NCBI GenBank assembly: GCA_041739665.1
Contig: JBGSNK010000101.1
Coordinates: 3,310 to 67,309, forward strand
Length of the DNA stretch: 64,000 nucleotides
Reading direction: 5' to 3'
Origin: Bdellovibrionales bacterium
GTDB taxonomy: Bacteria > Bdellovibrionota > Bdellovibrionia > Bdellovibrionales > JAGQZY01
Positions 1 to 64,000 of the stretch are shown here, one piece after another; the first letter of the stretch is position 1; each line of letters begins with the position of its first letter. The notes beneath the pieces are model-generated. The model saw only the letters and a list, made by a program, of their open reading frames with translations, did no database searches and was not told the DNA's origin. A program made the position numbers and the translations under genes.

Positions 1-86
1 GCTTCGGCTTTAGCCGCAGTGAGGGCGTTAAAAAGAGTGCTTTTGCCAACATTTGGTAAACCGACTATTCCACATTGCAAGGCCAT
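1..86 (-). CDS. ychF: Redox-regulated ATPase YchF, N-terminal fragment (runs off the window)
   Basis: Manual translation from ATG at 86 gives [29 protein letters not shown], the YchF P-loop N-terminus; pth-ychF synteny. Confidence 0.93.
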
Positions 87-169
87 GTTCCATCCTTAAA
101 AAAGTTTTCAAGTGACATATTACGGATGCAAAGCCAGAAGGCAATAGTTAATCCATTAGCCAATCGGGT

Positions 170-736
170 TTAGACCCTGCGGTTCACAAGTGTAGCCGTT
201 TTTTCAAATCCCGAAAAAATTAAGCTCTCGATTCCATCGCTCACTCGTTCTAAAATATGAGGAACTTCTTTTTGTTCTTCACTACTAAAAGGTTTAAGCA
301 CATAGTTGGCCACATCTAATTTGCCAGAGGGGCGACCCACACCAATTCGAAAACGATAGTATTGGTTGGTACTCAACTTTTCGTGAATATCTTTGATGCC
401 ATTGTGTCCGCCGTGTCCCCGTTCATATTGCAACTTAATTCCACCAAAAGGCTGCTCAATTTCATCGTGTAGAACAATAAGTTTATTGCTGGAAATTTTG
501 TAGAAGTGGCAAAGCTCTTGAACGGCTTCGCCCGAGTTGTTCATATAGGTTTGGGGTTTGGCCATGAGGACTTTTTGACCCTCGATAGAAAAGGCGTAAG
601 TCAGGGATTTGTGTTCTTTTTTTTCTGGAGGGTTGCCAATGCTGTTAATGTAGTAATCAATCGCCATAAAACCAATATTATGGCGAGTGAGTAAATATTT
701 ATTTCCTGGGTTTCCTAAACCAACAACCAGCCACAT
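170..736 (-). CDS. pth: Peptidyl-tRNA hydrolase
   Basis: VGLGNPG, TRHNIGF, KPQTYMNNSG and GGHNG motifs. Confidence 0.97.
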   Translation of the reverse strand: MWLVVGLGNPGNKYLLTRHNIGFMAIDYYINSIGNPPEKKEHKSLTYAFSIEGQKVLMAKPQTYMNNSGEAVQELCHFYKISSNKLIVLHDEIEQPFGGIKLQYERGHGGHNGIKDIHEKLSTNQYYRFRIGVGRPSGKLDVANYVLKPFSSEEQKEVPHILERVSDGIESLIFSGFEKTATLVNRRV

Positions 737-753
737 CGAGTCTAAAAAAGATT

Positions 754-1395
754 TTACTCTTTAGAATCTGTGGTTGAAGCAGTGCCTGTTGCTTCGGTAC
801 CAGCCTCAGCAGCAACTTCCTCTTCTTTTTCTTCACGAGGCAGTGTGAGGGTCAGGATTGTGCGTTCTGAAGGTGTCATCGGTTTGACATTTGAAGCAAA
901 CTTAACATCTGAAACATGTATAGAGTCGCCGACTTCCAAGCCAGAAATATCCACAGAAATAAACTCAGGAATATCTGTAGGGTTGGTCTCGATTTCAATT
1001 TCACGCAGCAATGTTTGGATGAGAGCACCTTCTTCTTTAACGCCTTTAGGCTCGCCTTCAAACTTGATGCTCACGTTGACTCGAATCGTAGCAGCCATGT
1101 CTAGGGCGTAAAGATCAACATGAACAGGGCGACCAGTGCCAGGGTGAGTTTGGATATTTTTAAACATCACTTTTAAGGAGCTCAACTCTTTAGTTTCACT
1201 CTTGGTATCGAAAATTGAGCTTTCATGTCGGGCTCCACTGTGACGAAGAACAAAAAGTTCGTCGACCAAAGCGTTGACGTTTTTCATCTTGGGTCCGTAA
1301 ATAACGGCAGGGATTTTCTTTTCAAGTCGAGCGGCTCTGGATTGTCCTTTGCCTGTTTTTCTTGCGTCCAATTGAACTACGGCTGTTGTGGCCAT
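754..1395 (-). CDS. rplY: 50S ribosomal protein L25 / Ctc
   Basis: IPAVIYG and HVDL motifs, C-terminal beta domain, acidic tail; prs-rplY-pth synteny. Confidence 0.95.
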   Translation of the reverse strand: MATTAVVQLDARKTGKGQSRAARLEKKIPAVIYGPKMKNVNALVDELFVLRHSGARHESSIFDTKSETKELSSLKVMFKNIQTHPGTGRPVHVDLYALDMAATIRVNVSIKFEGEPKGVKEEGALIQTLLREIEIETNPTDIPEFISVDISGLEVGDSIHVSDVKFASNVKPMTPSERTILTLTLPREEKEEEVAAEAGTEATGTASTTDSKE

Positions 1396-1418
1396 GAGCT
1401 TACCTCTTGTTAAAATTA

Positions 1419-2366
1419 TTAATCATCAAACAATGATGAAACCGAAGCATTCCCGTAAATACGAAGAAGGGCTTCAGCCACCACAGGAGCCATTGTGATC
1501 ACTTCCATTTTCCCACTGGCGAGGGCGTCCTCACTTAAGGGAATTGTGTCCGTAACTAGCACCTTCTCTACACCAGATTCGGTCAAACGGTTGACGGCTG
1601 GGCCAGAGAAAAGAGCGTGGGTGGCAACTGCAAACACCCTTTCTGCACCATTTGCAAGGAGACTGTCAACAGCTTGTGTGAGAGTGCCGGCGGTATCGAT
1701 CATATCGTCCACGATGATAGCTGTTTTCTTCTTCACGTCGCCAATAAGGTGCAAAGCTTTTGCTTCGTTTGGACCCGATCTTCTTTTGTCGATAATCGCC
1801 ATTGAGCAATTGATTTTTTTGGCAAAGGCGCGAGCTCTTTCTACGCCACCGGCATCGGGACTGACCACCACGTATTGGTCGCCTGTGCCATAACGGCGTC
1901 GCCACTCGAGGGCCAAAGTGGGGATCGCAAAAAGGTGATCCACAGGGCAGTTAAAGAAGCCTTGAATTTGAGCGGCGTGCAAATCCACGCACACCACGCG
2001 GGTGGCGCCAGCAGCCGTGAGTAGATCGGCCATACATTTGGCGGAAATAGGGGCGCGAGGCGCAACCTTCCGGTCCTGGCGCGCATAGCCATAGTAGGGG
2101 AGCACAGCCGTGACTTGCTTGGCTGAGGCCCTTTTGAGGGCGTCGAGCATGATGAAAAGCTCCATATAGTTTTGATTCACGGGTGGGCACGCACTTTGGA
2201 TGACAAAAACACTGTCACCTCGCACACTTTCGTGAATTTCAACTTGAACCTCTCCGTCAGCAAAGCGCGAGATCTCGCAACTCCCCAACTGCACACCCGC
2301 CGAGCGAGCCACCTTTTGCGAGAAGGGGGTGTTAGAAGTTCCGGAGAATATTTTTATTTGCGACAT
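1419..2366 (-). CDS. prs: Ribose-phosphate pyrophosphokinase
   Basis: FADGE, PYYGYARQDRK, VSPDAGG and IIVDDMIDTAGT motifs. Confidence 0.98.
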   Translation of the reverse strand: MSQIKIFSGTSNTPFSQKVARSAGVQLGSCEISRFADGEVQVEIHESVRGDSVFVIQSACPPVNQNYMELFIMLDALKRASAKQVTAVLPYYGYARQDRKVAPRAPISAKCMADLLTAAGATRVVCVDLHAAQIQGFFNCPVDHLFAIPTLALEWRRRYGTGDQYVVVSPDAGGVERARAFAKKINCSMAIIDKRRSGPNEAKALHLIGDVKKKTAIIVDDMIDTAGTLTQAVDSLLANGAERVFAVATHALFSGPAVNRLTESGVEKVLVTDTIPLSEDALASGKMEVITMAPVVAEALLRIYGNASVSSLFDD

Positions 2367-2404
2367 GACTCACCTCGTTAACATGGAGACAGGGGAATGT
2401 AAAA

Positions 2405-3007
2405 TCATTTTAGCTGAGAAAATTCCTTTAAATACTGCAAAAGCTTTTTGAGGGCTAGGGAACGATGGGAGATGGCATTTTTTTCGGCTGAAGTCATTTC
2501 GCCCAGTGTGCGATCTGAACCTTGGGGTAGAAAGACAGGGTCGTAACCAAAACCACCTGATCCACGGGCTTTTTCTGCAATGGAACCTTCTAATATCCCT
2601 GTAAAAAAGTGCTCATCACCCGCAGGAGAAATCGCGCAGAGATAGCATTCAAAGTGAGCCTCTCGTTGACTGCCACATCGAATTTGCATCATTTTTAAGA
2701 GTTTGGCGTTATTTTCAGAGGGTTGAGCCTTGGGACCAGCATAGCGAGCTGAATGAACTCCGGGCAGTCCGCCAAGTCCTTTCACCACCAGGCCCGAGTC
2801 ATCAGAAACAGTCCAAGACTCGGGTTTAACAGAGTGTAGGGCGCGGGCTTTGATAAGGGCGTTGGCCTGAAAACTGTCACCATCTTCGGGCGGTTGAGAA
2901 AAATAACTCAACTCATCTTGGCTGTGGATTTCAAAATCCAAAGCATCCATTAAATTTTTAAATTCGTTGAGCTTTCCTTTGTTTCCAGTGGCTAGCCAAA
3001 GCTCCAT
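2405..3007 (-). CDS. rdgB: RdgB/HAM1 non-canonical purine NTP pyrophosphatase
   Basis: LATGNKGK, DDSGL, PGVHSARY, GFGYDPVF and KNAISHR motifs; ATG overlaps the rph stop (TGATG). Confidence 0.96.
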   Translation of the reverse strand: MELWLATGNKGKLNEFKNLMDALDFEIHSQDELSYFSQPPEDGDSFQANALIKARALHSVKPESWTVSDDSGLVVKGLGGLPGVHSARYAGPKAQPSENNAKLLKMMQIRCGSQREAHFECYLCAISPAGDEHFFTGILEGSIAEKARGSGGFGYDPVFLPQGSDRTLGEMTSAEKNAISHRSLALKKLLQYLKEFSQLK

Positions 3008-3747
3008 CAAAGAACCCCGTCCAAATCCACGCCAGCCTCTTTAAGGACAGTGGCTTGATTCTGGTGGAGAGTTTCGCAGCCCCTGATAGCTAAATCTAAC
3101 ATTTGGTCAAATTGGCTGCGGGTGAAGCTGGTGTCTTCGGCGGTGCCTTGGATTTCCACCAGGCCACCTTTGTTGTTGATCACAAAATTGCAGTCAGTAT
3201 CTGCGTTGCTGTCTTCCTGGTAGCAAAGATCGAGCAAACAGTTGTCGTCAAGAATTCCAACACTGACAGCCGAGGTTAAATTCAACAAAGGATTTTCCTT
3301 AACTAGATCTTTTTGACGAAGGTAATGAATAGCTAGCGCCAGAGCCACATACCCACCGGTAACAGCGGCAGTACGAGTGCCTCCGTCAGCTTGTAAGACG
3401 TCGCAGTCCACAGTGATCTGAACATCTTTGAGTTTGTAAAGATTCACACAACTTCGCAAGGAGCGTCCAATAAGACGAGAAATTTCCTGGGAGCGCCCTG
3501 AACTTGCCGTTTTTTCTCGGCGCATTCTTTCGTGGGTAGAACGGGGAAGCATTCCGTATTCGGCAGAAATCCAACCCTTGTCTTGTCCCTGTAACCACTT
3601 GGGCACTTGGCTTTCAACACTGGCACTACAGGCCACATGAGTGTGTCCAAACTGAACAAGGGCACTGCCCTCTGCATAGCGATTGAAGTTGGGGCGAATG
3701 ATCACCTCTCTGAGATGATCGGGATGGCGTTTATCGTGTCTGAACAT
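3007..3747 (-). CDS. rph: Ribonuclease PH
   Basis: AEYGMLPRST, GRSQEISRLIGRSLR, DCDVLQADGGTRTA and EIQGTAE motifs. Confidence 0.97.
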   Translation of the reverse strand: MFRHDKRHPDHLREVIIRPNFNRYAEGSALVQFGHTHVACSASVESQVPKWLQGQDKGWISAEYGMLPRSTHERMRREKTASSGRSQEISRLIGRSLRSCVNLYKLKDVQITVDCDVLQADGGTRTAAVTGGYVALALAIHYLRQKDLVKENPLLNLTSAVSVGILDDNCLLDLCYQEDSNADTDCNFVINNKGGLVEIQGTAEDTSFTRSQFDQMLDLAIRGCETLHQNQATVLKEAGVDLDGVL

Positions 3748-4489
3748 CCCCAGCTTGTAGAATACTCGAGGGAAGTTTGTCTATGTTTTTCGCATAGTCC
3801 TTTAATGCAAGATGAATTTTCTTCACCAATTGCCATTGATAGTGAGAATCACGCAACAGAGCTCTCTCTTGCGGGTTGGATAAATAACCAACTTCAACAA
3901 GAACAGATGGAACTGAGTTGTGATTGAGAACATAGAATGGGCCCTGCCGAATCATTTTCTTTTTTTTCTTCTTCCAATTTTTTCGTAAGTAAGTGCTGAC
4001 TTGGTAACTTTTTAAGATGCGATTTGATTTTTTCAAATCAAACAAAATACTTTCCACATCGCCACTGGGTTCATTGGGTTTTTTTGTACTGTGCTGAAGT
4101 TCATTGTGAGCCAAGAGTTGACTCTCTTGATCGGGAGGGAGTTGGCTTTCGATATAAAACTCAGCACCTTTTGCAATCGCTTTGGGATGGGCGTTGGCGT
4201 GAACACTGATAAAAAGATCCGTGCCCCATTGCTCAGCTTTTTGCACGCGTTCTTCTAAAGAGAGGTCTTGATCTTGACTGCGCAATAATGTGACTTTGAA
4301 AGAAGAATCTTTTTGAAGTTGCTGGTACAGCTTTTGACTGATCTCAAGATTGATTTCGGCCTCGACAAGACCGCCGTGTTGGGCGCCCTTATCTTCACCA
4401 CCATGACCTGGGTCCACACAAACGCGAAGGGCTCCCCAGCTCGAGTTAGAAAAAATGAGAGTTGTAAAGAAAACAGATAAGAGAGTCAT
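3731..4489 (-). CDS. N-acetylmuramoyl-L-alanine amidase (Amidase_3) with signal peptide
   Basis: DPGHGG, E, SVHAN and LVEVGYLSN zinc-amidase motifs; start placed at ATG 4489 (MTLLSVFF signal peptide). Confidence 0.9.
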   Translation of the reverse strand: MTLLSVFFTTLIFSNSSWGALRVCVDPGHGGEDKGAQHGGLVEAEINLEISQKLYQQLQKDSSFKVTLLRSQDQDLSLEERVQKAEQWGTDLFISVHANAHPKAIAKGAEFYIESQLPPDQESQLLAHNELQHSTKKPNEPSGDVESILFDLKKSNRILKSYQVSTYLRKNWKKKKKKMIRQGPFYVLNHNSVPSVLVEVGYLSNPQERALLRDSHYQWQLVKKIHLALKDYAKNIDKLPSSILQAGDVQTR

Positions 4490-4725
4490 AAAGTCATGAT
4501 ACAGGAAGGCTGTTGGGTCTGAAAACTTGAGTGTGAAATACAGCCCTAGGGGAAGGTCATTGAGCTCCCAAGTATAAGGTGTCTTAGGCTTCCGTCGAGG
4601 AGCCTGCGGGGAGAGGCTCAATTTGGAAAAAAAAGTGCTTTATTTTACCAATTCACGGTGATACATAGCCCAAGCCATATGTCTATTTGGCAAGCCCAGA
4701 TTTCCCTTGGAAAGGAGGGCCACCG

Positions 4726-5844
4726 ATGCTTCATGTTGATTTACCGACTCAATCTGAAATTGATCTGCTCGCCGCTCATCGCGCTTCGCCAGCCTTGTCG
4801 ATCTATATTCCCACGACTCCACTCACGCAGCAGGCGCAGGCCGACCGAATTGCATTGAAAAATGCGCTTCGCGATGGGATCGCTCAACTCGCGGCAAGTG
4901 AGATAAGTAAGCGCATGATCGCTCCAATCGAAGAAGAAATATCAGAGATCATCGAAGACGACCTGTTCTGGGACACGCAGGCCAACGGCCTTGCCATATT
5001 TGCCGGGCCAACTTTTTTGCGCACATTTCGTCTGCCAACTCGACTTGAGCCGAGCGTTCAGGTTTCAGATCGGTTCCACCTCAAGCCCTTGTTGAGATCC
5101 GTCACCTTCCCTCAAAACGCCTTTGTACTGGCCATCAGTATCGGCGGTGTGCGTCTTGTCGAGGTATCTGCCGACCTGCCGGCCCATGAGGTGAACGTAC
5201 CAGACCTGCCCAATAACTTCAGTGACGCCCTCGGCAGGCGAAGCCACTTGGAACAAGGGACGATGGGCAAAACGGGGAACATGAGTGAGAATGCGCTGCT
5301 GAACCGCTATGCCCGCGTGGTCGACACCGCATTGCGCGGTATTCTGACCGGACACGAGCGCCCCCTGATCATCGCAGCCAGTGAACCGCTTGCCTCGATC
5401 TACCGCACGATTTCTAGCTACCCGCACACAGCAGACATGGTCATCGGCGGAAATGCTGAACGGACGCCCGATCACGAGCTTGCAGCTTCGGCTCGGGAGA
5501 TCCTCGATGCTCTCAACTCTGAGCGCCTTAGCACATTGTCAGCTCTCTATGTAAAACGCGAAAGCCAAGGTCGCGCCACCGGCGACATCGCTCAAGCCGC
5601 CAGAGCCGCTACTTTTGGCGCCATCGACACACTCATTGTCGATATGAACGACACTGTTCCAGGTCGAGTGGACGAAGAATCCGGTGTGGTCACCTTTGCA
5701 GATCATGCCGGCGCTGACTCTTACGGAGTGATCGACGAAATCGTGTCCCGTGCAATGAAATCGGGAGCGACAATTGTCTCGGCACGCAGGGAAGATATTC
5801 CGGGTGGCGGTAGCCTCGCTGCAATCCAACGTTTCGCCTTTTGA
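4726..5844 (+). CDS. Bacterial archaeo-eukaryotic release factor-like (baeRF / Balon-like) protein
   Basis: LSIYIPTTP, GLAIFA, VSDRFHLKPLL, PLIIAA and AATFGAIDTLIV motifs of baeRF3/11-type proteins; no GGQ; SD AAAGGAGG before ATG 4726. Confidence 0.8.
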   Translation: MLHVDLPTQSEIDLLAAHRASPALSIYIPTTPLTQQAQADRIALKNALRDGIAQLAASEISKRMIAPIEEEISEIIEDDLFWDTQANGLAIFAGPTFLRTFRLPTRLEPSVQVSDRFHLKPLLRSVTFPQNAFVLAISIGGVRLVEVSADLPAHEVNVPDLPNNFSDALGRRSHLEQGTMGKTGNMSENALLNRYARVVDTALRGILTGHERPLIIAASEPLASIYRTISSYPHTADMVIGGNAERTPDHELAASAREILDALNSERLSTLSALYVKRESQGRATGDIAQAARAATFGAIDTLIVDMNDTVPGRVDEESGVVTFADHAGADSYGVIDEIVSRAMKSGATIVSARREDIPGGGSLAAIQRFAF

Positions 5845-5952
5845 TTATGGGCCTATGCATTCCATAGTTTTGATAAAATTTCTATACTAAACAACCTTAG
5901 TTGTCCTCTTAAAACACTTCACCTATGGTGCCAAATTAAGAGGTGACCATAT

Positions 5953-7383
5953 ATGAGTCAAAACGTTCAAAAACTTTCACTTTTTGCGCTCACCGGCTTG
6001 GTTGTTGGTTCAATGGTTGGTGCAGGCATCTTCAATTTACCAGGTCGATTTGGCATGGCCACGGGCCCTTTTGGAGCCATGATAGCCTGGTTGATCGCCG
6101 GTACTGGCATGTATATGTTGGCCAGGGTCTTTCAAACCCTAGCTGAGCGGCAACCCCATATTGATGCAGGTGTTTTCGCCTACGCCAAAGCGGGTTTTGG
6201 TGATTATGTTGGATTTATTTCTGCTTTTGGATATTGGTTAGGGGTTGTCCTTGGGAACACTTTCTACTGGGTTCTAATTGGTACAACTCTTGGTAATTTT
6301 TTTCCTGGCTTTGGTGACGGCAGTACTTTGTTTGCCATCTTAACCTCCCTTTTTGGAATTTGGGCCTTTCACTTCATGATTATTCGCGGTGTACAAAGTG
6401 CAACATTTGTTAATACGGTGGTCACAATCGCAAAGATCATTCCTATCATTGTTGCCGTTATTTTTATGATCATTGCCTTTAACTTTGACCAATTTAAAGA
6501 AAACTTTTTTGGTGGAGTTGGCATGCCTGAAAAGGCTCTGATTGAACAAGTTCGCGATACTATGTTGATCACAGTTTTTGTATTTTTAGGAATTGAGGGA
6601 GCAAGCGTTTACTCTCGCTTTGCAAAGACCCGCGCCGATGTAGGGCGTGCGACAATGTTGGGTTTTGTTGGAGTGACAGGGCTCATGCTCGCTGTGACTA
6701 TTTTGCCCTATGGTAACGCTCCTCAAGCCGAAATTGCCGCATTGACTAACCCCTCTCTTGCGGGGGCTCTTGAAAATTTAGTCGGCCGCTGGGGCAGTGT
6801 CTTTATCTCGGTAGGTGTTCTTGTATCTGTTTTAGGAGCTTTTCTGGCTTGGTCTCTTATTTGTGCAGAAATTCCTTTTGCTGCAGCTCAATCAAAAGAT
6901 ATGCCTGGTTTTTTTGCGAGACAAAACGCAAATAAAGTTCCATCCACAGCTCTGCTTATTTCAAATTTACTTGTTTCTCTTTTTATTATTTCAACTTATT
7001 GGTCAAGTGATGCCTTCTGGTTCATGCTCAATATGGCCTCGGTAACATCGCTGATTCCCTACCTGTTGGTGGCGGGATACGGGTGTTTAATGGCTCATCG
7101 CTTTGATGGCTACAAAAAAGGCGAAGCTCATTTGGCAAAAGTTGATTTTAGGATTTCCATTATTGCTGTTGCCTACACCCTCATCATGTTTTTGGCGGCA
7201 GGGATTAAGTACATTATTTTGGTCACTCTACTGATTGCCCCGGGAACTGTTTTGTATATTTGGGCAAGACGCGAGCAAAAATTAGTTATTTTCAAAGGCT
7301 ATGAGAAAGTCATCTTTATATCCGTCTTGCTCGGCGCAGCTGTTGGCTTGATCGCCTTATTAACCCATCAAATCACCCCATAA
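5953..7383 (+). CDS. arcD: Arginine/ornithine antiporter (APC family)
   Basis: LVVGSMVGAGIF and FLGIEGA APC motifs, about 12-13 hydrophobic segments, directly upstream of arcA. Confidence 0.88.
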   Translation: MSQNVQKLSLFALTGLVVGSMVGAGIFNLPGRFGMATGPFGAMIAWLIAGTGMYMLARVFQTLAERQPHIDAGVFAYAKAGFGDYVGFISAFGYWLGVVLGNTFYWVLIGTTLGNFFPGFGDGSTLFAILTSLFGIWAFHFMIIRGVQSATFVNTVVTIAKIIPIIVAVIFMIIAFNFDQFKENFFGGVGMPEKALIEQVRDTMLITVFVFLGIEGASVYSRFAKTRADVGRATMLGFVGVTGLMLAVTILPYGNAPQAEIAALTNPSLAGALENLVGRWGSVFISVGVLVSVLGAFLAWSLICAEIPFAAAQSKDMPGFFARQNANKVPSTALLISNLLVSLFIISTYWSSDAFWFMLNMASVTSLIPYLLVAGYGCLMAHRFDGYKKGEAHLAKVDFRISIIAVAYTLIMFLAAGIKYIILVTLLIAPGTVLYIWARREQKLVIFKGYEKVIFISVLLGAAVGLIALLTHQITP

Positions 7384-7397
7384 TCTAAGGAGTTTTT

Positions 7398-8642
7398 ATG
7401 TCAGAAAAAAAATTTGGAGTTCATTCTGAAGTTGGTCAATTACGCAAAGTTTTAGTTTGCTCGCCCGGAAGAGCTCATGAGAGATTAACACCTTCAAACT
7501 GTGATGACTTACTCTTTGATGATGTGATGTGGGTTGAAGCTGCCAAACGGGATCATCTTGATTTTTGTTTGAAACTCAAAGACAGAGGTGTCGAAGTACT
7601 AGAAATGCATGATCTCCTTGGTCAGACTGTGAATATCCCTGAGGCCAGAAGGTGGATTCTCGATAACCGTGTAACAGCCAATGAAGTGGGTCTTGAGCTT
7701 ATGGACGAGGTTCGAGCCTACTTGAATGATGTACCCAGTGCCGAGTTAGCGCAGATTCTGATAGGAGGACTCTCTGTCGAGGAATTTACGGGCGCGACCC
7801 ATGCGACTGACCTTTCAAAAATGATCCGACAGTCCCCTGGAATTAGTCAATACCTGATTTCACCCCTGCCTAATACCCTTTACACTCGTGATACTACCTC
7901 ATGGATTTATGGTGGAACTACGGTCAATCCACTTTATTGGCCAGCTCGCCAGGATGAAACCCTGCTAACCACAGCGATTTATAAATTCCACCCTGATTTT
8001 GCCGGAAAAGTAAAAGTTTGGTGGGGAAATCCAGAACAACACAGCGGTCTTGCCACTGTAGAAGGCGGAGATGTTATGCCAATAGGCAATCGTACCGTTT
8101 TGGTCGGACTTTCTGAACGCACTTCACATCAAGGAATTGCACTGCTGGCTAAAGCATTATTTGAGCAAGATGTCGTTGACCATGTTCTCGTCGCCGGAAT
8201 GCCAAAGCTTCGAGCCGCAATGCACCTGGACACCGTCTTCACATTTGCAGATCGCGACTGTGTTCTCATTTATCCTGATATTGTGAATTCAATTTCTGCT
8301 TATAGTATTCGTCCCGGCCAAAATGGTCGCTTTGATATTCGAAACAACGATAAAGGTTGGACGGAGGCTGTTCGTGAAGCATTAAACCTCAAAAAACTTC
8401 GAGTTGTTGAAACGGGTGGTAATGCCTATATGAGAGAGAGAACTCAGTGGGATTCAGGAGCCAATTTAGTTTGTGCCTCTCCTGGAGTGGTCTTTGCTTA
8501 TGATAGAAATACCTATACCAACACTCTGCTTCGCAAAGAAGGGATTGAAGTGATTACGATTCCTGGTGCCGAGCTTGGTCGGGGACGTGGCGGTGGACAC
8601 TGTATGACTTGTCCAATCAGTCGAGACCCGATCGATCTTTAA
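7398..8642 (+). CDS. arcA: Arginine deiminase
   Basis: [33 protein letters not shown] and [11 protein letters not shown] catalytic motifs. Confidence 0.97.
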
Positions 8643-8710
8643 AAATTATTTATAATTTATCCTGCGCGACAGGAAAATCTCTGTTTGATATCTGGCTCTC
8701 TGGCCAGAGA

Positions 8711-8758
8711 CTTTGAGGCTTTGAGGCTTTGAGGCTTTGAGGTCTTGAGGTCTTGAGG
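8711..8758. repeat. Tandem 8-bp repeat, (CTTTGAGG)4(TCTTGAGG)2
   Basis: Read directly from the sequence, in the convergent intergenic region after arcA. Confidence 0.95.
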
Positions 8759-8900
8759 TCAGTTGAGTTTTACTTCCGCTGCGGAAGTGATTTCTTGTGA
8801 GAGAAAGATTTAGACTTCGCTCTGGATGTCCTTTCATTTGAGCAGTCTCTAGAGCTACAGAGTTGCATATTCTAGTTTGTTTTTTAAAGGTCTCGAAAGT

Positions 8901-9413
8901 CTATTTGATGTTAAACTTCTTCTTATAAGCTTCTCTGCACTTTCTTTGATTTAAGGGGTGGAGGCGTTGGCAATCTTCAAGACATTGGATTTTCATGTTA
9001 CGAAAAAATAGATCGCCAGTTTTTGTTCCGCATCCATTTTGTGGATCCCACCTTTTGGCTTTTAAAGGCCCATTCGAACTTTCATTTTCTTTAGCATTGG
9101 CATTTTTTTTCTGAGCCCCTTCTTTGTTTAAAGACACAATCGTGCAGCTATGACCATAGAGTGGAAAAAGATAAAGCCAGCTTTTACTTTCCACAGTGGC
9201 CACGTCAGCTGGAGTTAAGTTGTTTTCTCTTAAAACAGTATCAATACGTTTGCGTTCTGCAAAAGTAGGAAAGCCAAAGATATAGTCGGTACAACTTTCA
9301 ATCTGGAAGTTCGAAGGTTCTCCCTGACCAATCGAGACAGGGCCCTAATGGGAGCAGTTTGTGAAAAAAAAGAAGCCGCTGAAGACAAAGCAAATTTTGT
9401 TTAATTTGAACAT
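8901..9413 (-). pseudogene. Putative small lipoprotein (TRL/Bor-like) interrupted by one in-frame TAG at 9345-9347
   Basis: SD GGGAG then ATG 9413: MFKLNKICFVFSGFFFFTNCSH*GPVSIGQGEPSNFQIESCTDYIFGFP..., continuing in frame into the 8901-9203 ORF (..LFPLYGHSCTIVSL..). Confidence 0.7.
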
Positions 9414-9549
9414 TTGAAAACTCCCGAGGTTATCATCGAGATTTCTACTTAATACGCGTCATTAACTTTGGCAATGGGTGTAGGGTGAGGGTTCTCCGCT
9501 TTTAAATAGGGTCTAAACCATGGAGAGAGAGTCTGTGGGCCGCCCCAAA

Positions 9550-9584
9550 TTGTCACCGTTGACAAGAATGGTCACTGTTGAAAA
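9550..9584. promoter_or_regulatory. Tandem palindromic operator/enhancer-like sites TTGTCA-N4-TGACAA and TGGTCA-N4-TGAAAA
   Basis: Perfect palindrome at 9550-9565 and a degenerate copy at 9569-9584. Confidence 0.55.
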
Positions 9585-9647
9585 AGGGCGCCATTGTCTA
9601 AGTAGCTGAGAAGACTTGTTATTTATTTTGGCTCAGGAAAAAAGTGG

Positions 9648-9664
9648 TTGGCCTTTTGTTTGCT
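9648..9664 (+). promoter_or_regulatory. Putative sigma54 (-24/-12) promoter
   Basis: TTGGCCTTTTGTTTGCT: TGGC and TTGC with exact GG-N10-GC spacing. Confidence 0.55.
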
Positions 9665-9674
9665 TTACTAGAGG

Positions 9675-9731
9675 ACACGATCCCATATCCCCCTTTTTCG
9701 ACCTGGAACACAAACCAGGTCGTTTTTTTTT
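9675..9731 (+). ncRNA. Candidate ~57-nt small RNA
   Basis: Lies between the -24/-12 motif and a plus-strand intrinsic terminator; contains single-stranded UCCCAUAUCCCCCUUUUU. Confidence 0.45.
9699..9731 (+). terminator. Rho-independent terminator, plus-strand polarity
   Basis: CGACCTGG-aacacaaa-CCAGGTCG followed by T9; on the minus strand the hairpin is followed by A5, not U. Confidence 0.8.
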
Positions 9732-9736
9732 GTCTT

Positions 9737-10636
9737 TTACAAAGCGAAAAGAAGTCCTACTTTAGCAGAAAGACCCGAAGTGGTGACGTCATCAGATGGA
9801 GGGAAGTAAAGGTAATCCGCTCCGATAAAAAGCTCCATGCTTCCGATAGGGATTGAGACTCCCCCTCCTATAATAAGTAAGCTTGTGGTTGAAATGGAGC
9901 TTTCGTCAAGAGCGGCGTCTCCTGCAGGACTGAGTTCGGAAGAGAGCGGCGAGTAAATACCCACTCCACCGTTAACAAAAAGTCCAAAGCTACTGGAGTC
10001 TACGATATTGTAGCGAGCCAGAATGTCGACAGTTAAATAATTGATGTCTGTTTGGTAATTGTTGCCACCACCACTGCCAGTCACAGAAAACATATCCAAA
10101 CCAAAGCGACCACGCACACCAAGGGAGCCAAAGAGAGAGTAGTCCACGAGTCCTTTGACACCCATCAGGGAGCCAGTCATATCAGCTTTGTTTGCGACAC
10201 TTTGGGTGGCTGTTCCGAAGCTACCTAAAACTCCAAAACGAAGATCGGCTTGCTTTGATGAAGAAGGCGAGCTGACTTCTTCTTTTGCAATTTCGGTGGC
10301 AGTTTCGTAGGTACTTTCACTTGGTCGGCTCTTCTTTTTGCCAGCGTAAGGAGCTGAGACTAAGCCACGAGCCGCTTTGCCTTTTCCGAGTTGGGCAATC
10401 ACTTTATTGCCTTTCATATTGCGAACCATAACGAGGGCTTTTTTCTTGCCATCGGGAGTGGAAAGTAAAAGTTTATCGCCCTTATTTGTCGAGCTGACTT
10501 CACTGGCATCGAGAATGATGAAGACTTTTTTGCCACTGACTTTTACAACACGACCTGCCCAGGAGTTTTCTGTGCTCAGCAAAATACTAGTAGTTAAAAT
10601 GATCATCAAATAAAGCGGAAACAGGTTGCGTCCCAT
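9737..10636 (-). CDS. Outer-membrane beta-barrel protein with an N-terminal soluble domain
   Basis: Signal peptide (..SWA), Lys-rich small beta domain, linker, then alternating-residue barrel strands (GLFVNGGVGIY, LFIGADYLY, KVGLLFAL). Confidence 0.7.
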   Translation of the reverse strand: MGRNLFPLYLMIILTTSILLSTENSWAGRVVKVSGKKVFIILDASEVSSTNKGDKLLLSTPDGKKKALVMVRNMKGNKVIAQLGKGKAARGLVSAPYAGKKKSRPSESTYETATEIAKEEVSSPSSSKQADLRFGVLGSFGTATQSVANKADMTGSLMGVKGLVDYSLFGSLGVRGRFGLDMFSVTGSGGGNNYQTDINYLTVDILARYNIVDSSSFGLFVNGGVGIYSPLSSELSPAGDAALDESSISTTSLLIIGGGVSIPIGSMELFIGADYLYFPPSDDVTTSGLSAKVGLLFAL

Positions 10637-10786
10637 AGCGACTCCTCGTGGACTCTCTAAAAGTTGTAGTCTCTGACTTTAATGATAGATGATGAGGGGG
10701 AGTGTGGCCAAGTTTATTCTCTAAATAGACTAGGCATTCTAAGAACTTAAGCAGCTACACTCCACCCAAAGGTCGGGTCTGATAGG

Positions 10787-11218
10787 TTAGAAAGGGATTT
10801 CCTCGCTGCTATCAAAAGATGGCTCAGGACCAAAATCTTGGTGTCCCATGCTACCACTGTTGTTAGCAGAAGACCCTTGAGAGCGCTCATTGCCACCCAG
10901 AAATTGCACAGTGTTGGCAACAATTTCAGTTGTGTACTTTTTTTGTCCCTGCTGGTCTTCCCAAGAGCGGGTTTGCAAGCGTCCTTCAATATAAACTTGG
11001 CGGCCTTTACTTAAATGTTGACCACAGATTTCCGCAACTTTGCCCCAGACCACAACACGATGCCATTCTGTTCTCTCTTGCTTTTGGCCATCGCGATCTG
11101 TCCAGTTCTCACTTGTTGCGAGACTGAGTCTGCAAACAGTTTGTCCGGAAGAGACAGTTTTCACTTCGGGGTCAGCCCCAAGTCGTCCTACAATTATTAC
11201 TTTATTTACGCCTGACAT
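10787..11218 (-). CDS. ssb: Single-stranded DNA-binding protein
   Basis: [32 protein letters not shown] motifs; acidic EEIPF tail. Confidence 0.98.
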
Positions 11219-11249
11219 AGATATGTCCCCCTTTTGAAGAGTTTTGTTG

Positions 11250-11414
11250 TAACGGATAAGCAGGTCTGGCGCCAGCTCTGCCGCAGAGAAAACTTAGAGT
11301 TCCGTGACAAAATCCGAAAGTCAGGGCCTGAAATACGAACAGAGTAAATAACGCGTCGCCACGTAGGCCGGGCTTTAGCGCAGAATCCACACCAAGAGAG
11401 CCTCCAGTGGGGGA
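11250..11414 (-). ncRNA. ssrS: Probable 6S RNA (boundaries approximate)
   Basis: Minus strand folds by eye into a rod: UUGGUGUGGAUUCUGCGC/GCGGCAGAGCUGGCGCCAG stem, central bubble, CGUGGCGA/UUGUCACG stem, apical hairpin; GUGGCG, GAAC..GUU and UGCGGC echo 6S motifs; G-U pairs favour the minus strand. Confidence 0.6.
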
Positions 11415-11473
11415 GTTTTAGTTTACAAAAAATGCAAGGGCCGCTAGTTCAGTGAGTAGCAAGGAGGTTTCAT

Positions 11474-11776
11474 ATGGATAAACTGCAAATCGAATGGGGC
11501 AATTTGGACCGAACTGAGGCCATTGAGTCCGATGTGTTCGCAAAGGCCGAAAAGATTTTAAGCTTTGCCCCAAGTGCGACGAATCTAATCGTTAGGTTTC
11601 AGGTCATAAATCCTAAAACCAGTGCTGGCCCTAGCACCCAGAAAGTTTATATGGAGCTTCGGTTGCCGCAAAATCGCGACGTGCGTAGCGAAAAAGAGGG
11701 GCCAGATCTTTACCGATCACTTAAAGAAGGCGAACAAGCTCTACTCAACCAGCTCGAAGCAAAAAAGAGTCGCTAG
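11474..11776 (+). CDS. hpf: HPF/RaiA-family ribosome-associated (hibernation) protein, short form
   Basis: Pattern ..NLDRTEAIESDVFAKAEKI..ELRLP..DLYRSL..LLNQL; 100 aa; SD AAGGAGG. Confidence 0.8.
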   Translation: MDKLQIEWGNLDRTEAIESDVFAKAEKILSFAPSATNLIVRFQVINPKTSAGPSTQKVYMELRLPQNRDVRSEKEGPDLYRSLKEGEQALLNQLEAKKSR

Positions 11777-11790
11777 AATAGTATTGTCGT

Positions 11791-11826
11791 GCCGACCTGG
11801 CCAACAGGTTGGCTCACCATTTTTTA
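11791..11826 (+). terminator. Hairpin terminator between convergent hpf and gspN
   Basis: GCCGACCTG-gccaa-CAGGTTGGC stem with a downstream T-run. Confidence 0.6.
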
Positions 11827-11842
11827 AACAAACAGTGTTTTC

Positions 11843-12847
11843 TTAATCATTGCTGATGCGAGGCATAGCGTTCATGCTTGAAGCACTCAGGCGCATGGTG
11901 TAGCGAACTCCATTAAGACTGTCGAACTTAAAGCGCGAACCAATACTTTGAATCCCATCGACAATATCGAGCATTCCGCCCAGTTGGGCTTTGAGGGTGT
12001 CGCTAACATTCAAGTTAATTTTAAGATCATAGCCACCCATTCTTAGTCGGCCCCCAGGCAGTATATCGACTATTATATCGCCAGTGATTGTTCCGTTTAA
12101 ATCGTTACCAGGCTTGCCAATCAATCCCTCTTTAATAATAAGACGACGATCTTTAATATTGCCGACGATTTTAACTTCCGTGAGCTTGATGTTGGGGATA
12201 GGGAAACTTAAGGAGGCTCCTTGCATAGGAATAGGTATTTGTGTGGATGGTATTTCAAAAGCTTTGATCGCCAAGTTCCAATCACCTTTGGGTTGCTCCT
12301 TGAATGACGGGTCGATGAAAAAGTGGGAACTCATTTGCGTAGTGCCCTTCATACTGAAAGGAAATTGTGAACTTTCTTTAAGAAACTTACTGAGATCGGC
12401 TAACGAGATGTCTTCGAGGTTCAACGAAAGTCCTACCTCTTTGCCCTCGATGTTCAATTGATTAGAGCTCCCAAATTCAATATTAGCATCGCCGCGAAAC
12501 AGACCATAGGCCTTAAGAATGCCGCCAGGAGAACCAGTTAATACTGAAAAAAGTTTTGGGGCAAAACCTAATGATTTAACAGCCAATGTGGGAGCAAAGA
12601 CAGATTCCACCACGACATTTTCCATTTTGATTCCAAGCTGTGGTAATAAACCAAAAGAGAGGCCATCAAACTGAAGATAGACATTACTTTGGGTCGCACG
12701 AGTGACCTGTAAGGTAATATAATCGCTTAAATCATCGTATGGAAATAATAAAATGGCGCATAGTGAAATGCTAGAAAAGAAAAAGAAAATTTTCATTTTA
12801 TGAAAGCGAAAGATATCCAAAATCATGTCCAAAAAAGTTTTTAGCAT
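11843..12847 (-). CDS. gspN: Type II secretion system protein N
   Basis: N-terminal TM ending LLFPYDDL, beta-rich body, last gene of the gsp arm. Confidence 0.8.
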   Translation of the reverse strand: MLKTFLDMILDIFRFHKMKIFFFFSSISLCAILLFPYDDLSDYITLQVTRATQSNVYLQFDGLSFGLLPQLGIKMENVVVESVFAPTLAVKSLGFAPKLFSVLTGSPGGILKAYGLFRGDANIEFGSSNQLNIEGKEVGLSLNLEDISLADLSKFLKESSQFPFSMKGTTQMSSHFFIDPSFKEQPKGDWNLAIKAFEIPSTQIPIPMQGASLSFPIPNIKLTEVKIVGNIKDRRLIIKEGLIGKPGNDLNGTITGDIIVDILPGGRLRMGGYDLKINLNVSDTLKAQLGGMLDIVDGIQSIGSRFKFDSLNGVRYTMRLSASSMNAMPRISND

Positions 12848-13524
12848 TAGTTGTTAGTTCCTCTTTGTTTGCGAAAGCGACTGTTTTTATTTTGTGGAAC
12901 TTCTTCCTTGGGCATAGGCATAGAGAAGGCCGCTACCTCGTAATCGACATCAAAATAGTGGGGATCGCTTGAGTCTGCAAGAACGGCAATATTGATGAGT
13001 TTGCTTCCTTGAATTTGCTCAAGGGATTCTCCAAGATTCACTAATTGGCGCAAATTAAGTTTCTTCAGAATAGCCTTCACACCAGTCTGACTGATTGCCT
13101 TAGGAACGATAGATTTCTGAACCACATCCTGCTTTGCTATAACCCCTCCCTTTTGTTCGGCTAAGACATGTTCATTGTCGATAGCACTATTGATTTGAGA
13201 GGTAAGACTGTCGATAGTTGGCGCCATTGGAGGAAGTTGAATGGTACTTGCTATTCTACCAGCACGAATCAAATCTCGGGTGAGTTGGCGGTTCTCCTCA
13301 AACATTTCTATTTTCTCGTTTGCGGTGGTTAAGTAGCCAGCAGGAAAAGAGTATAAAACAAAAAGTGTCATAAGGCTTGCGGCAATTTTCACACCAATTT
13401 GAGCATTAGGAGAGAGGTTGTCGTACCTATCTTTAAGACCTATGTACAACTCGCTGTCTTCGACTTTTCCTTTTATCTCAAAGAAACGATCGATAATCTG
13501 TTCTTTTATACTTTCTATGTCCAT
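12847..13524 (-). CDS. gspM: Type II secretion system protein M-like
   Basis: YDNLSP..TM, coiled coil and C-terminal domain; position between gspL and gspN. Confidence 0.7.
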   Translation of the reverse strand: MDIESIKEQIIDRFFEIKGKVEDSELYIGLKDRYDNLSPNAQIGVKIAASLMTLFVLYSFPAGYLTTANEKIEMFEENRQLTRDLIRAGRIASTIQLPPMAPTIDSLTSQINSAIDNEHVLAEQKGGVIAKQDVVQKSIVPKAISQTGVKAILKKLNLRQLVNLGESLEQIQGSKLINIAVLADSSDPHYFDVDYEVAAFSMPMPKEEVPQNKNSRFRKQRGTNN

Positions 13525-13525
13525 A

Positions 13526-15157
13526 TCAATTCTTCCTCTTCACTTTAAAGTTGAAGGCAAAAAGGATCCGATTGTCTTCTTTTTGAATTTTTGCGGGGAC
13601 TAAATCAACTTTTCCATCTAAGGCCAAGGAGCTCAGAGCTTTTTGTAAAGACTGTATGGTTTTTTGGTCTTTGGCTAGCCCTTGGATATCGACTTGTTCG
13701 TTGTTGATAAAGAAGCGACGTACTTCATAACTCTGATCAGTCTTATTGAGAGGAAAAACTTGACTCACATCGTTTAAAAGTTTGATGGGCGAATTTAAAT
13801 TGTCTAAGTCACCAAGAACTTCAACCATTTTAGCCTTATTGTTATTTTCGCGAATAAAAGCTCTAATTTTAGATTGGGTGGCACTTCCACCTTTTAGGTT
13901 GGCAATTTTTCCGGCTTGTTCAACAAGGACATCGTGCGATACCTCTTCAAGTTGAGTGCCGATAAAATCCAAAGAGAAACTGTACATACAAAATAAAATG
14001 TATATTGTGGCCACAACTTTGCTTGTGTAGCCCCATTTGTCCCATAACTTTTCAAAGGATTGGTTCTTTTTAGCGAATTCGAGTTGTCTAAAATTGATGG
14101 CTGGGTTGAACGGGCGTTTGAGACCCTCTATTGCAAGGCCTACGGCCAGTTGAAAACGCTCATTTAACTGAAATCGATCGCGAATGTTGAAGTGGCCAAG
14201 GTTTTCGTTTGGGTTTGTGATCTGGCAAGACATTTCAAGCTCTTGGTTAAAATAGCCCGCCAAATTTTTGAGTTGGCTAGCGTTGCCGAGCAAGTCCACC
14301 TGTTGAACTTGGGTGCCGAATTCAGAATTTACGAGAAGTGTGGTCAAACGGCAGGCTTGTAGCAAGGGAGCCAGAGCATCGGCTACAGTTTCTGACATTT
14401 TAATTTGATCTTTGTTGGCTCCCTCGGAGCTCATCAATAAAAAAGCTTTTTCAGGCATCATATCGAGAGCCGTTGGGTAAGGGACTTGAAAACTTTGGGC
14501 AATTTTATGAGCCACTTGTTCAACACCCCAAAGGATACTGCGCCCCCAAATCACTCGACCTTCACTAAGAACCCCTAGAAAACTTTTTGAGTGTCCAATG
14601 TGAACCAATAGTTTGTCGACCTCGGCTCCCTTAAGGGGTGCAAAATTATCGACGCTGAACTGCCAATTTTCATAAAGATTTGCCAAGGCCGATAGCTCAG
14701 GCGTAATGATCTCGGGATCAATATGCCCTCGGTTAAAGAGGTCAATCATGTTTTCGATCTCATCACTGACACAAGCCATTGCCACCACTTCGGCATTGTT
14801 ATCTTTGTAGCGAATAATCTTTGAGTCGAAAACGGCCCTTTCAACGGAAATAGGAATGTCGTCTTCCATTTCGAATGCTAAACTTTTATGAATCTTAACT
14901 CTCTCGCGGAAAGGAAAGAAAATCTTACGAGTGCTGACATATTGTTGGCGAATCGAGCAAATGACTCGAGCAGAATCGGTGTCAAATTCTTCAGAAATTT
15001 GTTTGAGGGCTTGCAAGATCTCGATTTCTTGATCATTGGATTTGTGATTGATGATCACATATTCTTTATGATTGGTGACTTCATAAGTACGATTGCTCGC
15101 AAAAATTTCGACCACTTTTATGCTGTAGCGTCCAATGTCAATTCCAATACTTCTCAT
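13526..15157 (-). CDS. gspL: Type II secretion GspL with PilM-like actin-fold domain
   Basis: IGIDIGRYSIKVVE actin-like start, AVGLA, INFR motif, TM and PilN-like C-terminus. Confidence 0.85.
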   Translation of the reverse strand: MRSIGIDIGRYSIKVVEIFASNRTYEVTNHKEYVIINHKSNDQEIEILQALKQISEEFDTDSARVICSIRQQYVSTRKIFFPFRERVKIHKSLAFEMEDDIPISVERAVFDSKIIRYKDNNAEVVAMACVSDEIENMIDLFNRGHIDPEIITPELSALANLYENWQFSVDNFAPLKGAEVDKLLVHIGHSKSFLGVLSEGRVIWGRSILWGVEQVAHKIAQSFQVPYPTALDMMPEKAFLLMSSEGANKDQIKMSETVADALAPLLQACRLTTLLVNSEFGTQVQQVDLLGNASQLKNLAGYFNQELEMSCQITNPNENLGHFNIRDRFQLNERFQLAVGLAIEGLKRPFNPAINFRQLEFAKKNQSFEKLWDKWGYTSKVVATIYILFCMYSFSLDFIGTQLEEVSHDVLVEQAGKIANLKGGSATQSKIRAFIRENNNKAKMVEVLGDLDNLNSPIKLLNDVSQVFPLNKTDQSYEVRRFFINNEQVDIQGLAKDQKTIQSLQKALSSLALDGKVDLVPAKIQKEDNRILFAFNFKVKRKN

Positions 15158-15226
15158 AAATGTCCTTGGCGGCGAAACTTCTGAGCTTAGTGTATGATAG
15201 GAAATGGGTACTGTCTACGAGGCAAC

Positions 15227-16546
15227 TTAGCGAACACTTTGAAAAATAATACGTGGAGGACCCTGAGGGAGAGGGGCCACCTTGGCCGGACCTTGGCCTG
15301 GTCCACCAGTCATGCTTCTTTTTTTATTTTCAATACAACTTTGGCGATCTTTTCCTTCTTCAACATTTTGACAAAGACATGTGTAGAGCTCTTCACCATT
15401 GTAATTTGCACACTCGGGGTTTGTGCGAGCCGTTTGTTCAGCAGCCAAGGAATCTTGCAGCCTTTGAGTGATCGACTCGGCATCGTATACCACGGCCTCG
15501 ATTTCCGTACTCATTTTGCCGGAGAGACCAATGCAGGAGATGCGAAAATTAAGTTCGGGACTAAAAAAAAGAGGCACTCTGTTTTCTTCCTGCTGAAAAG
15601 CTTGGGTGTCGAGAAATCCGCCCAGGAAGCTCATAAAATCATTGTTGTCACGAAAAGGTCCACCGAGCATAGGATCATTTCGACGCTTAAAAATTTCGGT
15701 GACAATTTGGTCAGCAACATTGGGAGGGTAATTGCTGAAGAGACTGAGCAAAACATCACGGTCGGCTTGGTTGACATGAATACCCTTGACTCCGTAAAGA
15801 GTGATTTGTGGAGCCAATTCCTCGTAAATTTCATCGGTCATTCCATCAATCATATGCAGTTCTTCGATGGTCTTAAAGGGGCGATTGGGTGGCAGGAATC
15901 TATTTTTAAAATCGCTGTAATAAGACTGTTCACTGCCTCCGTTGAGGCTGACTTGATCAGCATCAATCCAGTCCATTATGTTGTTTAAAAGGATCTCAAA
16001 GTTAAAATTGGCATAACGTTCAGAAAAACTATCTCCTCCGTTTAGAACCCGGGCTTGGAGTCTCTGTAACAATTGAAGGCGAGTTCTTTGTTGCAAAATT
16101 TGAGAGGGAGAAGCTAAGTCATTGATGTCAATCTTCCCACCTTCGGGACTAATCGTGGATACAAATTGTTCCTTTAAGAGAGAGCCCGCCACAGTTTTGT
16201 TAATGGTCGAGCTATCAAATCCGCTGATCTCTTGGGGTAGGTTGGGTGGCCAAGAGAGTGGAAAGTTCCAAATCATATCCAGCATTGAGGTGTCGGGCAG
16301 AACTTGTCCCAAAGAGCGCGTCGCCTGTTGAAAGGCCTTAATGCGCAAAAGACTGAGGCGCATGCAGGACTCAGCTGCGTATTTGGCTTTGACTTTTTTG
16401 ACCTCAGTGGCTGAGGTCAAATACTCCATTATGGTTTCTTGTGCCACTTCGTTGGTTAAAAAAATCACCAGTGTGGTTGTGAAAATTGCGAGCATCATGG
16501 CCGAGCCCCGTCGGTTTTTTAAATGCCGGATTGCTTTCTTCGCCAT
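15227..16546 (-). CDS. gspK: Type II secretion minor pseudopilin K
   Basis: RRG/SAMML prepilin-like site; EGGKIDIN, DWIDAD and PFKTIEELHMIDG motifs. Confidence 0.92.
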   Translation of the reverse strand: MAKKAIRHLKNRRGSAMMLAIFTTTLVIFLTNEVAQETIMEYLTSATEVKKVKAKYAAESCMRLSLLRIKAFQQATRSLGQVLPDTSMLDMIWNFPLSWPPNLPQEISGFDSSTINKTVAGSLLKEQFVSTISPEGGKIDINDLASPSQILQQRTRLQLLQRLQARVLNGGDSFSERYANFNFEILLNNIMDWIDADQVSLNGGSEQSYYSDFKNRFLPPNRPFKTIEELHMIDGMTDEIYEELAPQITLYGVKGIHVNQADRDVLLSLFSNYPPNVADQIVTEIFKRRNDPMLGGPFRDNNDFMSFLGGFLDTQAFQQEENRVPLFFSPELNFRISCIGLSGKMSTEIEAVVYDAESITQRLQDSLAAEQTARTNPECANYNGEELYTCLCQNVEEGKDRQSCIENKKRSMTGGPGQGPAKVAPLPQGPPRIIFQSVR

Positions 16547-16547
16547 G

Positions 16548-17393
16548 TTAGATTCCTTGCCCCGAGCCGGCGCTCTGCTGTTGGTTTTGCATCAAAGGCT
16601 GATTGTTAGGAAAATGGATACGGACCACGATCGTCATCGCCACTGGACGAAAATCGGGATTGTCCTTTTCGCCCATTTCTAATTCCACTTTTACAAAGTT
16701 TGGAAATTTGTCTCGATGGTCAGCGCGTCCCCTATTGTCAGAGCGCCATTGATTGACCCAAGGATCATTTTCCTTTCCGCTCAGATAACTCAATTTAAAT
16801 TTGGTGACATCTTCGGCAAGGATTGTACGCGATCCTCCTTCATCTACTTTATCATCAATTTGAGTCGAAGAGCGGCGCCACAAACACTTGGTTTGCCCTT
16901 TGCCTTTTCGCCTGCGGCAACTATCTAAAAAGTAGCCCACTTCCATTTGATTGCTTTCTTGAGCATTGTATTTTGTGCGAAAGTGATTGAGGGTTGTGAA
17001 GTGAAAATTTTGACTTTCTCCAAGAAAGTGAGTCAGTTTAATGGGTGGTGGTGGTAGTGGCGGCCCTTGTTGATTGGGATTGATTGGAGGGGTTGTTGGC
17101 GGGATATTTGACTGTTGTGAGTTTCCTCCCCCTCCGCCGGGTTGAGATTTTTGAATGGCTGCCACTTCCATTTCATAAAAAATATCTTGGTAATGAAAAG
17201 CTCGCTCGATATCGAGGCGTAAAACGCGAAGAGTGTCGTAGAGAGCGGTTTCAGAAGCCACGCGAGCTTCTAGTTTTTTTTTGTTTTGCACGGAAGTTCG
17301 CACCGTTGTAGAGACCAATATGGTTAACATCGACATGATAAACATGGAGATTAAAACCTCAATGAGAGTAAAACCCAGATTGGATTTAATCAC
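16548..17393 (-). CDS. gspJ: Type II secretion minor pseudopilin J
   Basis: GFTLIEVL type IV prepilin motif, DIERA, V.Y...LWRR; operon position. Confidence 0.88.
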   Translation of the reverse strand: MIKSNLGFTLIEVLISMFIMSMLTILVSTTVRTSVQNKKKLEARVASETALYDTLRVLRLDIERAFHYQDIFYEMEVAAIQKSQPGGGGGNSQQSNIPPTTPPINPNQQGPPLPPPPIKLTHFLGESQNFHFTTLNHFRTKYNAQESNQMEVGYFLDSCRRRKGKGQTKCLWRRSSTQIDDKVDEGGSRTILAEDVTKFKLSYLSGKENDPWVNQWRSDNRGRADHRDKFPNFVKVELEMGEKDNPDFRPVAMTIVVRIHFPNNQPLMQNQQQSAGSGQGI

Positions 17394-17926
17394 GAGCCAC
17401 CGCCACTGCCGCCACCACCGGTCGGCGTGCCCGGAACTCCAATAGGGAGAGGTTGATTGTAATCCACCATAAAGGTAGTCGCCGAGTAATCCACACTTTT
17501 TTTGCCTCGAGTGTAGGTCACGGTCACTTTCATTTCTTTGACACTTTCGTTTAAATAATCAGTCAGCTTATCGATGATCATCAAAAGAGCTTCTTGCCCT
17601 TGTTTGTCAGAGATGAGAAGAGCGCGAAGATCCGGCATTTGGAAGTCTTGAGTTTCCATTTTCCATGTGTAGTTAGGATCGTTTTCAAAAGTACCTTGTT
17701 CTGAATCTGGCAATTGTAAAATGCGTGGTTCGTATTTCGCTTGCAGTTCACCCATCACTTGATCCAAGTAAAAGGCAGCCTTGTTATTAATTGCCATCTT
17801 TTGAACTCGAATTTGGTTTCCACTCCATGCCACATAAAGAAGCATGGCCGCCGAAGACATGATAGCCATGGCAATTAAAACCTCAATAAGGGAGAAGCCT
17901 TTGGAGTCGCATTTGAGTTTGCTCAT
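17390..17926 (-). CDS. gspI: Type II secretion minor pseudopilin I
   Basis: GFSLIEVLIAMAI, GTFE..YTW motif; operon position. Confidence 0.85.
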   Translation of the reverse strand: MSKLKCDSKGFSLIEVLIAMAIMSSAAMLLYVAWSGNQIRVQKMAINNKAAFYLDQVMGELQAKYEPRILQLPDSEQGTFENDPNYTWKMETQDFQMPDLRALLISDKQGQEALLMIIDKLTDYLNESVKEMKVTVTYTRGKKSVDYSATTFMVDYNQPLPIGVPGTPTGGGGSGGGS

Positions 17927-18609
17927 TGTTGTTTGACGTCCTTCAGGCTCACTAATTTAGGCAAAATATTCACTTGCCCAGTGAGGCCCTCTACGATCAG
18001 AGTCCAGCTGATATCCTCTCGATTGGTGAGTTGAATAGCGCTGCCTTGCACGTACCCTTGCGGAAAAAAGTAGATATAAACTCGACCCGAAGTCACCTCT
18101 TCAATCTCATCGCCATCCAGTTCTATAGAGCGAAAATAGAGTCCGGTGGGTAGGGTGGCTGGTGAGTTCTTGATAACTGTAGTGTCAGCGGAAAAACCCT
18201 GGGGGTCTGAATGCTGTTTTTTTTGTTCATCGGATTTATCGGAGTCCCGCAACATTTGTTGGTTGATCTCGTCGAGTTCTTTGCGTTGTTCTTCATCCAG
18301 GAGCAGGGCCGCTTTGTCTGTACTTTCAACCCAATAGCTTTGTTGTTTGTCTTTTTCCACAGGTAAATCAAAAACTAGACGATAAGTTTTGTTATCAAGG
18401 CGAGCACGATTGCGTAGTTTTTTAATCATCGCAGAAAAGCGTCGGACAGACGACTTTAGTTCCGAGTTTTTATCGACAAACTTGCTGGCCCCGACTGTCA
18501 TGAAGAGGCCGATGATAATAAGCACCACTAGCATTTCGATGAGTGAAAACCCTCGATTAGTCGGTTGCCTCAGTCTAATAGGAAAAAGCAAAACTTGAGA
18601 CAAACACAC
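17923..18609 (-). CDS. gspH: Type II secretion minor pseudopilin H
   Basis: RGFSLIEML, IYFFPQG and LTGQV motifs; operon position. Confidence 0.85.
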   Translation of the reverse strand: MCLSQVLLFPIRLRQPTNRGFSLIEMLVVLIIIGLFMTVGASKFVDKNSELKSSVRRFSAMIKKLRNRARLDNKTYRLVFDLPVEKDKQQSYWVESTDKAALLLDEEQRKELDEINQQMLRDSDKSDEQKKQHSDPQGFSADTTVIKNSPATLPTGLYFRSIELDGDEIEEVTSGRVYIYFFPQGYVQGSAIQLTNREDISWTLIVEGLTGQVNILPKLVSLKDVKQQ

Positions 18610-18623
18610 TCCATAGTTTGGGC

Positions 18624-19046
18624 TTAAAGATCTTTATAATGAAGGTCTTCTCCGAAGCCTTCACCACCTTCTCTTTTGTCTTTTCCTAAGGAGATGATGT
18701 TAAATGTGATGCCATCGGATTCGAAAATGTAAGGACGACCCCAAGGATCTTTTGGGATTTTTTTCATATAAGAAACGGGCCCCCAATTGTCACAGGCGGG
18801 TTCACCTTGGGGTTCGGTAACTAGAGCGTCAAGCCCTTGGTCCGAGGTCGGATAGGTGTTGCAGTCAGTGCTGTACATTTCCAGTGCATCGGCAAATTTT
18901 CGCATCATCACTTTTGCGTTTTGAACTTTGGCCTTATCAAGTCCACCAAAAATTCGACTTCCCATCGTCGAGACAAGAAGACCAATAATGGCCACCACAA
19001 TCATAATTTCAACCAATGAAAAACCGCGCCTGTTATTCAACAACAT
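18624..19046 (-). CDS. gspG: Type II secretion major pseudopilin G
   Basis: GFSLVEIM, YPTSDQGLDAL, PKDPWG and SLGKD motifs. Confidence 0.95.
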   Translation of the reverse strand: MLLNNRRGFSLVEIMIVVAIIGLLVSTMGSRIFGGLDKAKVQNAKVMMRKFADALEMYSTDCNTYPTSDQGLDALVTEPQGEPACDNWGPVSYMKKIPKDPWGRPYIFESDGITFNIISLGKDKREGGEGFGEDLHYKDL

Positions 19047-19076
19047 AGAAAACTCCTCTAAAGATATTTTTGCATA

Positions 19077-20291
19077 CTAACCCGCTATGTTTGCGAGTTC
19101 AAACATTGGCACCATGAGCGAGAAGACAATAGCGCCGATAACGCATCCCATAACAATGATCATGATAGGCTCTAAAACAGAAGTGAGTCCACCAACTTGG
19201 TTCTTCACTTGAAAGTCGTAAGTGTCACTGACTTGGTTTAACATCTTTTCAAGTTCGCCTGTTTTTTCACCAATGCCCACCATATGAATAACAATAGGTG
19301 GAAACTGTTGGGATTTCTTAAGAGGACCCGCAATAGATTCCCCTTCACTAATATTGTCGCGAGCTTCACGTATGGCTTTTGCCAAGACTTCATTATTGAC
19401 AACATTCTTGACGATGTCCATGGCGTTCAGCATAGGAACTCCACCGGCCAGTAAGGTCGAAAGTGTTCGGGTGAAACGGGAAACGGCGATCATACGAGTG
19501 AGTTTGCCAGATATAGGTAGTTTTAAGGTTATGGCATCCCACTTGGGGCGTCCACTCTCTGATTGAGTCCATTGCTTAAAAGTATAATAAAAGCCGAAAC
19601 CACCAAGCAAAAGCATCCACCAGTAATTGACCAAGAAACTACTAAGATCGATAACGGCCATGGTGTACCAAGGCATTTGAATTTCGGCGTCGTCAAAAAT
19701 ACTGATCATTTGTGGGATTACAAAAATAAACATAACCGCCAATATAAGAGTCATAAAAACAGTCATCACAATCGGGTAGAGAAGGGCAGATTTAATTTTG
19801 GCATTGAGTTCAGAACGAGCTTCTGTGAACTCGGCCAAACGAAGTAAAATCACGTCGAGAGTGCCTGAGGACTCGCCGGCCTCGACCATGGAGACAAAAA
19901 TCTTATCAAATATCTTAGGGTACTTGCGCAAGGTTTTATGTAAAGCAACCCCTTCGTTGACCTGATTTTTACACTCTGCCAGAACTTCTTTTAAGAGGGG
20001 GTTTTCCATTTGATCGGAGCAGGCGGCTAGAGCCTCGACAATTTGGATATTGGCTCGAATCAATGAGGCCAGCTGTCGAGTCATATTCGACATATCATCA
20101 ACGCTCACACTCTTATTGTTAGAGACTTTTGTTTTCTTCTTTCTTTGTCTTTTTGTTTTATCGGCAAGATCGACCACAAAAATGCCATCTTTTTTTAGTT
20201 TCATTCTCGCGGCACGAAGATTCTCTGAATCTATCGTTCCACGCACATTTTTACCTGCTTTATTGAGGCCTTTATATTCGAAAATGGGCAT
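19077..20291 (-). CDS. gspF: Type II secretion inner-membrane platform protein F
   Basis: MPIFEYKG, AGESSGTLD, ALLYP, GEKTGELE and LEP motifs. Confidence 0.96.
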   Translation of the reverse strand: MPIFEYKGLNKAGKNVRGTIDSENLRAARMKLKKDGIFVVDLADKTKRQRKKKTKVSNNKSVSVDDMSNMTRQLASLIRANIQIVEALAACSDQMENPLLKEVLAECKNQVNEGVALHKTLRKYPKIFDKIFVSMVEAGESSGTLDVILLRLAEFTEARSELNAKIKSALLYPIVMTVFMTLILAVMFIFVIPQMISIFDDAEIQMPWYTMAVIDLSSFLVNYWWMLLLGGFGFYYTFKQWTQSESGRPKWDAITLKLPISGKLTRMIAVSRFTRTLSTLLAGGVPMLNAMDIVKNVVNNEVLAKAIREARDNISEGESIAGPLKKSQQFPPIVIHMVGIGEKTGELEKMLNQVSDTYDFQVKNQVGGLTSVLEPIMIIVMGCVIGAIVFSLMVPMFELANIAG

Positions 20292-20471
20292 AAATCTCCC
20301 GAACCCTTATAGGTGAGCCTATATTAAACAGTCTTGGGTTTAGATTCAATCCCCATTACCGTGGGTGCTTGGAGTTGTCAGGCGGCCTAAAGGACCAGCT
20401 TTAAAAACTATCCAACAGTCTAGAGATTTTTTTCTAATATTTAACCAACCTCTTTGATAGACTCATAGACC

Positions 20472-21410
20472 ATGGCATTTAACTTTGATTTATCTCGCTT
20501 TTCTGGATTGGGTGGCCGACTTGGCCTCAATCAGTCTCGTCCTCCATTTGAAGGCTATTACATCTACGCCCTTTTGTTCGTTGCTGGTTGGTTTATTGCC
20601 GACATGGGGACAACTTATTTGCGTGGCGATATGTTGCCAGTCGGAAGCATTGCCAGTAGCAAACCGATGTCGGGTGGGTCTCGCTTAAAGTCGCGCCCGC
20701 CCTCGTTGTTTTCGTCTATTAAGAGTCGCAATATATTCAATGCAGACCATGTGATCCCAGACTCACTCGGTGATCTTAAAGGTGAAAGTGGCGGCGATGA
20801 AGACACCAGACCCGTTCCCACGAGCCTTCCCTTAGAATTGGTGGGAACAATTATCCATGGTCGCCACGAAATGTCTGTGGCTACCATTCAAGTTCGTGGG
20901 CAAGAAATCTTTGCCGTTATGGAAGAGGAAGAGCTTGAAGGTATGATCAAAGTTCGCGAGATCTCGCGATTCAAGGTGATTTTTCGTAATCTCAGTAACC
21001 GTAAGCTTGAATATATAGAGATAAAAGAAGAAAACAAAATTCAGATTGGGATGGCGGTCCCACAGGTTAAAGAAGTTGAAAAGACCAATTTTACTTTTCG
21101 CAGAGAGGACATTAATAAACACCTAGAAAATCTTCCAAAGATTTTACAGGATGCCAAGGCTGTTCCCTATGTTGAGCCTGGCTCTGGTGAAATCAGTGGT
21201 TTTAAATTGGTGGCAATTAAACCAGGAAGTATTTACGAAGAGTTGGGTTTAAAAAGAGGGGATATCTTAAGAAGTGTGAATGGTGAAGCTCTCGACAATG
21301 TTCAAAAAGCCATGGAGCTCTATCAAGCCCTTAAATCTGACGCTTCGGAAATCCAAGTGGAAATCACTCGCGGTGGTTCTTCAACAAGCTTGAATTACAC
21401 TTTGGAGTAA
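20472..21410 (+). CDS. gspC: Type II secretion protein C with PDZ domain
   Basis: TM, RNIFN, HR domain (LELVGTI), PDZ (GLKRGDILRSVNG). Confidence 0.92.
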   Translation: MAFNFDLSRFSGLGGRLGLNQSRPPFEGYYIYALLFVAGWFIADMGTTYLRGDMLPVGSIASSKPMSGGSRLKSRPPSLFSSIKSRNIFNADHVIPDSLGDLKGESGGDEDTRPVPTSLPLELVGTIIHGRHEMSVATIQVRGQEIFAVMEEEELEGMIKVREISRFKVIFRNLSNRKLEYIEIKEENKIQIGMAVPQVKEVEKTNFTFRREDINKHLENLPKILQDAKAVPYVEPGSGEISGFKLVAIKPGSIYEELGLKRGDILRSVNGEALDNVQKAMELYQALKSDASEIQVEITRGGSSTSLNYTLE

Positions 21411-21550
21411 ATGGCGCAACGCACCTTAAGACCTTCTCTAGCCTACACTCTCGACCTTGGGCGCGAACATAGACCTTGGCGAGGGATCAAGCTTAAGTTC
21501 TGGATTTTTATAGGCTTTAATAGACTTTGCAGCACCATAGGAAGGTCATA

Positions 21551-24019
21551 ATGAAGACATTGCCCATCATGTTGAGAACCGCCCTGGTTTTATTTTTAGT
21601 CCAAGGTATTTCGGCATCGGCTCAAGAAGAGCCCTTTTTTGACAATGAAGAAGAATTAATTTCACAAGAAGAAGAGCGTTTGGCTCAACCGCAAGGCCTT
21701 CAAGAGCAAGAGTCTCCTGTCCAGGATCCCATCGCTCCACCCACAACTCGATTTGGCAATCGCAATCGTTTTCGCAACCAAAACACTCAGCAAACACAAC
21801 CGACCATCAGTGCGCCGACTCCGACGAATAATCTTCCGACAACACCGGTTCAAGATTTTGAGGTGACCAAGGCAGAGAAGCAACCTAAAAAGAAAATGAC
21901 TTTTGCTGAAGCTCAACCCGAAGATATCACCGATGAAAACTTTCCCGATATCATCGAGAGTTTTAACTACCCCAATGCCAACATCATGGATGTGGCAAAT
22001 GCCATTGGTAAGTTGACTAAAAAGAACTTTGTGATCGAGCCGGGCGTAAACGGAAAGATAAGCATCATCGCTCCCACCCCCGTGACAGTTGCTCAGGCTT
22101 GGAAGATCTTTTTGTCAGCTCTTGCTATTAACGACTACACCATTGTTCCTACGGGCGACGGTTATCTTAAAATTCGCAAAGAAAGCAACGCCAAAAACGA
22201 CTCAATTGAAACCTACTCGGGTGCTTACTTTCCGACAGCTGACCAATTGATCACACGAATAATTCAACTGAAGTACATCCAAGCCGAGAGTGTTAAGAAA
22301 AGTCTTGAGAAATTTGTCTCAAAAAAAGCAGGTGATGTTGAGGCCTACGAAAACACCAACTCTATTATTGTTTCTGGCTATGGTTCGAGCGTGGAAAGGA
22401 TCTCGCGTATTATCGAAGAGCTCGATCGCCCTGGCTTCGAAGAACGCCTTGAGGTTCTGCCGATTCGTCACGCCAAAGCCAAAGATATAGCAGAGCTAAT
22501 AGAAAAAATTATTAAAGACGGTGAGGACAAAGATGGTGGCTCTTCGGCCAGTCGCTTTGCTCGCTCTCGCTTTGCCAATCAAGAAGGAGGCCGAGCTGAA
22601 AACCTTAAGCTTGTGGCTCCGGATGAGCGAACAAACTCCATTATTGTGGTGGGTAACAAGCAGGGAATCGATCGTATTCGAGAGTTGGTCAAGCAACTCG
22701 ACTACCCTCTTGATCCGGCTGATGCAGGTGGCGTATATGTCTATTATGTCAAACATGGTGAGGCCGCCAAGATTGCAGAAACCCTATCTGGAATAGCAGA
22801 ACAAGCGGAAAAGTCTGTAGAGAAAAGCGATAGCAAAAAAGACAGTAGCTTTCGCCCACCCCAGGTACAAAGACCTATATTTGGTGGAAACGTAGGTATA
22901 AAAGCAGATGAAAATACCAACAGCTTGATCATCACAGCCAGTAAACAGGATTATAAGGTTGTTAAAAATCTTCTTGCGAAAATAGATATTCCTAAAGATC
23001 AGGTTTTTGTTGAAGCTGTTATTATGGAAATGGATGCTTCTAACGATACGATCTGGAATATGAACTATATGAAGTTCTTTCAAAGTGATAATCAAGACAA
23101 CTTGAACACTCCCGGGCAAGGCGTGGCTCGCGCAGGTTTCACTGGAGGAAGCATTGGCGATCTTCTCAATCCGACAAGTGGTAATGGAGCGATTTTGAAC
23201 CTGGGAGATCCGAGTGAAACGATTCGTATCCAAACCCCTACGGGTGTGATTGAAATTCCCAGCTTGATCGCACTGGTCAATTTTCTAAAAAAACGCATCA
23301 ATGCCAATATTCTTTCTACACCTAATATTTTGGCGATGGACAATGAAGAATCAGAGATTGAAGTGGGAGACGAGGTCCCTGTGGGACAAACCCAAGCTGC
23401 AGGACAAGCGGGCTTAAATACCTTTACTCCGCAGTTTCGTGACGCCACCATCTTACTTAAAATCAAGCCGTTCATCAGTCCTGATTCGGATTTAGTTCGC
23501 CTTAATGTGGAACAAAAAATCCAAAAGGTGAGTAACAAAACCATTGCCGCTGAAAACTTAGCTGCAAATACACAATCTTTGACTAAAAAATCTTTAAAGA
23601 CAAATATCGTTTTGCAAAGCGGTCAAACGGCAGTATTGGGTGGTTTAATGGAGGATTCGGATTCTGTCACAGAGACAAAGATTCCCTTACTTGGCGATAT
23701 CCCAGTTTTGGGTTGGCTTTTTCGCAATCGCACTGTCACGCAAAAGAAAATGAATTTGGTAGTCTTTTTAACTCCTACCATTATTCGCAATTCCGAGGGG
23801 CATAAGAAAATCTTGCGAGAAAAAATGGCGGATCGTATTGATTGGATCAAGCAGAACTCTGGTGGACGAGATCCTTATGGAGCTAAATTTAATAGCATGA
23901 TAAGTGAGTCAAAGGATACGGGGCAAAATTTCTCTCAAAAGACGGATGAAATTGAATTGGACCTAGAAGAGGCCACACCTCTTGGAGCCGAGCCAGAACT
24001 CGAAAGTGAAAGGTTTTAA
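21551..24019 (+). CDS. gspD: Type II secretion secretin D
   Basis: Signal peptide, N domains (DERTNSI), QVFVEAVIME, STPNILAMDNEES and KIPLLGDIPVLGWLF motifs; SD AGGAAGG before ATG 21551. Confidence 0.96.
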   Translation: MKTLPIMLRTALVLFLVQGISASAQEEPFFDNEEELISQEEERLAQPQGLQEQESPVQDPIAPPTTRFGNRNRFRNQNTQQTQPTISAPTPTNNLPTTPVQDFEVTKAEKQPKKKMTFAEAQPEDITDENFPDIIESFNYPNANIMDVANAIGKLTKKNFVIEPGVNGKISIIAPTPVTVAQAWKIFLSALAINDYTIVPTGDGYLKIRKESNAKNDSIETYSGAYFPTADQLITRIIQLKYIQAESVKKSLEKFVSKKAGDVEAYENTNSIIVSGYGSSVERISRIIEELDRPGFEERLEVLPIRHAKAKDIAELIEKIIKDGEDKDGGSSASRFARSRFANQEGGRAENLKLVAPDERTNSIIVVGNKQGIDRIRELVKQLDYPLDPADAGGVYVYYVKHGEAAKIAETLSGIAEQAEKSVEKSDSKKDSSFRPPQVQRPIFGGNVGIKADENTNSLIITASKQDYKVVKNLLAKIDIPKDQVFVEAVIMEMDASNDTIWNMNYMKFFQSDNQDNLNTPGQGVARAGFTGGSIGDLLNPTSGNGAILNLGDPSETIRIQTPTGVIEIPSLIALVNFLKKRINANILSTPNILAMDNEESEIEVGDEVPVGQTQAAGQAGLNTFTPQFRDATILLKIKPFISPDSDLVRLNVEQKIQKVSNKTIAAENLAANTQSLTKKSLKTNIVLQSGQTAVLGGLMEDSDSVTETKIPLLGDIPVLGWLFRNRTVTQKKMNLVVFLTPTIIRNSEGHKKILREKMADRIDWIKQNSGGRDPYGAKFNSMISESKDTGQNFSQKTDEIELDLEEATPLGAEPELESERF

Positions 24020-24024
24020 AATAG

Positions 24025-25716
24025 ATGGTTCCAAGTTCAGCAATCGAAGGGATTATTCAAAAATCCACCAGTCTCAGTGAGGAGCAAATCCAGCTTCTCC
24101 TGGATTCAGATTTTGGTGATTCTAAGACCATTCGTAAAAGTCTCGAAGAGATCAGTGAACCGACCACAGACTCGGTGATGGAAAAACTCAGCCAGCGTGT
24201 TGGCTTTCGTTTCATGAAAGATATTATTGTCAACGAGATTTCTATGGATATGATTCGTGGAATTTCTATTAACTACGCCAAAACATTTGAAATATTACCT
24301 TATAAAGACGAAAACAATGAAGTTTTGGTCTTGACTACAAACCCGCTAAACATCAACGTGCTCGATGATTTGCGCCTTCTTTTCAAAAAGAATGTGGTCC
24401 CTATCTTGACCACAAAAATCAAACTTCTCGATGCGATCAATCGTGTTTACGAAAAAGGGACGGCCAATCTTGAAGGTCTGGATGATATTGACCAGGACAG
24501 TTATGATTTGGACGAACCTGTCATCGATCTTCTCGAAGCAGCCGATGACGACGCTCCTGTGATTCGGCTCGTGAACACCTTGTTGTCGCGAGCGGTGAAA
24601 GAAAAAGCTTCGGACATCCATTTTGAACCCTACGAGAGGGACATGGTCGTGCGCTTTCGCGTGGATGGTGTTCTTTACGATGTGTTCAAGCCGCCTAAGA
24701 AACTACAAAATGCGATCACCTCTAGAATTAAAGTCATGGGGGATCTTAATATTGCAGAGAAGCGTTTACCTCAAGATGGTCGCATTCAAGTGCGCATCGG
24801 TGGAAAAGATATTGATGTGCGTTTAAACGTCGTTCCAACGGCTCATGGAGAGCGGGCGGTGATGCGACTTCAGGATCGAACCAATGTTGTTTTAAATCTC
24901 AATCAAATTGGTTTTTCTCAAGAAAATTTGGATAAGTTGAAGGCGCTCATTCAGCGGACCTATGGGATTATTTTAGTGACCGGCCCAACAGGGAGCGGTA
25001 AGTCCACAACACTGTACGCCTCTTTGCAAGAGCTCAACTCAATTGACACCAACATTATCACTGTCGAAGACCCCGTGGAGCAAAGAATTCAGGGTATTGG
25101 ACAAATTCAGGTGAATTCAAAAATTGGTCTCACATTTTCAAGTGGTTTGCGTGCAATTCTCCGCCAAGATCCCGATATTATCATGATTGGAGAGATTCGA
25201 GATTTAGAAACAGCTGAGATTGCCATCAACTCGTCTCTAACCGGTCACTTAGTGCTGTCCACTATTCACACCAACGATGCCGCGGGTGCTTTTCCACGTA
25301 TGATTGATATGGGTTGTGAACCTTTTTTAATTGCCACCTCTTTACTTGGTGTGATTTCACAGCGTTTGGTGCGAGTCTTGTGTCCCCATTGCAAATTGGC
25401 CTATGAACCTACCCCTCTTGAAATGCGAAACTTAGGTTTAAATCCCGATATCTTAAAGTACCACAATATTCATAAAGCAGTTGGCTGTAACAAGTGCAAT
25501 AATAAAGGTTATATTGGGCGAACTCTAATTCAAGAGTTGTTGATGGTGACTGAAGAGATTCGAACCTTGATTATGAAAAGGTTAGACTCAAGTGTGATTA
25601 AGAAAAAAGCAATCGAGCAGGGAATGAAGACCTTCCGCGACCACGGAATTGATAAGGTCATCCAGGGAATTACGACCATCGAAGAAGTTCTCTCGAACAC
25701 CCAAGAGGATATTTAA
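24025..25716 (+). CDS. gspE: Type II secretion ATPase E
   Basis: ASDIHFEP, Walker A GPTGSGKST, LRQDPDIIMIGEIRD, zinc-binding CPHC/CNKC. Confidence 0.97.
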   Translation: MVPSSAIEGIIQKSTSLSEEQIQLLLDSDFGDSKTIRKSLEEISEPTTDSVMEKLSQRVGFRFMKDIIVNEISMDMIRGISINYAKTFEILPYKDENNEVLVLTTNPLNINVLDDLRLLFKKNVVPILTTKIKLLDAINRVYEKGTANLEGLDDIDQDSYDLDEPVIDLLEAADDDAPVIRLVNTLLSRAVKEKASDIHFEPYERDMVVRFRVDGVLYDVFKPPKKLQNAITSRIKVMGDLNIAEKRLPQDGRIQVRIGGKDIDVRLNVVPTAHGERAVMRLQDRTNVVLNLNQIGFSQENLDKLKALIQRTYGIILVTGPTGSGKSTTLYASLQELNSIDTNIITVEDPVEQRIQGIGQIQVNSKIGLTFSSGLRAILRQDPDIIMIGEIRDLETAEIAINSSLTGHLVLSTIHTNDAAGAFPRMIDMGCEPFLIATSLLGVISQRLVRVLCPHCKLAYEPTPLEMRNLGLNPDILKYHNIHKAVGCNKCNNKGYIGRTLIQELLMVTEEIRTLIMKRLDSSVIKKKAIEQGMKTFRDHGIDKVIQGITTIEEVLSNTQEDI

Positions 25717-25744
25717 AGCGACCCTCAAAATTGCTACGATTCTG

Positions 25745-25878
25745 TCTGTTTCTTTTCCGAAATGCTTTTGTATGACTAGGCTCTGGCAAGTGTGATGCGT
25801 TTTCACCCTTAGGGTGAAATGCCAGAAGGGCTTGGAGCCCGGCCTAGAAATACAAAAGCATTTCGGAAAAGAAACAGA
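25745..25878. repeat. 134-bp element with perfect 29-bp terminal inverted repeats (MITE-like or structured RNA)
   Basis: TCTGTTTCTTTTCCGAAATGCTTTTGTAT (25745-25773) and its exact reverse complement (25850-25878), with nested internal stems. Confidence 0.85.
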
Positions 25879-25895
25879 AAACTAGGTGCTTTTGT

Positions 25896-26570
25896 TTAGG
25901 CCGATTTCCAGAATGAGTTGAGGATGGGGTCCATGTCGATAGAGCTCAGCGAGGGCACGTGGTAAAGCCCCTTACGCTTAAAGTCCGCAACATGAAAATC
26001 AAAACAAGGTCCAACGTGGATGCATTGGTTGATCAGATTCTCGTTACTAAGTGTTTCGATAATTTTGATCGCATCTTTAGATTGAGTGTCACAGAACTCG
26101 TAGAGTCCAGATTCACTGTTCCAAATAGCTGCGCCGTACTCCTCAAGGCTGAGTCCAGTTAGCAAAGTCGATTCTTCTTGAAGGGCTGGTTTGCCTTTCA
26201 CCAATTCACATTCTGAAATGAATTCTTCTAAACTTATTTGCTGTGAGCAGACTTTGAGAGCGGAGGCTCCCCCTAAATGACCTATCAAATATTGCGGGCG
26301 ATTGTGAAATCTAACAAAGCGATCAAATAGTCCCACTTGAACTGTCGCCGCAATCAAAGAGCGCATACTCGGTTGAGACGAAAACACATCGTCCGCTGCC
26401 ATGGTATGAGAGAGTAGATCGTAGGATCCAGTTTCCCCTAATAAATTGTCCAGAATAATTTGAGCGGTTTTGAGTTTGCGTGACACTTCTGGAATTCTTA
26501 AAACCGAATGCCTTGTTGAAAAATCGTCAAGCCCCCTACGACCAGCGAAGAGCAAACAAACTTGCTGCAT
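25896..26570 (-). CDS. FabD/acyltransferase-like protein with a degenerate active site
   Basis: LLFAGRRG, ..VQVGLF..P.YLIGHLGG.SAL...ISLEE resembles malonyl-CoA:ACP transacylase; SD AAGGGG before ATG 26570. Confidence 0.55.
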   Translation of the reverse strand: MQQVCLLFAGRRGLDDFSTRHSVLRIPEVSRKLKTAQIILDNLLGETGSYDLLSHTMAADDVFSSQPSMRSLIAATVQVGLFDRFVRFHNRPQYLIGHLGGASALKVCSQQISLEEFISECELVKGKPALQEESTLLTGLSLEEYGAAIWNSESGLYEFCDTQSKDAIKIIETLSNENLINQCIHVGPCFDFHVADFKRKGLYHVPSLSSIDMDPILNSFWKSA

Positions 26571-26814
26571 AAATTTCCCCTTATAGATTTGAGACACCCC
26601 AAATTTATGTCTCAGCGGTATGAAACCAGAGCTGAGCCGCTTTGAATACGATAAAGATTTCATGGCACCTGTAAATAGTTTAATTTTAGGGTTTCAGGGA
26701 AAGCTAAACCCGTGAAATTTCAGTAATACGTGCTCATTATAAAAAATTATTTTAATTACCCCAAAATAATGCATTAAGTCACGCAGGCTAAGTGCTCATG
26801 CTAATTAAGGAAAA

Positions 26815-27927
26815 TTAAAAGTAGGCAAACTGAAAATCAGGCGCAGGATTGAAAGGGTTGGGATGTAAAAAGGGCGGAAGACGTTTGTGAGTATCAAGAA
26901 CCGAATAAAACCCATAGGGTACATTTATCGACATAAAGGAGCGAGGTGGACGAGTGGCAAATTCACCATGATAGTTGGGGTAGATCAAAATTTCTTTTTG
27001 GCTACTGTGATCATAGGCGAAGCTGAGTAAGGAGTAAAAAATATCGGGATTGTCGCAGGCACTGTGGGTGATGTGTTTGAGTCGGAAAGGCTGTCCCGGA
27101 GTGGGTAAGGGGCGAGCCATGCCCAGAAGAGCAAGGCTGCGACTGGTGCTGTAGTACTGAAAGCTTTTGCCATGATATTTTTCGACAATAACCTGTTGGA
27201 CGGGTGAATTATCCCATGGAGCCATGCAACCAATTAGTTTGTGATTACGATCGCGAGCAAGCAGAAAACTTTCCATACTAAAATTAGGCCAAGAGTTGAT
27301 TCGCTTTTTCAAGAGATCTGGGGTGAGGTTGTATCTTAAGGGGCGGCGTACAGATTTTTCTTTTAAATACTGGCAAATCTCTTCGATATCACTTTCCAGT
27401 CCGTGTTTAATTTGAATAGAACTTAATGGTTGGTTGGCAAAAAGGAAGCGACCGTAAATTGCGACCAGATTAAATTTTCTGAACAGGTGATAACTGGGCA
27501 AACGGTGATCAGGTTGGCGCCGACGCAGCAGCAAGTTGTAGGCTTTGCTTTCAAAAAGTTCTAAATCGGAAAAAAGAAACTGACACTGTCTCTCGTCGCG
27601 CAACTGTTCGAAAGCAGGTACAAACTCTTTGGCCCAGTTCAGAGTCGCCTCGCGTGAGCTGGACACTCTCAGGTCTGTTAGATAACCCACGGTCTGCTCC
27701 TGATCGTTGACGTAGGCTTTTTTAAAAAGCACAGAGGCCATGGCGTGGATCTGGGAGCTTTGATCTTTTAATATGAAAGTATGAAAGTCATCAGTCGTGA
27801 GTTTGTATTGATCAAAAAAAGAGCTGGGACGAGTCAAACGATAGCTATACAGGCCCCGTACCACTTGAGTGCCAAAGAAGCGCTTAAGCTCTTGATCGTC
27901 CTCATCGGTGGCATGACTCAAAAGCAT
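26815..27927 (-). CDS. GNAT / acyl-CoA N-acyltransferase-like protein
   Basis: VGYLTDLRV motif, apparent tandem-GNAT length; starts 2 nt after the pduO stop. Confidence 0.55.
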   Translation of the reverse strand: MLLSHATDEDDQELKRFFGTQVVRGLYSYRLTRPSSFFDQYKLTTDDFHTFILKDQSSQIHAMASVLFKKAYVNDQEQTVGYLTDLRVSSSREATLNWAKEFVPAFEQLRDERQCQFLFSDLELFESKAYNLLLRRRQPDHRLPSYHLFRKFNLVAIYGRFLFANQPLSSIQIKHGLESDIEEICQYLKEKSVRRPLRYNLTPDLLKKRINSWPNFSMESFLLARDRNHKLIGCMAPWDNSPVQQVIVEKYHGKSFQYYSTSRSLALLGMARPLPTPGQPFRLKHITHSACDNPDIFYSLLSFAYDHSSQKEILIYPNYHGEFATRPPRSFMSINVPYGFYSVLDTHKRLPPFLHPNPFNPAPDFQFAYF

Positions 27928-27929
27928 GT

Positions 27930-28487
27930 TCAAACTTTCCACTCGGGAGTGTTGCATTTCAGACGAATATTAATAAGCCGTGAAAAGACAAAAAAATAAT
28001 CACTCAATCGATTGAGAAATGCAATCGCCGGGAGATTTAATTTTTCAGAAGCATCCAACTCAACACAGAGGCGCTCAGCCCGCCTTGCCACAGTTCGACA
28101 GACATGGGCTTGAGCCGCAGCTAGATGTCCTCCTGGTAGGATGAAGTTCTTGAGCAATGGAAGCTCTTGCTCGCATCCGTCGATTTTCTTCTCGAGGCTT
28201 TCGATTTCTTTACTGCTGATAGTGGGGAGTTTTTGGGCCATTACTGGATCCGCACAGGCCAGCTGACTTCCCAATTGAAACAACCAGCTCTGGATGTCTT
28301 GCAGATGGAGAATTTCAGCAGAAAAAATTGGCTCTTCATTCATAAGATAGCTTGCCAGCAGCCCCAAATGGGAGTTGAGTTCGTCTACTGTACCGTAGCA
28401 GTGGATTCTCAGATGGCTTTTACGAATAGTTTTTCCGTCTACGAGGCCAGTTTCGCCCTGATCACCTTTTTTAGTATAAATCTTCAT
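27930..28487 (-). CDS. pduO: ATP:cob(I)alamin adenosyltransferase (PduO type)
   Basis: KIYTKKGDQGET, YGTVDELNS, FILPGG, RTVARRAER and LNRLSDYFF motifs. Confidence 0.95.
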   Translation of the reverse strand: MKIYTKKGDQGETGLVDGKTIRKSHLRIHCYGTVDELNSHLGLLASYLMNEEPIFSAEILHLQDIQSWLFQLGSQLACADPVMAQKLPTISSKEIESLEKKIDGCEQELPLLKNFILPGGHLAAAQAHVCRTVARRAERLCVELDASEKLNLPAIAFLNRLSDYFFVFSRLINIRLKCNTPEWKV

Positions 28488-28587
28488 GGAGCTCCTAATA
28501 AGAAGTTTCAATTTATCCTATGCGCAAATCCCGGTCAAATTGGCAAAACTTATTGTTTTTAAGTCCCAACCCATCTATTAATTTGGT

Positions 28588-29406
28588 GTGCCTCAAATGA
28601 ATCCATTGCCTCTCTTCGTGAGCATTCCCCATGCTGGTGAACTCGTTCCCAAAGAGGTTTCTTGGTTGCAGAAATTGCCCGAGACCACTTTGATGCGTGA
28701 TGTGGATCGCTATGTGGATAAACTCTACAAGCCCATTCTCAAGAAGTATCACATTCCCTTTTATGTAGCCGAATATCATCGCTATGTTGTCGACCTCAAT
28801 AGAAAAACGGACGAGTACGATGCTGATTCTGTGGAAGGTGCTGTTCACCCCAAGGGAACCCATTCAAAAGGTTTGCACTGGTCAGTGACCACTCACAACG
28901 AGGCTTTGATACCAACACCGATGAGCCCAGAGCTGCACAAATCATTGGTGGAAAAATATTATCAGCCATTTCATGATATTCTTCACGATATGGGCGGGAA
29001 AATCTTAGCTCATCACAAGGAAGTCTTTCACTTAGATTTACACAGTATGCCCTCTCTGGGGACTCAAATGCATCCCGACCCAGGACAAAGGCGAGCCGAA
29101 GTTGTGATCAGCGATTACAATGGAGCTTCTTGCACAGCCTTTTTTCGGGAGGCTGTCTTACACGCCTTTCAGATTGCAGGATTTGAAGTGGCTTACAATT
29201 GGCCCTACATTGGTGGTGGCATTACGAAAATGTATGGCCGCCCCGACCAGGGATGGAGTACCATACAGGTTGAGTTGAATCGAGATTTGTATATGAACGA
29301 AGAGACAAAGCAATTCATGCCTGAAAAAGCTCAGGCTTTGCATCCTCGTTTAGACAAGGCCTTTGCCTTGATTGTTTCTAAACTTCAGGAGATAGCCAAT
29401 GGCTAA
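28588..29406 (+). CDS. N-formylglutamate amidohydrolase family protein
   Basis: SIPHAG, RYVVDLNR, YYQPFH, DLHSMPS, NWPYIGG and QVELNR motifs. Confidence 0.9.
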   Translation: MPQMNPLPLFVSIPHAGELVPKEVSWLQKLPETTLMRDVDRYVDKLYKPILKKYHIPFYVAEYHRYVVDLNRKTDEYDADSVEGAVHPKGTHSKGLHWSVTTHNEALIPTPMSPELHKSLVEKYYQPFHDILHDMGGKILAHHKEVFHLDLHSMPSLGTQMHPDPGQRRAEVVISDYNGASCTAFFREAVLHAFQIAGFEVAYNWPYIGGGITKMYGRPDQGWSTIQVELNRDLYMNEETKQFMPEKAQALHPRLDKAFALIVSKLQEIANG

Positions 29407-30787
29407 ACCCAAATGGCAAAAGTGGATTAAGCCGTTGGCTTCTCTCAAAATCGCGGTCTTTGTGATCATTTCTATGGGTGTGATGTCCGCTTGGGGCACA
29501 ATCGTGGAGTCCATCTACAACGATGCCAAGCGAGCCCAAGAAACGGTTTATCACGCTTGGTTTTCTTATGCTATTTTTGCCCTACTCGCAGTGAACTTAA
29601 CTGCTGTCATTGCCGACCGCTATCCGTGGAAGCGCCATCATGTGGGCTTTATTAGCGCCCATGTGGGAATTATCATCCTCATCCTCGGTTCGGTCTTGAC
29701 CCGATACTTTGGTGTAGATGCTTCAATGGCCTTTAATATTAACGAATCAAAAAACAAATTGATGTCATCTGAAACTGATATCATTGTCTGGAGTGGTCTT
29801 CTCACAGGTGGGGGGCGTCAAATCTTTGAGAAAGAAGTCCACTTTCTTAAAAATCCACCCTCTCCGCAAAATCCTTTTGTTGTTGAAGTGGGTGGGGACA
29901 AGATAGTTGTCGATGATTTTAGACCCTACTCTATTCCGCAGAATAAAATCGAACCCTCTGAAAAAGCGACCGATGGTCCTGGGTTGCGTTTTCAAATTTC
30001 AAATGATCGAGTCAGTGAGTCCGACTGGTTGCTTTTAGGCAATCAAGGTTTTGATGTGAAAGATATGGGACCAGCTAAAATCGTGCTCGCTAAGAAAAAC
30101 AAATATGTTTATAGCGGTGGTAATGTTTTGTTGCTCGAATCCGAAGGGGATTCTGAGACACTACGTTATAGTGTTTTTACCGAGAGTCAGCCTGGCAATG
30201 TGAAAACAGGATTTGTATCCGCCGGGGGTTCTTTACAGACCGGTTGGATGGGATTGACCTTTCGTATTTTGAAGTACATGAAAGGGGCCAAGGAAACTTG
30301 GACCTATGAACCTCTTGCTAGGGCCACGGACGAGACGGTCCAGAGTCTTCGTTTTACCTTCAACGGCAAAGAATATTGGACCGGTTTAAATTCTTCGGTT
30401 CGTCTTTTTAGTGATGATGCTTACTACATTTTTATTTACGCAAATCGTATGTTGCCTTTAGACTTTGCTTTGCAGCTCGACGAATTTCGTGTCGGACGCT
30501 ACCAGGGAACACGGAGAGCCGCCTCTTATGAAAGTGATGTGAGCGTTATAGACGGCGGACAGTCTGTCGCTAAAACGACAATTTCTATGAACGAGCCTCT
30601 GAAGTACAAAGGCTTCACTTTTTATCAAGCCAGCTTTAAAGAAGACGAGATGGGACGCCCTATCATGTCGATTCTCTCGGTGAACAAAGACCCTGGGCGT
30701 TTTTGGAAGTACCTCGGGAGTCTTTTGATTGTATTCGGAATTTTTCATCTCTTTTATTTTAAATCTGCCCGGAGGGCCCGAACATGA
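29399..30787 (+). CDS. resB: Cytochrome c biogenesis system II ResB/Ccs1 protein
   Basis: LASLKIAV, HVGII, SYESDV, ISMNEPL.YKG.TFYQAS and DPG motifs. Confidence 0.9.
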   Translation: MAKPKWQKWIKPLASLKIAVFVIISMGVMSAWGTIVESIYNDAKRAQETVYHAWFSYAIFALLAVNLTAVIADRYPWKRHHVGFISAHVGIIILILGSVLTRYFGVDASMAFNINESKNKLMSSETDIIVWSGLLTGGGRQIFEKEVHFLKNPPSPQNPFVVEVGGDKIVVDDFRPYSIPQNKIEPSEKATDGPGLRFQISNDRVSESDWLLLGNQGFDVKDMGPAKIVLAKKNKYVYSGGNVLLLESEGDSETLRYSVFTESQPGNVKTGFVSAGGSLQTGWMGLTFRILKYMKGAKETWTYEPLARATDETVQSLRFTFNGKEYWTGLNSSVRLFSDDAYYIFIYANRMLPLDFALQLDEFRVGRYQGTRRAASYESDVSVIDGGQSVAKTTISMNEPLKYKGFTFYQASFKEDEMGRPIMSILSVNKDPGRFWKYLGSLLIVFGIFHLFYFKSARRART

Positions 30788-32418
30788 ATATTCGAAGCTT
30801 ATTTTTTGGTTTGAGTGCTTTCTTGGCTTCTTTAACCGTTGTGGCTGGGAATTACACTTTTGAGTCGCTACCTATTCAGGAATCAGGACGTGTAAAGCCG
30901 TTGATTACTGTGGCGCAAGAGACGTTGCAGATGATTCACGGCAAAGCCACTTATGAAGGAAAGCCGGCTCTTAACATTTTGACCACTTGGATTTTGGTGC
31001 CGGAACCGTGGATGAATAAAGAAATTATTAAAATGGATCACCACGGACTCAAAGAGGCTTTAAGTTTCGACAAAGAAAAAAAATATTTCACACCAGATGA
31101 AGTGGCCTCTCATCCACGTTTGAATGTTTTGTTTAGTGATTTACAGGTTCGCACTGCACGCAAAGAAAAGTTGGATGCCTACTACCAAGCCATTCAGCGT
31201 CTTGAAACTCAATTGCTCACTTTTTATGGAATCACCCAGGGTGGCCTTCGAATTTTTCCTCCCAAAAAAGGAAGCGAACATTCAGATCATTGGCTGTCCC
31301 TGCGTGAATTGGATCAAGATACCAAAGAAATCTTCTTTAAGATTCTGAGTGCCCAATCGGCTCTTTTTGTTGGCAATATGGAAAAATCTTTAGCCGAAAA
31401 AAATCTGCAAACAAATTTAGAGATCTTCACTCAGAAAGCCGAGCAAGAAGGCGGTGATTTTTATCCGGCATATGAAGATATGCAAACTGAGGTTCACTAC
31501 CAAAAACTTAAGCCTTTTTTCTGGACATGGATTTTGTATCTTCTTTCTGCATTAGTCTTTGCCTTTTCTTTTTTAGGATTGGCTCGCCCTCTGGCTTGGG
31601 TGGGTTCCCTTTTGTTCGGCAGTGCTTTTGCTCTGCACACCTACGGCTTTATCTTGAGGTCTATTATCACCCAGCGTCCGCCAGTTTCAAATATGTATGA
31701 GACTGTTGTTTGGGTGGGTTGGGGTGTTGTTCTTTTTGCAGCCCTCTTTGCTTATCTCAGAAAAAAAACATGGATTGCACTGGTCGGAGCCGCGGTGGCC
31801 ACTCTTTGTATGTTGGTCGCCGATTTTGCCCCAGTGATTTTGGATGGAACACTACAGCCCCTTGAGCCGGTTCTGCGTAGTAACCTTTGGCTCACCATTC
31901 ATGTGATGACGATCACACTCAGCTACGCCGCTTTCTTTTTAGCATTCGGGGTGGGGGATTATGGTGTTTTCCTTTATTTGAAGGATAAAGAAAAAAATCG
32001 TCAGAAAGTGCGTGAGCTCGCTCAAGTCTGTTACCACTTGATCCAGATTGGTGTCGTCCTATTAACTGCTGGTACCATATTGGGCGGTGTTTGGGCCGAT
32101 TACTCTTGGGGCCGATTTTGGGGTTGGGATCCCAAGGAAACCTGGGCCTTTATTGCACTCATGGGCTATTTGGCAATTCTTCACGCTCGTCTTGTGGGTT
32201 GGGTCAAAGATTTTGGGATGCTGGCTGGAAGTATTGTCTCCTTTAGTTTGGTCATCATGGCTTGGTATGGGGTGAACTTTGTTCTCGGTGCGGGTCTTCA
32301 CTCCTATGGCTTTGGTGCCGGTGGGATCGAGTATGTGACTGGCTTTGTAGCTCTCCATATGATTTTTGTGGGCTATGCTTGGTTCGTACAAAGAGCTGAA
32401 ACAAAACAAAAGGCATAA
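30784..32418 (+). CDS. ccsA: Cytochrome c biogenesis system II CcsA/ResC
   Basis: WWD domain WADYSWGRFWGWDPKETW; PVSNMYE, WLTIHV and GLHSY motifs. Confidence 0.95.
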   Translation: MNIRSLFFGLSAFLASLTVVAGNYTFESLPIQESGRVKPLITVAQETLQMIHGKATYEGKPALNILTTWILVPEPWMNKEIIKMDHHGLKEALSFDKEKKYFTPDEVASHPRLNVLFSDLQVRTARKEKLDAYYQAIQRLETQLLTFYGITQGGLRIFPPKKGSEHSDHWLSLRELDQDTKEIFFKILSAQSALFVGNMEKSLAEKNLQTNLEIFTQKAEQEGGDFYPAYEDMQTEVHYQKLKPFFWTWILYLLSALVFAFSFLGLARPLAWVGSLLFGSAFALHTYGFILRSIITQRPPVSNMYETVVWVGWGVVLFAALFAYLRKKTWIALVGAAVATLCMLVADFAPVILDGTLQPLEPVLRSNLWLTIHVMTITLSYAAFFLAFGVGDYGVFLYLKDKEKNRQKVRELAQVCYHLIQIGVVLLTAGTILGGVWADYSWGRFWGWDPKETWAFIALMGYLAILHARLVGWVKDFGMLAGSIVSFSLVIMAWYGVNFVLGAGLHSYGFGAGGIEYVTGFVALHMIFVGYAWFVQRAETKQKA

Positions 32419-32535
32419 TCTTTGTCTTATATATGACGGGTATTTCTTTTTTGAGATCACCACATCTTAAGAATTATGGTTTTCATACCTTTGTTGAAAA
32501 ACATCTTATTTCCCATTCTTGAAAAAAAAATCAAG

Positions 32536-32551
32536 TGTGATTTAAAACACA
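32536..32551. promoter_or_regulatory. CRP/FNR-family-like site upstream of the act operon
   Basis: TGTGA-TTTAAA-ACACA, one mismatch to TGTGA-N6-TCACA. Confidence 0.4.
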
Positions 32552-32757
32552 CAAGTGCAGAATGCTAAGCCGCATCATCATCTGCCTATTGCAAGGGCAT
32601 GGTCTTAAAATCCTTAACAATGGCGGGCTTTTCTTTTATTAATGAAAGGCTTTTGAAAATAGTGAAGATGCCTGACCTAATCTCCAAACGATGGGTTGAG
32701 TCTCATTGCTTGCCGGGGATTGCAGACTCAAAGCGCCCCAATGTTGAAGGAGAGTCG

Positions 32758-33300
32758 ATGTTCAAAGTTCAATATTTGTTGAAATTGCCCATCTTATTTT
32801 TATTCCTCTTGTTAGGTTTTGGCTGTGAGTGGGGTTCCATTGGCTACAACAAGGGTTACCAGCCCGAGCAGCCCATTCCCTTTTCCCATGCCCTACATAG
32901 TGGTGAATACAAAATGGCTTGTGTCTATTGTCACACCCAAGTGGAAGTCGCCAAACATTCCGCTGTTCCCAGCCTAAATATTTGCATGAATTGTCATATG
33001 GTTGTGGGCACGGATAAAGAGCCCATCCAAAAACTTCAACAAAAATATTACGATGGTGAAACCGTCAATTGGGTCAAGGTGCATATGTTACCTGACCACG
33101 TCAAATTTAATCATAAAAGACATGTGCATCGTTTTAGCGAAGCAGAGGATCGTTATCCAGCCTGTCAAACCTGTCATGGTGACGTTAAACAGATGGATGT
33201 TGTTCAACAGTATAACAGTCTTTCCATGGGTTGGTGTGTGAATTGTCATAGGGAGTCCGAGCCAAAGGGCCCTCTCAATTGTTCAACCTGTCACCATTAA
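32758..33300 (+). CDS. actA: Alternative complex III pentaheme cytochrome c
   Basis: QPIPFSH and five CxxCH motifs (CVYCH, CMNCH, CQTCH, CVNCH, CSTCH); SD AAGGAG before ATG 32758. Confidence 0.92.
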   Translation: MFKVQYLLKLPILFLFLLLGFGCEWGSIGYNKGYQPEQPIPFSHALHSGEYKMACVYCHTQVEVAKHSAVPSLNICMNCHMVVGTDKEPIQKLQQKYYDGETVNWVKVHMLPDHVKFNHKRHVHRFSEAEDRYPACQTCHGDVKQMDVVQQYNSLSMGWCVNCHRESEPKGPLNCSTCHH

Positions 33301-33318
33301 GAGGAGCGAGAGTTAGGC

Positions 33319-36300
33319 ATGGAAAAAGAGCAGATGCAGACAGAAAATAAAAAGTGGAAAAGTTTGGACGAAAAGTATCAGACCCCAGAGTTTCTCGCCC
33401 AAGCCGAGAAAGAGTTTCAAACGTCCCCTCTCAAAGATGAAGATGCAGACGATGAAAAAGGTGGCTTAGCAAGACGTCAGTTTATGAAGCTGATGGGTGC
33501 GAGCATTGCTATGTCATCAGCTGCTTGTGTGCGTCGACCTGTTCAAAAAATTATTCCTTATAATAAGAGACCGTCTGAAATTGTCATTGGTGTTGCCAAC
33601 TATTATGCTTCCAGTTTGTTTGATGGACGCGAGGGGTTGGCCGTTACAGTTAAGACCCGTGAAGGTCGTCCTCTTCACCTTCAAGGTAATGCGTCTCACC
33701 CTGGAAACGGTTCGGGTTTGAGTGTGCGTGGGAGTGCGCAAATACTAAACCTTTATGATCCTGATCGCGTTCGTACACCTGTTATTAATTCCCAGGATTC
33801 AAAAAAGCGGGGCAACAAACTGTCTATCCCTCGTGACTGGGATAGCCTTGATCAAAGAGCAGTCAAACAACTTAAAGAGGGAGATGTCAGAATTTTAACT
33901 GCGGACACCCCTTCGCCCAGTCTTAAGAATCTCATCAATAAGTTTACCAAAAATACAGGTGCTCAAGTTCATTACTGGAGTCCAATCAACCAGTGGGAGA
34001 TTCTTAAAGCTTCTGAACTTTGTTACGGGCGAGCTTCTGTACCTCGCTATCGCTATGACAAAGCGAAAATGATTGTATCTGTGGATGGAGATTTCCTAGG
34101 AACTCACCTCAATCCAACGGAGTCCAGTCGCCTTTTTTCAAAAGGACGAGATCCCGAAAAAGGAATGTCCCATTTGGTTTCCTTTCAATCGGTCCCAAGT
34201 CTCACTTCATTCAATTCAGATGACAATTACCCAATTAAGCCATCTCAGCAATTGCCTCTTATTCTCGCCATTTTACATGAGTTGTCTTTTGAGCAAAAGA
34301 AGGTGAGTTTGCCGGCTTCTATTTCAGCCACGCTTAAGCAGCACGCTGAAGTTTATAAAAACATTGGCATGAGCACAGAAGAGTTCTCTGGTTTTGTTTC
34401 TGAACTTTGGAATCAGCGCGGTCAAAGTCTTGTCTTAACCGGCGGTTTACAAGCTAAAACGAGAGATGCTTTGGCTTTGCAAATTGCGACAAACTACCTC
34501 AATAATCTACTTGGCAATGATGGTGTGACTATTCACTGGGCGGCAAGCCTCAATGGTCGCAACCAAAGCGATGAGGCGATCGGCACTTTGATTTCGGATA
34601 TGTTGGAGGGCAAAGTTAAAACCCTCATTATCAACGAACTGAATCCCATTTATAATTTGCCACAGGCTTCACGTTTTAAGGAAGCCTTGGGTAAAGTGAA
34701 CACAGTCCTGGTGACAAATAATTGGATGGATGAAACAGCTGTGCTCGCGGACATGGTCGCTCCATGTGGTCACTATATGGAAAACTGGGGAGATAATGAG
34801 TTCATTTCCGGAATTGTGACCATCCAACAGCCGACCATTCGTCCCTTGTACGAAACCCGATCGTTTGCTGACAGTTTAATTGTTTGGGCGAAGATGCTAG
34901 AAAAGCCCATCAGCCAAGAGGATGACTTTTATTCTGTCGTTAAAAATAAATGGATGGGTCAGTTAGGATCTGAGCAGGCTTGGTATGACTTTTTACAAAA
35001 AGGTTTTGATGGCCAAGTTTACGACGGTATTGAAAGAAATATGGGTTTTAATACTTCAGCTCTTGAACGGGTGCAGGTCACTCTTGAGCCCACCACCCTT
35101 GAACTTTCACTTTACGAAAAAGTTGCGATTCACGATGGTAGTATGGCCAACCTTTCTTGGTTGCAAGAGTTGCCAGATCCGGTGAGTAAAATCGCTTGGG
35201 ACAATTACCTTATTGTTTCCCCCACTCTGGCCGACAGCCTCAGGTTGCGCGATGGCTCTATGGTGCAAGTTCAAACGGAATCTCACACCATGAATCTTCC
35301 TGTTTACATCTCTCCTGGCCAGCACCCTGAGTCGGTTGCTGTGGCTCTGGGTTACGGCCGTGGACACGGCGGAGAGTTGCAAAAAGATGTGGGTTTCAAT
35401 GTGAATGAATTTATTGTCCCTTTTGACAATCAATTTGTTTTCGCAGGTCACTCGGTACAGCTCAAAAAACTGAACACGACATACATGTTGGCACAGACCC
35501 AAGGTCACCATTCTATGGAAGGTCGCGATATAGCTGTCGAGACAACTCAAGATCTTTATAAAAAATCAAATGATATAGGAATTCACCGCCACAAAATTTT
35601 TAGTATTTGGAACGGTCACAAATACGATGGTCACAAGTGGGCCATGGGTGTGGATCTCAACTCATGTACAGGTTGTTCGGCCTGTATGGTGGCTTGTCAA
35701 TCTGAGAACAATATACCCAGTGTGGGTAAAAAATATGTCCTAGGTGGCCGCGAGATGCATTGGATTCGTATCGACCGCTATTACAGTGGTAACGAGACCA
35801 AGTCGGTGGATGCTATTTTTCAACCTGTCATGTGTCAGCATTGTGAAAATGCTCCTTGTGAAACGGTTTGCCCAGTTTTAGCCACTGTCCATAGTGATGA
35901 AGGCCTCAATGATATGGTTTACAACCGTTGTGTGGGAACACGTTATTGCTCGAACAACTGCCCCTACAAAGTGCGTCGTTTTAACTGGTTCTACTACGAC
36001 GGTCATCACCGCAAAGAGCCATTGCACATGGCCTTGAATCCAGATGTGACTGTCAGGACTCGAGGGGTCATGGAAAAATGCACCTTTTGCGTTCAACGTA
36101 TTAAAGAAGCCAAGAACACCGCTAAAGACGAGAAACGCGACCTAAAAGATGGAGACATTCGCACCGCTTGTCAGTCGGTTTGTCCAACGGATGCTATTGT
36201 CTTTGGTGACTTGAACGATAAAAACAGCCAAGTGAACAAGTGGTTCGAGAGCCAACGTCAGTACACACTTCTCGAAGAGCTCAATGCCGCTCCTCGCGTC

Positions 36301-36408
36301 CGTTATCTTGCGAAAATTAGAAATACACAGCGCGATTTAGGCGGAGGGCACCATGGTCCCTCTCATTCGACACCTGAGGCGACGGATCATAAGGGAGGGC
36401 ACTCATGA
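33319..36408 (+). CDS. actB: Alternative complex III molybdopterin-oxidoreductase-like/Fe-S subunit
   Basis: WKSL extension, Tat ARRQFMK with downstream Cys, Fe-S motifs ([37 protein letters not shown]). Confidence 0.95.
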
Positions 36409-37760
36409 TGGATAGAAACCCTTTAATACTTGGCAACAAGACTTACAAAGATATAACCGATGATATTTGTGAGCCTGTAGAGAGACTTCCTGGCAAACAG
36501 TGGATGCTGATGTTTTTCAGCGCTAAAGCCTTATTTCTGTTTTACCTGACGAGTGTGGCTATTATTTTGTTCACCGGTATGGGTTTGATGGGAACCAACC
36601 ATCCTATTGGTTGGGGGACTGATATTGTTACCTTTGTATTTTGGATTGGTATTGGTCACGCCGGAACTTTGATTTCGGCTGTTCTATTTTTGTTCCGCCA
36701 AAAGTGGCGAACGTCAGTAGCCAGATCTGCCGAGGCGATGACTGTGTTTGCGGTTATGACGGCTGGAATTTTTCCATTGATTCACACTGGACGTCCCTGG
36801 TTGGATTTTTGGCTTTTGCCATACCCCAACCAACGCGGACCTCTTTGGGTCAATTTCCGTTCCCCCTTATTGTGGGACGTTTTTGCCGTATCGACTTATG
36901 CCACTGTCTCCATTGTATTTTGGTACGTTGGGCTTGTTCCTGACTTTGCCACTATTCGCGACCGCGCTAAAAATAAAATGCGTAAAAAGATTTATGGAAT
37001 CCTTTCTTTAGGATGGCGTGGGTCCACTCGTAACTGGAGCCATTACGAAATGGTTTATATGTTGCTTGCGGGTCTTGCGACGCCTTTGGTTCTCTCGGTT
37101 CACACCATCGTATCTTTTGACTTTGCGGTGGCCTCTCTTCCGGGTTGGCACACGACAATTTTCCCACCTTACTTTGTGGCTGGTGCAATTTTCTCTGGTT
37201 TTGGTATGGTGGTCACACTTTTAACCTTAGTTCGTATTGGGTTTCCTAAGTTTAAGGATTACATCACTATTGATCATATGGAAGTGATGAATAAGATCAT
37301 CATGACCACAGGTTTGCTTGTGGGTTACGCCTATTGTTCAGAGCTTTTTATCGCCTGGTACTCGGGTATGAAATACGAGCAGTACGCTTTTATCAACCGA
37401 GCGCTGGGGCCTTATTGGTGGGCCTATTGGATCATGTTTTCTTGCAACGTTTTTGTTCCCCAGATCTTTTGGTTCCGTGCAGCTCGTCGAAGCATCCCAA
37501 TCATGTTTGTGGTTTCCATATTTGTGAACATCGGAATGTGGTTTGAGCGTTTTGTAATCACAGTGACATCTTTGCACCGAGACTTCTTGCCCTCTAACTG
37601 GGGCATGTACGAATGGAGCATCTACGATGCCGCCATTTTATTTGGTAGCTTTGGTATGTTCTTAACTTTATTCCTTCTGTATCTACGTGCCTTTCCGGCC
37701 ATCTCGATTGCTGAGGTGAAGCCTGTTCTCTACGTCGGTAAGAAAAGGGGAGGTCACTAA
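36405..37760 (+). CDS. actC: Alternative complex III quinol-oxidising NrfD-like subunit
   Basis: [35 protein letters not shown] and GMWFERF motifs. Confidence 0.95.
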
Positions 37761-38284
37761 TGGCAAAACGTCAAAGTGGAGTGGCAGGTATCTGGAGTGA
37801 TGATCAGCTCATTCTTGAGGCTGCTGAAAAAATGCGTTTAGCGGGCTATAAAAAATTTGATGCGATCACACCTTTTCCTGTTCATGGAATGGAAGAAGCC
37901 GTTGGCATCAAAAGATCTACGATTCCATGGGTGACTTTTTTTGCCGCTTTGGTAGGTGGATTTTGTGGGATGTACCTGCAGTACTGGACAAGTGCTGTAA
38001 GCTGGCCCATCAATGTGGGTGGTAAACCTATGTTTTCTATACCGGCCTTTATTCCTGTAACTTTTGAGCTCACGATATTGTTTGCTGCTTTGGCTTCAGT
38101 AGGGACTATGTTTTTCCTCAACGGATTGCCCAAAGTGGATCCTCCTATAATTGATCCAGATTTGACATCTCACAAGTTTGCCTTGTGGGTACCTGACTCT
38201 GAAGAGGGATACTCTGTTGAAAAGGTCGAAGCCTTTTTGAAAGAGTTGGGAGCAGAAGAAGTGAAAAGAGTGGCGGAGTACTGA
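37760..38284 (+). CDS. actD: Alternative complex III subunit D (DUF3341)
   Basis: TPFPVHG, WPINVGGKP and PVTFELTIL motifs. Confidence 0.92.
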   Translation: MAKRQSGVAGIWSDDQLILEAAEKMRLAGYKKFDAITPFPVHGMEEAVGIKRSTIPWVTFFAALVGGFCGMYLQYWTSAVSWPINVGGKPMFSIPAFIPVTFELTILFAALASVGTMFFLNGLPKVDPPIIDPDLTSHKFALWVPDSEEGYSVEKVEAFLKELGAEEVKRVAEY

Positions 38285-38832
38285 TGATGATAAAAAGAAT
38301 TACACCAATAGTTGTTGGATGGGCCTTAGTTTCCTGTGGACCGACTGAAAACAAACCCAATGTGGAAATTATCCAGGATATGATGGAACAGCCAGCTCTG
38401 AAGGCTCAGGATTTTCATCCCCATGATCGCGAAAAAAGTTCGATGATCGTGCCACCAGAGGGCAGCTGGCCTAAAAACGTCAAACCTTATCTTTATCAAA
38501 ATGATCCCCTGGCAGCTGGGCAAAAATTAAAAAACCCGCACGCTACTGACCAAACTCCTGACTTCTTAGAGCTTGGTAAGATTAAATACAATAACTTCTG
38601 CCTTGTCTGTCATGGAGAGGGTGGGGCTGGCGATGGTCCAGTTGCGGCGAAGTTTGTCGGAGTCAAGCCACCCTCTTTGCTTACAGATAAAATTAAGGAT
38701 TATCCCGATGGCCGCATCTTTCATATCATCACCGCCGGACAAGGTGTCATGGGAAATTATATGGCTCAGCTCCCCGAGGAAAAAGATCGTTGGGCTGTTG
38801 TTAATTACGTCAGAAGTTTACAAAAGAAATAG
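38284..38832 (+). CDS. actE: Alternative complex III monoheme cytochrome c lipoprotein
   Basis: Lipobox LVSC, DMMEQP, CLVCH and RWAVVNYVRSLQ motifs. Confidence 0.92.
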   Translation: MMIKRITPIVVGWALVSCGPTENKPNVEIIQDMMEQPALKAQDFHPHDREKSSMIVPPEGSWPKNVKPYLYQNDPLAAGQKLKNPHATDQTPDFLELGKIKYNNFCLVCHGEGGAGDGPVAAKFVGVKPPSLLTDKIKDYPDGRIFHIITAGQGVMGNYMAQLPEEKDRWAVVNYVRSLQKK

Positions 38833-38844
38833 TGAGGAAGAGAC

Positions 38845-40044
38845 ATGAGTCATTCAGTTTCCGTAGATAAAATAGAGCCCAAGCGATTTGAACTTGCCTC
38901 GTCATTGAAGTTAGCTCTCTTTCTAATGATTGGGCTTGGTGTGGCCACATTTGCGGCTGGATTTGCAGTCAATTCCGAACGCGTTTGGCACTCTTATTTG
39001 ACCAGTTATTTTTACTTTTCTTCTCTTGCAATTGGGGGGTTGTTTTTTACAGCCATTCAACACGCTGTTGGAGCGGGTTGGAGTGTAAATATCCGTCGAA
39101 TTAGCGAGGCCATGACATCGTTTATGCCAGTTGTTTTACTGGGCGGAGTGGTTCTTCTTTTTGCGGGTTCGGATTTGTACCTATGGCTTGATTCAGATGC
39201 AGTCTCAAATGATCCCATATTATTTGGCAAGAAAGTCTACCTAAACTGGGGCTTCTGGGCGATACGCATGCTGGGCTTCTGTTTGCTCTGGTTATTTTTT
39301 GCGAGCAAAATAAATAGTTATTCTATTAAACAAGATCTGGATGGGTCTGAGTCGTGGACCCGTAAGCAGGTTCCCATGTCCATTGCCTTTCTCTTAACTT
39401 TTGCTCTTAGTTACTCACTTTTTAGTGTGGACACCTTGATGAGTTTAGAACCCCACTGGTTTTCCACTATTTTTGGTGTCTACACTTTTGCTGGGCTTTT
39501 CCAGTCCACTTTGGCTTTTATGATATTAGCCGTTTTGTTTTGTCGCTCGCGCGGCTTTGTGACCGGGCTCATGACCGAAGAGCATGTTCACGATTTAGCT
39601 AAATTTTTAAAGGGCTTTACTGTTTTTTGGGCCTATATCGCTTTTTCCCAGTTTATGTTGATCTGGTATGCCAACCTTCCTGAAGAGACTATTTTTTATC
39701 TCCATCGTAGCCATGGTGGTTGGATGGAGGTTTCTATGGCCCTTCTCATCTTCAAGTTTATTGTGCCTTTCGTGGCCCTTTTGCCTCGTTGGGCAAAACG
39801 TGATCCCAGGCATCTTATCATGGTCTGTGGCCTTGTTTTGATTATGCAGTATGTAGATCTCTACTGGATCGTTTATCCAAACTATCAAGATCACACGGTC
39901 TTTTCTTGGATGGAGATCGGAGTTTTTGTAGGTTTTCTTGGTGCCTTTCTCCTTTTGGTCAGTCGTTTCTTGGGTCAAAATAATTTGGTTCCCATTAAAG
40001 ATCCCCGCATTCATGAATCTCTCAGTCACCACGTGACCTACTAA
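38845..40044 (+). CDS. actF: Alternative complex III subunit F
   Basis: MSLEPHWFSTIFG and YIAFSQFMLIWYANLPEE motifs. Confidence 0.92.
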   Translation: MSHSVSVDKIEPKRFELASSLKLALFLMIGLGVATFAAGFAVNSERVWHSYLTSYFYFSSLAIGGLFFTAIQHAVGAGWSVNIRRISEAMTSFMPVVLLGGVVLLFAGSDLYLWLDSDAVSNDPILFGKKVYLNWGFWAIRMLGFCLLWLFFASKINSYSIKQDLDGSESWTRKQVPMSIAFLLTFALSYSLFSVDTLMSLEPHWFSTIFGVYTFAGLFQSTLAFMILAVLFCRSRGFVTGLMTEEHVHDLAKFLKGFTVFWAYIAFSQFMLIWYANLPEETIFYLHRSHGGWMEVSMALLIFKFIVPFVALLPRWAKRDPRHLIMVCGLVLIMQYVDLYWIVYPNYQDHTVFSWMEIGVFVGFLGAFLLLVSRFLGQNNLVPIKDPRIHESLSHHVTY

Positions 40045-40068
40045 AGGGGCGTTCTTGAGGCTTTTGAC

Positions 40069-40097
40069 TTGCTTTTCATCGGCTTTTTGGCCATACT
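40069..40097 (+). promoter_or_regulatory. Putative sigma70 promoter of thrS
   Basis: TTGCTT-17 nt-CATACT. Confidence 0.45.
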
Positions 40098-40149
40098 GCT
40101 GACAATGAGTATGGCTTATTTTCAATCTAGCATGACGACTTTTTAAATC

Positions 40150-42105
40150 TTGATGTCATCCATTCAGATTCGTTTACCAGACAATTCAGTAAAAACCTTT
40201 GACCACAAGCCTACGATATTGGACGTGGCAAAGAGTATTGGTGAAGGCCTCGCCAAATCCACTGTAGGTGGACAAATCAATGGTCAGTCAGATGTGGTTG
40301 ATTTGCGCACCATTCTTCAAGATGGCGATAAGGTATCCATCGTCACAGCTCAGTCTGAAGAGGGGCGTGAAGTCCTTCGTCATTCAGGGGCTCACATTAT
40401 GGCCCAGGCCGTACAAGAGCTTTATAAAGATGTGAAGGTCACAATTGGCCCAGTCGTTGAAACTGGTTTTTATTATGACTTCGATCCTAAAGAACCTTTC
40501 AGTTTAGAAGACCTCCCAAAAATCGAAAAAAAGATGAAAGAGATCATTAAGCGCAACTTACCGGTTGAGCGCGAAGTTTGGTCTTCCGAAAAAGCCGTTC
40601 AGGTTTTTGAAGAAATGGGCGAGAACTTCAAGGCCGAAATCATTCGTGATTTGGGCGAAAAGGAAGTCTCAATTTATCGACAAGGTGAGTGGTTTGATCT
40701 ATGTCGTGGACCCCATGTGCAAAGTACCGGACAAGTAAAAGCCGTTAAGGTTATGAGCTTAGCGGGCGCCTACTGGCGCGGTGATCAAAACAACAAACAA
40801 CTACAAAGAGTTTATGGAACAGCCTTTTTTGATAAAAAAGAAATGAACGAGTATTTGCATTTCTTAGAGGAGGCCAAGAAAAGAGACCATCGTAAGGTGG
40901 GTAAAGACTTGGGACTTTTTATGTTCCACGATTGGGCTGCAGGCATGCCTTTTTTCTCTGCCAAGGGCACAATCATTTACAACGCTCTCACCGACTACAT
41001 CCGCCAATGTTATAAAAAATATCAATACAGTGAAGTGATCACACCGCAAATATACGATGTAAATCTTTATAAAACTTCGGGCCATTACGATCACTATCAA
41101 GCTAATATGTACTTTAGTGACTTGGGTGAAAAAGGTGTCACTGGAGTTAAGCCAATGAATTGTCCTGGTCACTGCTTACTCTATGCTTCTGAGAAGCATT
41201 CTTATCGTGAGTTGCCTATACGCATCGCGGACTTTGGGCGCTTGCATCGTTATGAAGCCAGTGGAGCTTTGCATGGCCTTACCCGTGTGCGTTCGATGTG
41301 CCAAGACGATGCCCATATCTTTTGTACTCAAGAGCAAATGCAAGACGAGATCCGCTCTTTTATGGAAATGCTCAAAGAGATTTACGACACTTTGGGCTTA
41401 AGTGAATTTAAAGTTTTTGTGGCCACTCGCCCTGCTGACCGTATGGGCAGTGATCAAATTTGGGATCTCTCGGAGCAAGCGTTGACACAAGCTCTCGATC
41501 AATTAAATTTGCCTTTTGAGATCAGCCCCGGTGACGGTGCTTTTTACGGCCCTAAAATTGAAATCCATTTTGTCGACATCATGAAGCGGACTTGGCAGTT
41601 GGGGACCATGCAAGTGGACTTCAATATGCCTAAAAGTTTTGATCTCTCCTACGTTGGCGAGGACAACACCGAGCACCAGCCCGTGATGCTTCACCGTGCG
41701 ATCCTCGGCACCCTCGAACGTTTTATAGGTATTTATATCGAACAGACAGATGGGCGCTTTCCTTTGTGGCTTTGTCCCAACCAGGTCAGTGTTTTGAATG
41801 TCACCGACCGACAAGGGGATTACTGTCGAGAAATTAAACAGCAACTAGAGGCCGCCGATATTCGTTGTCATTTTGACGATCGCAACGAGAAGCTAGGCTA
41901 CAAGATTCGCGAAGCCCAGTTACAAAAAACACCTTATATGATGATTATTGGCGACCAAGAAATGACGGATAAAAAAGTCTCAGTCCGTTTGCGCGATGGC
42001 AAAATGTCAGACTCTATGTCGCTAGAAGATTTTATTGGAATTATAAAAAAAGAAATTCAGACAAAAAGTCGCGAGCCAATGGTCGCTGCGATTCAGAGTC
42101 AATAA
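40150..42105 (+). CDS. thrS: Threonine--tRNA ligase
   Basis: TGS domain; DLCRGPH, RDHRK, KPMNCPGH and GAFYGPK motifs. Confidence 0.98.
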   Translation: MMSSIQIRLPDNSVKTFDHKPTILDVAKSIGEGLAKSTVGGQINGQSDVVDLRTILQDGDKVSIVTAQSEEGREVLRHSGAHIMAQAVQELYKDVKVTIGPVVETGFYYDFDPKEPFSLEDLPKIEKKMKEIIKRNLPVEREVWSSEKAVQVFEEMGENFKAEIIRDLGEKEVSIYRQGEWFDLCRGPHVQSTGQVKAVKVMSLAGAYWRGDQNNKQLQRVYGTAFFDKKEMNEYLHFLEEAKKRDHRKVGKDLGLFMFHDWAAGMPFFSAKGTIIYNALTDYIRQCYKKYQYSEVITPQIYDVNLYKTSGHYDHYQANMYFSDLGEKGVTGVKPMNCPGHCLLYASEKHSYRELPIRIADFGRLHRYEASGALHGLTRVRSMCQDDAHIFCTQEQMQDEIRSFMEMLKEIYDTLGLSEFKVFVATRPADRMGSDQIWDLSEQALTQALDQLNLPFEISPGDGAFYGPKIEIHFVDIMKRTWQLGTMQVDFNMPKSFDLSYVGEDNTEHQPVMLHRAILGTLERFIGIYIEQTDGRFPLWLCPNQVSVLNVTDRQGDYCREIKQQLEAADIRCHFDDRNEKLGYKIREAQLQKTPYMMIIGDQEMTDKKVSVRLRDGKMSDSMSLEDFIGIIKKEIQTKSREPMVAAIQSQ

Positions 42106-42118
42106 AAAGGAGGAGCTT

Positions 42119-42799
42119 ATTAAAAGACCAAGAGGAGGCCGTCAGGCACCACCTAAAGAAAAGTACCGGGTGAATGAAAGAATCACAGCTCGTGAAGTGC
42201 GCGTGATTGATGACGAAGGACAAGTGATGGGAGTTTTCACTCCAGAAAAAGCTCTTGAACTTGCACAGAGCCGGAACCTTGATCTTATTGAAATTGCTCC
42301 CAACGCAAAACCACCGACTTGTAAACTTATGGATTACGGAAAGTGGAAGTATGAAAACAAGAAAAAAGCCCAAGTGGCCAAAAAGAAGCAAACCATTGTT
42401 TCTGTTAAAGAGATTCAAATTCGTCCCCGTACGGATGACCATGATCTCGAGACAAAGATGAAAAAGGCTCGTGAGTTTTTACTTGATGGAGATAAGGTCA
42501 AAGTGAATCTGCGATATCAAGGTCGCGAAATGGCCCATAAAGAAGTGGGAGTAAAGGTTCTGGAAAAGGTAATCAGCCAGTTGAGTGATTTAGCTTTACC
42601 AGAAGTAGAGCCCAAAATGGAAGGCCGACAACTGTTTGTGGTGATGGCGCCTGATGCTGGCAAGCTTAAAGAATACAAAGCCAAGAATAAGGTCAGAAAG
42701 CCTCCTAAAGTGTCTGCTCCGGACGGGGCCAATGAAGCAACAGGGGAGAGTCCTAAGGAGGCCGCGGCCTCTCAAGACAGTTCAGCTCCTGAAGTCTAA
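42119..42799 (+). CDS. infC: Translation initiation factor IF-3 (ATT start)
   Basis: NERI..VRVI, PPTCKLMDYGKWKYE and GDKVKV motifs; in-frame ATT at 42119 after SD AGGAGG. Confidence 0.95.
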   Translation: MKRPRGGRQAPPKEKYRVNERITAREVRVIDDEGQVMGVFTPEKALELAQSRNLDLIEIAPNAKPPTCKLMDYGKWKYENKKKAQVAKKKQTIVSVKEIQIRPRTDDHDLETKMKKAREFLLDGDKVKVNLRYQGREMAHKEVGVKVLEKVISQLSDLALPEVEPKMEGRQLFVVMAPDAGKLKEYKAKNKVRKPPKVSAPDGANEATGESPKEAAASQDSSAPEV

Positions 42800-42839
42800 G
42801 TTGTTGGAATAAATGGGTTAAGTTGTGTTTAATTGGGTG

Positions 42840-42868
42840 TGGACAAAATGCCCATCAAAGGCTATAAC
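42840..42868 (+). promoter_or_regulatory. Putative sigma70 promoter of rpmI-rplT
   Basis: TGGACA-17 nt-TATAAC. Confidence 0.55.
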
Positions 42869-42939
42869 CCGTAAAAGTCTACTCAAGGCCAATAAAGTAA
42901 AGCAATTTTAGTGCTTTCGCCTTCAGGGAAAGGAAAATT

Positions 42940-43131
42940 ATGAAACAGAAGACACACTCTGGCGCTAAAAAGCGTTTCCGAGTTAAGAGTCGCACTCATA
43001 TCAAGAGAGCCCAACAGGGGATGCGACATATTCTCAGTAACAAAAGTTCAAAGAGAAAGAGACACCTAGGTGACATGACCTATGTGGATTCTGCCAATCT
43101 CGGTAACATTCAAAAGTGTTTGAATCTCTAG
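42940..43131 (+). CDS. rpmI: 50S ribosomal protein L35
   Basis: KTHSGAKKRF motif; infC-rpmI-rplT synteny. Confidence 0.96.
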   Translation: MKQKTHSGAKKRFRVKSRTHIKRAQQGMRHILSNKSSKRKRHLGDMTYVDSANLGNIQKCLNL

Positions 43132-43142
43132 GAGGCTGTTAG

Positions 43143-43490
43143 ATGCGTGTAAAAAGAGGTGTAAAGGCCAGACGTCGTCGTAATAAAGTTCTCGATAGAG
43201 CCGAAGGTTATCGAGGTTCAGGAAGTCGCGTTTTCTCTGTTGCGAAAGAGAAAAATGATCGTGGTATGGTTTACGCCTATCGCGACCGCAAAGTGAAGAA
43301 AAGAGAGTTCCGCAAACTTTGGATCACTCGTATCGCAGCTGCGGCTAAATTGAATGGAACCAGCTATTCTAAATTTATTGGGGCATTAACGAAATCTGAA
43401 ATCGGTCTTGATAGAAAAATTCTTTCTGATATGGCCATTCACGATCCAGAATCCTTCACAAAAATTATTCAACAGGTGATGCCCAAGTAA
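43143..43490 (+). CDS. rplT: 50S ribosomal protein L20
   Basis: RVKRG, AYRDRK.KKREFRKLWITRI and LDRKILSD motifs. Confidence 0.98.
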   Translation: MRVKRGVKARRRRNKVLDRAEGYRGSGSRVFSVAKEKNDRGMVYAYRDRKVKKREFRKLWITRIAAAAKLNGTSYSKFIGALTKSEIGLDRKILSDMAIHDPESFTKIIQQVMPK

Positions 43491-43518
43491 GGCTCTCCTC
43501 TTCCTAAAAGGAGACAGC

Positions 43519-44574
43519 TTGCAAACCGATTCCTCGCGAGCTCTTGAAGAAGAGCTCTTCAGTCAAAGAAAAAAAGATCACGTTAGGATCTCTTTGGGTG
43601 ATGAGAGTCAGGCAAGATCAGATCAGTTTGTACGTCTCCAGCTGGAGCACAACCCTCTGCCAGAAATTGATCTGGCAGATGTCTCTTTAGACTGTGATGT
43701 TTTTGGTCACCCACTCAAATCCCCCCTATTTGTGAGCTCCATGACTTTAGGTCATCAGGGCGCTCAATCCATCAACGAAACTTTGATGACCGCTTGTCAG
43801 AAAAGGGGTTGGATGATGGGTGTGGGCTCACAACGGCGTCAGTTATTTGATCCGAGTGCCCGACTAGAGTGTGAAGAATTGCGAGTTCAATTTCCAGATC
43901 TAGTCTTATTTGGAAATATCGGTCTGTCCCAGGTGATTTCCTCTTCTGTTGAGGATATTGAATCTCTCGTTGAAGCTTTAAAGGCGCAATTTCTGGTGGT
44001 CCACACCAACCCCTTGCAAGAGGCTTTGCAGCCCGAGGGCACTCCGCAATTTCGCGGTGGCATCGAGAGCCTTGTCAAACTTTGTTCGCAATTGTCGGTC
44101 CCAGTGGTTTTAAAAGAAACAGGCTCTGGTTTTTCCAGGCAGAGTTTGATTGCTTTGAAAGGCAAAGGTTTGGCCGCTGTTGATGTGAGTGGTTTAGGCG
44201 GGACCCATTGGGGACGTGTTGAAGGTTTGCGTCAAAATCCTGAAAGTTTGGGTTTTCAAATGGCCCAAAGCTTTGCAAACTGGGGTGTCTCCACTGTGGA
44301 TTCTGTTATGAATGCCGTCGAGGCTCAGTGGGATTCCGCTTTGTGGGCCTCTGGTGGGGTGCGCAGTGGTGTAGATGCAGCTAAATTGATATGTTTAGGG
44401 GCTGAAAAAATTGGAATGGCTCAACCTTTACTAGAGGCTGCGACGGAGTCTCTAGAAAAATTGCTTTTGAAAATGGAGCAGATGGATCAAGAATTGAAGG
44501 TGAGTCTTTTTTGTTTGGGTTTAGTGGATGTGAAATCTTTAGTTGGGAAAAGGATGTTGTTGAGATGGAAATAG
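43519..44574 (+). CDS. fni: Type 2 isopentenyl-diphosphate delta-isomerase
   Basis: RKKDHV, GVGSQR, HTNPLQE, KETGSG, GGTHW and ASGGVR motifs. Confidence 0.95.
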   Translation: MQTDSSRALEEELFSQRKKDHVRISLGDESQARSDQFVRLQLEHNPLPEIDLADVSLDCDVFGHPLKSPLFVSSMTLGHQGAQSINETLMTACQKRGWMMGVGSQRRQLFDPSARLECEELRVQFPDLVLFGNIGLSQVISSSVEDIESLVEALKAQFLVVHTNPLQEALQPEGTPQFRGGIESLVKLCSQLSVPVVLKETGSGFSRQSLIALKGKGLAAVDVSGLGGTHWGRVEGLRQNPESLGFQMAQSFANWGVSTVDSVMNAVEAQWDSALWASGGVRSGVDAAKLICLGAEKIGMAQPLLEAATESLEKLLLKMEQMDQELKVSLFCLGLVDVKSLVGKRMLLRWK

Positions 44575-45869
44575 AGGAGTTTTTCAAAGGGTTTTCTAAG
44601 CTCACTCGTGAACAAAGATTTCAAAGACTTCTAGAAATGGGGGCACTTAACAAAGGCGACATCGACTATTTCAAGGGTGGCGGAGTTCATGATTTGTCGT
44701 TGGCCGATCATTTTATTGAAAACTCCATTGGCTATTTTCAAATGCCTTTAGGAGTTGCCACCAACTTTCGAATCAATGGTGTGGATCGCATTATCCCTAT
44801 GGCTGTTGAGGAAACTTCCATCATTGCGGCAGCCTCAAAAACAGCTCGCTGGGTGCGTCAGCACGGTGAAATCAATGCTTGGACCGAAGGCGAATGCATC
44901 ATTGGCCAGGTGCAAATTGCAAAAGTGAAAGATTTTGAACATCTCAAAGAAATATTGGAACTCAATAAACAAGATTGGATTGCGGAACTCAATGAAGAAG
45001 TCGCGTCCTCTATGGTGCAAAGAGGTGGGGGTGTTCGCGACATTACCCTACGAAAAGTCGAGCGTGGCGATAAGTCTCATATGGCAGTCTTTCATGTCTT
45101 ATTTAATCCCTGTGATGCCATGGGTGCAAATATCATTAACCAAGTTTGTGAATACTTAAAAAGTCCCATTGAATTGGCCAGTGGCGAAACCGTCACCATG
45201 AGTATCTTATCAAATCTTGTGGACAGCAAACTCACAGTCGCGAGAGTGGTTCTCAAGGATATTCCCACAGAGATGGGAGAAAAAATCCAAGAGGCCTCCC
45301 TATTTGCAGAGAAAGATCCATACCGAGCTGCGACCCATAATAAGGGTGTCCTCAATGGAATCGATCCGATCTTGATCGCCACAGGCAATGATTGGCGAGC
45401 CGTGGAAGCCGGAATTCATGCCTTTGCTTGTCGCGATGGTCAGTACGCCTCGGTGACCAAGTGGCGTTACAAAGACAAGACTCTCACCGGTTGCTTTACC
45501 GCTCCCCTCATTGTGGGAACTGTGGGGGGCGTGACTTCACTTCATCCTACGGCCAAAATCTGTTTGGCGATGTTAAATGTAAAAGATGCCTCAGAACTTG
45601 CTCAAATATGTGCGTCTGTTGGCCTTGTCCAAAATCTCGGTGCCCTGAAAGCACTCACCACTGTTGGAATTATTGAAGGCCATATGAAGCTTCATATTAA
45701 AAATCTAACCCTGGGTGTGGGAGCTAACGAAAAAGAAAGCCAACCTCTACAGAGACGCCTCGAGCAATTATTAGCCGTGAAAAAGCGGATCTCTCACTCT
45801 GATGCTTGGCAAATCCTACAAAGTATTCGTCACCCGGAACCGGCCCCACAAGAGACTAGTCTGAGCTGA
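44565..45869 (+). CDS. mvaA: Class II HMG-CoA reductase
   Basis: ENSIG, PMAVEETS, DAMGAN, RAATHNKG, TGNDWRA and GHMKLH motifs. Confidence 0.95.
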   Translation: MEIEEFFKGFSKLTREQRFQRLLEMGALNKGDIDYFKGGGVHDLSLADHFIENSIGYFQMPLGVATNFRINGVDRIIPMAVEETSIIAAASKTARWVRQHGEINAWTEGECIIGQVQIAKVKDFEHLKEILELNKQDWIAELNEEVASSMVQRGGGVRDITLRKVERGDKSHMAVFHVLFNPCDAMGANIINQVCEYLKSPIELASGETVTMSILSNLVDSKLTVARVVLKDIPTEMGEKIQEASLFAEKDPYRAATHNKGVLNGIDPILIATGNDWRAVEAGIHAFACRDGQYASVTKWRYKDKTLTGCFTAPLIVGTVGGVTSLHPTAKICLAMLNVKDASELAQICASVGLVQNLGALKALTTVGIIEGHMKLHIKNLTLGVGANEKESQPLQRRLEQLLAVKKRISHSDAWQILQSIRHPEPAPQETSLS

Positions 45870-46768
45870 TGGCTTTAGATCAAAGCTTGATATTCGAGAT
45901 TCCCAGTAAAACTTTTATCATAGGTGAATATCTAGCTATTGGTGGAACAGCCTCTCTACTTTTAAGCAGCGATCCTAGTTTTGTAGTTAAAATAACCAAC
46001 GATACTCGTTATGGTTATCACCCAGATAGTCCTGCTGGCGCACTAAGAAAACGATTAGGACAAAATAGTGTCGGGTATAGCTTTTATGATCCACATAGTG
46101 GTCTGGGGGGCTTTGGGCGCTCTACGGCGGAGTATTTATCGGTCTACCTTTACGATCTCTTCATCAATCAAGGAGTCAATGATTTTGCAGACCCTATCCT
46201 GGAGAATCTAGAAGATTTTATTCAACAGTATAAACAATGCTGCGGGGCGGATTATTCCCCTAGTGGAGCCGACCTAGTGGCGCAAGTGGTGGGTGGTCTT
46301 TGTTGGTACGACGGTATGAATTTTAGTGCTGAAAAATTACCTTGGCCTTTTCCTGGCTATGATATTTTTATATTTCACACTGGAAAAAAACTGGCAACTC
46401 ACGAGCATCTTAAGGATCTGCGTGAGAAAAATTTTCGCGAGTTGATTCCACTTCTTGTGGCTTCACGTACTTCTTTAAGCCAAGAGAACTTAAAAGTTTT
46501 CTGTCAGTCTTTGGATCTGTATTACGATGAGCTTAACGATATGGGTTTAAGTGACCAGAATGTTCGTGAACGTGTGATGAGTTTGCGTCAGAACCCCGAA
46601 GTTTTAGCGGCGAAGGGCTGCGGTGCTATGGGCGTTGATACGGTGCTGGTGATTGGCGAATCGTCTGATTTGAGTCGTATTCAACAACTTTGCCAAGGGG
46701 AAGATTTTCAATATATTACATCGCTTTCTCAAGCCCATCCTGGCGCGACCTTAATGAGGTCCATATGA
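45869..46768 (+). CDS. GHMP kinase, probable phosphomevalonate kinase
   Basis: PSKTFIIGEY, GGFGRSTA, SGADL and KGCGAMG motifs; position in the mevalonate operon. Confidence 0.75.
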   Translation: MALDQSLIFEIPSKTFIIGEYLAIGGTASLLLSSDPSFVVKITNDTRYGYHPDSPAGALRKRLGQNSVGYSFYDPHSGLGGFGRSTAEYLSVYLYDLFINQGVNDFADPILENLEDFIQQYKQCCGADYSPSGADLVAQVVGGLCWYDGMNFSAEKLPWPFPGYDIFIFHTGKKLATHEHLKDLREKNFRELIPLLVASRTSLSQENLKVFCQSLDLYYDELNDMGLSDQNVRERVMSLRQNPEVLAAKGCGAMGVDTVLVIGESSDLSRIQQLCQGEDFQYITSLSQAHPGATLMRSI

Positions 46769-47427
46769 TTCTCTATAGCTATGATCACTGCCCTTATTGT
46801 GTCAAAGCTCGCATGATCTTTGGCTTAAAGTCTGTACCTTTTGAACTTAAAACCCTACTGAATGATGATGAGCAAACACCCATCCAATTGATTGGCAAAA
46901 AAATGCTTCCCATATTAGTTAGAGACGATGGAATAGCGATGGGAGAAAGTTTAGATATTATATCATATATAGACAATTTGGTTGAGTACGGCTCTCCCCG
47001 AGTTTTAGAGAGTCGACAAGATCATCGGCTCATGAATTGGCTTCAGGATGTACGTGCTTATCACTATGCATTGGCCATGCCCCGTTGGGTTCGCCTAGGT
47101 CTCGAGGAGTTTGCAACTGCAAGTGCGGTTGAATATTTCACGATTAAGAAAGAACAGAGTATTGGCCTCTTCTCTGAAAATTTAAAAAATACACCCAAGC
47201 TTATTGAACAAGCCAATCAACATTTACTTGAACTTGAAGAAATGGTTATTGGAGCTCCATTCTTTTGGGGGAATGAGCTGACATTAGATGATTTCCATGT
47301 TTTTTCGAGCTTGCGTTGCCTCACCGCTGCCGCTGGAGTTCAATTTCCGGTTAAAATTGATCAATATATAAATAGACTCAGCTCGCTTTGTGGAGTGCCC
47401 TTGCATTGGAGTTTGGCTTTTGAGTGA
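46765..47427 (+). CDS. grxB: Glutaredoxin 2 (GST-like)
   Basis: LYSYDHCPYCVKARMIFG, LLNDDEQTP and MGESLDII motifs; ATGA overlap with the upstream kinase. Confidence 0.93.
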   Translation: MILYSYDHCPYCVKARMIFGLKSVPFELKTLLNDDEQTPIQLIGKKMLPILVRDDGIAMGESLDIISYIDNLVEYGSPRVLESRQDHRLMNWLQDVRAYHYALAMPRWVRLGLEEFATASAVEYFTIKKEQSIGLFSENLKNTPKLIEQANQHLLELEEMVIGAPFFWGNELTLDDFHVFSSLRCLTAAAGVQFPVKIDQYINRLSSLCGVPLHWSLAFE

Positions 47428-47450
47428 AGACATTCGGATAGGAACTTAAA

Positions 47451-48422
47451 ATGTGGTCGGGAACTAAGCCCTCAAACATAGCCCTCATTAAATATATGGG
47501 TAAGAGTGATATTGCTTTCAATAAACCAAGCAACGGGTCACTATCTTGGACCTTGTCCCATTTATACACGCAAGTGACACTGACTTTAAGTGAGACGGCA
47601 GAGGACTCTTGGAGCCCTTTGCAAACGGACTTTCCCTTTGCAATGAGTCCAACCGGTTTGCAGAAGTACCTCGATCATTTAAAAAGAATAAAGGAACTTT
47701 TTTCTGTTCAAGAAGTTTTCCATGTGAAATCCGGTAATAATTTTCCGGCCGATTGTGGAATCGCCAGTTCGGCCTCAAGCTTTGCAGCCTTAACCGAAGC
47801 CGCCTGTAGAGCCTGCTCTGAGATCAGTGGTCAAGAAAACTTAAGTTTACTTGATCAAGCTAAGATTTCTGCTTTAGGTTCTGGCTCATCTTGCCGTTCT
47901 TTTTTACCCAATTGGGTGTCTTGGAACGGAGAGGAAGTTGAGTCTGTCACAACCGAGATTGATGAACTCTTGCATATGGTTGTGATTGTGGCCTCTGGCG
48001 CTAAAAAAGTGAGTTCCTCTCAAGCCCATAAACGGGTTGCTTCGAGCCTCTTATTTGAAGGCCGCACTTCTCGGGTTGAGCAGAGATTAAAAGATTTTTT
48101 AAATCATACGACACGACAAGATTGGGCCAAACTCTTTGAAATCTCATGGGCTGAATTTTGGGATATGCACGCCCTGTTTGAAACCTCGGCCCCCTCTTTT
48201 GGCTATTTTGAGCCCCAGACCTTGACCATTTTAAACTTGGCCCGAGATCTTTGGCTCAAAAATAACGATGGTCCACTCGTGACCATGGATGCTGGCCCAA
48301 ATGTGCATTTGCTTTGGCGAGAAGATCAACGAGCCCAAGCTTTAGATTTTTTTGAAAAAAGATTAAGTAGACAGTGGGCTTGCTTGAGCAATATGGCGGA
48401 GATAGGCTTTGCTAAACTTTAG
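47451..48422 (+). CDS. mvaD: Diphosphomevalonate decarboxylase
   Basis: SNIALIKYMGK, GIASSASSFAAL, GSGSSCRS and TMDAGPNVH motifs. Confidence 0.95.
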   Translation: MWSGTKPSNIALIKYMGKSDIAFNKPSNGSLSWTLSHLYTQVTLTLSETAEDSWSPLQTDFPFAMSPTGLQKYLDHLKRIKELFSVQEVFHVKSGNNFPADCGIASSASSFAALTEAACRACSEISGQENLSLLDQAKISALGSGSSCRSFLPNWVSWNGEEVESVTTEIDELLHMVVIVASGAKKVSSSQAHKRVASSLLFEGRTSRVEQRLKDFLNHTTRQDWAKLFEISWAEFWDMHALFETSAPSFGYFEPQTLTILNLARDLWLKNNDGPLVTMDAGPNVHLLWREDQRAQALDFFEKRLSRQWACLSNMAEIGFAKL

Positions 48423-49281
48423 AGTGCATGGCAAGTGGATATTAGCTGGTGAACATAGTGTTTTACGGGGCGGTGAGGCCCTCGTTTTTCCGGTACAAAG
48501 TCGCTTTTTAGATTTTACTTTCACACCGTCTAAACAAAAACTGTGCCTTGAAATTGTACACCCCAATAAAGATCTTGAAACGGCTTTTTGGGGAGTTTTA
48601 AAGCGTGCGCTAGAAATAGTTGATCTTCCTTTGGATCAATTGACCGGAAAATTGCACTTACAGAGTCAAATTCCAATTGGAGCAGGCATGGGTGCAAGTG
48701 CCACTTTGTGTGTGGCTTTAGCTCGTTGGTTTCATGATCTTGGATATTTGAAACTGGATAAGATGTATACCTTTGCAAAAAGTCTTGAGGATCTCTTTCA
48801 TGGGGAGAGTTCGGGTGTAGATGTGGCTGTAGCTCTCAGTCAACAACCCTTGCTGTTCAAGAGGCCCGATACTATGCAGACTTTTTTACCCCTTTGGCAA
48901 CCCCACTTTTATCTTTCTTATTGTGGCAAGAAGGGCGTGACTGCAGACTGTGTTTCTCAAGTTCAGTCCCTTTTTCTTGAAGACAAACAATATGCTGAGG
49001 CCATTGACAACAAAATGAAAGAGGCCGTCGCTCTTGCCAAAGAATCTTTACTAGGTAATCGTAAGATAGAGAGTCTGATTGAGTCTCTCGATATAGCCCA
49101 GACCTGCTTTCAGCAGTGGGGCCTGATCACGCCCGAACTTCGAAGTCATATGAATGTCCTAAAGAGTATGGGTGCTTTAGCCGTCAAGCCCACTGGTAGT
49201 GGTGGGGGTGGATTTGTTCTCAGTCTTTGGGATCGTAAGCCTCAAGACAAAACTTTAAATTTTGAGTTGATACAAGCCTAA
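48409..49281 (+). CDS. mvk: Mevalonate kinase
   Basis: GKWILAGEHSV, PIGAGMGASA, FHGESSGVD and KPTGSGGGG motifs. Confidence 0.9.
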   Translation: MLNFRVHGKWILAGEHSVLRGGEALVFPVQSRFLDFTFTPSKQKLCLEIVHPNKDLETAFWGVLKRALEIVDLPLDQLTGKLHLQSQIPIGAGMGASATLCVALARWFHDLGYLKLDKMYTFAKSLEDLFHGESSGVDVAVALSQQPLLFKRPDTMQTFLPLWQPHFYLSYCGKKGVTADCVSQVQSLFLEDKQYAEAIDNKMKEAVALAKESLLGNRKIESLIESLDIAQTCFQQWGLITPELRSHMNVLKSMGALAVKPTGSGGGGFVLSLWDRKPQDKTLNFELIQA

Positions 49282-49320
49282 CAAAAGTTGAGTCTGTTAG
49301 ACTTCTTCAGTCAACTCACT

Positions 49321-49929
49321 CTATTTACGAGACCACTGGCCAGCACTAGACTGCACCCAAGTTCCTTTTGGAGATTTGCTCTGGAAAGACTGGGAAAATT
49401 TATTTGTGATCGTACTCATCTGTCCAGAGCTCATTCCATTGATACGTAAAACCTCACGATAAAGCAACTCTCTATCTGTGTTCTCTTCATTTATTAAATC
49501 TTGGATGCGTTTCTTTTGTAAAGCTTTTGGCTCCCCGCGCACGACCAGAAGTCCTTTGTTATTTTCCCCAATCAAGCCATCTGATTTGAAACGTTCCATT
49601 TGATTGAGGCGCCCCACTTCTCTTTTTTGAATTTGAGTGATCAACTCGCTACTCACTTTGAATTCATCTACGGCATAAGCGGATGTAATAAAAAGCTGCC
49701 AGGGTGAGAAACCTTTATATGCAGCTCCTTTTTTTGTCTGGCTCGAGCTAGTCGTTGGAGCAGTTTTATTTTTTTCGGCTTCTTCCTTAAGTTTATAAAG
49801 CTGTTCCACATAGCTATCAGAAGCTTGCTGAACAGCAGCTTCGGGAAAGTTTACATTGACGGTGATACAAGAAGTGAGGCTCTGCAAGAGAAAAGTAAAC
49901 AACGTCAATCGAATAGCTGAAACAATCAT
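49321..49929 (-). CDS. YdbL/DUF1318-family lipoprotein
   Basis: Lipobox LTSC then ITVNVNFP; GLIGENNKGLL, EENTDR.LY and G.WVQ...G.W motifs. Confidence 0.8.
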   Translation of the reverse strand: MIVSAIRLTLFTFLLQSLTSCITVNVNFPEAAVQQASDSYVEQLYKLKEEAEKNKTAPTTSSSQTKKGAAYKGFSPWQLFITSAYAVDEFKVSSELITQIQKREVGRLNQMERFKSDGLIGENNKGLLVVRGEPKALQKKRIQDLINEENTDRELLYREVLRINGMSSGQMSTITNKFSQSFQSKSPKGTWVQSSAGQWSRK

Positions 49930-49966
49930 AAGGGCTCCCTTAAAAGATGATTAAATCGTCTATCAA

Positions 49967-49995
49967 ATGCTAAAATGGTCAGTGTGTCTTGTCCA
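49967..49995 (-). promoter_or_regulatory. Putative internal sigma70 promoter for the YdbL-like gene
   Basis: Minus strand TGGACA-17 nt-TAGCAT. Confidence 0.4.
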
Positions 49996-49998
49996 GCT

Positions 49999-52470
49999 CT
50001 AATCTGAATTGCGATGCTCTTGGTTAGGATCAAAACATGGTATTTCTAGCGTTGTGGCAGAGGGAGAGGGTGGGGGATTGTGAGGTTCTTTACTTTCACT
50101 GCTATCCGGACTTTGAGACTCTGTGTCTGGAGTGTTCATTAAACTCAGTAAGCTGTCGCGGAAGTAATACACAAAACCGTTCCAACCACTTTTACTTAAA
50201 ATGACGGGATAGGTTTGGGTAGACAGGGGCATTTTAATTCTTGAGCCATAGAGCAGAAAATGACCTTTTTGCTCTTGCACGACTGAGGGAGGGTCGAAAG
50301 TCTCTAGAACAACAAAATTTCTTTGTGTGTGAGCGCGAAGTCCAGCATAGCTAATCCCATAGTCGCCAAAGAGTCGGCTAGATAGCCTTAAAATAAAGTT
50401 AGCCGGCCCTTGGGAAAGTCCCTGCCCTTGGGCAAAAATTTCCACTAAGTTCTGGGTGGCTTTTCTGGAGAAATAAAATTTACTCTCATTAGGACGTGGT
50501 TTTAAACGAAACTCAAAGTCATACTCTTTAAGAAGAGTGCCAGAAAAGCTCACATCATGTAAATAGCCCGAAGCATGTCCCTGCATGCCACCAAAATTTG
50601 TAAATTCTCCGATGCGAGCAAGTTCTAAATTCTTCCAACTTGCGGAAATGAAAGTTGTCGGTGTTTCGCTAAGTAATTTGTCAATTTCAAACTCAGTAAT
50701 TTTGATCTGACCATCGAAAACGTTTAAGAGACCTTCACCCTTTGTATAGACATGATTATGGGCCAAGCGAAACTCTGGGTAAGTGAGCTCAAGAGTGCCA
50801 GGAGGACTTAAATCAGGGGAGATGCATATTTTTTGGCTTAAATCTTTCAACTCTACAGGCTCTAGTTCCAGTCCCGTTTCAAAACTATACTCCATTTGGG
50901 CTCCGAATCGGAGCATGGCTTTCAACGGGGAGAGCCTGAAATTTAAATTTTGAACACGAAATGGAATCGGGCTATCAGAAATAACATACTGATTGGCTTT
51001 ATGGCTGATCGGCAAATGCCATGGTCCCAAACTGGCGACCAGATTGAGCTGGCGAATGGAGGGCATCGAGATGTCTAAAGTCTGATTTTTATTGTCGTGA
51101 ACCCTCCACTTGATTGAAATATCACGACTGAGATGCCGGAGCTCATTATGTTGCAGCTGAAAATTGTCAAAATGTAAAGTGGTTCCCGAAAGAATATCTG
51201 CTCCTCTCGAGCTGTAGCCAATACGTGCATGAGCCTTAATTTTCCCCTGGATGTCCCAGCCAGCCAGAGTGACAGGCGGCAAAAAAGGTCGGATGTCAGA
51301 AACAGCAACTTCAGATTGAAGCAGAATAAGTTTTTCAACTTCAGGTTCTAAAAGGTCTTCGCCTTGGACATCAAAATTAAGAATAGTTTTTGGGACTTCC
51401 TTGTTTTTTTGATTGGGATGGGTCTGTAAAATCTGTAAATTAAACTTCTTCAATCCTAAAAAACTCTTTTCGTTTGGTTCGTTAAACACATCAAAATGGG
51501 TCGTATATTTTTCTATTTGTGGGTCTATGTATTCTTCGTTCCAAAGAACTTCAAGTTGTTGAGCGGTCAACAGGCCAGTCATCTTATTGGGAATAAATGG
51601 ATTCAGAGTTACGCTACTATGAATTTTTGCAAGTGCAATGGTGAGATTTTGATTGGGTATCTCTATTGTTGAAGAGAATAAATCAGCTTCAAAACGGGAC
51701 TCAGAATCTTCGATCTCGCAAAACGATGATGTTTTCCCTATCACCTCGGGTCGAGCATTAAAAATAAAATCAGGACTTTTATATTGGATGCTATTTCCAC
51801 TGAAATGGTAAGATAGATGGCAATCGTTATATTCTAGATGAACTTTAAAATCATCAACACTGATATGATTTGTTGGGTGATCCAGGCTCAATCTGTCTCC
51901 GAGTATCTTTGCTTGGGCAACAATTTTATTGTTCCTAAATTCGGATTCTCCATTGAGGACAAAGTTTTTTGATCGAAGTGGGAGTAGTGGAAGATGACTA
52001 AAGTTTATCTGAAAATTTATTTTTTTAATTTCATGGGATTTGTCTTTGATCGTGATTTGAACAGTTCCATCGGCAAACTTATGAATTTCACTTTGCCTAG
52101 CTCCAAATAATATTTCTGGTTTTGCTTGGATATGAAAGTCTTTATGTCTTTTGAAAAGGAGATTAAGTAAAGACTTACGCTCAAATCCAATAGGACCTTG
52201 AAGTCGAAAATGTCCAAAAGGTGTAGAGAGAGTGCTTTTAAGATGTAGGCCTTCACCACCAAGAATACCCTTAAGACTCCATTGAAGATCAAAACTCTGC
52301 AATTGGTAATTTTCTGGCAAATAAGTTGAGGCATAGTCTTTGAGAAGAGAGTTGCCGTACCCATGCAGCGTGTCTTTTTCCCATAAAACAAGAGCAAGCA
52401 AACTGAGTGAGATAAAGGTTACCAAAAGAAATGTATAAATGAAAAAAAATGTAAGCTTTTTAAGATTCAT
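49999..52470 (-). CDS. YdbH/AsmA-like intermembrane bridge protein
   Basis: N-terminal TM, long beta-rich body, VFDGQI..FGGMQG..SG..KFYFSRKA..NL C-terminal pattern; adjacent to the YdbL-like gene. Confidence 0.6.
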   Translation of the reverse strand: MNLKKLTFFFIYTFLLVTFISLSLLALVLWEKDTLHGYGNSLLKDYASTYLPENYQLQSFDLQWSLKGILGGEGLHLKSTLSTPFGHFRLQGPIGFERKSLLNLLFKRHKDFHIQAKPEILFGARQSEIHKFADGTVQITIKDKSHEIKKINFQINFSHLPLLPLRSKNFVLNGESEFRNNKIVAQAKILGDRLSLDHPTNHISVDDFKVHLEYNDCHLSYHFSGNSIQYKSPDFIFNARPEVIGKTSSFCEIEDSESRFEADLFSSTIEIPNQNLTIALAKIHSSVTLNPFIPNKMTGLLTAQQLEVLWNEEYIDPQIEKYTTHFDVFNEPNEKSFLGLKKFNLQILQTHPNQKNKEVPKTILNFDVQGEDLLEPEVEKLILLQSEVAVSDIRPFLPPVTLAGWDIQGKIKAHARIGYSSRGADILSGTTLHFDNFQLQHNELRHLSRDISIKWRVHDNKNQTLDISMPSIRQLNLVASLGPWHLPISHKANQYVISDSPIPFRVQNLNFRLSPLKAMLRFGAQMEYSFETGLELEPVELKDLSQKICISPDLSPPGTLELTYPEFRLAHNHVYTKGEGLLNVFDGQIKITEFEIDKLLSETPTTFISASWKNLELARIGEFTNFGGMQGHASGYLHDVSFSGTLLKEYDFEFRLKPRPNESKFYFSRKATQNLVEIFAQGQGLSQGPANFILRLSSRLFGDYGISYAGLRAHTQRNFVVLETFDPPSVVQEQKGHFLLYGSRIKMPLSTQTYPVILSKSGWNGFVYYFRDSLLSLMNTPDTESQSPDSSESKEPHNPPPSPSATTLEIPCFDPNQEHRNSD

Positions 52471-52533
52471 ATCCTTCTTAATTTGAAGCTGGAAAAGAGT
52501 GAGCCCGTATTTGTTCGTCTAAGATAGACAATA

Positions 52534-53736
52534 CTATTTATAATGAAAGCACCAAAGAGAAATATCATCCTGCAGTGGGGCACCTTCACAAAATTTAAAA
52601 AAATCTTCAAGAAGGAGATCGCGACTTTTTTGTATGGATTGTGTTTTTGCAAAGTGTTTGAGGAAACTATTGAGGATGCGCCGCAATCCATAGGCTTTTC
52701 CCTCGAGGTTGATATGTTCGTAAAGGCCATCACTGAAGCTCATGTAAAGGCTACCGGGTATCAGATCCCGTTCGGTGAACAGAAATTTGGGTTCATCAAT
52801 AATTCCGAGAGGATGAGAGCGCCCAAGGTCTATGGCCTTAAAGGATATCCACGATTGATCCTCAAGATTGTTGAGGTCAGATAGAATATAAACCGAAGAA
52901 TGGCTAGCCTGCCCAAGTCTATACTTATTTTTTTTAAGATCAAATTCAAGCAACTGAAAAGTTGACCAGTAGTGATTTTGTGCCACACTTTTGACGCATA
53001 GGTGAAGCTCTTCGATAGCCTTCTCAATACTTAAGGATTTTAGAACTTCTTGTCTTGAGACGGTGGACTTGATAGCACCGGTTATCATGGCTGGTCCTAC
53101 TCCGTGACCGGTGACATCACCTGACCAAATGCGCACATTGTCGTCATGCACTTTGTAATGAAGAAAATCACCCCCGCACTCAGCAGCTGATTTATAGTAG
53201 CAAGCCAAATCAAAGCCTGAGCTGCTGAAGTCGCTTTTTGGCATCATCAAACTTTGAATCTGTTGCGCGGATTCTATTTCTTTACTCATTCTTTCTTTTT
53301 CAAGAAGGGCCTTGCGCAGCTCCCCTAAATCTTGGCCGACAAGAGTAAAATAAGTCGTCTCCCCGCGGGTGATATCAAAATGTTTCCAGCTGGACAAGCT
53401 AACGGCATAAGGAGTTGATGGCTGGCCGAATTGGAGTTCGACTTCAAAGACTTTTCCGCTTTGAGTTTTTGAAAGTGAAATAATTTTTTTTAATTCAGTT
53501 ATGGAATCTTGGCTTATGGAGTCGTAAAGGTTAGGAGCGCTATCATGTCCGGCTTGTCCAACTGCTATTTTGAAATTATCATTGGCACGAAGAATACTTC
53601 CATTTTCCATCAATATAAGAAATATTCCAGGAAACAAGTCAATTGCCGATTCACTACGATTCTTAGATTTTTCGAGAAGCAAAAGAATCTCTTCAGTGGC
53701 CTTGAAGTTCTGCTGAATGTTCGAAGTTTTGCTCAT
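52534..53736 (-). CDS. PAS-like + SpoIIE/PP2C serine phosphatase (RsbU-like)
   Basis: EIESAQQIQ, GGDF, GDVTGHGV, FSDGLYE and DDIS metal-binding motifs; N-terminal PAS-like segment. Confidence 0.9.
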   Translation of the reverse strand: MSKTSNIQQNFKATEEILLLLEKSKNRSESAIDLFPGIFLILMENGSILRANDNFKIAVGQAGHDSAPNLYDSISQDSITELKKIISLSKTQSGKVFEVELQFGQPSTPYAVSLSSWKHFDITRGETTYFTLVGQDLGELRKALLEKERMSKEIESAQQIQSLMMPKSDFSSSGFDLACYYKSAAECGGDFLHYKVHDDNVRIWSGDVTGHGVGPAMITGAIKSTVSRQEVLKSLSIEKAIEELHLCVKSVAQNHYWSTFQLLEFDLKKNKYRLGQASHSSVYILSDLNNLEDQSWISFKAIDLGRSHPLGIIDEPKFLFTERDLIPGSLYMSFSDGLYEHINLEGKAYGLRRILNSFLKHFAKTQSIQKSRDLLLEDFFKFCEGAPLQDDISLWCFHYK

Positions 53737-54101
53737 AGAGAAAAGACCTTTTTAATTGCTTGCGCTAGGATTTCTTTTTTGTAAGGCTTGGTAATCCAGG
53801 CTCGAACGCCAAGAGCCTTCCCTTTTGTTTTCAATTCAATACTAGCATCAGTGGTGAGCATGAACACAAGACTTTTCTCTAATAGGTTCTTAGTTTTTGT
53901 TTGCTCTAAGACCTCAATTCCAGAAGCTCCGGGCATATTGACGTCTAAAATTATTAAGTTGTAAGTCTTACCGCTCGAAATTTTTTCAATAGCCTCGAGT
54001 CCATCACGTGCTTCATCAACTTGATAACCTTCCTCTTTAAGATCTGAAAGGAGAGTGCTGCGAAATGTTTCGGAATCATCGGCAATTAGAATTTTAATCA
54101 T
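53733..54101 (-). CDS. Single-domain CheY-like response regulator
   Basis: ILIADD, LIILDVNMP, MLTT and WITKP motifs. Confidence 0.93.
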   Translation of the reverse strand: MIKILIADDSETFRSTLLSDLKEEGYQVDEARDGLEAIEKISSGKTYNLIILDVNMPGASGIEVLEQTKTKNLLEKSLVFMLTTDASIELKTKGKALGVRAWITKPYKKEILAQAIKKVFSL

Positions 54102-54115
54102 TTGGCTTACTCCTG

Positions 54116-54679
54116 TTAAAAGAATTCAATTGAATTGTCATTGTCGTCATTGTCGTCACTTATTTCTAGTGCTTCCAGGTTAGCCCTGGATTCAATGGAG
54201 CTAGTGAAAATAAGATGGGATGTTTCCACTTCAAATCTCCACGACTGGGTAAACTGCTTGGGGTTGTTGGACTTGCTTGAGAACAAGTCATCGTATCCAC
54301 GCATACTTATTGGCAAACTTATGTCCGAGTAGATATTAGATTTATTAAGTACGCTCTTGATATGCCCTGCAGAGAGATTGGCAACCTCTTTGAACATATC
54401 AACGATCAGGTGTTCTTTTTCGCCGTCAGAAATTACATTTTTATAGATACGCTCGACGAGGGGAGCGGTCGTCTCCCAGTTAAAGAAAAACTTTAGGCTT
54501 TGATAAAAATTTGGACTGACAACTAAGATCATCACAAGATTTTTATAGCTGGGTTGAAAGTTTTTTTCCACAAAGTCCAGGACTAGAACATCCTGCGAAG
54601 AACAGTAGGTTTGTAGACGGCTGGCGGCTGTTCTTTGGCTTGTTTTGTGGAGATCTAGGACAAATTTTTCCGTTGTCAT
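54116..54679 (-). CDS. CheX-like phosphatase
   Basis: DMFKEVANLSAGHIK (ExxN..G) and DISLP motifs. Confidence 0.7.
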   Translation of the reverse strand: MTTEKFVLDLHKTSQRTAASRLQTYCSSQDVLVLDFVEKNFQPSYKNLVMILVVSPNFYQSLKFFFNWETTAPLVERIYKNVISDGEKEHLIVDMFKEVANLSAGHIKSVLNKSNIYSDISLPISMRGYDDLFSSKSNNPKQFTQSWRFEVETSHLIFTSSIESRANLEALEISDDNDDNDNSIEFF

Positions 54680-54790
54680 GGGCCTTAAGTTTGTATCGAG
54701 TTATAGATAAATTGATCTTAGCAGAAAATATGGCAAAATATAGAGACCACAGGACCAGTTTAAATGATTTAGAGAAGGGCAGCTATCTTA

Positions 54791-56728
54791 GTGATTACCA
54801 CTTCATCGGACATAAAGTCGACCTTTCTCAAAATATTTTATATTGGCACAGATGGCGATACGAGTGTTACCAGTCGTAGGATTACTATTTTTACCAATGT
54901 GATAGCATTTCTAGCTATCTTAATGGGTCTTTCCGTCTATACTAAGCTCGACCAATTTGGCGTTCCCTCTCAATTTGCTAGAATGTACTACATCCTGGCC
55001 GTCTTTGCCCTTACGGGCCTGTTTTTTACCTATTTGAAAAGGCTCATGTTGGGTCGTATATTTTTTCTTCTTTTAATGGCGGGTACAGGTCTTATCGCCG
55101 TTATGATTTTTGGCAAAAGTTTTAATGGCGACTTTGTCTTCTTCTTAGGAATCTTCTTTAGTGTTCTTGCCTTCTCAAGATACAAAACCTGGATACGTGT
55201 TCTGGCCGGGCTATTTGCTCTAATTTGGTTGCCGTTGACCGATATTTTGTCTCACCAAGGGATTTTTCCGGTTACAGATTTGCATTCTAAAAACTTTCCT
55301 GTCACCGTTTTAGTTACTGACTCCATCCTTTTCCCAGTTGTTATTCTTGTAATGCTCTGGATCGAAAAAACTATGGCGGACCGTCACGAAGCTGGTCTAG
55401 AGAAAGCATTAAGCCAGGTTGAGTATGAAAAGCAAAAGATAAAGCTGATTTTAGATAATATTGAGTTGGGTATTTTTATGACAGATGCACAACTTAAATT
55501 TGGAGATGAGCAATCACAATATTTGGGCAAGATTGTAGAAAAAGATGATCTTGCGGGAGAGGACATCATTGATATTATCTTTGCTAGTAGCGACTTGAGT
55601 GCTGAGGAGATAAGCACTCTTAAGGATACACTGTTTCTTTCAATTGGTGAGGACTCACTTAACTGGGAATTGAATTCTGGGCATTTGGTATCTGAAATGA
55701 AATTGCATATTCATGGACAGACCAAGTTCATCTCTCTAACTTGGAGTCCTGTTTTGGTAGGGGATCTGATTCAACAGGTTATTGTCACCCTTAAAGACAC
55801 CACTGCAGAGCGTGAGGCTTTGGCTCGTCTACGAGAAAGTGAAACCATCGTTAACTATGGTCGACAAGTTTTTGCTGCTGTTATTGAACACGGCACTCAA
55901 CCGGTCAAAGATTTTCTTAAACAGTTGTCACTGATCATTAATGAACAGTCGTTTCTTTTAGGCGACAATCCGAGAGATAAGAAAGTATTGCTCCGCAACA
56001 TTCACACCTTAAAAGGAGAAGCACGTTTGTTAGGTTTTGCAGATATCTCGAACCAACTTCATCTTCTCGAAGGTCGACTGACAGACCCTTCCTTTCAAGG
56101 GGATTGGTGGGATAATTGTGGTGAAGATATCCGCGTGGTTGTTTCGCAAATCAATTCGGCGAGCAATCGCATCTTTAGTGGTGTGAGTGGAAAAAGACGG
56201 AAATGGACCATTTTAAATCATTTGGCGAAAGTGAAAGAAGGACTCATTACATACTTGAACAGTACAAAATCTATTCTCGGAAGTTTTAGAATCGATGATC
56301 GCGTCCAAGATTGGCCGCAAGAGTACGTTAAAGTTGTTCAGGCGGTGACCCTTCACGGCGTCCAGAACGCTGTGGATCACGGATACGTTCTTCCCAAGCT
56401 TGATCGGGAAGTTGTTGTGCAGGTCAGTACCTTCATCGACAATGGTTACCTTATTATGATCGAAGACGAAGGCATAGGCATTGATGTTGAACTCATTCGA
56501 AAGAAGTTAGCCCAGTCTAGCGATCAGAATAAGAACATTTCAATCGAAGTTGCTTTATTTTCTGATTCCTTTACAACGGCGAAAGAGGTGTCTTTGACCA
56601 GTGGTCGCGGTGTGGGCCTAGCTGAAGTTAAAGGTCTGGTCGAGGGTTATGGTGGCAGTGTCTCACTGTCAAATAAAGAGACGGGTTCAGGGGCCCGACT
56701 TAAGGTCTGGTTACCCTCCGTATCATAG
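54791..56728 (+). CDS. Membrane-bound CheA-like (Hpt + HATPase) histidine kinase lacking a CheW domain
   Basis: About 6 TM segments, PAS-like ILDNIELGIF, Hpt IHTLKGEAR, N box QNAVDHG, G1 DEGIG, F/G2 box FTTAKEVSLTSGRGVGL. Confidence 0.88.
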   Translation: MITTSSDIKSTFLKIFYIGTDGDTSVTSRRITIFTNVIAFLAILMGLSVYTKLDQFGVPSQFARMYYILAVFALTGLFFTYLKRLMLGRIFFLLLMAGTGLIAVMIFGKSFNGDFVFFLGIFFSVLAFSRYKTWIRVLAGLFALIWLPLTDILSHQGIFPVTDLHSKNFPVTVLVTDSILFPVVILVMLWIEKTMADRHEAGLEKALSQVEYEKQKIKLILDNIELGIFMTDAQLKFGDEQSQYLGKIVEKDDLAGEDIIDIIFASSDLSAEEISTLKDTLFLSIGEDSLNWELNSGHLVSEMKLHIHGQTKFISLTWSPVLVGDLIQQVIVTLKDTTAEREALARLRESETIVNYGRQVFAAVIEHGTQPVKDFLKQLSLIINEQSFLLGDNPRDKKVLLRNIHTLKGEARLLGFADISNQLHLLEGRLTDPSFQGDWWDNCGEDIRVVVSQINSASNRIFSGVSGKRRKWTILNHLAKVKEGLITYLNSTKSILGSFRIDDRVQDWPQEYVKVVQAVTLHGVQNAVDHGYVLPKLDREVVVQVSTFIDNGYLIMIEDEGIGIDVELIRKKLAQSSDQNKNISIEVALFSDSFTTAKEVSLTSGRGVGLAEVKGLVEGYGGSVSLSNKETGSGARLKVWLPSVS

Positions 56729-56853
56729 CGAGAGAACGTAGCGCTTCGCAGAGCAATAGACAGGGAATTGTCATCTAAGTATTACACTTTTCAATAAAAC
56801 CTCTTACAATGAATGTTGAATTTTAAGTTTTTAGGTATTCCAACGGTGGTTAC

Positions 56854-57360
56854 ATGATTGATGTTTTTAGGTTTAAAACAGAAAGTCCCGGACAAGGCAT
56901 TTACATCTTCAGCTTTTCTGGGAACTTGGATGAACTTGCAAAACTTCCAAAATTGGAAGATCTTGTAAACGTTAAAAAAATCACCTTTGATTTCATGGGT
57001 CTCAAGTTTCTTAGTTCTGCCGGCATAAAAAGTTGGGTGATGATGATCGACAAGATTAAAGAAATTCCTGATATTGAGATTGAGTTTTCAAATTGCCCCA
57101 AGACAGTGATTGATTGTGTAAATTCTATTGAAGGTTTTTTGCCCGAAAAAGGTTTTGTCTCTTCGTTTAAGATTCCTTATTTTTGTGGGGAATGTGATCA
57201 AAGTTTTACTGTTCTTGAGCCCACAAATGCTGTGATTCCCCATTTGGATAAGTTTCTTAATAAGCAAATGACTTTCCCAGAACAAAACTGTCCGACCTGT
57301 AATAGCCGCACCGAGATCGAGTTGCCAGTGCCCCGTTTCCTTAAGTTTTTAAAGAAGTGA
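56854..57360 (+). CDS. STAS-like anti-anti-sigma protein with a C-terminal zinc ribbon
   Basis: FSGNLDE, DFMGLKFLSSAGI STAS motif; CGEC...CPTC. Confidence 0.7.
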   Translation: MIDVFRFKTESPGQGIYIFSFSGNLDELAKLPKLEDLVNVKKITFDFMGLKFLSSAGIKSWVMMIDKIKEIPDIEIEFSNCPKTVIDCVNSIEGFLPEKGFVSSFKIPYFCGECDQSFTVLEPTNAVIPHLDKFLNKQMTFPEQNCPTCNSRTEIELPVPRFLKFLKK

Positions 57361-57515
57361 TCTAAAATAGGCCTTCGCTACTTTTAAGATTGTGACAGGG
57401 TGAAGAAAATTATGTTGAAAATCAGTTCGGATCTGATCAAATCATTCACCAGCGATTTGAGTACCAACATTAATCCTGATTAGCTTTCATTTTAGAGTAG
57501 TGCTATATTTTAAAA

Positions 57516-58589
57516 ATGATAAAAACCGATACGACTTTGAAAACAAAAAATTTATATAGAGATTTAAAAACTCAAGTTTATAGCCGTTTGGGTGAGCGAG
57601 GCATACCCACCCGCCAGTCACGACGCATGCTTTTACAGGCCACCTTTTTATTTACTCTTTGGATTGTTAGCTATTTTGCTTTTCTTTATTGGGGGCAACA
57701 AAGTGAAGTTTATGCTTTGCTTCTCTCCCTTCCATGGGCTTTCGTGATGTTGGTCATTCAGCTAGCCGTCATGCACGATGGGAGTCATGGGGCCTCTAGT
57801 GAGTCTGCCTTGATGAATAAGGTTTTGACCGCGGCAATTTCTTTTATCGGTGGTAGCGCTTTATTATGGGAAAGCCAACACTGCCATGCCCATCATAGTT
57901 TTACAAACGTTCATAAAAAAGATCACGACATAGATACGGGTGGACTTTTGCGACTCCACTCTAGCCAAGAGCTTAGAGAGCACCATCGTTACCAACATAT
58001 TTATGCTTGGTTGCTCTACCCTTTGTTTGTCTTAAGTTGGATTTGGTGGGGCGACCTACGCGATATCATAAAAAACACATACTCTATCAGTCGCCAACGA
58101 ATGAAGCGGGTTATAGTTGAGTTTGTCATAGTTAAAATTTGGCATGTCCTTCTTTTTTTGGTGGTACCCACCCTTGTCTTTCAAAGTTTCGCACTAACCC
58201 TGGCCTGTTACTTGATAAGTTTTGGCTTGCTTGGTTTTTTTATGGTGGTAATTTTTCAGTTAGCTCATATGACAGGGGTTCAAAGTTTACCTGAGAACGA
58301 AAAGTCTTTAGGCGACGAATTTACTTTGCGACAAGTTTCAACTACCGTCAACTTTGCCACAGAAAATCGTTTTCTAACTTGGGTATTGGGCGGCTTAAAC
58401 TTCCAGATCGAGCACCACCTTTTTCCACAAATGAGCCATGTGAACTATCCGGTTATCCAACCGGTGGTCATTAAGTTTTGTATGGAGAAGGGGATACCAT
58501 ATTTTAATTATTCTAGTGTGATGGGGGCTGTCTTGGGACACCAAAATCATCTCAAAGAAATGGGGCGTCCCATTTTTAATGATAAATAA
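57516..58589 (+). CDS. Membrane fatty-acid (acyl-CoA) desaturase
   Basis: His boxes HDGSH, HCHAHH and QIEHHLFP; GGLNFQ. Confidence 0.93.
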   Translation: MIKTDTTLKTKNLYRDLKTQVYSRLGERGIPTRQSRRMLLQATFLFTLWIVSYFAFLYWGQQSEVYALLLSLPWAFVMLVIQLAVMHDGSHGASSESALMNKVLTAAISFIGGSALLWESQHCHAHHSFTNVHKKDHDIDTGGLLRLHSSQELREHHRYQHIYAWLLYPLFVLSWIWWGDLRDIIKNTYSISRQRMKRVIVEFVIVKIWHVLLFLVVPTLVFQSFALTLACYLISFGLLGFFMVVIFQLAHMTGVQSLPENEKSLGDEFTLRQVSTTVNFATENRFLTWVLGGLNFQIEHHLFPQMSHVNYPVIQPVVIKFCMEKGIPYFNYSSVMGAVLGHQNHLKEMGRPIFNDK

Positions 58590-58751
58590 AAAAACGAAAA
58601 ATACCGCACGACGTGCTACTTGATGAACGAGCTAAGATGCGAACGTCGAGACTCGTTGCTAATCCCCCAGGTGGCGGTATTAATCGTTCAATATTTACAT
58701 CGGTCACAAGGCTTGAAACTTAAGCCTTAGTTTACACTTCTAGACTTTGGT

Positions 58752-60050
58752 CTACACAAGCAAGCTTGCCAAAGCCGCTGTGGTAAAGGCTGCCAAGTTG
58801 CCGCCAATTACTGTGCGAATACCGAAGCGAGCTAACTCGTGACGCCGCTCGGGGATCAAGGGTCCAATTCCTCCTAATTGAATGGCAATAGATGAGAAGT
58901 TGGCAAAACCACACAAACCGTAAGATAAAATAATAAGGCTGCGCGGATGTAGGCTATCTTTTAGGTTGGCTAAATCTAAGTAAGCAATGAATTCATTAAA
59001 GACAACTTTTTTACCAATCAATCCAGCGGCCAGACCTAATTCGCCCCAAGGAAGTCCTAGGCAAAAAGCGATGGGTTTAAAAAGAAAACTTAAAATAAGG
59101 GTTAGAGAAAGTTGTGGGGGAGAGCCATCGGCGAGAGTTATCCCAATGGCCGAGCTCCAGTTTGGAAAGCCAATAAAGTTTCCAAAGCCAATTAAGAGAG
59201 CATCAAAAAGAGCAATCAGCGCGATAAAGGCTAGCAACATTGCCGCCACATTAATAGCCAGCTTCATCCCATCGCTGGCACCAGCGGCTGCCGCTTCTAT
59301 CACGTTGATGTGCTCTTTGCTTTTCTCTTTTGGAATAGAGCCTAGAGTTTCGGGAGTTTCCGTCTCGGGCACCATAATTTTAGCAATGACAAGGGCCGCT
59401 GGTGCTGAAAGCACACTGGCGGTGAGTAGGTGACCACCGATATTGGGGATCAAATCTTTGAGGATGCCCACATAGGCGGCCATGACAGAGCCTGCAATAG
59501 TGGCCATTCCTCCGGTCATCAAGGCAAAAAGTTCAGAAGAAGTCATTTTTTTGAGATAGGGCTTAATAACCAGAGGGGCCTCGGTTTGGCCGACAAAAAC
59601 ATTGGCGGCAGCGGCCAAGGACTCAGCTCCGCTGAGGTGCAAGGTCTTTTGCATCAGCCAAGCAAAGCTATTGACCACCAGTTGCATCACCCCAATATGG
59701 TAAAGGACTGTCATGAGAGAGGATAAGAAAACGATGATGGGTAAAATTTGAAAAGCTAAAATAAAGCCGGACTGGTCGGAGTGGGCAAGATCTCCTAATA
59801 AAAACTGAGAACCTACCTCGGTAAATTTTAAAATGGCAAGGATGGCAAAGTTGGCTTTGGCGAACAGAAACTGAGCGGGTCCATCAAAGCCAAGTCTTGG
59901 AATGCCGAGAACAAGCAGTGCCAAACTCCATTGTAAGGCCAAGCCAAGAAAGACAATTTTCCATTTCACACGAGATCGATCAGTCGAAAAAGAAAGGGCT
60001 ATCAGTAAAAATACGGAGATGCCAAAAAGACCCTGTAAAGTTTGAATCAT
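58752..60050 (-). CDS. NupC/CNT-family Na+/nucleoside cotransporter
   Basis: AANVFVGQTEAP, GGMATIAGSV, NEFIAY and LCGFANFSS motifs. Confidence 0.95.
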   Translation of the reverse strand: MIQTLQGLFGISVFLLIALSFSTDRSRVKWKIVFLGLALQWSLALLVLGIPRLGFDGPAQFLFAKANFAILAILKFTEVGSQFLLGDLAHSDQSGFILAFQILPIIVFLSSLMTVLYHIGVMQLVVNSFAWLMQKTLHLSGAESLAAAANVFVGQTEAPLVIKPYLKKMTSSELFALMTGGMATIAGSVMAAYVGILKDLIPNIGGHLLTASVLSAPAALVIAKIMVPETETPETLGSIPKEKSKEHINVIEAAAAGASDGMKLAINVAAMLLAFIALIALFDALLIGFGNFIGFPNWSSAIGITLADGSPPQLSLTLILSFLFKPIAFCLGLPWGELGLAAGLIGKKVVFNEFIAYLDLANLKDSLHPRSLIILSYGLCGFANFSSIAIQLGGIGPLIPERRHELARFGIRTVIGGNLAAFTTAALASLLV

Positions 60051-60778
60051 GATTTTTGGCTCCACTCATAAACAATGAGGCTGGCCGCGATGGTGGCATT
60101 GAGGGACTCGACTTTATTAGAGATTGGAATTTTTATCCTTTTGCCCGGAAAACTTTGAGGAACACCTTTGCCCTCTTCACCAATCAAAATTTTAAGGTGG
60201 GGTTTGATATCGCTCTTTTGTAAAGCTTGACCTTGTCCATCTAAGGCCACAATTTCCTTATCATTTAAATCGTGTATCGAGGGGCCTGAAAAGAGCTGGG
60301 TAGCAAGTGCTGTTCCGCTGGAAGAGCGCAAGGCTTTTGGGAGAAAGGGGTGGGCCGACTCTTTGAGTAAAACAATCTGGGGCCATGAAAAGGCCGCGCA
60401 AGTCCGAATCAAAGCTCCCAGATTATTGGGGTCACTGAGCGCCACATAAAGAGTGGCTTGATTGGGGTGAATCCGATCAAAAGTTCGAAGCTTAGGAGTT
60501 TGCACGCATAAAAGGGGTTGATTGGTGCCACACACATCTAAAGATTTAAAAAGATCAGGAGATAAAATAATATTTTTTCTGGAGGAGAAGTGGGGGCCAG
60601 GAACCATCTTGTCGGTATGAACCCAAAAGAGAGGAACCTGTGAGAGTTGTGAGATTTCATAAGTGATTTTTTCACCACTAACCAAAGCCATAGAGTGTTC
60701 TTTAATGCCTTTGCTTTTAGTCAAAGAGAGAAGTTGTTTGTAGATTGAGTTTTGAGAGCTTTCAATGATCGTGGTCAT
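60047..60778 (-). CDS. TrmH/SpoU-family RNA methyltransferase
   Basis: DPNNLGALIRT, GEEGKG and VESLNA motifs. Confidence 0.93.
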   Translation of the reverse strand: MTTIIESSQNSIYKQLLSLTKSKGIKEHSMALVSGEKITYEISQLSQVPLFWVHTDKMVPGPHFSSRKNIILSPDLFKSLDVCGTNQPLLCVQTPKLRTFDRIHPNQATLYVALSDPNNLGALIRTCAAFSWPQIVLLKESAHPFLPKALRSSSGTALATQLFSGPSIHDLNDKEIVALDGQGQALQKSDIKPHLKILIGEEGKGVPQSFPGKRIKIPISNKVESLNATIAASLIVYEWSQKS

Positions 60779-61536
60779 TAATCCTCTTTATGCTTGATCT
60801 TTTGGAAGATCAACAAACGTCTCGAGTTTTGGGTGTTGGGCAACTGGTAGGATTTATCTTTTTCAAGTTTGTAGTAGTCTCCCCATGTTTTTAATGCCAC
60901 TTCTATCTCGGGGTCGACGTTGGGACCCTTCATAAGATAGACGCGGCCACCAGTTTGCAAGCAATTCATAACGTTGCCCAAAGTGTTGCGAGCATCCTCC
61001 ACGGCACGAGTTATCACCCCATCAACGGGATAAACAAAGTCCGATGTGACATTGCGACCTATAATATCCAGGCCTTCAAGCTTGAGCTCGTCGCGCACTT
61101 TTTTTAAAAAGCTCACTCTTTTTTGCACACCCTCGGCGAGGATAATTTTCTTTTCTGGTCCCACCATAATTTTCAAGGGAATGCCGGGGAAGCCCGGGCC
61201 GCTGCCCAAGTCGAGCAATGGAAATTTAAGTGGAATCAGACGGTTGACCATCATACAGTCGATAAAATGTTTAATAGCCACATCACGCAGAGACACAAGG
61301 CGGGTCATGTTCTCTTTTTTTTGGTTTTCCATCAGCAGCAAGTAGAATTTTGTAAAAAGTTCTCTTTGCTCGTGACTCACCTTACCTTCAAAGCCGTGAT
61401 TGATGAAAATGTCCTCGAAACGTTGATCGGCCTCGGTTGCACTAAAAATTTTGGTGGGTTTTTTGTGAGCCCCTTTTAGGGCGCCACTTTTTTTCCCTTT
61501 GTAGGGGCTCCAATTGGAGTCATTTTTATGCGCCAC
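60778..61536 (-). CDS. rsmG: 16S rRNA m7G527 methyltransferase
   Basis: [29 protein letters not shown] and MKG motifs. Confidence 0.92.
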
Positions 61537-61587
61537 GCCACCACCTCAAAGGTTGATAATAACAGTCAAATAACGAAATATGGGCAG

Positions 61588-62613
61588 ATGTTAGTGGAAA
61601 AGCTGCAAAAGATCAAAGCCGATGCTGAAAAAGCCATTGTGGCAGCCCCTTCAAGCCAAGACTTGTATCAGGTCAAGGTTCAATTTTTTGGTAAGCAGGG
61701 TGAATTCTCTAAAATGATGAAAGAGTTAAGCTCTTTACCCAAAGAGGATCGGCCCCAGTTTGGTAAAACAGTCAATGAAGCTCGCCAGGTCTTGGAAGAG
61801 CTTTACTCCCAAAGGGAAGAAAAACTCAAAGACCAGGAGCTGATTGCTCAGCTTAAAAACGAGGCCTTGGATCTTTCTCTCCCTGGCCCGGCTCCTGCGA
61901 CGGGTGCTCTCCACCCCATTCCAAGAGTGATTCAAGAAATTGTGGATATCCTCAGTCGAATTGGGTTCTCAGTGCGCCAAGGCCCGATGGTCGAAACGGA
62001 TCATTATAATTTTACGGCCCTCAATATCCCCGAGAATCATCCCGCGCGCGATATGCAAGATACTTTTTATGTTCAAGGCGGGGGAGTCTTAAGAACACAT
62101 ACTTCTCCGGTTCAGATACACACCTTGGAAAATGAAAAACCGCCTTTGCGGGTTTTGGCACCTGGCAGTGTTTTCCGTTGCGATAGTGATGCCTCCCACT
62201 CTCCAAATTTTCATCAAATAGAGGCCCTTTTGGTAGATAAAAAAGTTTCCATGGCCGACTTGAAAGGGACCATCTCTTTTTTTGTGAAAGAGTTTTTTGG
62301 TCCTGATATTCGCACTCGTTTTCGCCCCAGCTTTTTTCCATTTACTGAACCGTCTGCGGAAGTGGATTGCTCTTGCCCCTTATGTAAAGGCAAGGGCTGT
62401 CGAATGTGCTCGCAAACGGGGTGGATAGAAATTGGTGGTTCGGGTTTGGTGCATCCCGAAGTTTTGCGCCAAGCGGGTGTTCATCCCGATGAGTGGCAGG
62501 GCTTTGCTTTTGGTTTTGGAATCGAACGCATGGCCATTATTAAATATGGAATAGACGATATTCGTTTGTTTTCTGATAACGATCTTCGTTTTTTAAGGCA
62601 GTTCGAGTTATGA
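61588..62613 (+). CDS. pheS: Phenylalanine--tRNA ligase alpha subunit
   Basis: [30 protein letters not shown] and [10 protein letters not shown] motifs. Confidence 0.98.
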
Positions 62614-64000
62614 AAGTTTCGTTCAACTGGTTAAATCAGTATATCGATATTCAAGATTATCGTTCTCGATTAGGAGAACTTGAAAACCTTTTGACCCAGG
62701 CCGGCCTTGAGGTTGAAGAGATGCTAAACCCTTCGCAACATTGGGGCCACGTGGTTGTGGGCGAGCTTTTGCAAGTGGGCTCTCATCCCGATGCCGACAA
62801 GTTAACTCTCTGTCAGGTGAATGTTGGAAAATCCGAGCCCTTGCAGATTGTATGCGGAGCCAAAAATCACAAACAAGGTGACTTTGTTGCCGTGGCCCAA
62901 GTGGGAGCTGTCCTTCCGGGTGACTTTAAAATTAAGCAGTCCAAGATCCGGGGTGTGGAGTCCTCTGGCATGTTGTGCTCTGAGGTGGAGTTGGGTTTGA
63001 GTGCCGAGTCCGAAGGGATTTTAATCCTGTCACAGGAACACAAACCAGGAACACCTCTGCAGGATTTACCAGAGCTTTCCGATATAGTCTTTGAACTGAA
63101 TGTGACTCCCAATCGGGCTGACTGTCTCAGTCATTTGGGTTTAGCTCGCGAGATCTCCGCTCTCTTAGATCGTCCCATGCAATTGCCCTCTGTTCTATTG
63201 CCAGCAGTGAAAGGTGACTTGAGTGAAGTCTTACAAGTGCAATTAAAAGACAACCAGGCTTGTCCCCGTTACTGTGGGAGAATGATCAAAGGTGTCCAGG
63301 TGGCTCCCTCTCCCGATTGGTTAAAAAGACGGATCGAGGCTGTTGGCCTGAACTCAATCAACAATATTGTGGATGTTACGAACTTTGTTCTCTTTGAATT
63401 CGGTCAACCTCTACATGCATTTGACTTAAAAAAAATCAGCAACAGTAAACTGACTATTGAAAAGGCCGCAGAGGGAGAAAAATTCACCACCCTCGACAAT
63501 TCCGAAATCTCTTTAACTCAATCCGATTTGGTTATTCGCGATGGCTCTCGCCCTGTGGCCTTGGCAGGTGTTGTCGGCGGTCTCAATTCAGGAGTCAGCG
63601 ATGAAACCCAAGATATCTTTTTGGAATCGGCTTTCTTTGTGGCAGAGGGTGTGCGTCGCACCTCTCGATCCCATGGAATAGAAACCGACTCCTGTTATCG
63701 CTTTTCTCGCGGAGTGGACCCTGCCCAGACTCGGCAAGCTTTGGACAGGGCAGCGGCTTTGATCCAAGAAGTTGCGGGTGGAGAAGTACTGCCTGGCGTG
63801 GTCGATATTTATCCAACACCCTATGTGACTCAACCCATTGCTATTACCACCTCTTATGTGGAAGAGAGATTGGGTTTAGAGGTGAGTGTAAAGAGTTTTG
63901 AAAATTGGATGCTGCGCTTGGGATGTTCCGTGCAAGAAAGTCAGGGGCAGTTTCAAGTTACACCACCGACTTTTCGATGGGACTTGCGGATTAAAGAAGA
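62610..64000 (+). CDS. pheT: Phenylalanine--tRNA ligase beta subunit (runs off the window; absent from the ORF track)
   Basis: ATG 62610 overlaps the pheS stop; [37 protein letters not shown] and GQPLHAFD motifs. Confidence 0.96.

Follow-up and report, generated by a model that had tools for sequence, protein, structure and literature searches.

The question raised by the 348-nt intergenic stretch described here is which transcript its plus-strand intrinsic terminator serves, given that the genes on either side of it were read as lying on the minus strand. The stretch belongs to a Bdellovibrionales genome, of which 64,000 nucleotides were analysed (hereafter the window). An earlier note on this DNA had proposed that the terminator ends an sRNA of ~57 nt, driven by a sigma-54 promoter with upstream activator sites and carrying an unpaired anti-Shine-Dalgarno seed, and had placed both flanking genes on the minus strand. 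The latter holds for the right flank, a convergent outer-membrane beta-barrel (OMP) gene recognized by Pfam, but the left flank is only a 52-aa ORF. No tRNA or tmRNA was found in the window. Features of the locus are collected in Table 1. As a reading of the sequence, the sRNA interpretation is supported by the analysis.

Table 1. Coordinates of the putative sRNA gene, its proposed control elements and neighbouring genes (window positions)
Feature	Position	Strand	Description
Left-flank ORF	9230-9388	minus	52 aa; no Pfam match
Intergenic stretch	9389-9736		348 nt, between the 52-aa minus-strand ORF and the OMP gene
Putative sRNA gene including control region	9547-9731	plus	
Enhancer-like region	9547-9584	plus	Three to four TGACAA/TTGTCA-type half-sites, some 90-128 bp upstream of the predicted +1
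AT-rich tract	9598-9629	plus	Between enhancer and promoter; partly conserved, block aligns in 10 genus loci
Predicted -24/-12 promoter, GG-N10-GC	9649-9664	plus	GG 9650-9651 and GC 9662-9663, 10 nt apart
Predicted sRNA	9675-9731	plus	~57 nt; start from promoter geometry; fold and covariance-model matches
C/U-rich putative seed	9681-9698	plus	C3, C5 and U5 in this order; unpaired
Intrinsic terminator	9699-9731	plus	Stem 9699-9706/9715-9722, 8 pairs (6 G-C), 8-nt loop, T9 at 9723-9731
Convergent outer-membrane beta-barrel gene	9737-10636	minus	Pfam OMP_b-brl, E = 3.9e-7
ssb	10787-11218	minus	Pfam SSB, E = 6.1e-42
ssb ribosome-binding site	11226-11235	minus	Exactly complementary to 9688-9697 over 10 nt; 7 nt upstream of the ssb start codon

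The terminator works on the plus strand only, because downstream of the hairpin the minus strand reads A5G4, with no U tract. The polarity claimed earlier is thus confirmed, and the contrary reading, that the hairpin marks the 3' end of the OMP mRNA, falls away since a minus-strand intrinsic terminator is impossible without a U tract. The OMP stop codon is located 5 nt from the sRNA end, so that any 3' read-through of the OMP gene would be antisense to the sRNA. When the predicted sRNA was folded, a single hairpin was obtained (-14.1 kcal/mol, z = -4.0) that none of 200 shuffles matched, the ensemble frequency of the minimum-energy structure being 0.75. In neither this structure nor the centroid do the first 24 nt form any pairs. 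Together with the conservation of the C/U-rich tract described below, the fold model agrees with the proposed ~57-nt sRNA with an unpaired anti-Shine-Dalgarno seed. A coding role was considered on both strands. The plus-strand ORFs at 9616-9765 and 9644-9856 were rejected because they run into the OMP gene and through loop columns rich in indels, and a 17-codon minus-strand frame starting within the seed was rejected because, as judged by eye, it is not kept beyond the genus. The seed holds no start codon, and no ORF within the sRNA is conserved order-wide.

The GG-N10-GC element of a -24/-12 promoter is present where it had been reported, as read directly from the sequence, and +1 falls at 9675 if the C of the GC is taken as -12. 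Plus-strand sequence from 9437 up to the sRNA contains no sigma-70-like site. The core promoter pattern occurs 47 times as an exact match in the genome versus 16.4 times expected from base composition (three times in the window), and a looser promoter score returns 625 genomic sites. Such motifs alone are not beyond chance, and the sRNA unit rises above it because it is conserved. GG, GC and the adjoining T/TTGCT positions are retained in all 30 aligned loci from across the order, whereas the 5-6-nt spacer varies; a fixed -24/-12 with a variable spacer is the signature of a promoter under selection. From these features we infer transcription of the unit, its 5' end and its dependence on sigma-54. 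The genome also encodes rpoN, as the sigma-54 reading presupposed (Sigma54_DBD, 222.9 bits, in a 487-aa frame), and 12 enhancer-binding proteins (Sigma54_activat, E <= 1e-58), nine of which also match HTH_8 at E <= 1e-4. Eight of the 12 are of the response-regulator type, two are short, one carries an FHA domain and one has an unassigned N-terminus. Naming the activator from nearby genes was rejected, as none of the 12 is encoded on the contig of the window. A high-scoring enhancer-like site near an activator gene on C89 was also set aside, having no -24/-12 partner.

Upstream of the promoter, the two tandem palindromes drawn earlier at 9550-9584 are indeed present and their half-sites are conserved, but the unit that recurs is TGACAA-N3-TTGTCA rather than the TTGTCA-N4-TGACAA originally drawn. 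This dyad corresponds to window positions 9560-9574, the inner pair of the two palindromes. Allowing up to two mismatches, it is found at -107 to -127 in nine of ten genus loci and at -153 in the tenth, with a further half-site ~20 nt downstream of it. Elements resembling the dyad occur upstream in other genera, and an unbiased k-mer count gives ACAATT as the most enriched upstream hexamer (16 of 28 upstream zones versus ~1 of 26 background). The TGACAA/TTGTCA half-sites are putative activator sites at the distance expected for a sigma-54 enhancer (80-150 bp). The AT-rich tract at 9598-9629 presumably resembles an IHF site and may be a DNA-bending (IHF-type) site; three HU/IHF-family genes are encoded in the genome.

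Conservation is centred on the proposed unit. A BLAST search with the whole intergenic region gave matches in nine of 12 genus genomes and in none of 28 more distant ones, and every match is confined to query positions 258-348, whose limits are the -24 element and the last T of the T-run. The genus alignment shows a nearly invariant block that opens just 5' of the predicted +1 and takes in the C/U-rich tract. Identity of the OMP protein encoded next to it reaches only 49-58% in these genomes, and the non-coding element is therefore far better conserved than its neighbour. A covariance model built from nine genus loci (R1) detected the element in all 12 genomes of the genus, in three of four genomes from two further genera of the family and in 70 of 151 genomes of an order sample. 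With a model rebuilt from the 30 aligned matches (R2), the order sample gave 113 of 151 genomes (98 of the 124 of high quality), representing 55 of 69 genera and 12 of 13 families. In a phylum sample, R2 matched 22 of 23 genomes of the order and one of 127 outside it, the latter weakly. Neither model matched any of nine genomes from three genera of the window's own family. Taken together, BLAST, alignment and covariance models show that promoter, seed and terminator are conserved jointly in relatives, unlike the remainder of the intergenic region, which is what the earlier note had expected of a genuine unit.

The element is almost always present as one copy per genome, the exceptions being tandem arrays of two copies in G001 and of four in G065. 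The apparent two copies of G010 (L009, L012) are a single locus on overlapping contig ends, because their downstream sequence is identical. A multi-copy repeat or mobile element was considered and rejected in view of the one copy per genome seen nearly throughout. No Rfam 15 family matches the element, the best overlap in the window being 19.4 bits to an unrelated Bacillus family with a gathering threshold of 60, and the same search at 17 homologous loci returned nothing at the element; this is in keeping with the earlier statement that no such RNA was recognized from this lineage.

All 30 aligned loci share at least five C followed by U, a stem and a T-run, with predicted lengths of 53-66 nt. 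The seed is nearly invariant within the genus, and the C-run together with UU persists order-wide. Loops in other genera are C-rich and often contain a CCUCC-type motif, whereas the loop in the window's genus is not C-rich. The stem covaries: 99.2% of 239 cells are paired and both sides have changed in four of the eight pairs, counts that are flattered by the fitting of the alignment (A4) to the model and that come from related, hence non-independent, genomes. The covariation score is reached by none of 500 shuffles, and every slid control lies far lower. Within the genus, an A/U swap in the stem is compensated on the opposite arm. Hfq (PF17209) gave no match in the window's genome (completeness 96.4%), while it was detected in control genomes.

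The surroundings of the unit bear on whether it is a stand-alone gene. In the window and at L003, L006 and L011 it converges on the OMP gene, whose stop codon lies 0-17 nt from the sRNA end; at L007 and L008 another convergent gene intervenes, and at L004 and L005 a co-directional gene follows. With a convergent gene ahead in the window and at five of these loci (L003, L006, L011, L007 and L008), a leader function for a downstream gene is impossible there, and yet the element is the best-conserved sequence of its region. Outside the genus, a divergent gene pair flanks the unit: one gene encodes a secreted coiled-coil protein whose C-terminus carries an SH3_3 domain, and the other, followed by rph, encodes an Amidase_3 protein. 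It usually points toward the Amidase_3 gene and has the opposite orientation in genus g35, which belongs to another family (complete genomes of 3.0-4.2 Mb). Because the unit can face either way beside the same gene pair and its sequence is nearly invariant without a co-directional gene, the element appears to be an independent gene. The idea that the coiled-coil gene next to it is served by a shared, divergent sigma-54 promoter was rejected, such a promoter being seen at one of 19 loci in other genera.

These arrangements nevertheless leave a case for a cis-acting 5' leader or attenuator, in which the sigma-54 promoter would drive the downstream gene (the amidase-rph operon in most genera, the gene for the secreted coiled-coil/SH3 protein in g35), the C-rich leader and terminator would set the read-through, and the short RNA would be a by-product, with the copy in the window an orphan. 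At 16 of the 20 loci outside the core group, no more than ~160 nt separate the terminator from the start of a co-directional ORF, the shortest gaps (26-27 nt at L063 and L070, 52-67 nt in g35) leave little space for a separate promoter, and most amidase starts are without a clear Shine-Dalgarno sequence. The spacing carries little weight as an argument, however, because between divergently transcribed genes either orientation places the unit upstream of, and co-directional with, a gene. The 5' tail shows no evident anti-terminator pairing to either stem arm, in line with the high ensemble frequency of the single-hairpin fold, and a G+C-rich stem of 8-9 bp followed by eight or nine U makes a strong stop. 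Moreover, the sequence stays nearly invariant where a convergent gene is faced, in the window and at least five other genus loci. We consider a leader unlikely as the general explanation, although the short gaps of 26-160 nt may point to a leader or read-through role in those particular lineages. The convergent arrangement in turn suggests a cis-antisense RNA, whose seed and hairpin would pair with OMP read-through and thereby affect OMP mRNA stability or cause transcriptional interference. The closeness of the OMP stop to the RNA end in the window, L003, L006 and L011 would fit, as would the missing U tract on the minus strand, which would leave the OMP transcript without a terminator of its own. 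This arrangement is confined to part of one genus, though, where two loci have a co-directional gene downstream and two an intervening gene, and the RNA is conserved beside different neighbours in other genera; we judge this explanation very unlikely.

Two further explanations deny the RNA a role in pairing with mRNA. In one of them the C-rich tail and loop would act as a decoy or sponge that titrates an RNA-binding protein. Other sigma-54-dependent sRNAs are known to sequester proteins, C-rich single-stranded patches in tail and loop recur across the order, and complementarity to mRNAs is not statistically enriched (see below). No candidate C-binding protein was identified, however, the loop of the window's genus is not C-rich, and the tail is conserved over ~18 nt including positions other than C, which is more typical of a base-pairing seed. 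A sponge is in our view quite unlikely. The other explanation does without a transcript altogether and takes the element for a DNA-level site, protein-binding or recombinational, that merely resembles a promoter and a terminator. That promoter-like matches are common in the genome would allow it, but it is hardly credible in the face of compensatory changes that keep the stem paired, a T-run after the stem and a strict GG-N10-GC at a fixed distance from the terminator, the last two in 30 of 30 aligned loci.

The reading we favour, and hold to be rather probable on the sequence evidence, is a new family of sigma-54-dependent, Hfq-independent sRNAs of 53-66 nt whose C-rich seed would pair with Shine-Dalgarno sequences. 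The RNA probably silences selected genes, its C-rich end pairing with their ribosome-binding sites. One of the 12 enhancer-binding proteins would bind the TGACAA/TTGTCA half-sites ~100-125 bp upstream and, possibly assisted by DNA bending at the AT-rich tract, would activate RNA polymerase-sigma-54 at the -24/-12 promoter. Transcription would then run from near 9675 to the T9 terminator and yield the ~57-nt RNA. Its unpaired C/U-rich tract would pair with some mRNAs at their G-rich Shine-Dalgarno regions, ssb being one candidate among ~15-40, and would block ribosome binding without Hfq. A feedback on activator mRNAs was found unconvincing, the best of 11 start regions giving -15.0 kcal/mol as compared with -18.3 kcal/mol for ssb.

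Within the known class of sigma-54-dependent base-pairing sRNAs the element is, as judged from its sequence, a putative new family with no counterpart in Rfam 15. The Qrr RNAs of Vibrio contain several stem-loops and need Hfq. The present RNA differs from them in its predicted size of ~57 nt, its one hairpin, the lack of an Rfam match and of a detected Hfq, its lineage and the sequence of its activator sites. The two are alike as short stand-alone genes with a -24/-12 promoter, upstream sites and a terminator of their own, Qrr being transcribed with sigma-54 and LuxO (PMC10162802; 10.1101/2021.07.01.450815). Copy number varies between species in both, and pairing at translation initiation regions is presumed for the present RNA. 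GlmY and GlmZ of Enterobacteriaceae far exceed the present RNA in length, and GlmY works by sequestering protein. Unlike in size and without any sequence or structure match in Rfam 15, they resemble the present RNA in control architecture, with activator sites ~100 bp upstream and an AT-rich tract in between, GlmY/GlmZ being controlled by sigma-54, GlrR and IHF (PMC3045617). The GlmY/GlmZ circuit is related to the cell envelope, and the ancestral neighbours of the present RNA encode a cell-wall amidase and a secreted SH3 protein.

C-rich sRNAs of Firmicutes act by pairing with Shine-Dalgarno sequences. The present RNA has no homology to them, belongs to a Gram-negative predatory lineage, is predicted to be under sigma-54/enhancer control and is about half their size. 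RsaE/RoxS and the Rsa group of S. aureus are similar to it in offering unpaired C-rich motifs to G-rich Shine-Dalgarno sequences independently of Hfq (PMC2790875). By analogy, the present RNA is closest in putative function to these Firmicute RNAs and in control architecture to Qrr and GlmY/GlmZ. Pxr of Myxococcus and an RpoN-dependent sRNA of Campylobacter jejuni differ from it in size and structure, and C. jejuni lacks Hfq, like the present genome. Again the present RNA has no Rfam match that would relate it to either. Both are reported or predicted to be sigma-54-dependent (PMC5568312, PMC11187230).

The only published sRNAs that the literature search turned up for the same order come from Bdellovibrio bacteriovorus: APsRNA1-7 and merRNA measure 98-655 nt and are attack-phase specific, three having FliA promoters (PMC3627812), and the hit-locus sRNA of the same species measures 261 nt (PMC3818213); in the cited parts of these two papers none is described as sigma-54-dependent or as ~55-60 nt long. 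A full-text search of the literature found no sigma-54-dependent sRNA from Bdellovibrio-like organisms. Judging from these portions of the literature, sRNA regulation in such predators is almost unexplored, the published RNAs being limited to one species and their functions still unclear. A compact putative RNA gene present in three quarters of the sampled genomes of the order, with a readable enhancer, -24/-12 promoter and terminator, thus provides a testable entry point. If the favoured reading is correct, it would add a Gram-negative, sigma-54-driven member to the C-rich, Hfq-independent RNAs that pair with Shine-Dalgarno sequences and are known mainly from Firmicutes, and would tie sigma-54 to post-transcriptional control beside cell-wall genes.

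The target most directly suggested by the window is ssb, for which a 10-nt exact complementarity between seed and ribosome-binding site had been claimed. The match is real: the window contains two copies of the 10-mer AAAAGGGGGA, one being the complement of 9688-9697 and the other lying on the minus strand at 11226-11235. A 9-mer complement at the ssb site is kept in nine of 13 genus genomes, and the sRNA gene lies 1.0-2.7 kb from ssb in eight of the 13. The match is, however, not statistically distinctive, with a shuffle expectation of 0.45 for AAAAGGGGGA and two or more copies in seven of 100 shuffles. Elsewhere in the genome, 86 other stretches complement the seed over at least 10 nt, of which 31 adjoin an ORF start, including those of apparent hbd, acs and motB-like genes. 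After removal of the 16-18 windows belonging to the sRNA gene itself, complementary 10-, 11- and 12-mers number ~106, 20 and 4 genome-wide versus shuffle means of 87.5, 18.4 and 3.5, which is no excess. Ribosome-binding site usage lends no support either: the ratio of G5-type to canonical sites is 0.51-0.92 (with one outlier of 1.7) in genomes without a detected copy versus 0.46-1.25 in the genus, ranges that overlap, and across the family the two types are roughly equally common in genomes with and without a detected sRNA. Since at least 15 other start regions equal ssb in seed match and no genome-wide excess is seen, ssb is a candidate and not a demonstrated target; action in trans and the identity of targets we infer from complementarity of this kind. 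An energy-ranked target list over 4405 ORFs (RNAduplex) was not used, as it was dominated by spurious ORFs and long internal loops.

A bolder proposal makes the RNA an order-wide master riboregulator. As an anti-Shine-Dalgarno mimic of the 16S rRNA end, by virtue of its C-rich tail and, in many genera, a C-rich loop with a CCUCC-type motif, it would shut down a class of genes with G-rich ribosome-binding sites, ssb included, once a single enhancer-binding protein had switched it on through sigma-54, and would so couple an envelope or prey signal to DNA replication and growth, possibly as a switch between attack and growth phases. We regard this proposal as possible but doubtful.

Inspection by eye indicates that seed and ssb site have changed together in three lineages, which is suggestive only, because there are at most three such events and the motifs are near the general anti-Shine-Dalgarno sequence. 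In G001 and G012 a diverged seed is accompanied by a different ssb site that fits the genome's own seed apart from one bulge, and in g35 the ssb sites read GGAGGG in 19 of 20 cases, fitting the loop motif of the g35 RNAs.

Outside the genus of the window, the ancestral neighbour of the RNA gene is a gene encoding a secreted coiled-coil/SH3_3 protein, a copy of which is also present in the genome that the window comes from (G000). All 10 orthologues of this gene in the window's genus (L096-L105) carry a conserved -24/-12 promoter of their own, located 25 to 35 nt 5′ of the ribosome-binding site, and several of them have a TGACAA-type element ~170 nt further upstream. The coiled-coil/SH3_3 gene and the RNA gene may belong to the same regulon.

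The RNA gene itself is multiplied in tandem in two of the genomes compared, with two copies ~530 nt apart in G001 (L049 1501-1592 and 2033-2121) and four copies at a spacing of ~420 nt in G065 (G065:C1:1674522-1675863), reminiscent of the Qrr genes, whose copy number varies. Two weak matches to the covariance model of the RNA unit, at 25 bits, were found on one contig of another genome (G005:C17; L056 1501-1587 and L057 1501-1576). Both contain several C-rich motifs and a terminator, the -24/-12 promoter is absent, and they may represent a different C-rich small RNA.

The window contains two other exact matches to the promoter core (T-GG-C, 7 nt, TTGCT), neither closely followed by a start codon in the 74 nt inspected. 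In G000, an enhancer-like dyad lies 58 to 114 nt upstream of a -24/-12-like site at two other places, each followed by a gene, of which the product of 371 residues gives weak TPR and aspartyl-protease matches under the Pfam cut-offs.

Locations of promoter-core matches and genes in the window and in G000
Feature	Location	Strand
Promoter-core match	window 14008-14023	+
Promoter-core match	window 59233-59248	-
371-aa protein gene after dyad and -24/-12-like site	G000:C56:4058-5173	-
139-aa membrane-like protein gene after dyad and -24/-12-like site	G000:C90:37531-37950	-
Coiled-coil/SH3_3 protein gene	G000:C98:7945-8942	
Amino-acid permease gene	window 5953-7383	+
Arginine deiminase gene	window 7398-8642	+

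Ribosome-binding sites, counted in G000 and 25 genomes of its family as AAGGGGG or AAGGAGG types followed by ATG at 4 to 9 nt, are about as frequently of the first type as of the second (43 vs 48 in G000, each 7 to 10 times its reversed control). A profile search of G000 detected no Hfq. In g35, a genus in another family of Bdellovibrionales, a conserved TGACAAAAAAC-like element is located ~15 to 25 nt 5′ of the ribosome-binding site of ssb, a candidate target of the RNA, in most of 20 loci (L110-L129).

The permease and arginine deiminase genes form a tandem pair on the plus strand (window 5953-8642). Shortly 3′ of the arginine deiminase gene lies a tandem repeat (window 8707-8758; 8-nt unit, 6.5 copies, 93% matches), enclosed in a 63-aa minus-strand ORF without a family match.

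What the first reader, a model, noticed from the sequence alone, without database searches (positions are those of the whole stretch)
52534..58589. Hybrid chemosensory-like / partner-switching cassette next to a fatty-acid desaturase
Seen: a divergent arrangement PP2C<-CheY<-CheX | kinase->STAS-Zn->desaturase. The kinase has CheA-type Hpt (HTLKG) and CheA-type ATPase boxes but carries its own TM and PAS-like input and has no CheW domain. No MCP, CheW, CheR or CheB gene is present, and the receiver has no output domain. Established: CheA-CheY-CheX is the chemotaxis phosphorelay, PP2C plus STAS are RsbU/RsbV partner-switch parts, and B. subtilis DesK/DesR couples a membrane sensor to a desaturase. 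Inference: a receptor-independent class II kinase feeds CheY-P into a PP2C/STAS switch, possibly sensing membrane state. The desaturase link rests only on adjacency. A weak sigma28-like motif (TAAG-N16-CTCGATAC, minus strand, 54693-54720) precedes cheX.
Basis: partly seen in the sequence, partly recalled or inferred. Interest (0 to 1): 0.7.

Follow-up and report, generated by a model that had tools for sequence, protein, structure and literature searches.

The report
Array-free CheA-like kinase and PP2C/STAS cassette
A predatory-bacterium relative that has lost its chemotaxis receptors carries a compact, mobile set of signalling genes that joins a chemotaxis-type kinase, receiver and reset phosphatase to a serine-phosphatase switch; the neighbouring fatty-acid desaturase is only a chance neighbour.

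Summary
The gene arrangement is real. PP2C (52534-53736), receiver (53733-54101) and CheX (54116-54679) form a tight minus-strand operon. It faces a plus-strand membrane kinase (54791-56728), followed by a STAS-plus-zinc-ribbon gene (56854-57360).

Profile and fold searches confirm CheX, with its catalytic D-x3-E-x2-N...P motif, and a STAS fold with a serine at the SpoIIAA phospho-site. The kinase has a CheA-type P1 and P4 and ends at P4, so it has no CheW-like domain.

The genome is flagellated but no MCP or CheW was found. Kinase, CheX and the full-length PP2C occur in the same 7 of 13 genomes of the genus. They were not found in the 13 genomes of sister genera. Cassette-type STAS-Zn sits beside the kinase in 4 of those 7.

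The desaturase is next to the kinase in 0 of 11 related loci. The sigma28-like motif is not conserved and is no more frequent than chance. The PAS-like call could not be confirmed.

Most likely flow: kinase → receiver (reset by CheX) → PP2C → STAS-Zn partner switch. Only the parts are shown; the wiring is inferred.

STAS-Zn belongs to a large uncharacterised family paired with a divergent GHKL kinase. Verdict: a new variant of a known kind, of moderate interest.

The parts
52534..53736 (-). PP2C (SpoIIE-type) serine phosphatase, 400 aa. Catalytic domain about 198-398; N-terminal about 145 aa of no known family, followed by a helical linker.
   Evidence: Pfam SpoIIE 4.5e-23. D190, D207, D336, D390 and D391 are invariant in 7 orthologues. 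Full-length orthologues occur only in the 7 genomes that hold the kinase.
53733..54101 (-). Stand-alone receiver (CheY-like), 122 aa. Its stop overlaps the PP2C start by 4 nt.
   Evidence: Pfam Response_reg 5e-22. D8, D9, D53, T83/T84 and K105 are invariant. It scores 59 bits on the NCBIfam CheY equivalog against a cut-off of 189.
54116..54679 (-). CheX-type receiver-phosphate phosphatase, 187 aa
   Evidence: Profile against PDB CheC/CheX 5.8e-6. Model pLDDT 82. Foldseek 3hzh_B 6.6e-10 with TM 0.78 on the target. D94, E98, N101 and P123 are invariant in 14 sequences.
54680..54790 (.). 111-bp divergent intergenic region between cheX and the kinase. It holds the claimed sigma28-like string at 54693-54720 on the minus strand.
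   Evidence: Sequence read. The motif is not conserved (1 of 7 orthologous regions) and not enriched.
54791..56728 (+). Membrane-integral class II histidine kinase, 645 aa, GTG start. N-terminal multi-pass TM sensor (about 30-195), middle region of unknown fold (about 196-370), Hpt/P1 with H405, CheA-type ATPase P4 (about 470-643). No P2 and no P5.
   Evidence: Pfam HATPase_c 3.3e-13 and Hpt 8.1e-5. PDB CheA P4 1.1e-31 and P1 5.2e-8. Hydropathy. Conserved boxes.
56854..57360 (+). STAS-Zn protein, 168 aa. STAS fold (about 1-95) with S55 at the SpoIIAA phospho-serine position, plus a C-terminal beta/zinc-ribbon extension (C111, C114, C146, C149).
   Evidence: Model pLDDT 92. Foldseek SpoIIAA 1tid_D 3.1e-4 and 4hyl 2.7e-3. 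HMM alignment to SpoIIAA 1h4y places S55 on the first S of DSSG. Invariant residues.

Best explanation
This is a self-contained signalling cassette found in some members of one genus. Record titles of the related loci place that genus in Pseudobdellovibrionaceae.

Proposed flow:
1. A membrane-embedded sensor domain controls a CheA-derived (class II) kinase. The kinase works without a chemoreceptor array and autophosphorylates on H405 of its Hpt domain.
2. The phosphate passes to D53 of the stand-alone receiver.
3. The dedicated CheX phosphatase quickly resets the receiver.
4. The phosphorylated receiver switches the co-translated PP2C on or off through the PP2C's N-terminal regulatory region.
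5. The PP2C removes phosphate from S55 of a STAS-Zn protein. That protein then captures a divergent GHKL serine kinase encoded elsewhere in the genome, as in RsbU/RsbV/RsbW-type partner switching.

Shown: the identity and catalytic intactness of each part, their co-inheritance, and the general PP2C / GHKL / STAS-Zn association in this bacterial family.
Inferred: every phosphotransfer and binding step, the sensed signal and the final output.
The desaturase is not part of the system.
For: Parts:
- CheA-type P1 and P4, with the protein ending at P4.
- CheX fold with the invariant D-x3-E-x2-N...P motif.
- Receiver with a complete phospho-acceptor pocket.
- PP2C with invariant metal-binding Asp residues.
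- STAS fold with S55 aligned to the SpoIIAA phospho-serine.

Co-inheritance:
- Full-length kinase, CheX-like and full-length PP2C are found in the same 7 of 13 genus genomes (G000, G002, G003, G006, G007, G009, G011). They were found in 0 of 13 genomes of the other genera of the family.
- The divergent cheX-REC-PP2C | kinase layout holds in 6 of 7. In G006 the operon lies 10 kb from the kinase on the same contig.
- Receiver stop and PP2C start overlap by 4 nt in 6 of 7.
- In G007 and G011 the four genes sit between a canonical STAS gene and a CHASE2 cyclase. Those two genes are direct divergent neighbours in the window's own genome. This suggests the four genes were inserted as a unit.

STAS-Zn link:
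- The four best STAS-Zn matches in 26 genomes (E<=7e-71) are exactly the four genes beside the cassette kinase, in two orientations.
- 24 of 49 PP2C places in the family have a STAS-Zn gene within 5 kb.
- 38 of 62 divergent GHKL genes have a STAS-Zn gene within 1 kb.
- GHKL-STAS-Zn fusion proteins exist (hhalign 99.9%).
- A complete HAMP-PP2C / GHKL / STAS-Zn operon lies on contig C20 of this genome.

Precedent: the che1 locus of Shewanella oneidensis carries CrsR/CrsA partner-switch genes (PMC9855816, passages read).
Against: - No binding or phosphotransfer step is shown.
- The locus has no serine kinase for the STAS-Zn protein. No Pfam HATPase_c_2 match over the cut-off exists in the genome.
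- 3 of the 7 cassette genomes (G006, G007, G011) lack a cassette-type STAS-Zn, so STAS-Zn cannot be an obligatory component.
- The adjacency of a canonical STAS to the PP2C in G007/G011 may merely reflect the insertion site.
- The PP2C N-terminal region matches no known receiver-binding domain.
- CheX phosphatases are otherwise typical of pathways that steer the flagellar motor.
- FliM keeps its CheY-docking peptide.
Confidence: 0.5

Rival explanations
1. Array-free taxis. The membrane kinase senses a membrane or energy-related cue directly. It sets the level of receiver-P, which docks on FliM and changes flagellar rotation, and CheX gives the fast reset as in spirochaetes. The PP2C and STAS-Zn would be a side branch or unrelated.
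For: The genome has 6 flagellin genes and a FliM that starts MNQVLSQSEVDALL. I recall this as the CheY-P docking motif; it was not tested against a reference. No CheW or MCP was found. 11 of 12 other genomes of the genus show no CheW match, and the twelfth has only fragments with stop codons. A kinase-CheY-CheX trio is the core of motor control in Borrelia, whose CheX-CheY complex 3hzh is the best structural match.
Against: The FliM peptide is identical in all 11 genus genomes that gave a FliM match. That includes 4 (G004, G005, G008, G010) without the cassette, so its retention does not depend on this receiver. This receiver is not the most CheY-like in the genome: 59 bits against 84 bits for one on contig C65. 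It is translationally coupled to the PP2C, not to motor genes.
Confidence: 0.2
2. Kinase, receiver and CheX form a small two-component module in which the receiver is only a phosphate sink or a single-domain effector for an unknown target. The PP2C acts on other phosphoproteins, such as substrates of Ser/Thr kinases. The STAS-Zn gene is a frequent but functionally separate neighbour.
For: 3 of the 7 cassette genomes lack the cassette-type STAS-Zn. The locus has no serine kinase. The genome has a Pkinase-PP2C_2 pair elsewhere, so other phosphoprotein substrates exist. The middle and N-terminal regions have no recognisable docking domains.
Against: The PP2C is strictly co-inherited with kinase and CheX and overlaps the receiver gene. 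SpoIIE-type PP2Cs in this family are strongly associated with STAS-Zn genes (24 of 49). Cassette-type STAS-Zn genes are found only beside the cassette kinase.
Confidence: 0.15
3. DesK/DesR-like membrane-fluidity circuit. The membrane kinase senses lipid order and the cassette controls expression of the adjacent fatty-acid desaturase.
For: The kinase's sensor is almost wholly membrane-embedded. In this one genome a desaturase lies 155 bp downstream of STAS-Zn on the same strand. A possible YdbH-like gene with a DUF1318 gene lies on the other flank; the YdbH likeness is recalled, not tested.
Against: The desaturase was found in 0 of 11 related kinase loci. The receiver has no DNA-binding output. 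The kinase is of the Hpt/CheA class, not the HisKA_3 class of DesK (class recalled). The same TM domain is fused to ordinary HisKA kinases in other genera.
Confidence: 0.03

Closest known systems
Shewanella oneidensis Che1 cluster with CrsR/CrsA (and the related Pseudomonas HptB-HsbR-HsbA pathway)
   Same: A CheA/Hpt-type phosphorelay is genetically joined to a receiver-controlled PP2C and a STAS antagonist (PMC9855816, passages read; PMC6482189, search listing and abstract only).
   Different: Che1 has MCPs, CheW, CheR, CheB and a full CheA. CrsR fuses receiver, PP2C and anti-sigma kinase in one protein. Here the kinase has its own TM sensor and no P5. Receiver and PP2C are separate proteins, a CheX is present, the STAS carries a zinc-ribbon extension, and no serine kinase is in the locus.
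Spirochaete CheA-CheY-CheX motor control (Borrelia burgdorferi CheX-CheY complex, PDB 3hzh)
   Same: Class II kinase, single-domain receiver and a CheX with the same catalytic motif and fold.
   Different: No MCP or CheW array, and no CheW-like domain in the kinase. The receiver gene is coupled to a PP2C. The receiver does not reach the CheY equivalog score.
Bacillus RsbU/RsbV/RsbW and SpoIIE/SpoIIAA/SpoIIAB partner switches; B. cereus RsbK-RsbY
   Same: SpoIIE-family PP2C plus a STAS protein with serine at the phospho-site. In B. cereus a two-component kinase drives a receiver-PP2C (PMC4574943, abstract in the search listing only).
   Different: No RsbW or sigma factor gene in the locus. The STAS falls below the Pfam STAS cut-off and has an extra C-terminal Cys-rich domain. 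The likely partner kinases are a divergent 245-290-aa GHKL family that Pfam does not recognise above its cut-off.
Canonical CheA (P1-P2-P3-P4-P5)
   Same: P1 with HTLKG, and a P4 with N, G1 and G2 boxes that aligns to T. maritima CheA at 1.1e-31.
   Different: No P2 and no P5. H-kinase_dim is not detected. There is an N-terminal TM sensor. 27 of 27 non-acidobacterial relatives examined share this P5-less build with varied sensors: 7TMR-DISM, 4HB_MCP, HAMP, PAS, CHASE8, FIST.
Bacillus subtilis DesK/DesR-des
   Same: A multi-pass membrane sensor kinase lies next to a desaturase gene in this one genome.
   Different: Different kinase class, no DNA-binding regulator, and adjacency not conserved (0 of 11). 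DesK/DesR features are recalled, not tested.

Membership tests
CheA (chemotaxis class II histidine kinase) | P1 Hpt domain with phospho-accepting His | tested here: met
   H405 in HTLKG is invariant in 5 sequences. Pfam Hpt 8.1e-5, just under the cut-off (23.2 against 24.6 bits). Profile against CheA P1 structures 1tqg/2ld6 about 5e-8.
CheA (chemotaxis class II histidine kinase) | CheA-type ATPase (P4) | tested here: met
   Profile against T. maritima CheA P4 1.1e-31. The best NCBIfam hits are CheA models.
CheA (chemotaxis class II histidine kinase) | P3 dimerisation domain (H-kinase_dim) | tested here: inconclusive
   No Pfam H-kinase_dim hit. The alignment to E. coli CheA 6s1k reaches back into chain residues 288-330.
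CheA (chemotaxis class II histidine kinase) | P5 CheW-like domain and coupling to MCP/CheW arrays | tested here: not met
   The protein ends at the end of P4. No CheW domain. No CheW or MCPsignal match in the 96%-complete genome.
CheX (CheC/CheX/FliY phosphatases) | CheX fold | tested here: met
   Foldseek 3hzh_B 6.6e-10, 3iic 2.3e-9, 6vpw 2.5e-9, 1squ 9.8e-8. The Pfam CheX score is below the cut-off for this sequence (15.6 against 27), but 5 of the 17 proteins found by the CheX-like profile (the query among them) carry PF13690.
CheX (CheC/CheX/FliY phosphatases) | Catalytic D/S-x3-E-x2-N-x(21-22)-P motif (motif recalled) | tested here: met
   D94, E98, N101 and P123 are invariant in 14 sequences. 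They align without gaps to the same residues of 3iic and 6vpw.
CheY (motor-binding chemotaxis regulator) | Receiver with acidic pocket, phospho-Asp, Thr, Lys | tested here: met
   D8, D9, D53, T83/T84 and K105 are invariant.
CheY (motor-binding chemotaxis regulator) | Equivalog-level similarity to CheY / binding to FliM | tested here: not met
   59.2 bits against a cut-off of 189. Another receiver in the genome scores higher, 84 bits. FliM binding is not testable here.
RsbU/SpoIIE-type partner-switch phosphatase | SpoIIE/PPM catalytic domain with metal-binding Asp residues | tested here: met
   Pfam SpoIIE 82.6 bits against a cut-off of 25. Invariant D190, D207, D336, D390 and D391; their role as metal ligands is recalled.
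RsbU/SpoIIE-type partner-switch phosphatase | Cognate STAS substrate and GHKL serine kinase encoded together | tested here: inconclusive
   STAS-Zn lies within about 3 kb in 4 of 7 cassette genomes. There is no GHKL serine kinase in the locus. Complete triads exist elsewhere in the genome (C20).
STAS anti-sigma-factor antagonist (SpoIIAA/RsbV) | STAS fold | tested here: met
   Model pLDDT 92. Foldseek SpoIIAA 1tid/1thn 3-4e-4, 4hyl 2.7e-3, RsbV 6m36 3.6e-2. The Pfam STAS score is below the cut-off (11.8 against 22.6).
STAS anti-sigma-factor antagonist (SpoIIAA/RsbV) | Phosphorylatable Ser in the D-S-x-G turn | tested here: met
   Invariant S55 and G57 align with the S and G of FMDSSG in SpoIIAA 1h4y. 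That the first S is the phospho-site is recalled.
STAS anti-sigma-factor antagonist (SpoIIAA/RsbV) | Binds and is phosphorylated by an RsbW/SpoIIAB-type kinase that also holds a sigma factor | not testable with these tools
   Indirect evidence only: 38 of 62 divergent GHKL genes lie within 1 kb of a STAS-Zn gene, and fusions exist. No sigma factor link was examined.
DesK/DesR desaturase control | Conserved linkage of kinase, DNA-binding regulator and desaturase | tested here: not met
   Desaturase in 0 of 11 related loci. The receiver has no output domain.

The most novel reading that the evidence does not exclude
In a genus that kept flagella and an intact CheY-docking peptide on FliM but where no chemoreceptor array was found, this cassette could be an array-free taxis pathway. 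A membrane-integral, CheW-less class II kinase would read a membrane or energy cue directly and set receiver-P, with CheX as the fast reset. Receiver-P would both bias the motor and, through the coupled PP2C, flip a STAS-Zn partner switch. One input would then drive a fast behavioural output and a slow regulatory one.
Probability: 0.12. Interest if true: 0.8.

Novelty: new variant of a known kind. Interest (0 to 1): 0.5.

Why it matters
Chemosensory kinases are usually thought of as parts of receptor arrays. This case shows a CheA-derived kinase that has dropped the array-coupling domain and taken its own membrane sensor. It still keeps a CheY-like receiver and a CheX reset, and is inherited together with a PP2C.

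Two broader groups came to light:
- Sensor-Hpt-ATPase kinases without a CheW domain. All 27 non-acidobacterial relatives examined have this build.
- A STAS-plus-zinc-ribbon family of at least 1750 sequence clusters. In this bacterial family it is paired with a divergent GHKL kinase that Pfam does not recognise.

I found no description of either group in four full-text searches. Together they offer a compact system for asking how two-component and partner-switch signalling are joined.

The result also removes a tempting but unsupported link to membrane-lipid control.

Tried and rejected
- Complex prediction of PP2C (alignment A8) with the receiver (A7): no verdict (score 0.00, mark 0.32). This counts neither for nor against binding. 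The job was accepted only, after nine queue-full answers.
- Sequencing runs: no RNA holder listed, so operon structure and expression could not be examined.
The count was done in a script instead.
- Tree of 12 kinases plus a distant outgroup. It is mostly unresolved: 6 of 10 inner branches are open. Only window+G002+G006 (93/92) and two close pairs are supported. It therefore cannot say whether cassette and solo kinases are separate clades.
- CheX-based locus search of genome contigs returned only 5 loci, all genomes already in hand.
- Flanks of the six 'solo' paralogous kinases show no shared neighbour: efflux pump/Fic, ExbD, pilin/OmpA, GST and others.
- The receiver on contig C40 near the flagellin genes is paired with an ordinary HisKA kinase and is not CheY-like.
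- Downstream of the PP2C there is no conserved gene across the 7 loci.
- The ESM Atlas gave leads only: Hpt+HATPase_c clusters with varied sensors, and HATPase_c_2-bearing neighbours for the GHKL-like protein.
- Literature: no paper found on P5-less sensor class II kinases or on STAS with a zinc ribbon. These searches cover only the held open-access library.

Full report
**1. What is in the sequence**

| Gene | Coordinates | Strand |
|---|---|---|
| PP2C | 52534-53736 | - |
| Receiver | 53733-54101 | - |
| 187-aa ORF (CheX) | 54116-54679 | - |
| Kinase, 645 aa | 54791-56728 | + |
| 168-aa ORF (STAS-Zn) | 56854-57360 | + |
| Desaturase | 57516-58589 | + |

Pfam alone recognised SpoIIE, Response_reg, HATPase_c (with a sub-threshold Hpt) and FA_desaturase. 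It recognised nothing for the 187-aa and 168-aa ORFs.

Both unassigned ORFs were settled with family profiles and predicted folds.
- **187-aa ORF = CheX.**
  - A 14-sequence profile hits solved CheC/CheX chains: 3iic 5.8e-6, 6vpw 9.3e-5, 1squ 6e-3.
  - The AlphaFold model (pLDDT 82) has Borrelia CheX from the CheX-CheY-BeF3 complex as its best match (3hzh_B, 6.6e-10).
  - D94, E98, N101 and P123 are invariant. They align without gaps to the catalytic motif of the solved proteins.
- **168-aa ORF = STAS plus a Cys-rich extension.**
  - The model has pLDDT 92. Its best matches are SpoIIAA chains from SpoIIAA-SpoIIAB complexes (1tid, 1thn, 3-4e-4) and a Haliangium antagonist (4hyl).
  - Invariant S55 and G57 align with the S and G of FMDSSG in SpoIIAA 1h4y.
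  - The C-terminal 60 residues carry invariant C111, C114 and C149, and a fourth Cys whose position shifts between subgroups.

**2. The kinase**

- A profile of five family members matches T. maritima CheA P4 at 1.1e-31 and CheA P1 at about 5e-8. The alignment to P4 runs to the last residues of the protein.
- There is no CheW-like P5, no P2, and no detectable H-kinase_dim.
- H405 sits in HTLKG. The N, G1 and G2 boxes are invariant.
- Residues 31-196 give five hydrophobic peaks above threshold.
- The same N-terminal domain (residues about 7-211) is fused to ordinary HisKA-HATPase(-REC) kinases in two other genera of the family. It is therefore a portable membrane sensor module.
- The 'PAS-like' middle region could not be confirmed.
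- This build is not rare. I scanned 29 of the 80 related loci, choosing the 27 whose match reached beyond the ATPase domain plus two acidobacterial controls.
  - All 27 have HATPase_c, 26 have Hpt, and none has CheW or H-kinase_dim.
  - Their sensors are 7TMR-DISM, 4HB_MCP, HAMP, PAS, CHASE8 or FIST.
  - Both controls are full CheA proteins.
- The ESM Atlas points the same way, as a lead only.

**3. Genomic setting**

- The assembly is 2.64 Mb and 96% complete. It has 6 flagellin genes and a FliM starting MNQVLSQSEVDALL.
- It gave no CheW match and no MCPsignal match.
- CheR and CheB domains occur only fused inside one 1304-aa ORF on another contig.
- Across the family, CheW is found in 11 of 26 genomes. 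Within the window's genus it is found in only 1 of 12 relatives, and there only as fragments with stop codons. So no intact CheW was found in any of the 13 genus genomes. No MCPsignal match was found in the window's genome; MCPs were not searched for in the relatives.
- Record titles of related loci read Pseudobdellovibrionaceae or Bdellovibrionales.

**4. Is it a unit?**

- Full-length kinase matches occur in G000, G002, G003, G006, G007, G009 and G011. That is 7 of 13 genomes of the genus, and none of the other 48 genomes searched in the order.
- CheX-like matches at E<=1e-46 occur in the same seven.
- PP2C matches that include the N-terminal region (E<=4e-77) occur in the same seven.
- The divergent layout cheX-REC-PP2C | kinase holds in six. 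In G006 the operon is 10 kb from the kinase on one contig.
- Receiver stop and PP2C start overlap by 4 nt in 6 of 7 loci.
- In G007 and G011 the four genes lie between a canonical STAS gene and a CHASE2 adenylate cyclase.
  - In the window's own genome those two genes are direct divergent neighbours on contig C80, and the STAS is 76% identical.
  - This is what insertion of the four genes as a block would leave.
- Each of five genomes also has a second, 'solo' paralogue of the kinase with unrelated neighbours; one of them, G002, also has a third.
- Proteins of the cassette are only 27-60% identical between members of the genus, whereas FliM is 91-95% identical.

**5. STAS-Zn and the partner switch**

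- Cassette-type STAS-Zn sits beside the kinase in 4 of the 7 genomes. It is on the same strand in G000 and G002 and convergent in G003 and G009.
- These four genes are the four best matches in 26 genomes. The profile was built from this subgroup, so the ranking is partly by construction.
- G006, G007 and G011 have no match of that grade.
- STAS-Zn is a multi-copy family: 82 places in 23 of 26 genomes, and 5 in this genome.
- An all-against-library HMM search finds 1750 clusters at E<=1e-10, mostly 155-175 aa and matched end to end.
- In the family, 24 of 49 SpoIIE-type PP2C places have a STAS-Zn gene within 5 kb.
- The usual gap of about 800 nt is filled by a 245-290-aa gene.
  - It has an ELFxN / DxxG / GxGxG pattern.
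  - It has weak HATPase_c (0.068) and HATPase_c_2 (0.032) hits.
- 38 of 62 such GHKL-like genes have a STAS-Zn gene within 1 kb.
- Fusion proteins of the two exist: P0134 and P0108, hhalign 99.9% on the N-terminal part and STAS-Zn at the C-terminus.
- Contig C20 of this genome has a complete HAMP-PP2C / GHKL-like / STAS-Zn operon.
- This genome has five STAS-Zn and five GHKL-like genes.
  - Three pairs are adjacent.
  - The orphans are the STAS-Zn genes of the window and of C33, and the GHKL-like genes of C50 and C102. The C102 gene is fused to a cNMP-binding domain.
- No canonical RsbW-type match passes the Pfam cut-off.

So STAS-Zn proteins are very probably the antagonists of a divergent partner-switch system. 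The cassette supplies a phosphatase and often an antagonist, but not the kinase.

**6. What is not supported**

- **Desaturase.** It was not found near any of the 11 related kinase loci. The receiver has no DNA-binding domain.
- **Sigma28-like string.** TAAG-N16-CTCGATAC exists, but its 3' end is 13 nt from the start codon. It is found in 1 of 7 orthologous upstream regions. A relaxed form occurs 5 times in the window against 6.2 +/- 2.3 in shuffles.

**7. Mechanism**

Best reading (0.5): membrane sensor → class II kinase (H405) → receiver (D53), reset by CheX → PP2C → phospho-S55 of STAS-Zn → capture of a GHKL-like partner encoded elsewhere → unknown output.
- Shown: intact catalytic residues, co-inheritance, gene coupling, and the family-wide PP2C / GHKL / STAS-Zn association.
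- Inferred: every transfer and contact, the stimulus and the target.

Motor rival (0.2). It rests on the flagella, on the array parts that were not found, and on the retained FliM peptide.
- That peptide is identical in all 24 family genomes that gave a FliM match, 4 of which lack the cassette.
- This receiver is not the most CheY-like in the genome.

**8. Comparison and novelty**

- The nearest described systems are chemosensory clusters that carry partner-switch genes (Shewanella Che1 with CrsR/CrsA; PMC9855816, passages read) and Hpt- or kinase-driven receiver-PP2C proteins (HsbR, RsbY; abstracts in search listings only).
- This cassette differs in four ways. The kinase is array-free with its own TM sensor. 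Receiver and PP2C are separate proteins. A CheX is present. The STAS has a zinc-ribbon extension.
- It fails the defining P5/array test for CheA and the equivalog test for CheY. I therefore file it as working like these systems, not as a member.
- It is a new variant of a known kind. Interest is moderate, raised by the two large uncharacterised groups it exposes and lowered by the absence of any functional evidence.

Noticed in passing
G000 contig C20 (locus L126: 4871-7922, minus strand): Complete three-gene operon: HAMP-SpoIIE PP2C (604 aa), a 245-aa divergent GHKL-like protein (ELFxN, DxxG and GxGxG boxes; Pfam below cut-off) and a STAS-Zn paralogue. The same triad, with a gap of about 800 nt between PP2C and STAS-Zn, recurs across the family.
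   Followed up: partly
Proteins P0134 (448 aa) and P0108 (455 aa): Natural fusions of the divergent GHKL-like domain (hhalign 99.9%) with a C-terminal STAS-Zn domain. The STAS-Zn family has 1750 clusters at E<=1e-10 and no Pfam model that covers it.
   Followed up: partly
window 49321-52470, minus strand: Directly downstream of the PP2C (64-nt gap) lie an 823-aa membrane-anchored protein with no Pfam hit and then a DUF1318 gene. The pair recalls the E. coli ydbH-ydbL arrangement of AsmA-like lipid-transport genes (recalled, not tested). It is not conserved next to the cassette in other genomes.
   Followed up: no
G000 contig C80 (locus L127: 1968-5354); L103 and L104: A canonical STAS gene and a CHASE2-adenylate cyclase are divergent neighbours. 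In G007 and G011 the four-gene cassette sits between their orthologues. A STAS-cyclase functional pair is possible.
   Followed up: partly
G000 contig C80: 44207-46153, plus strand (locus L110: 6977-8923): A second, 'solo' paralogue of the kinase (33% identity, same TM-Hpt-ATPase build) lies next to an RND efflux pump and a Fic gene. Four other genomes of the genus also have a solo copy.
   Followed up: partly
G000 contig C93: about 12856-16605, minus strand: CheB methylesterase, CheR methyltransferase and a receiver domain lie in one 1304-aa reading frame, in a genome where no MCP was found.
   Followed up: no
G005 contig C42: 45527-46295: The only CheW matches in the genus are two fragments interrupted by stop codons. 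They look like remnants of a recently lost chemotaxis cluster. Sister genera keep CheW and CheA.
   Followed up: no
Loci L099-L102 (genera g3 and g4): The kinase's N-terminal multi-pass membrane domain is reused on classical HisKA-HATPase(-REC) kinases. The same sensor thus appears on two different transmitter classes.
   Followed up: partly
window 47451-49281, plus strand: Diphosphomevalonate decarboxylase and a GHMP kinase are present, so the organism carries mevalonate-pathway genes.
   Followed up: no
Cassette orthologues (alignments A1, A2, A7, A8) versus FliM: Cassette proteins are only 27-60% identical between species of one genus, while FliM is 91-95% identical. This means either unusually fast divergence or exchange of the cassette between lineages.
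   Followed up: no
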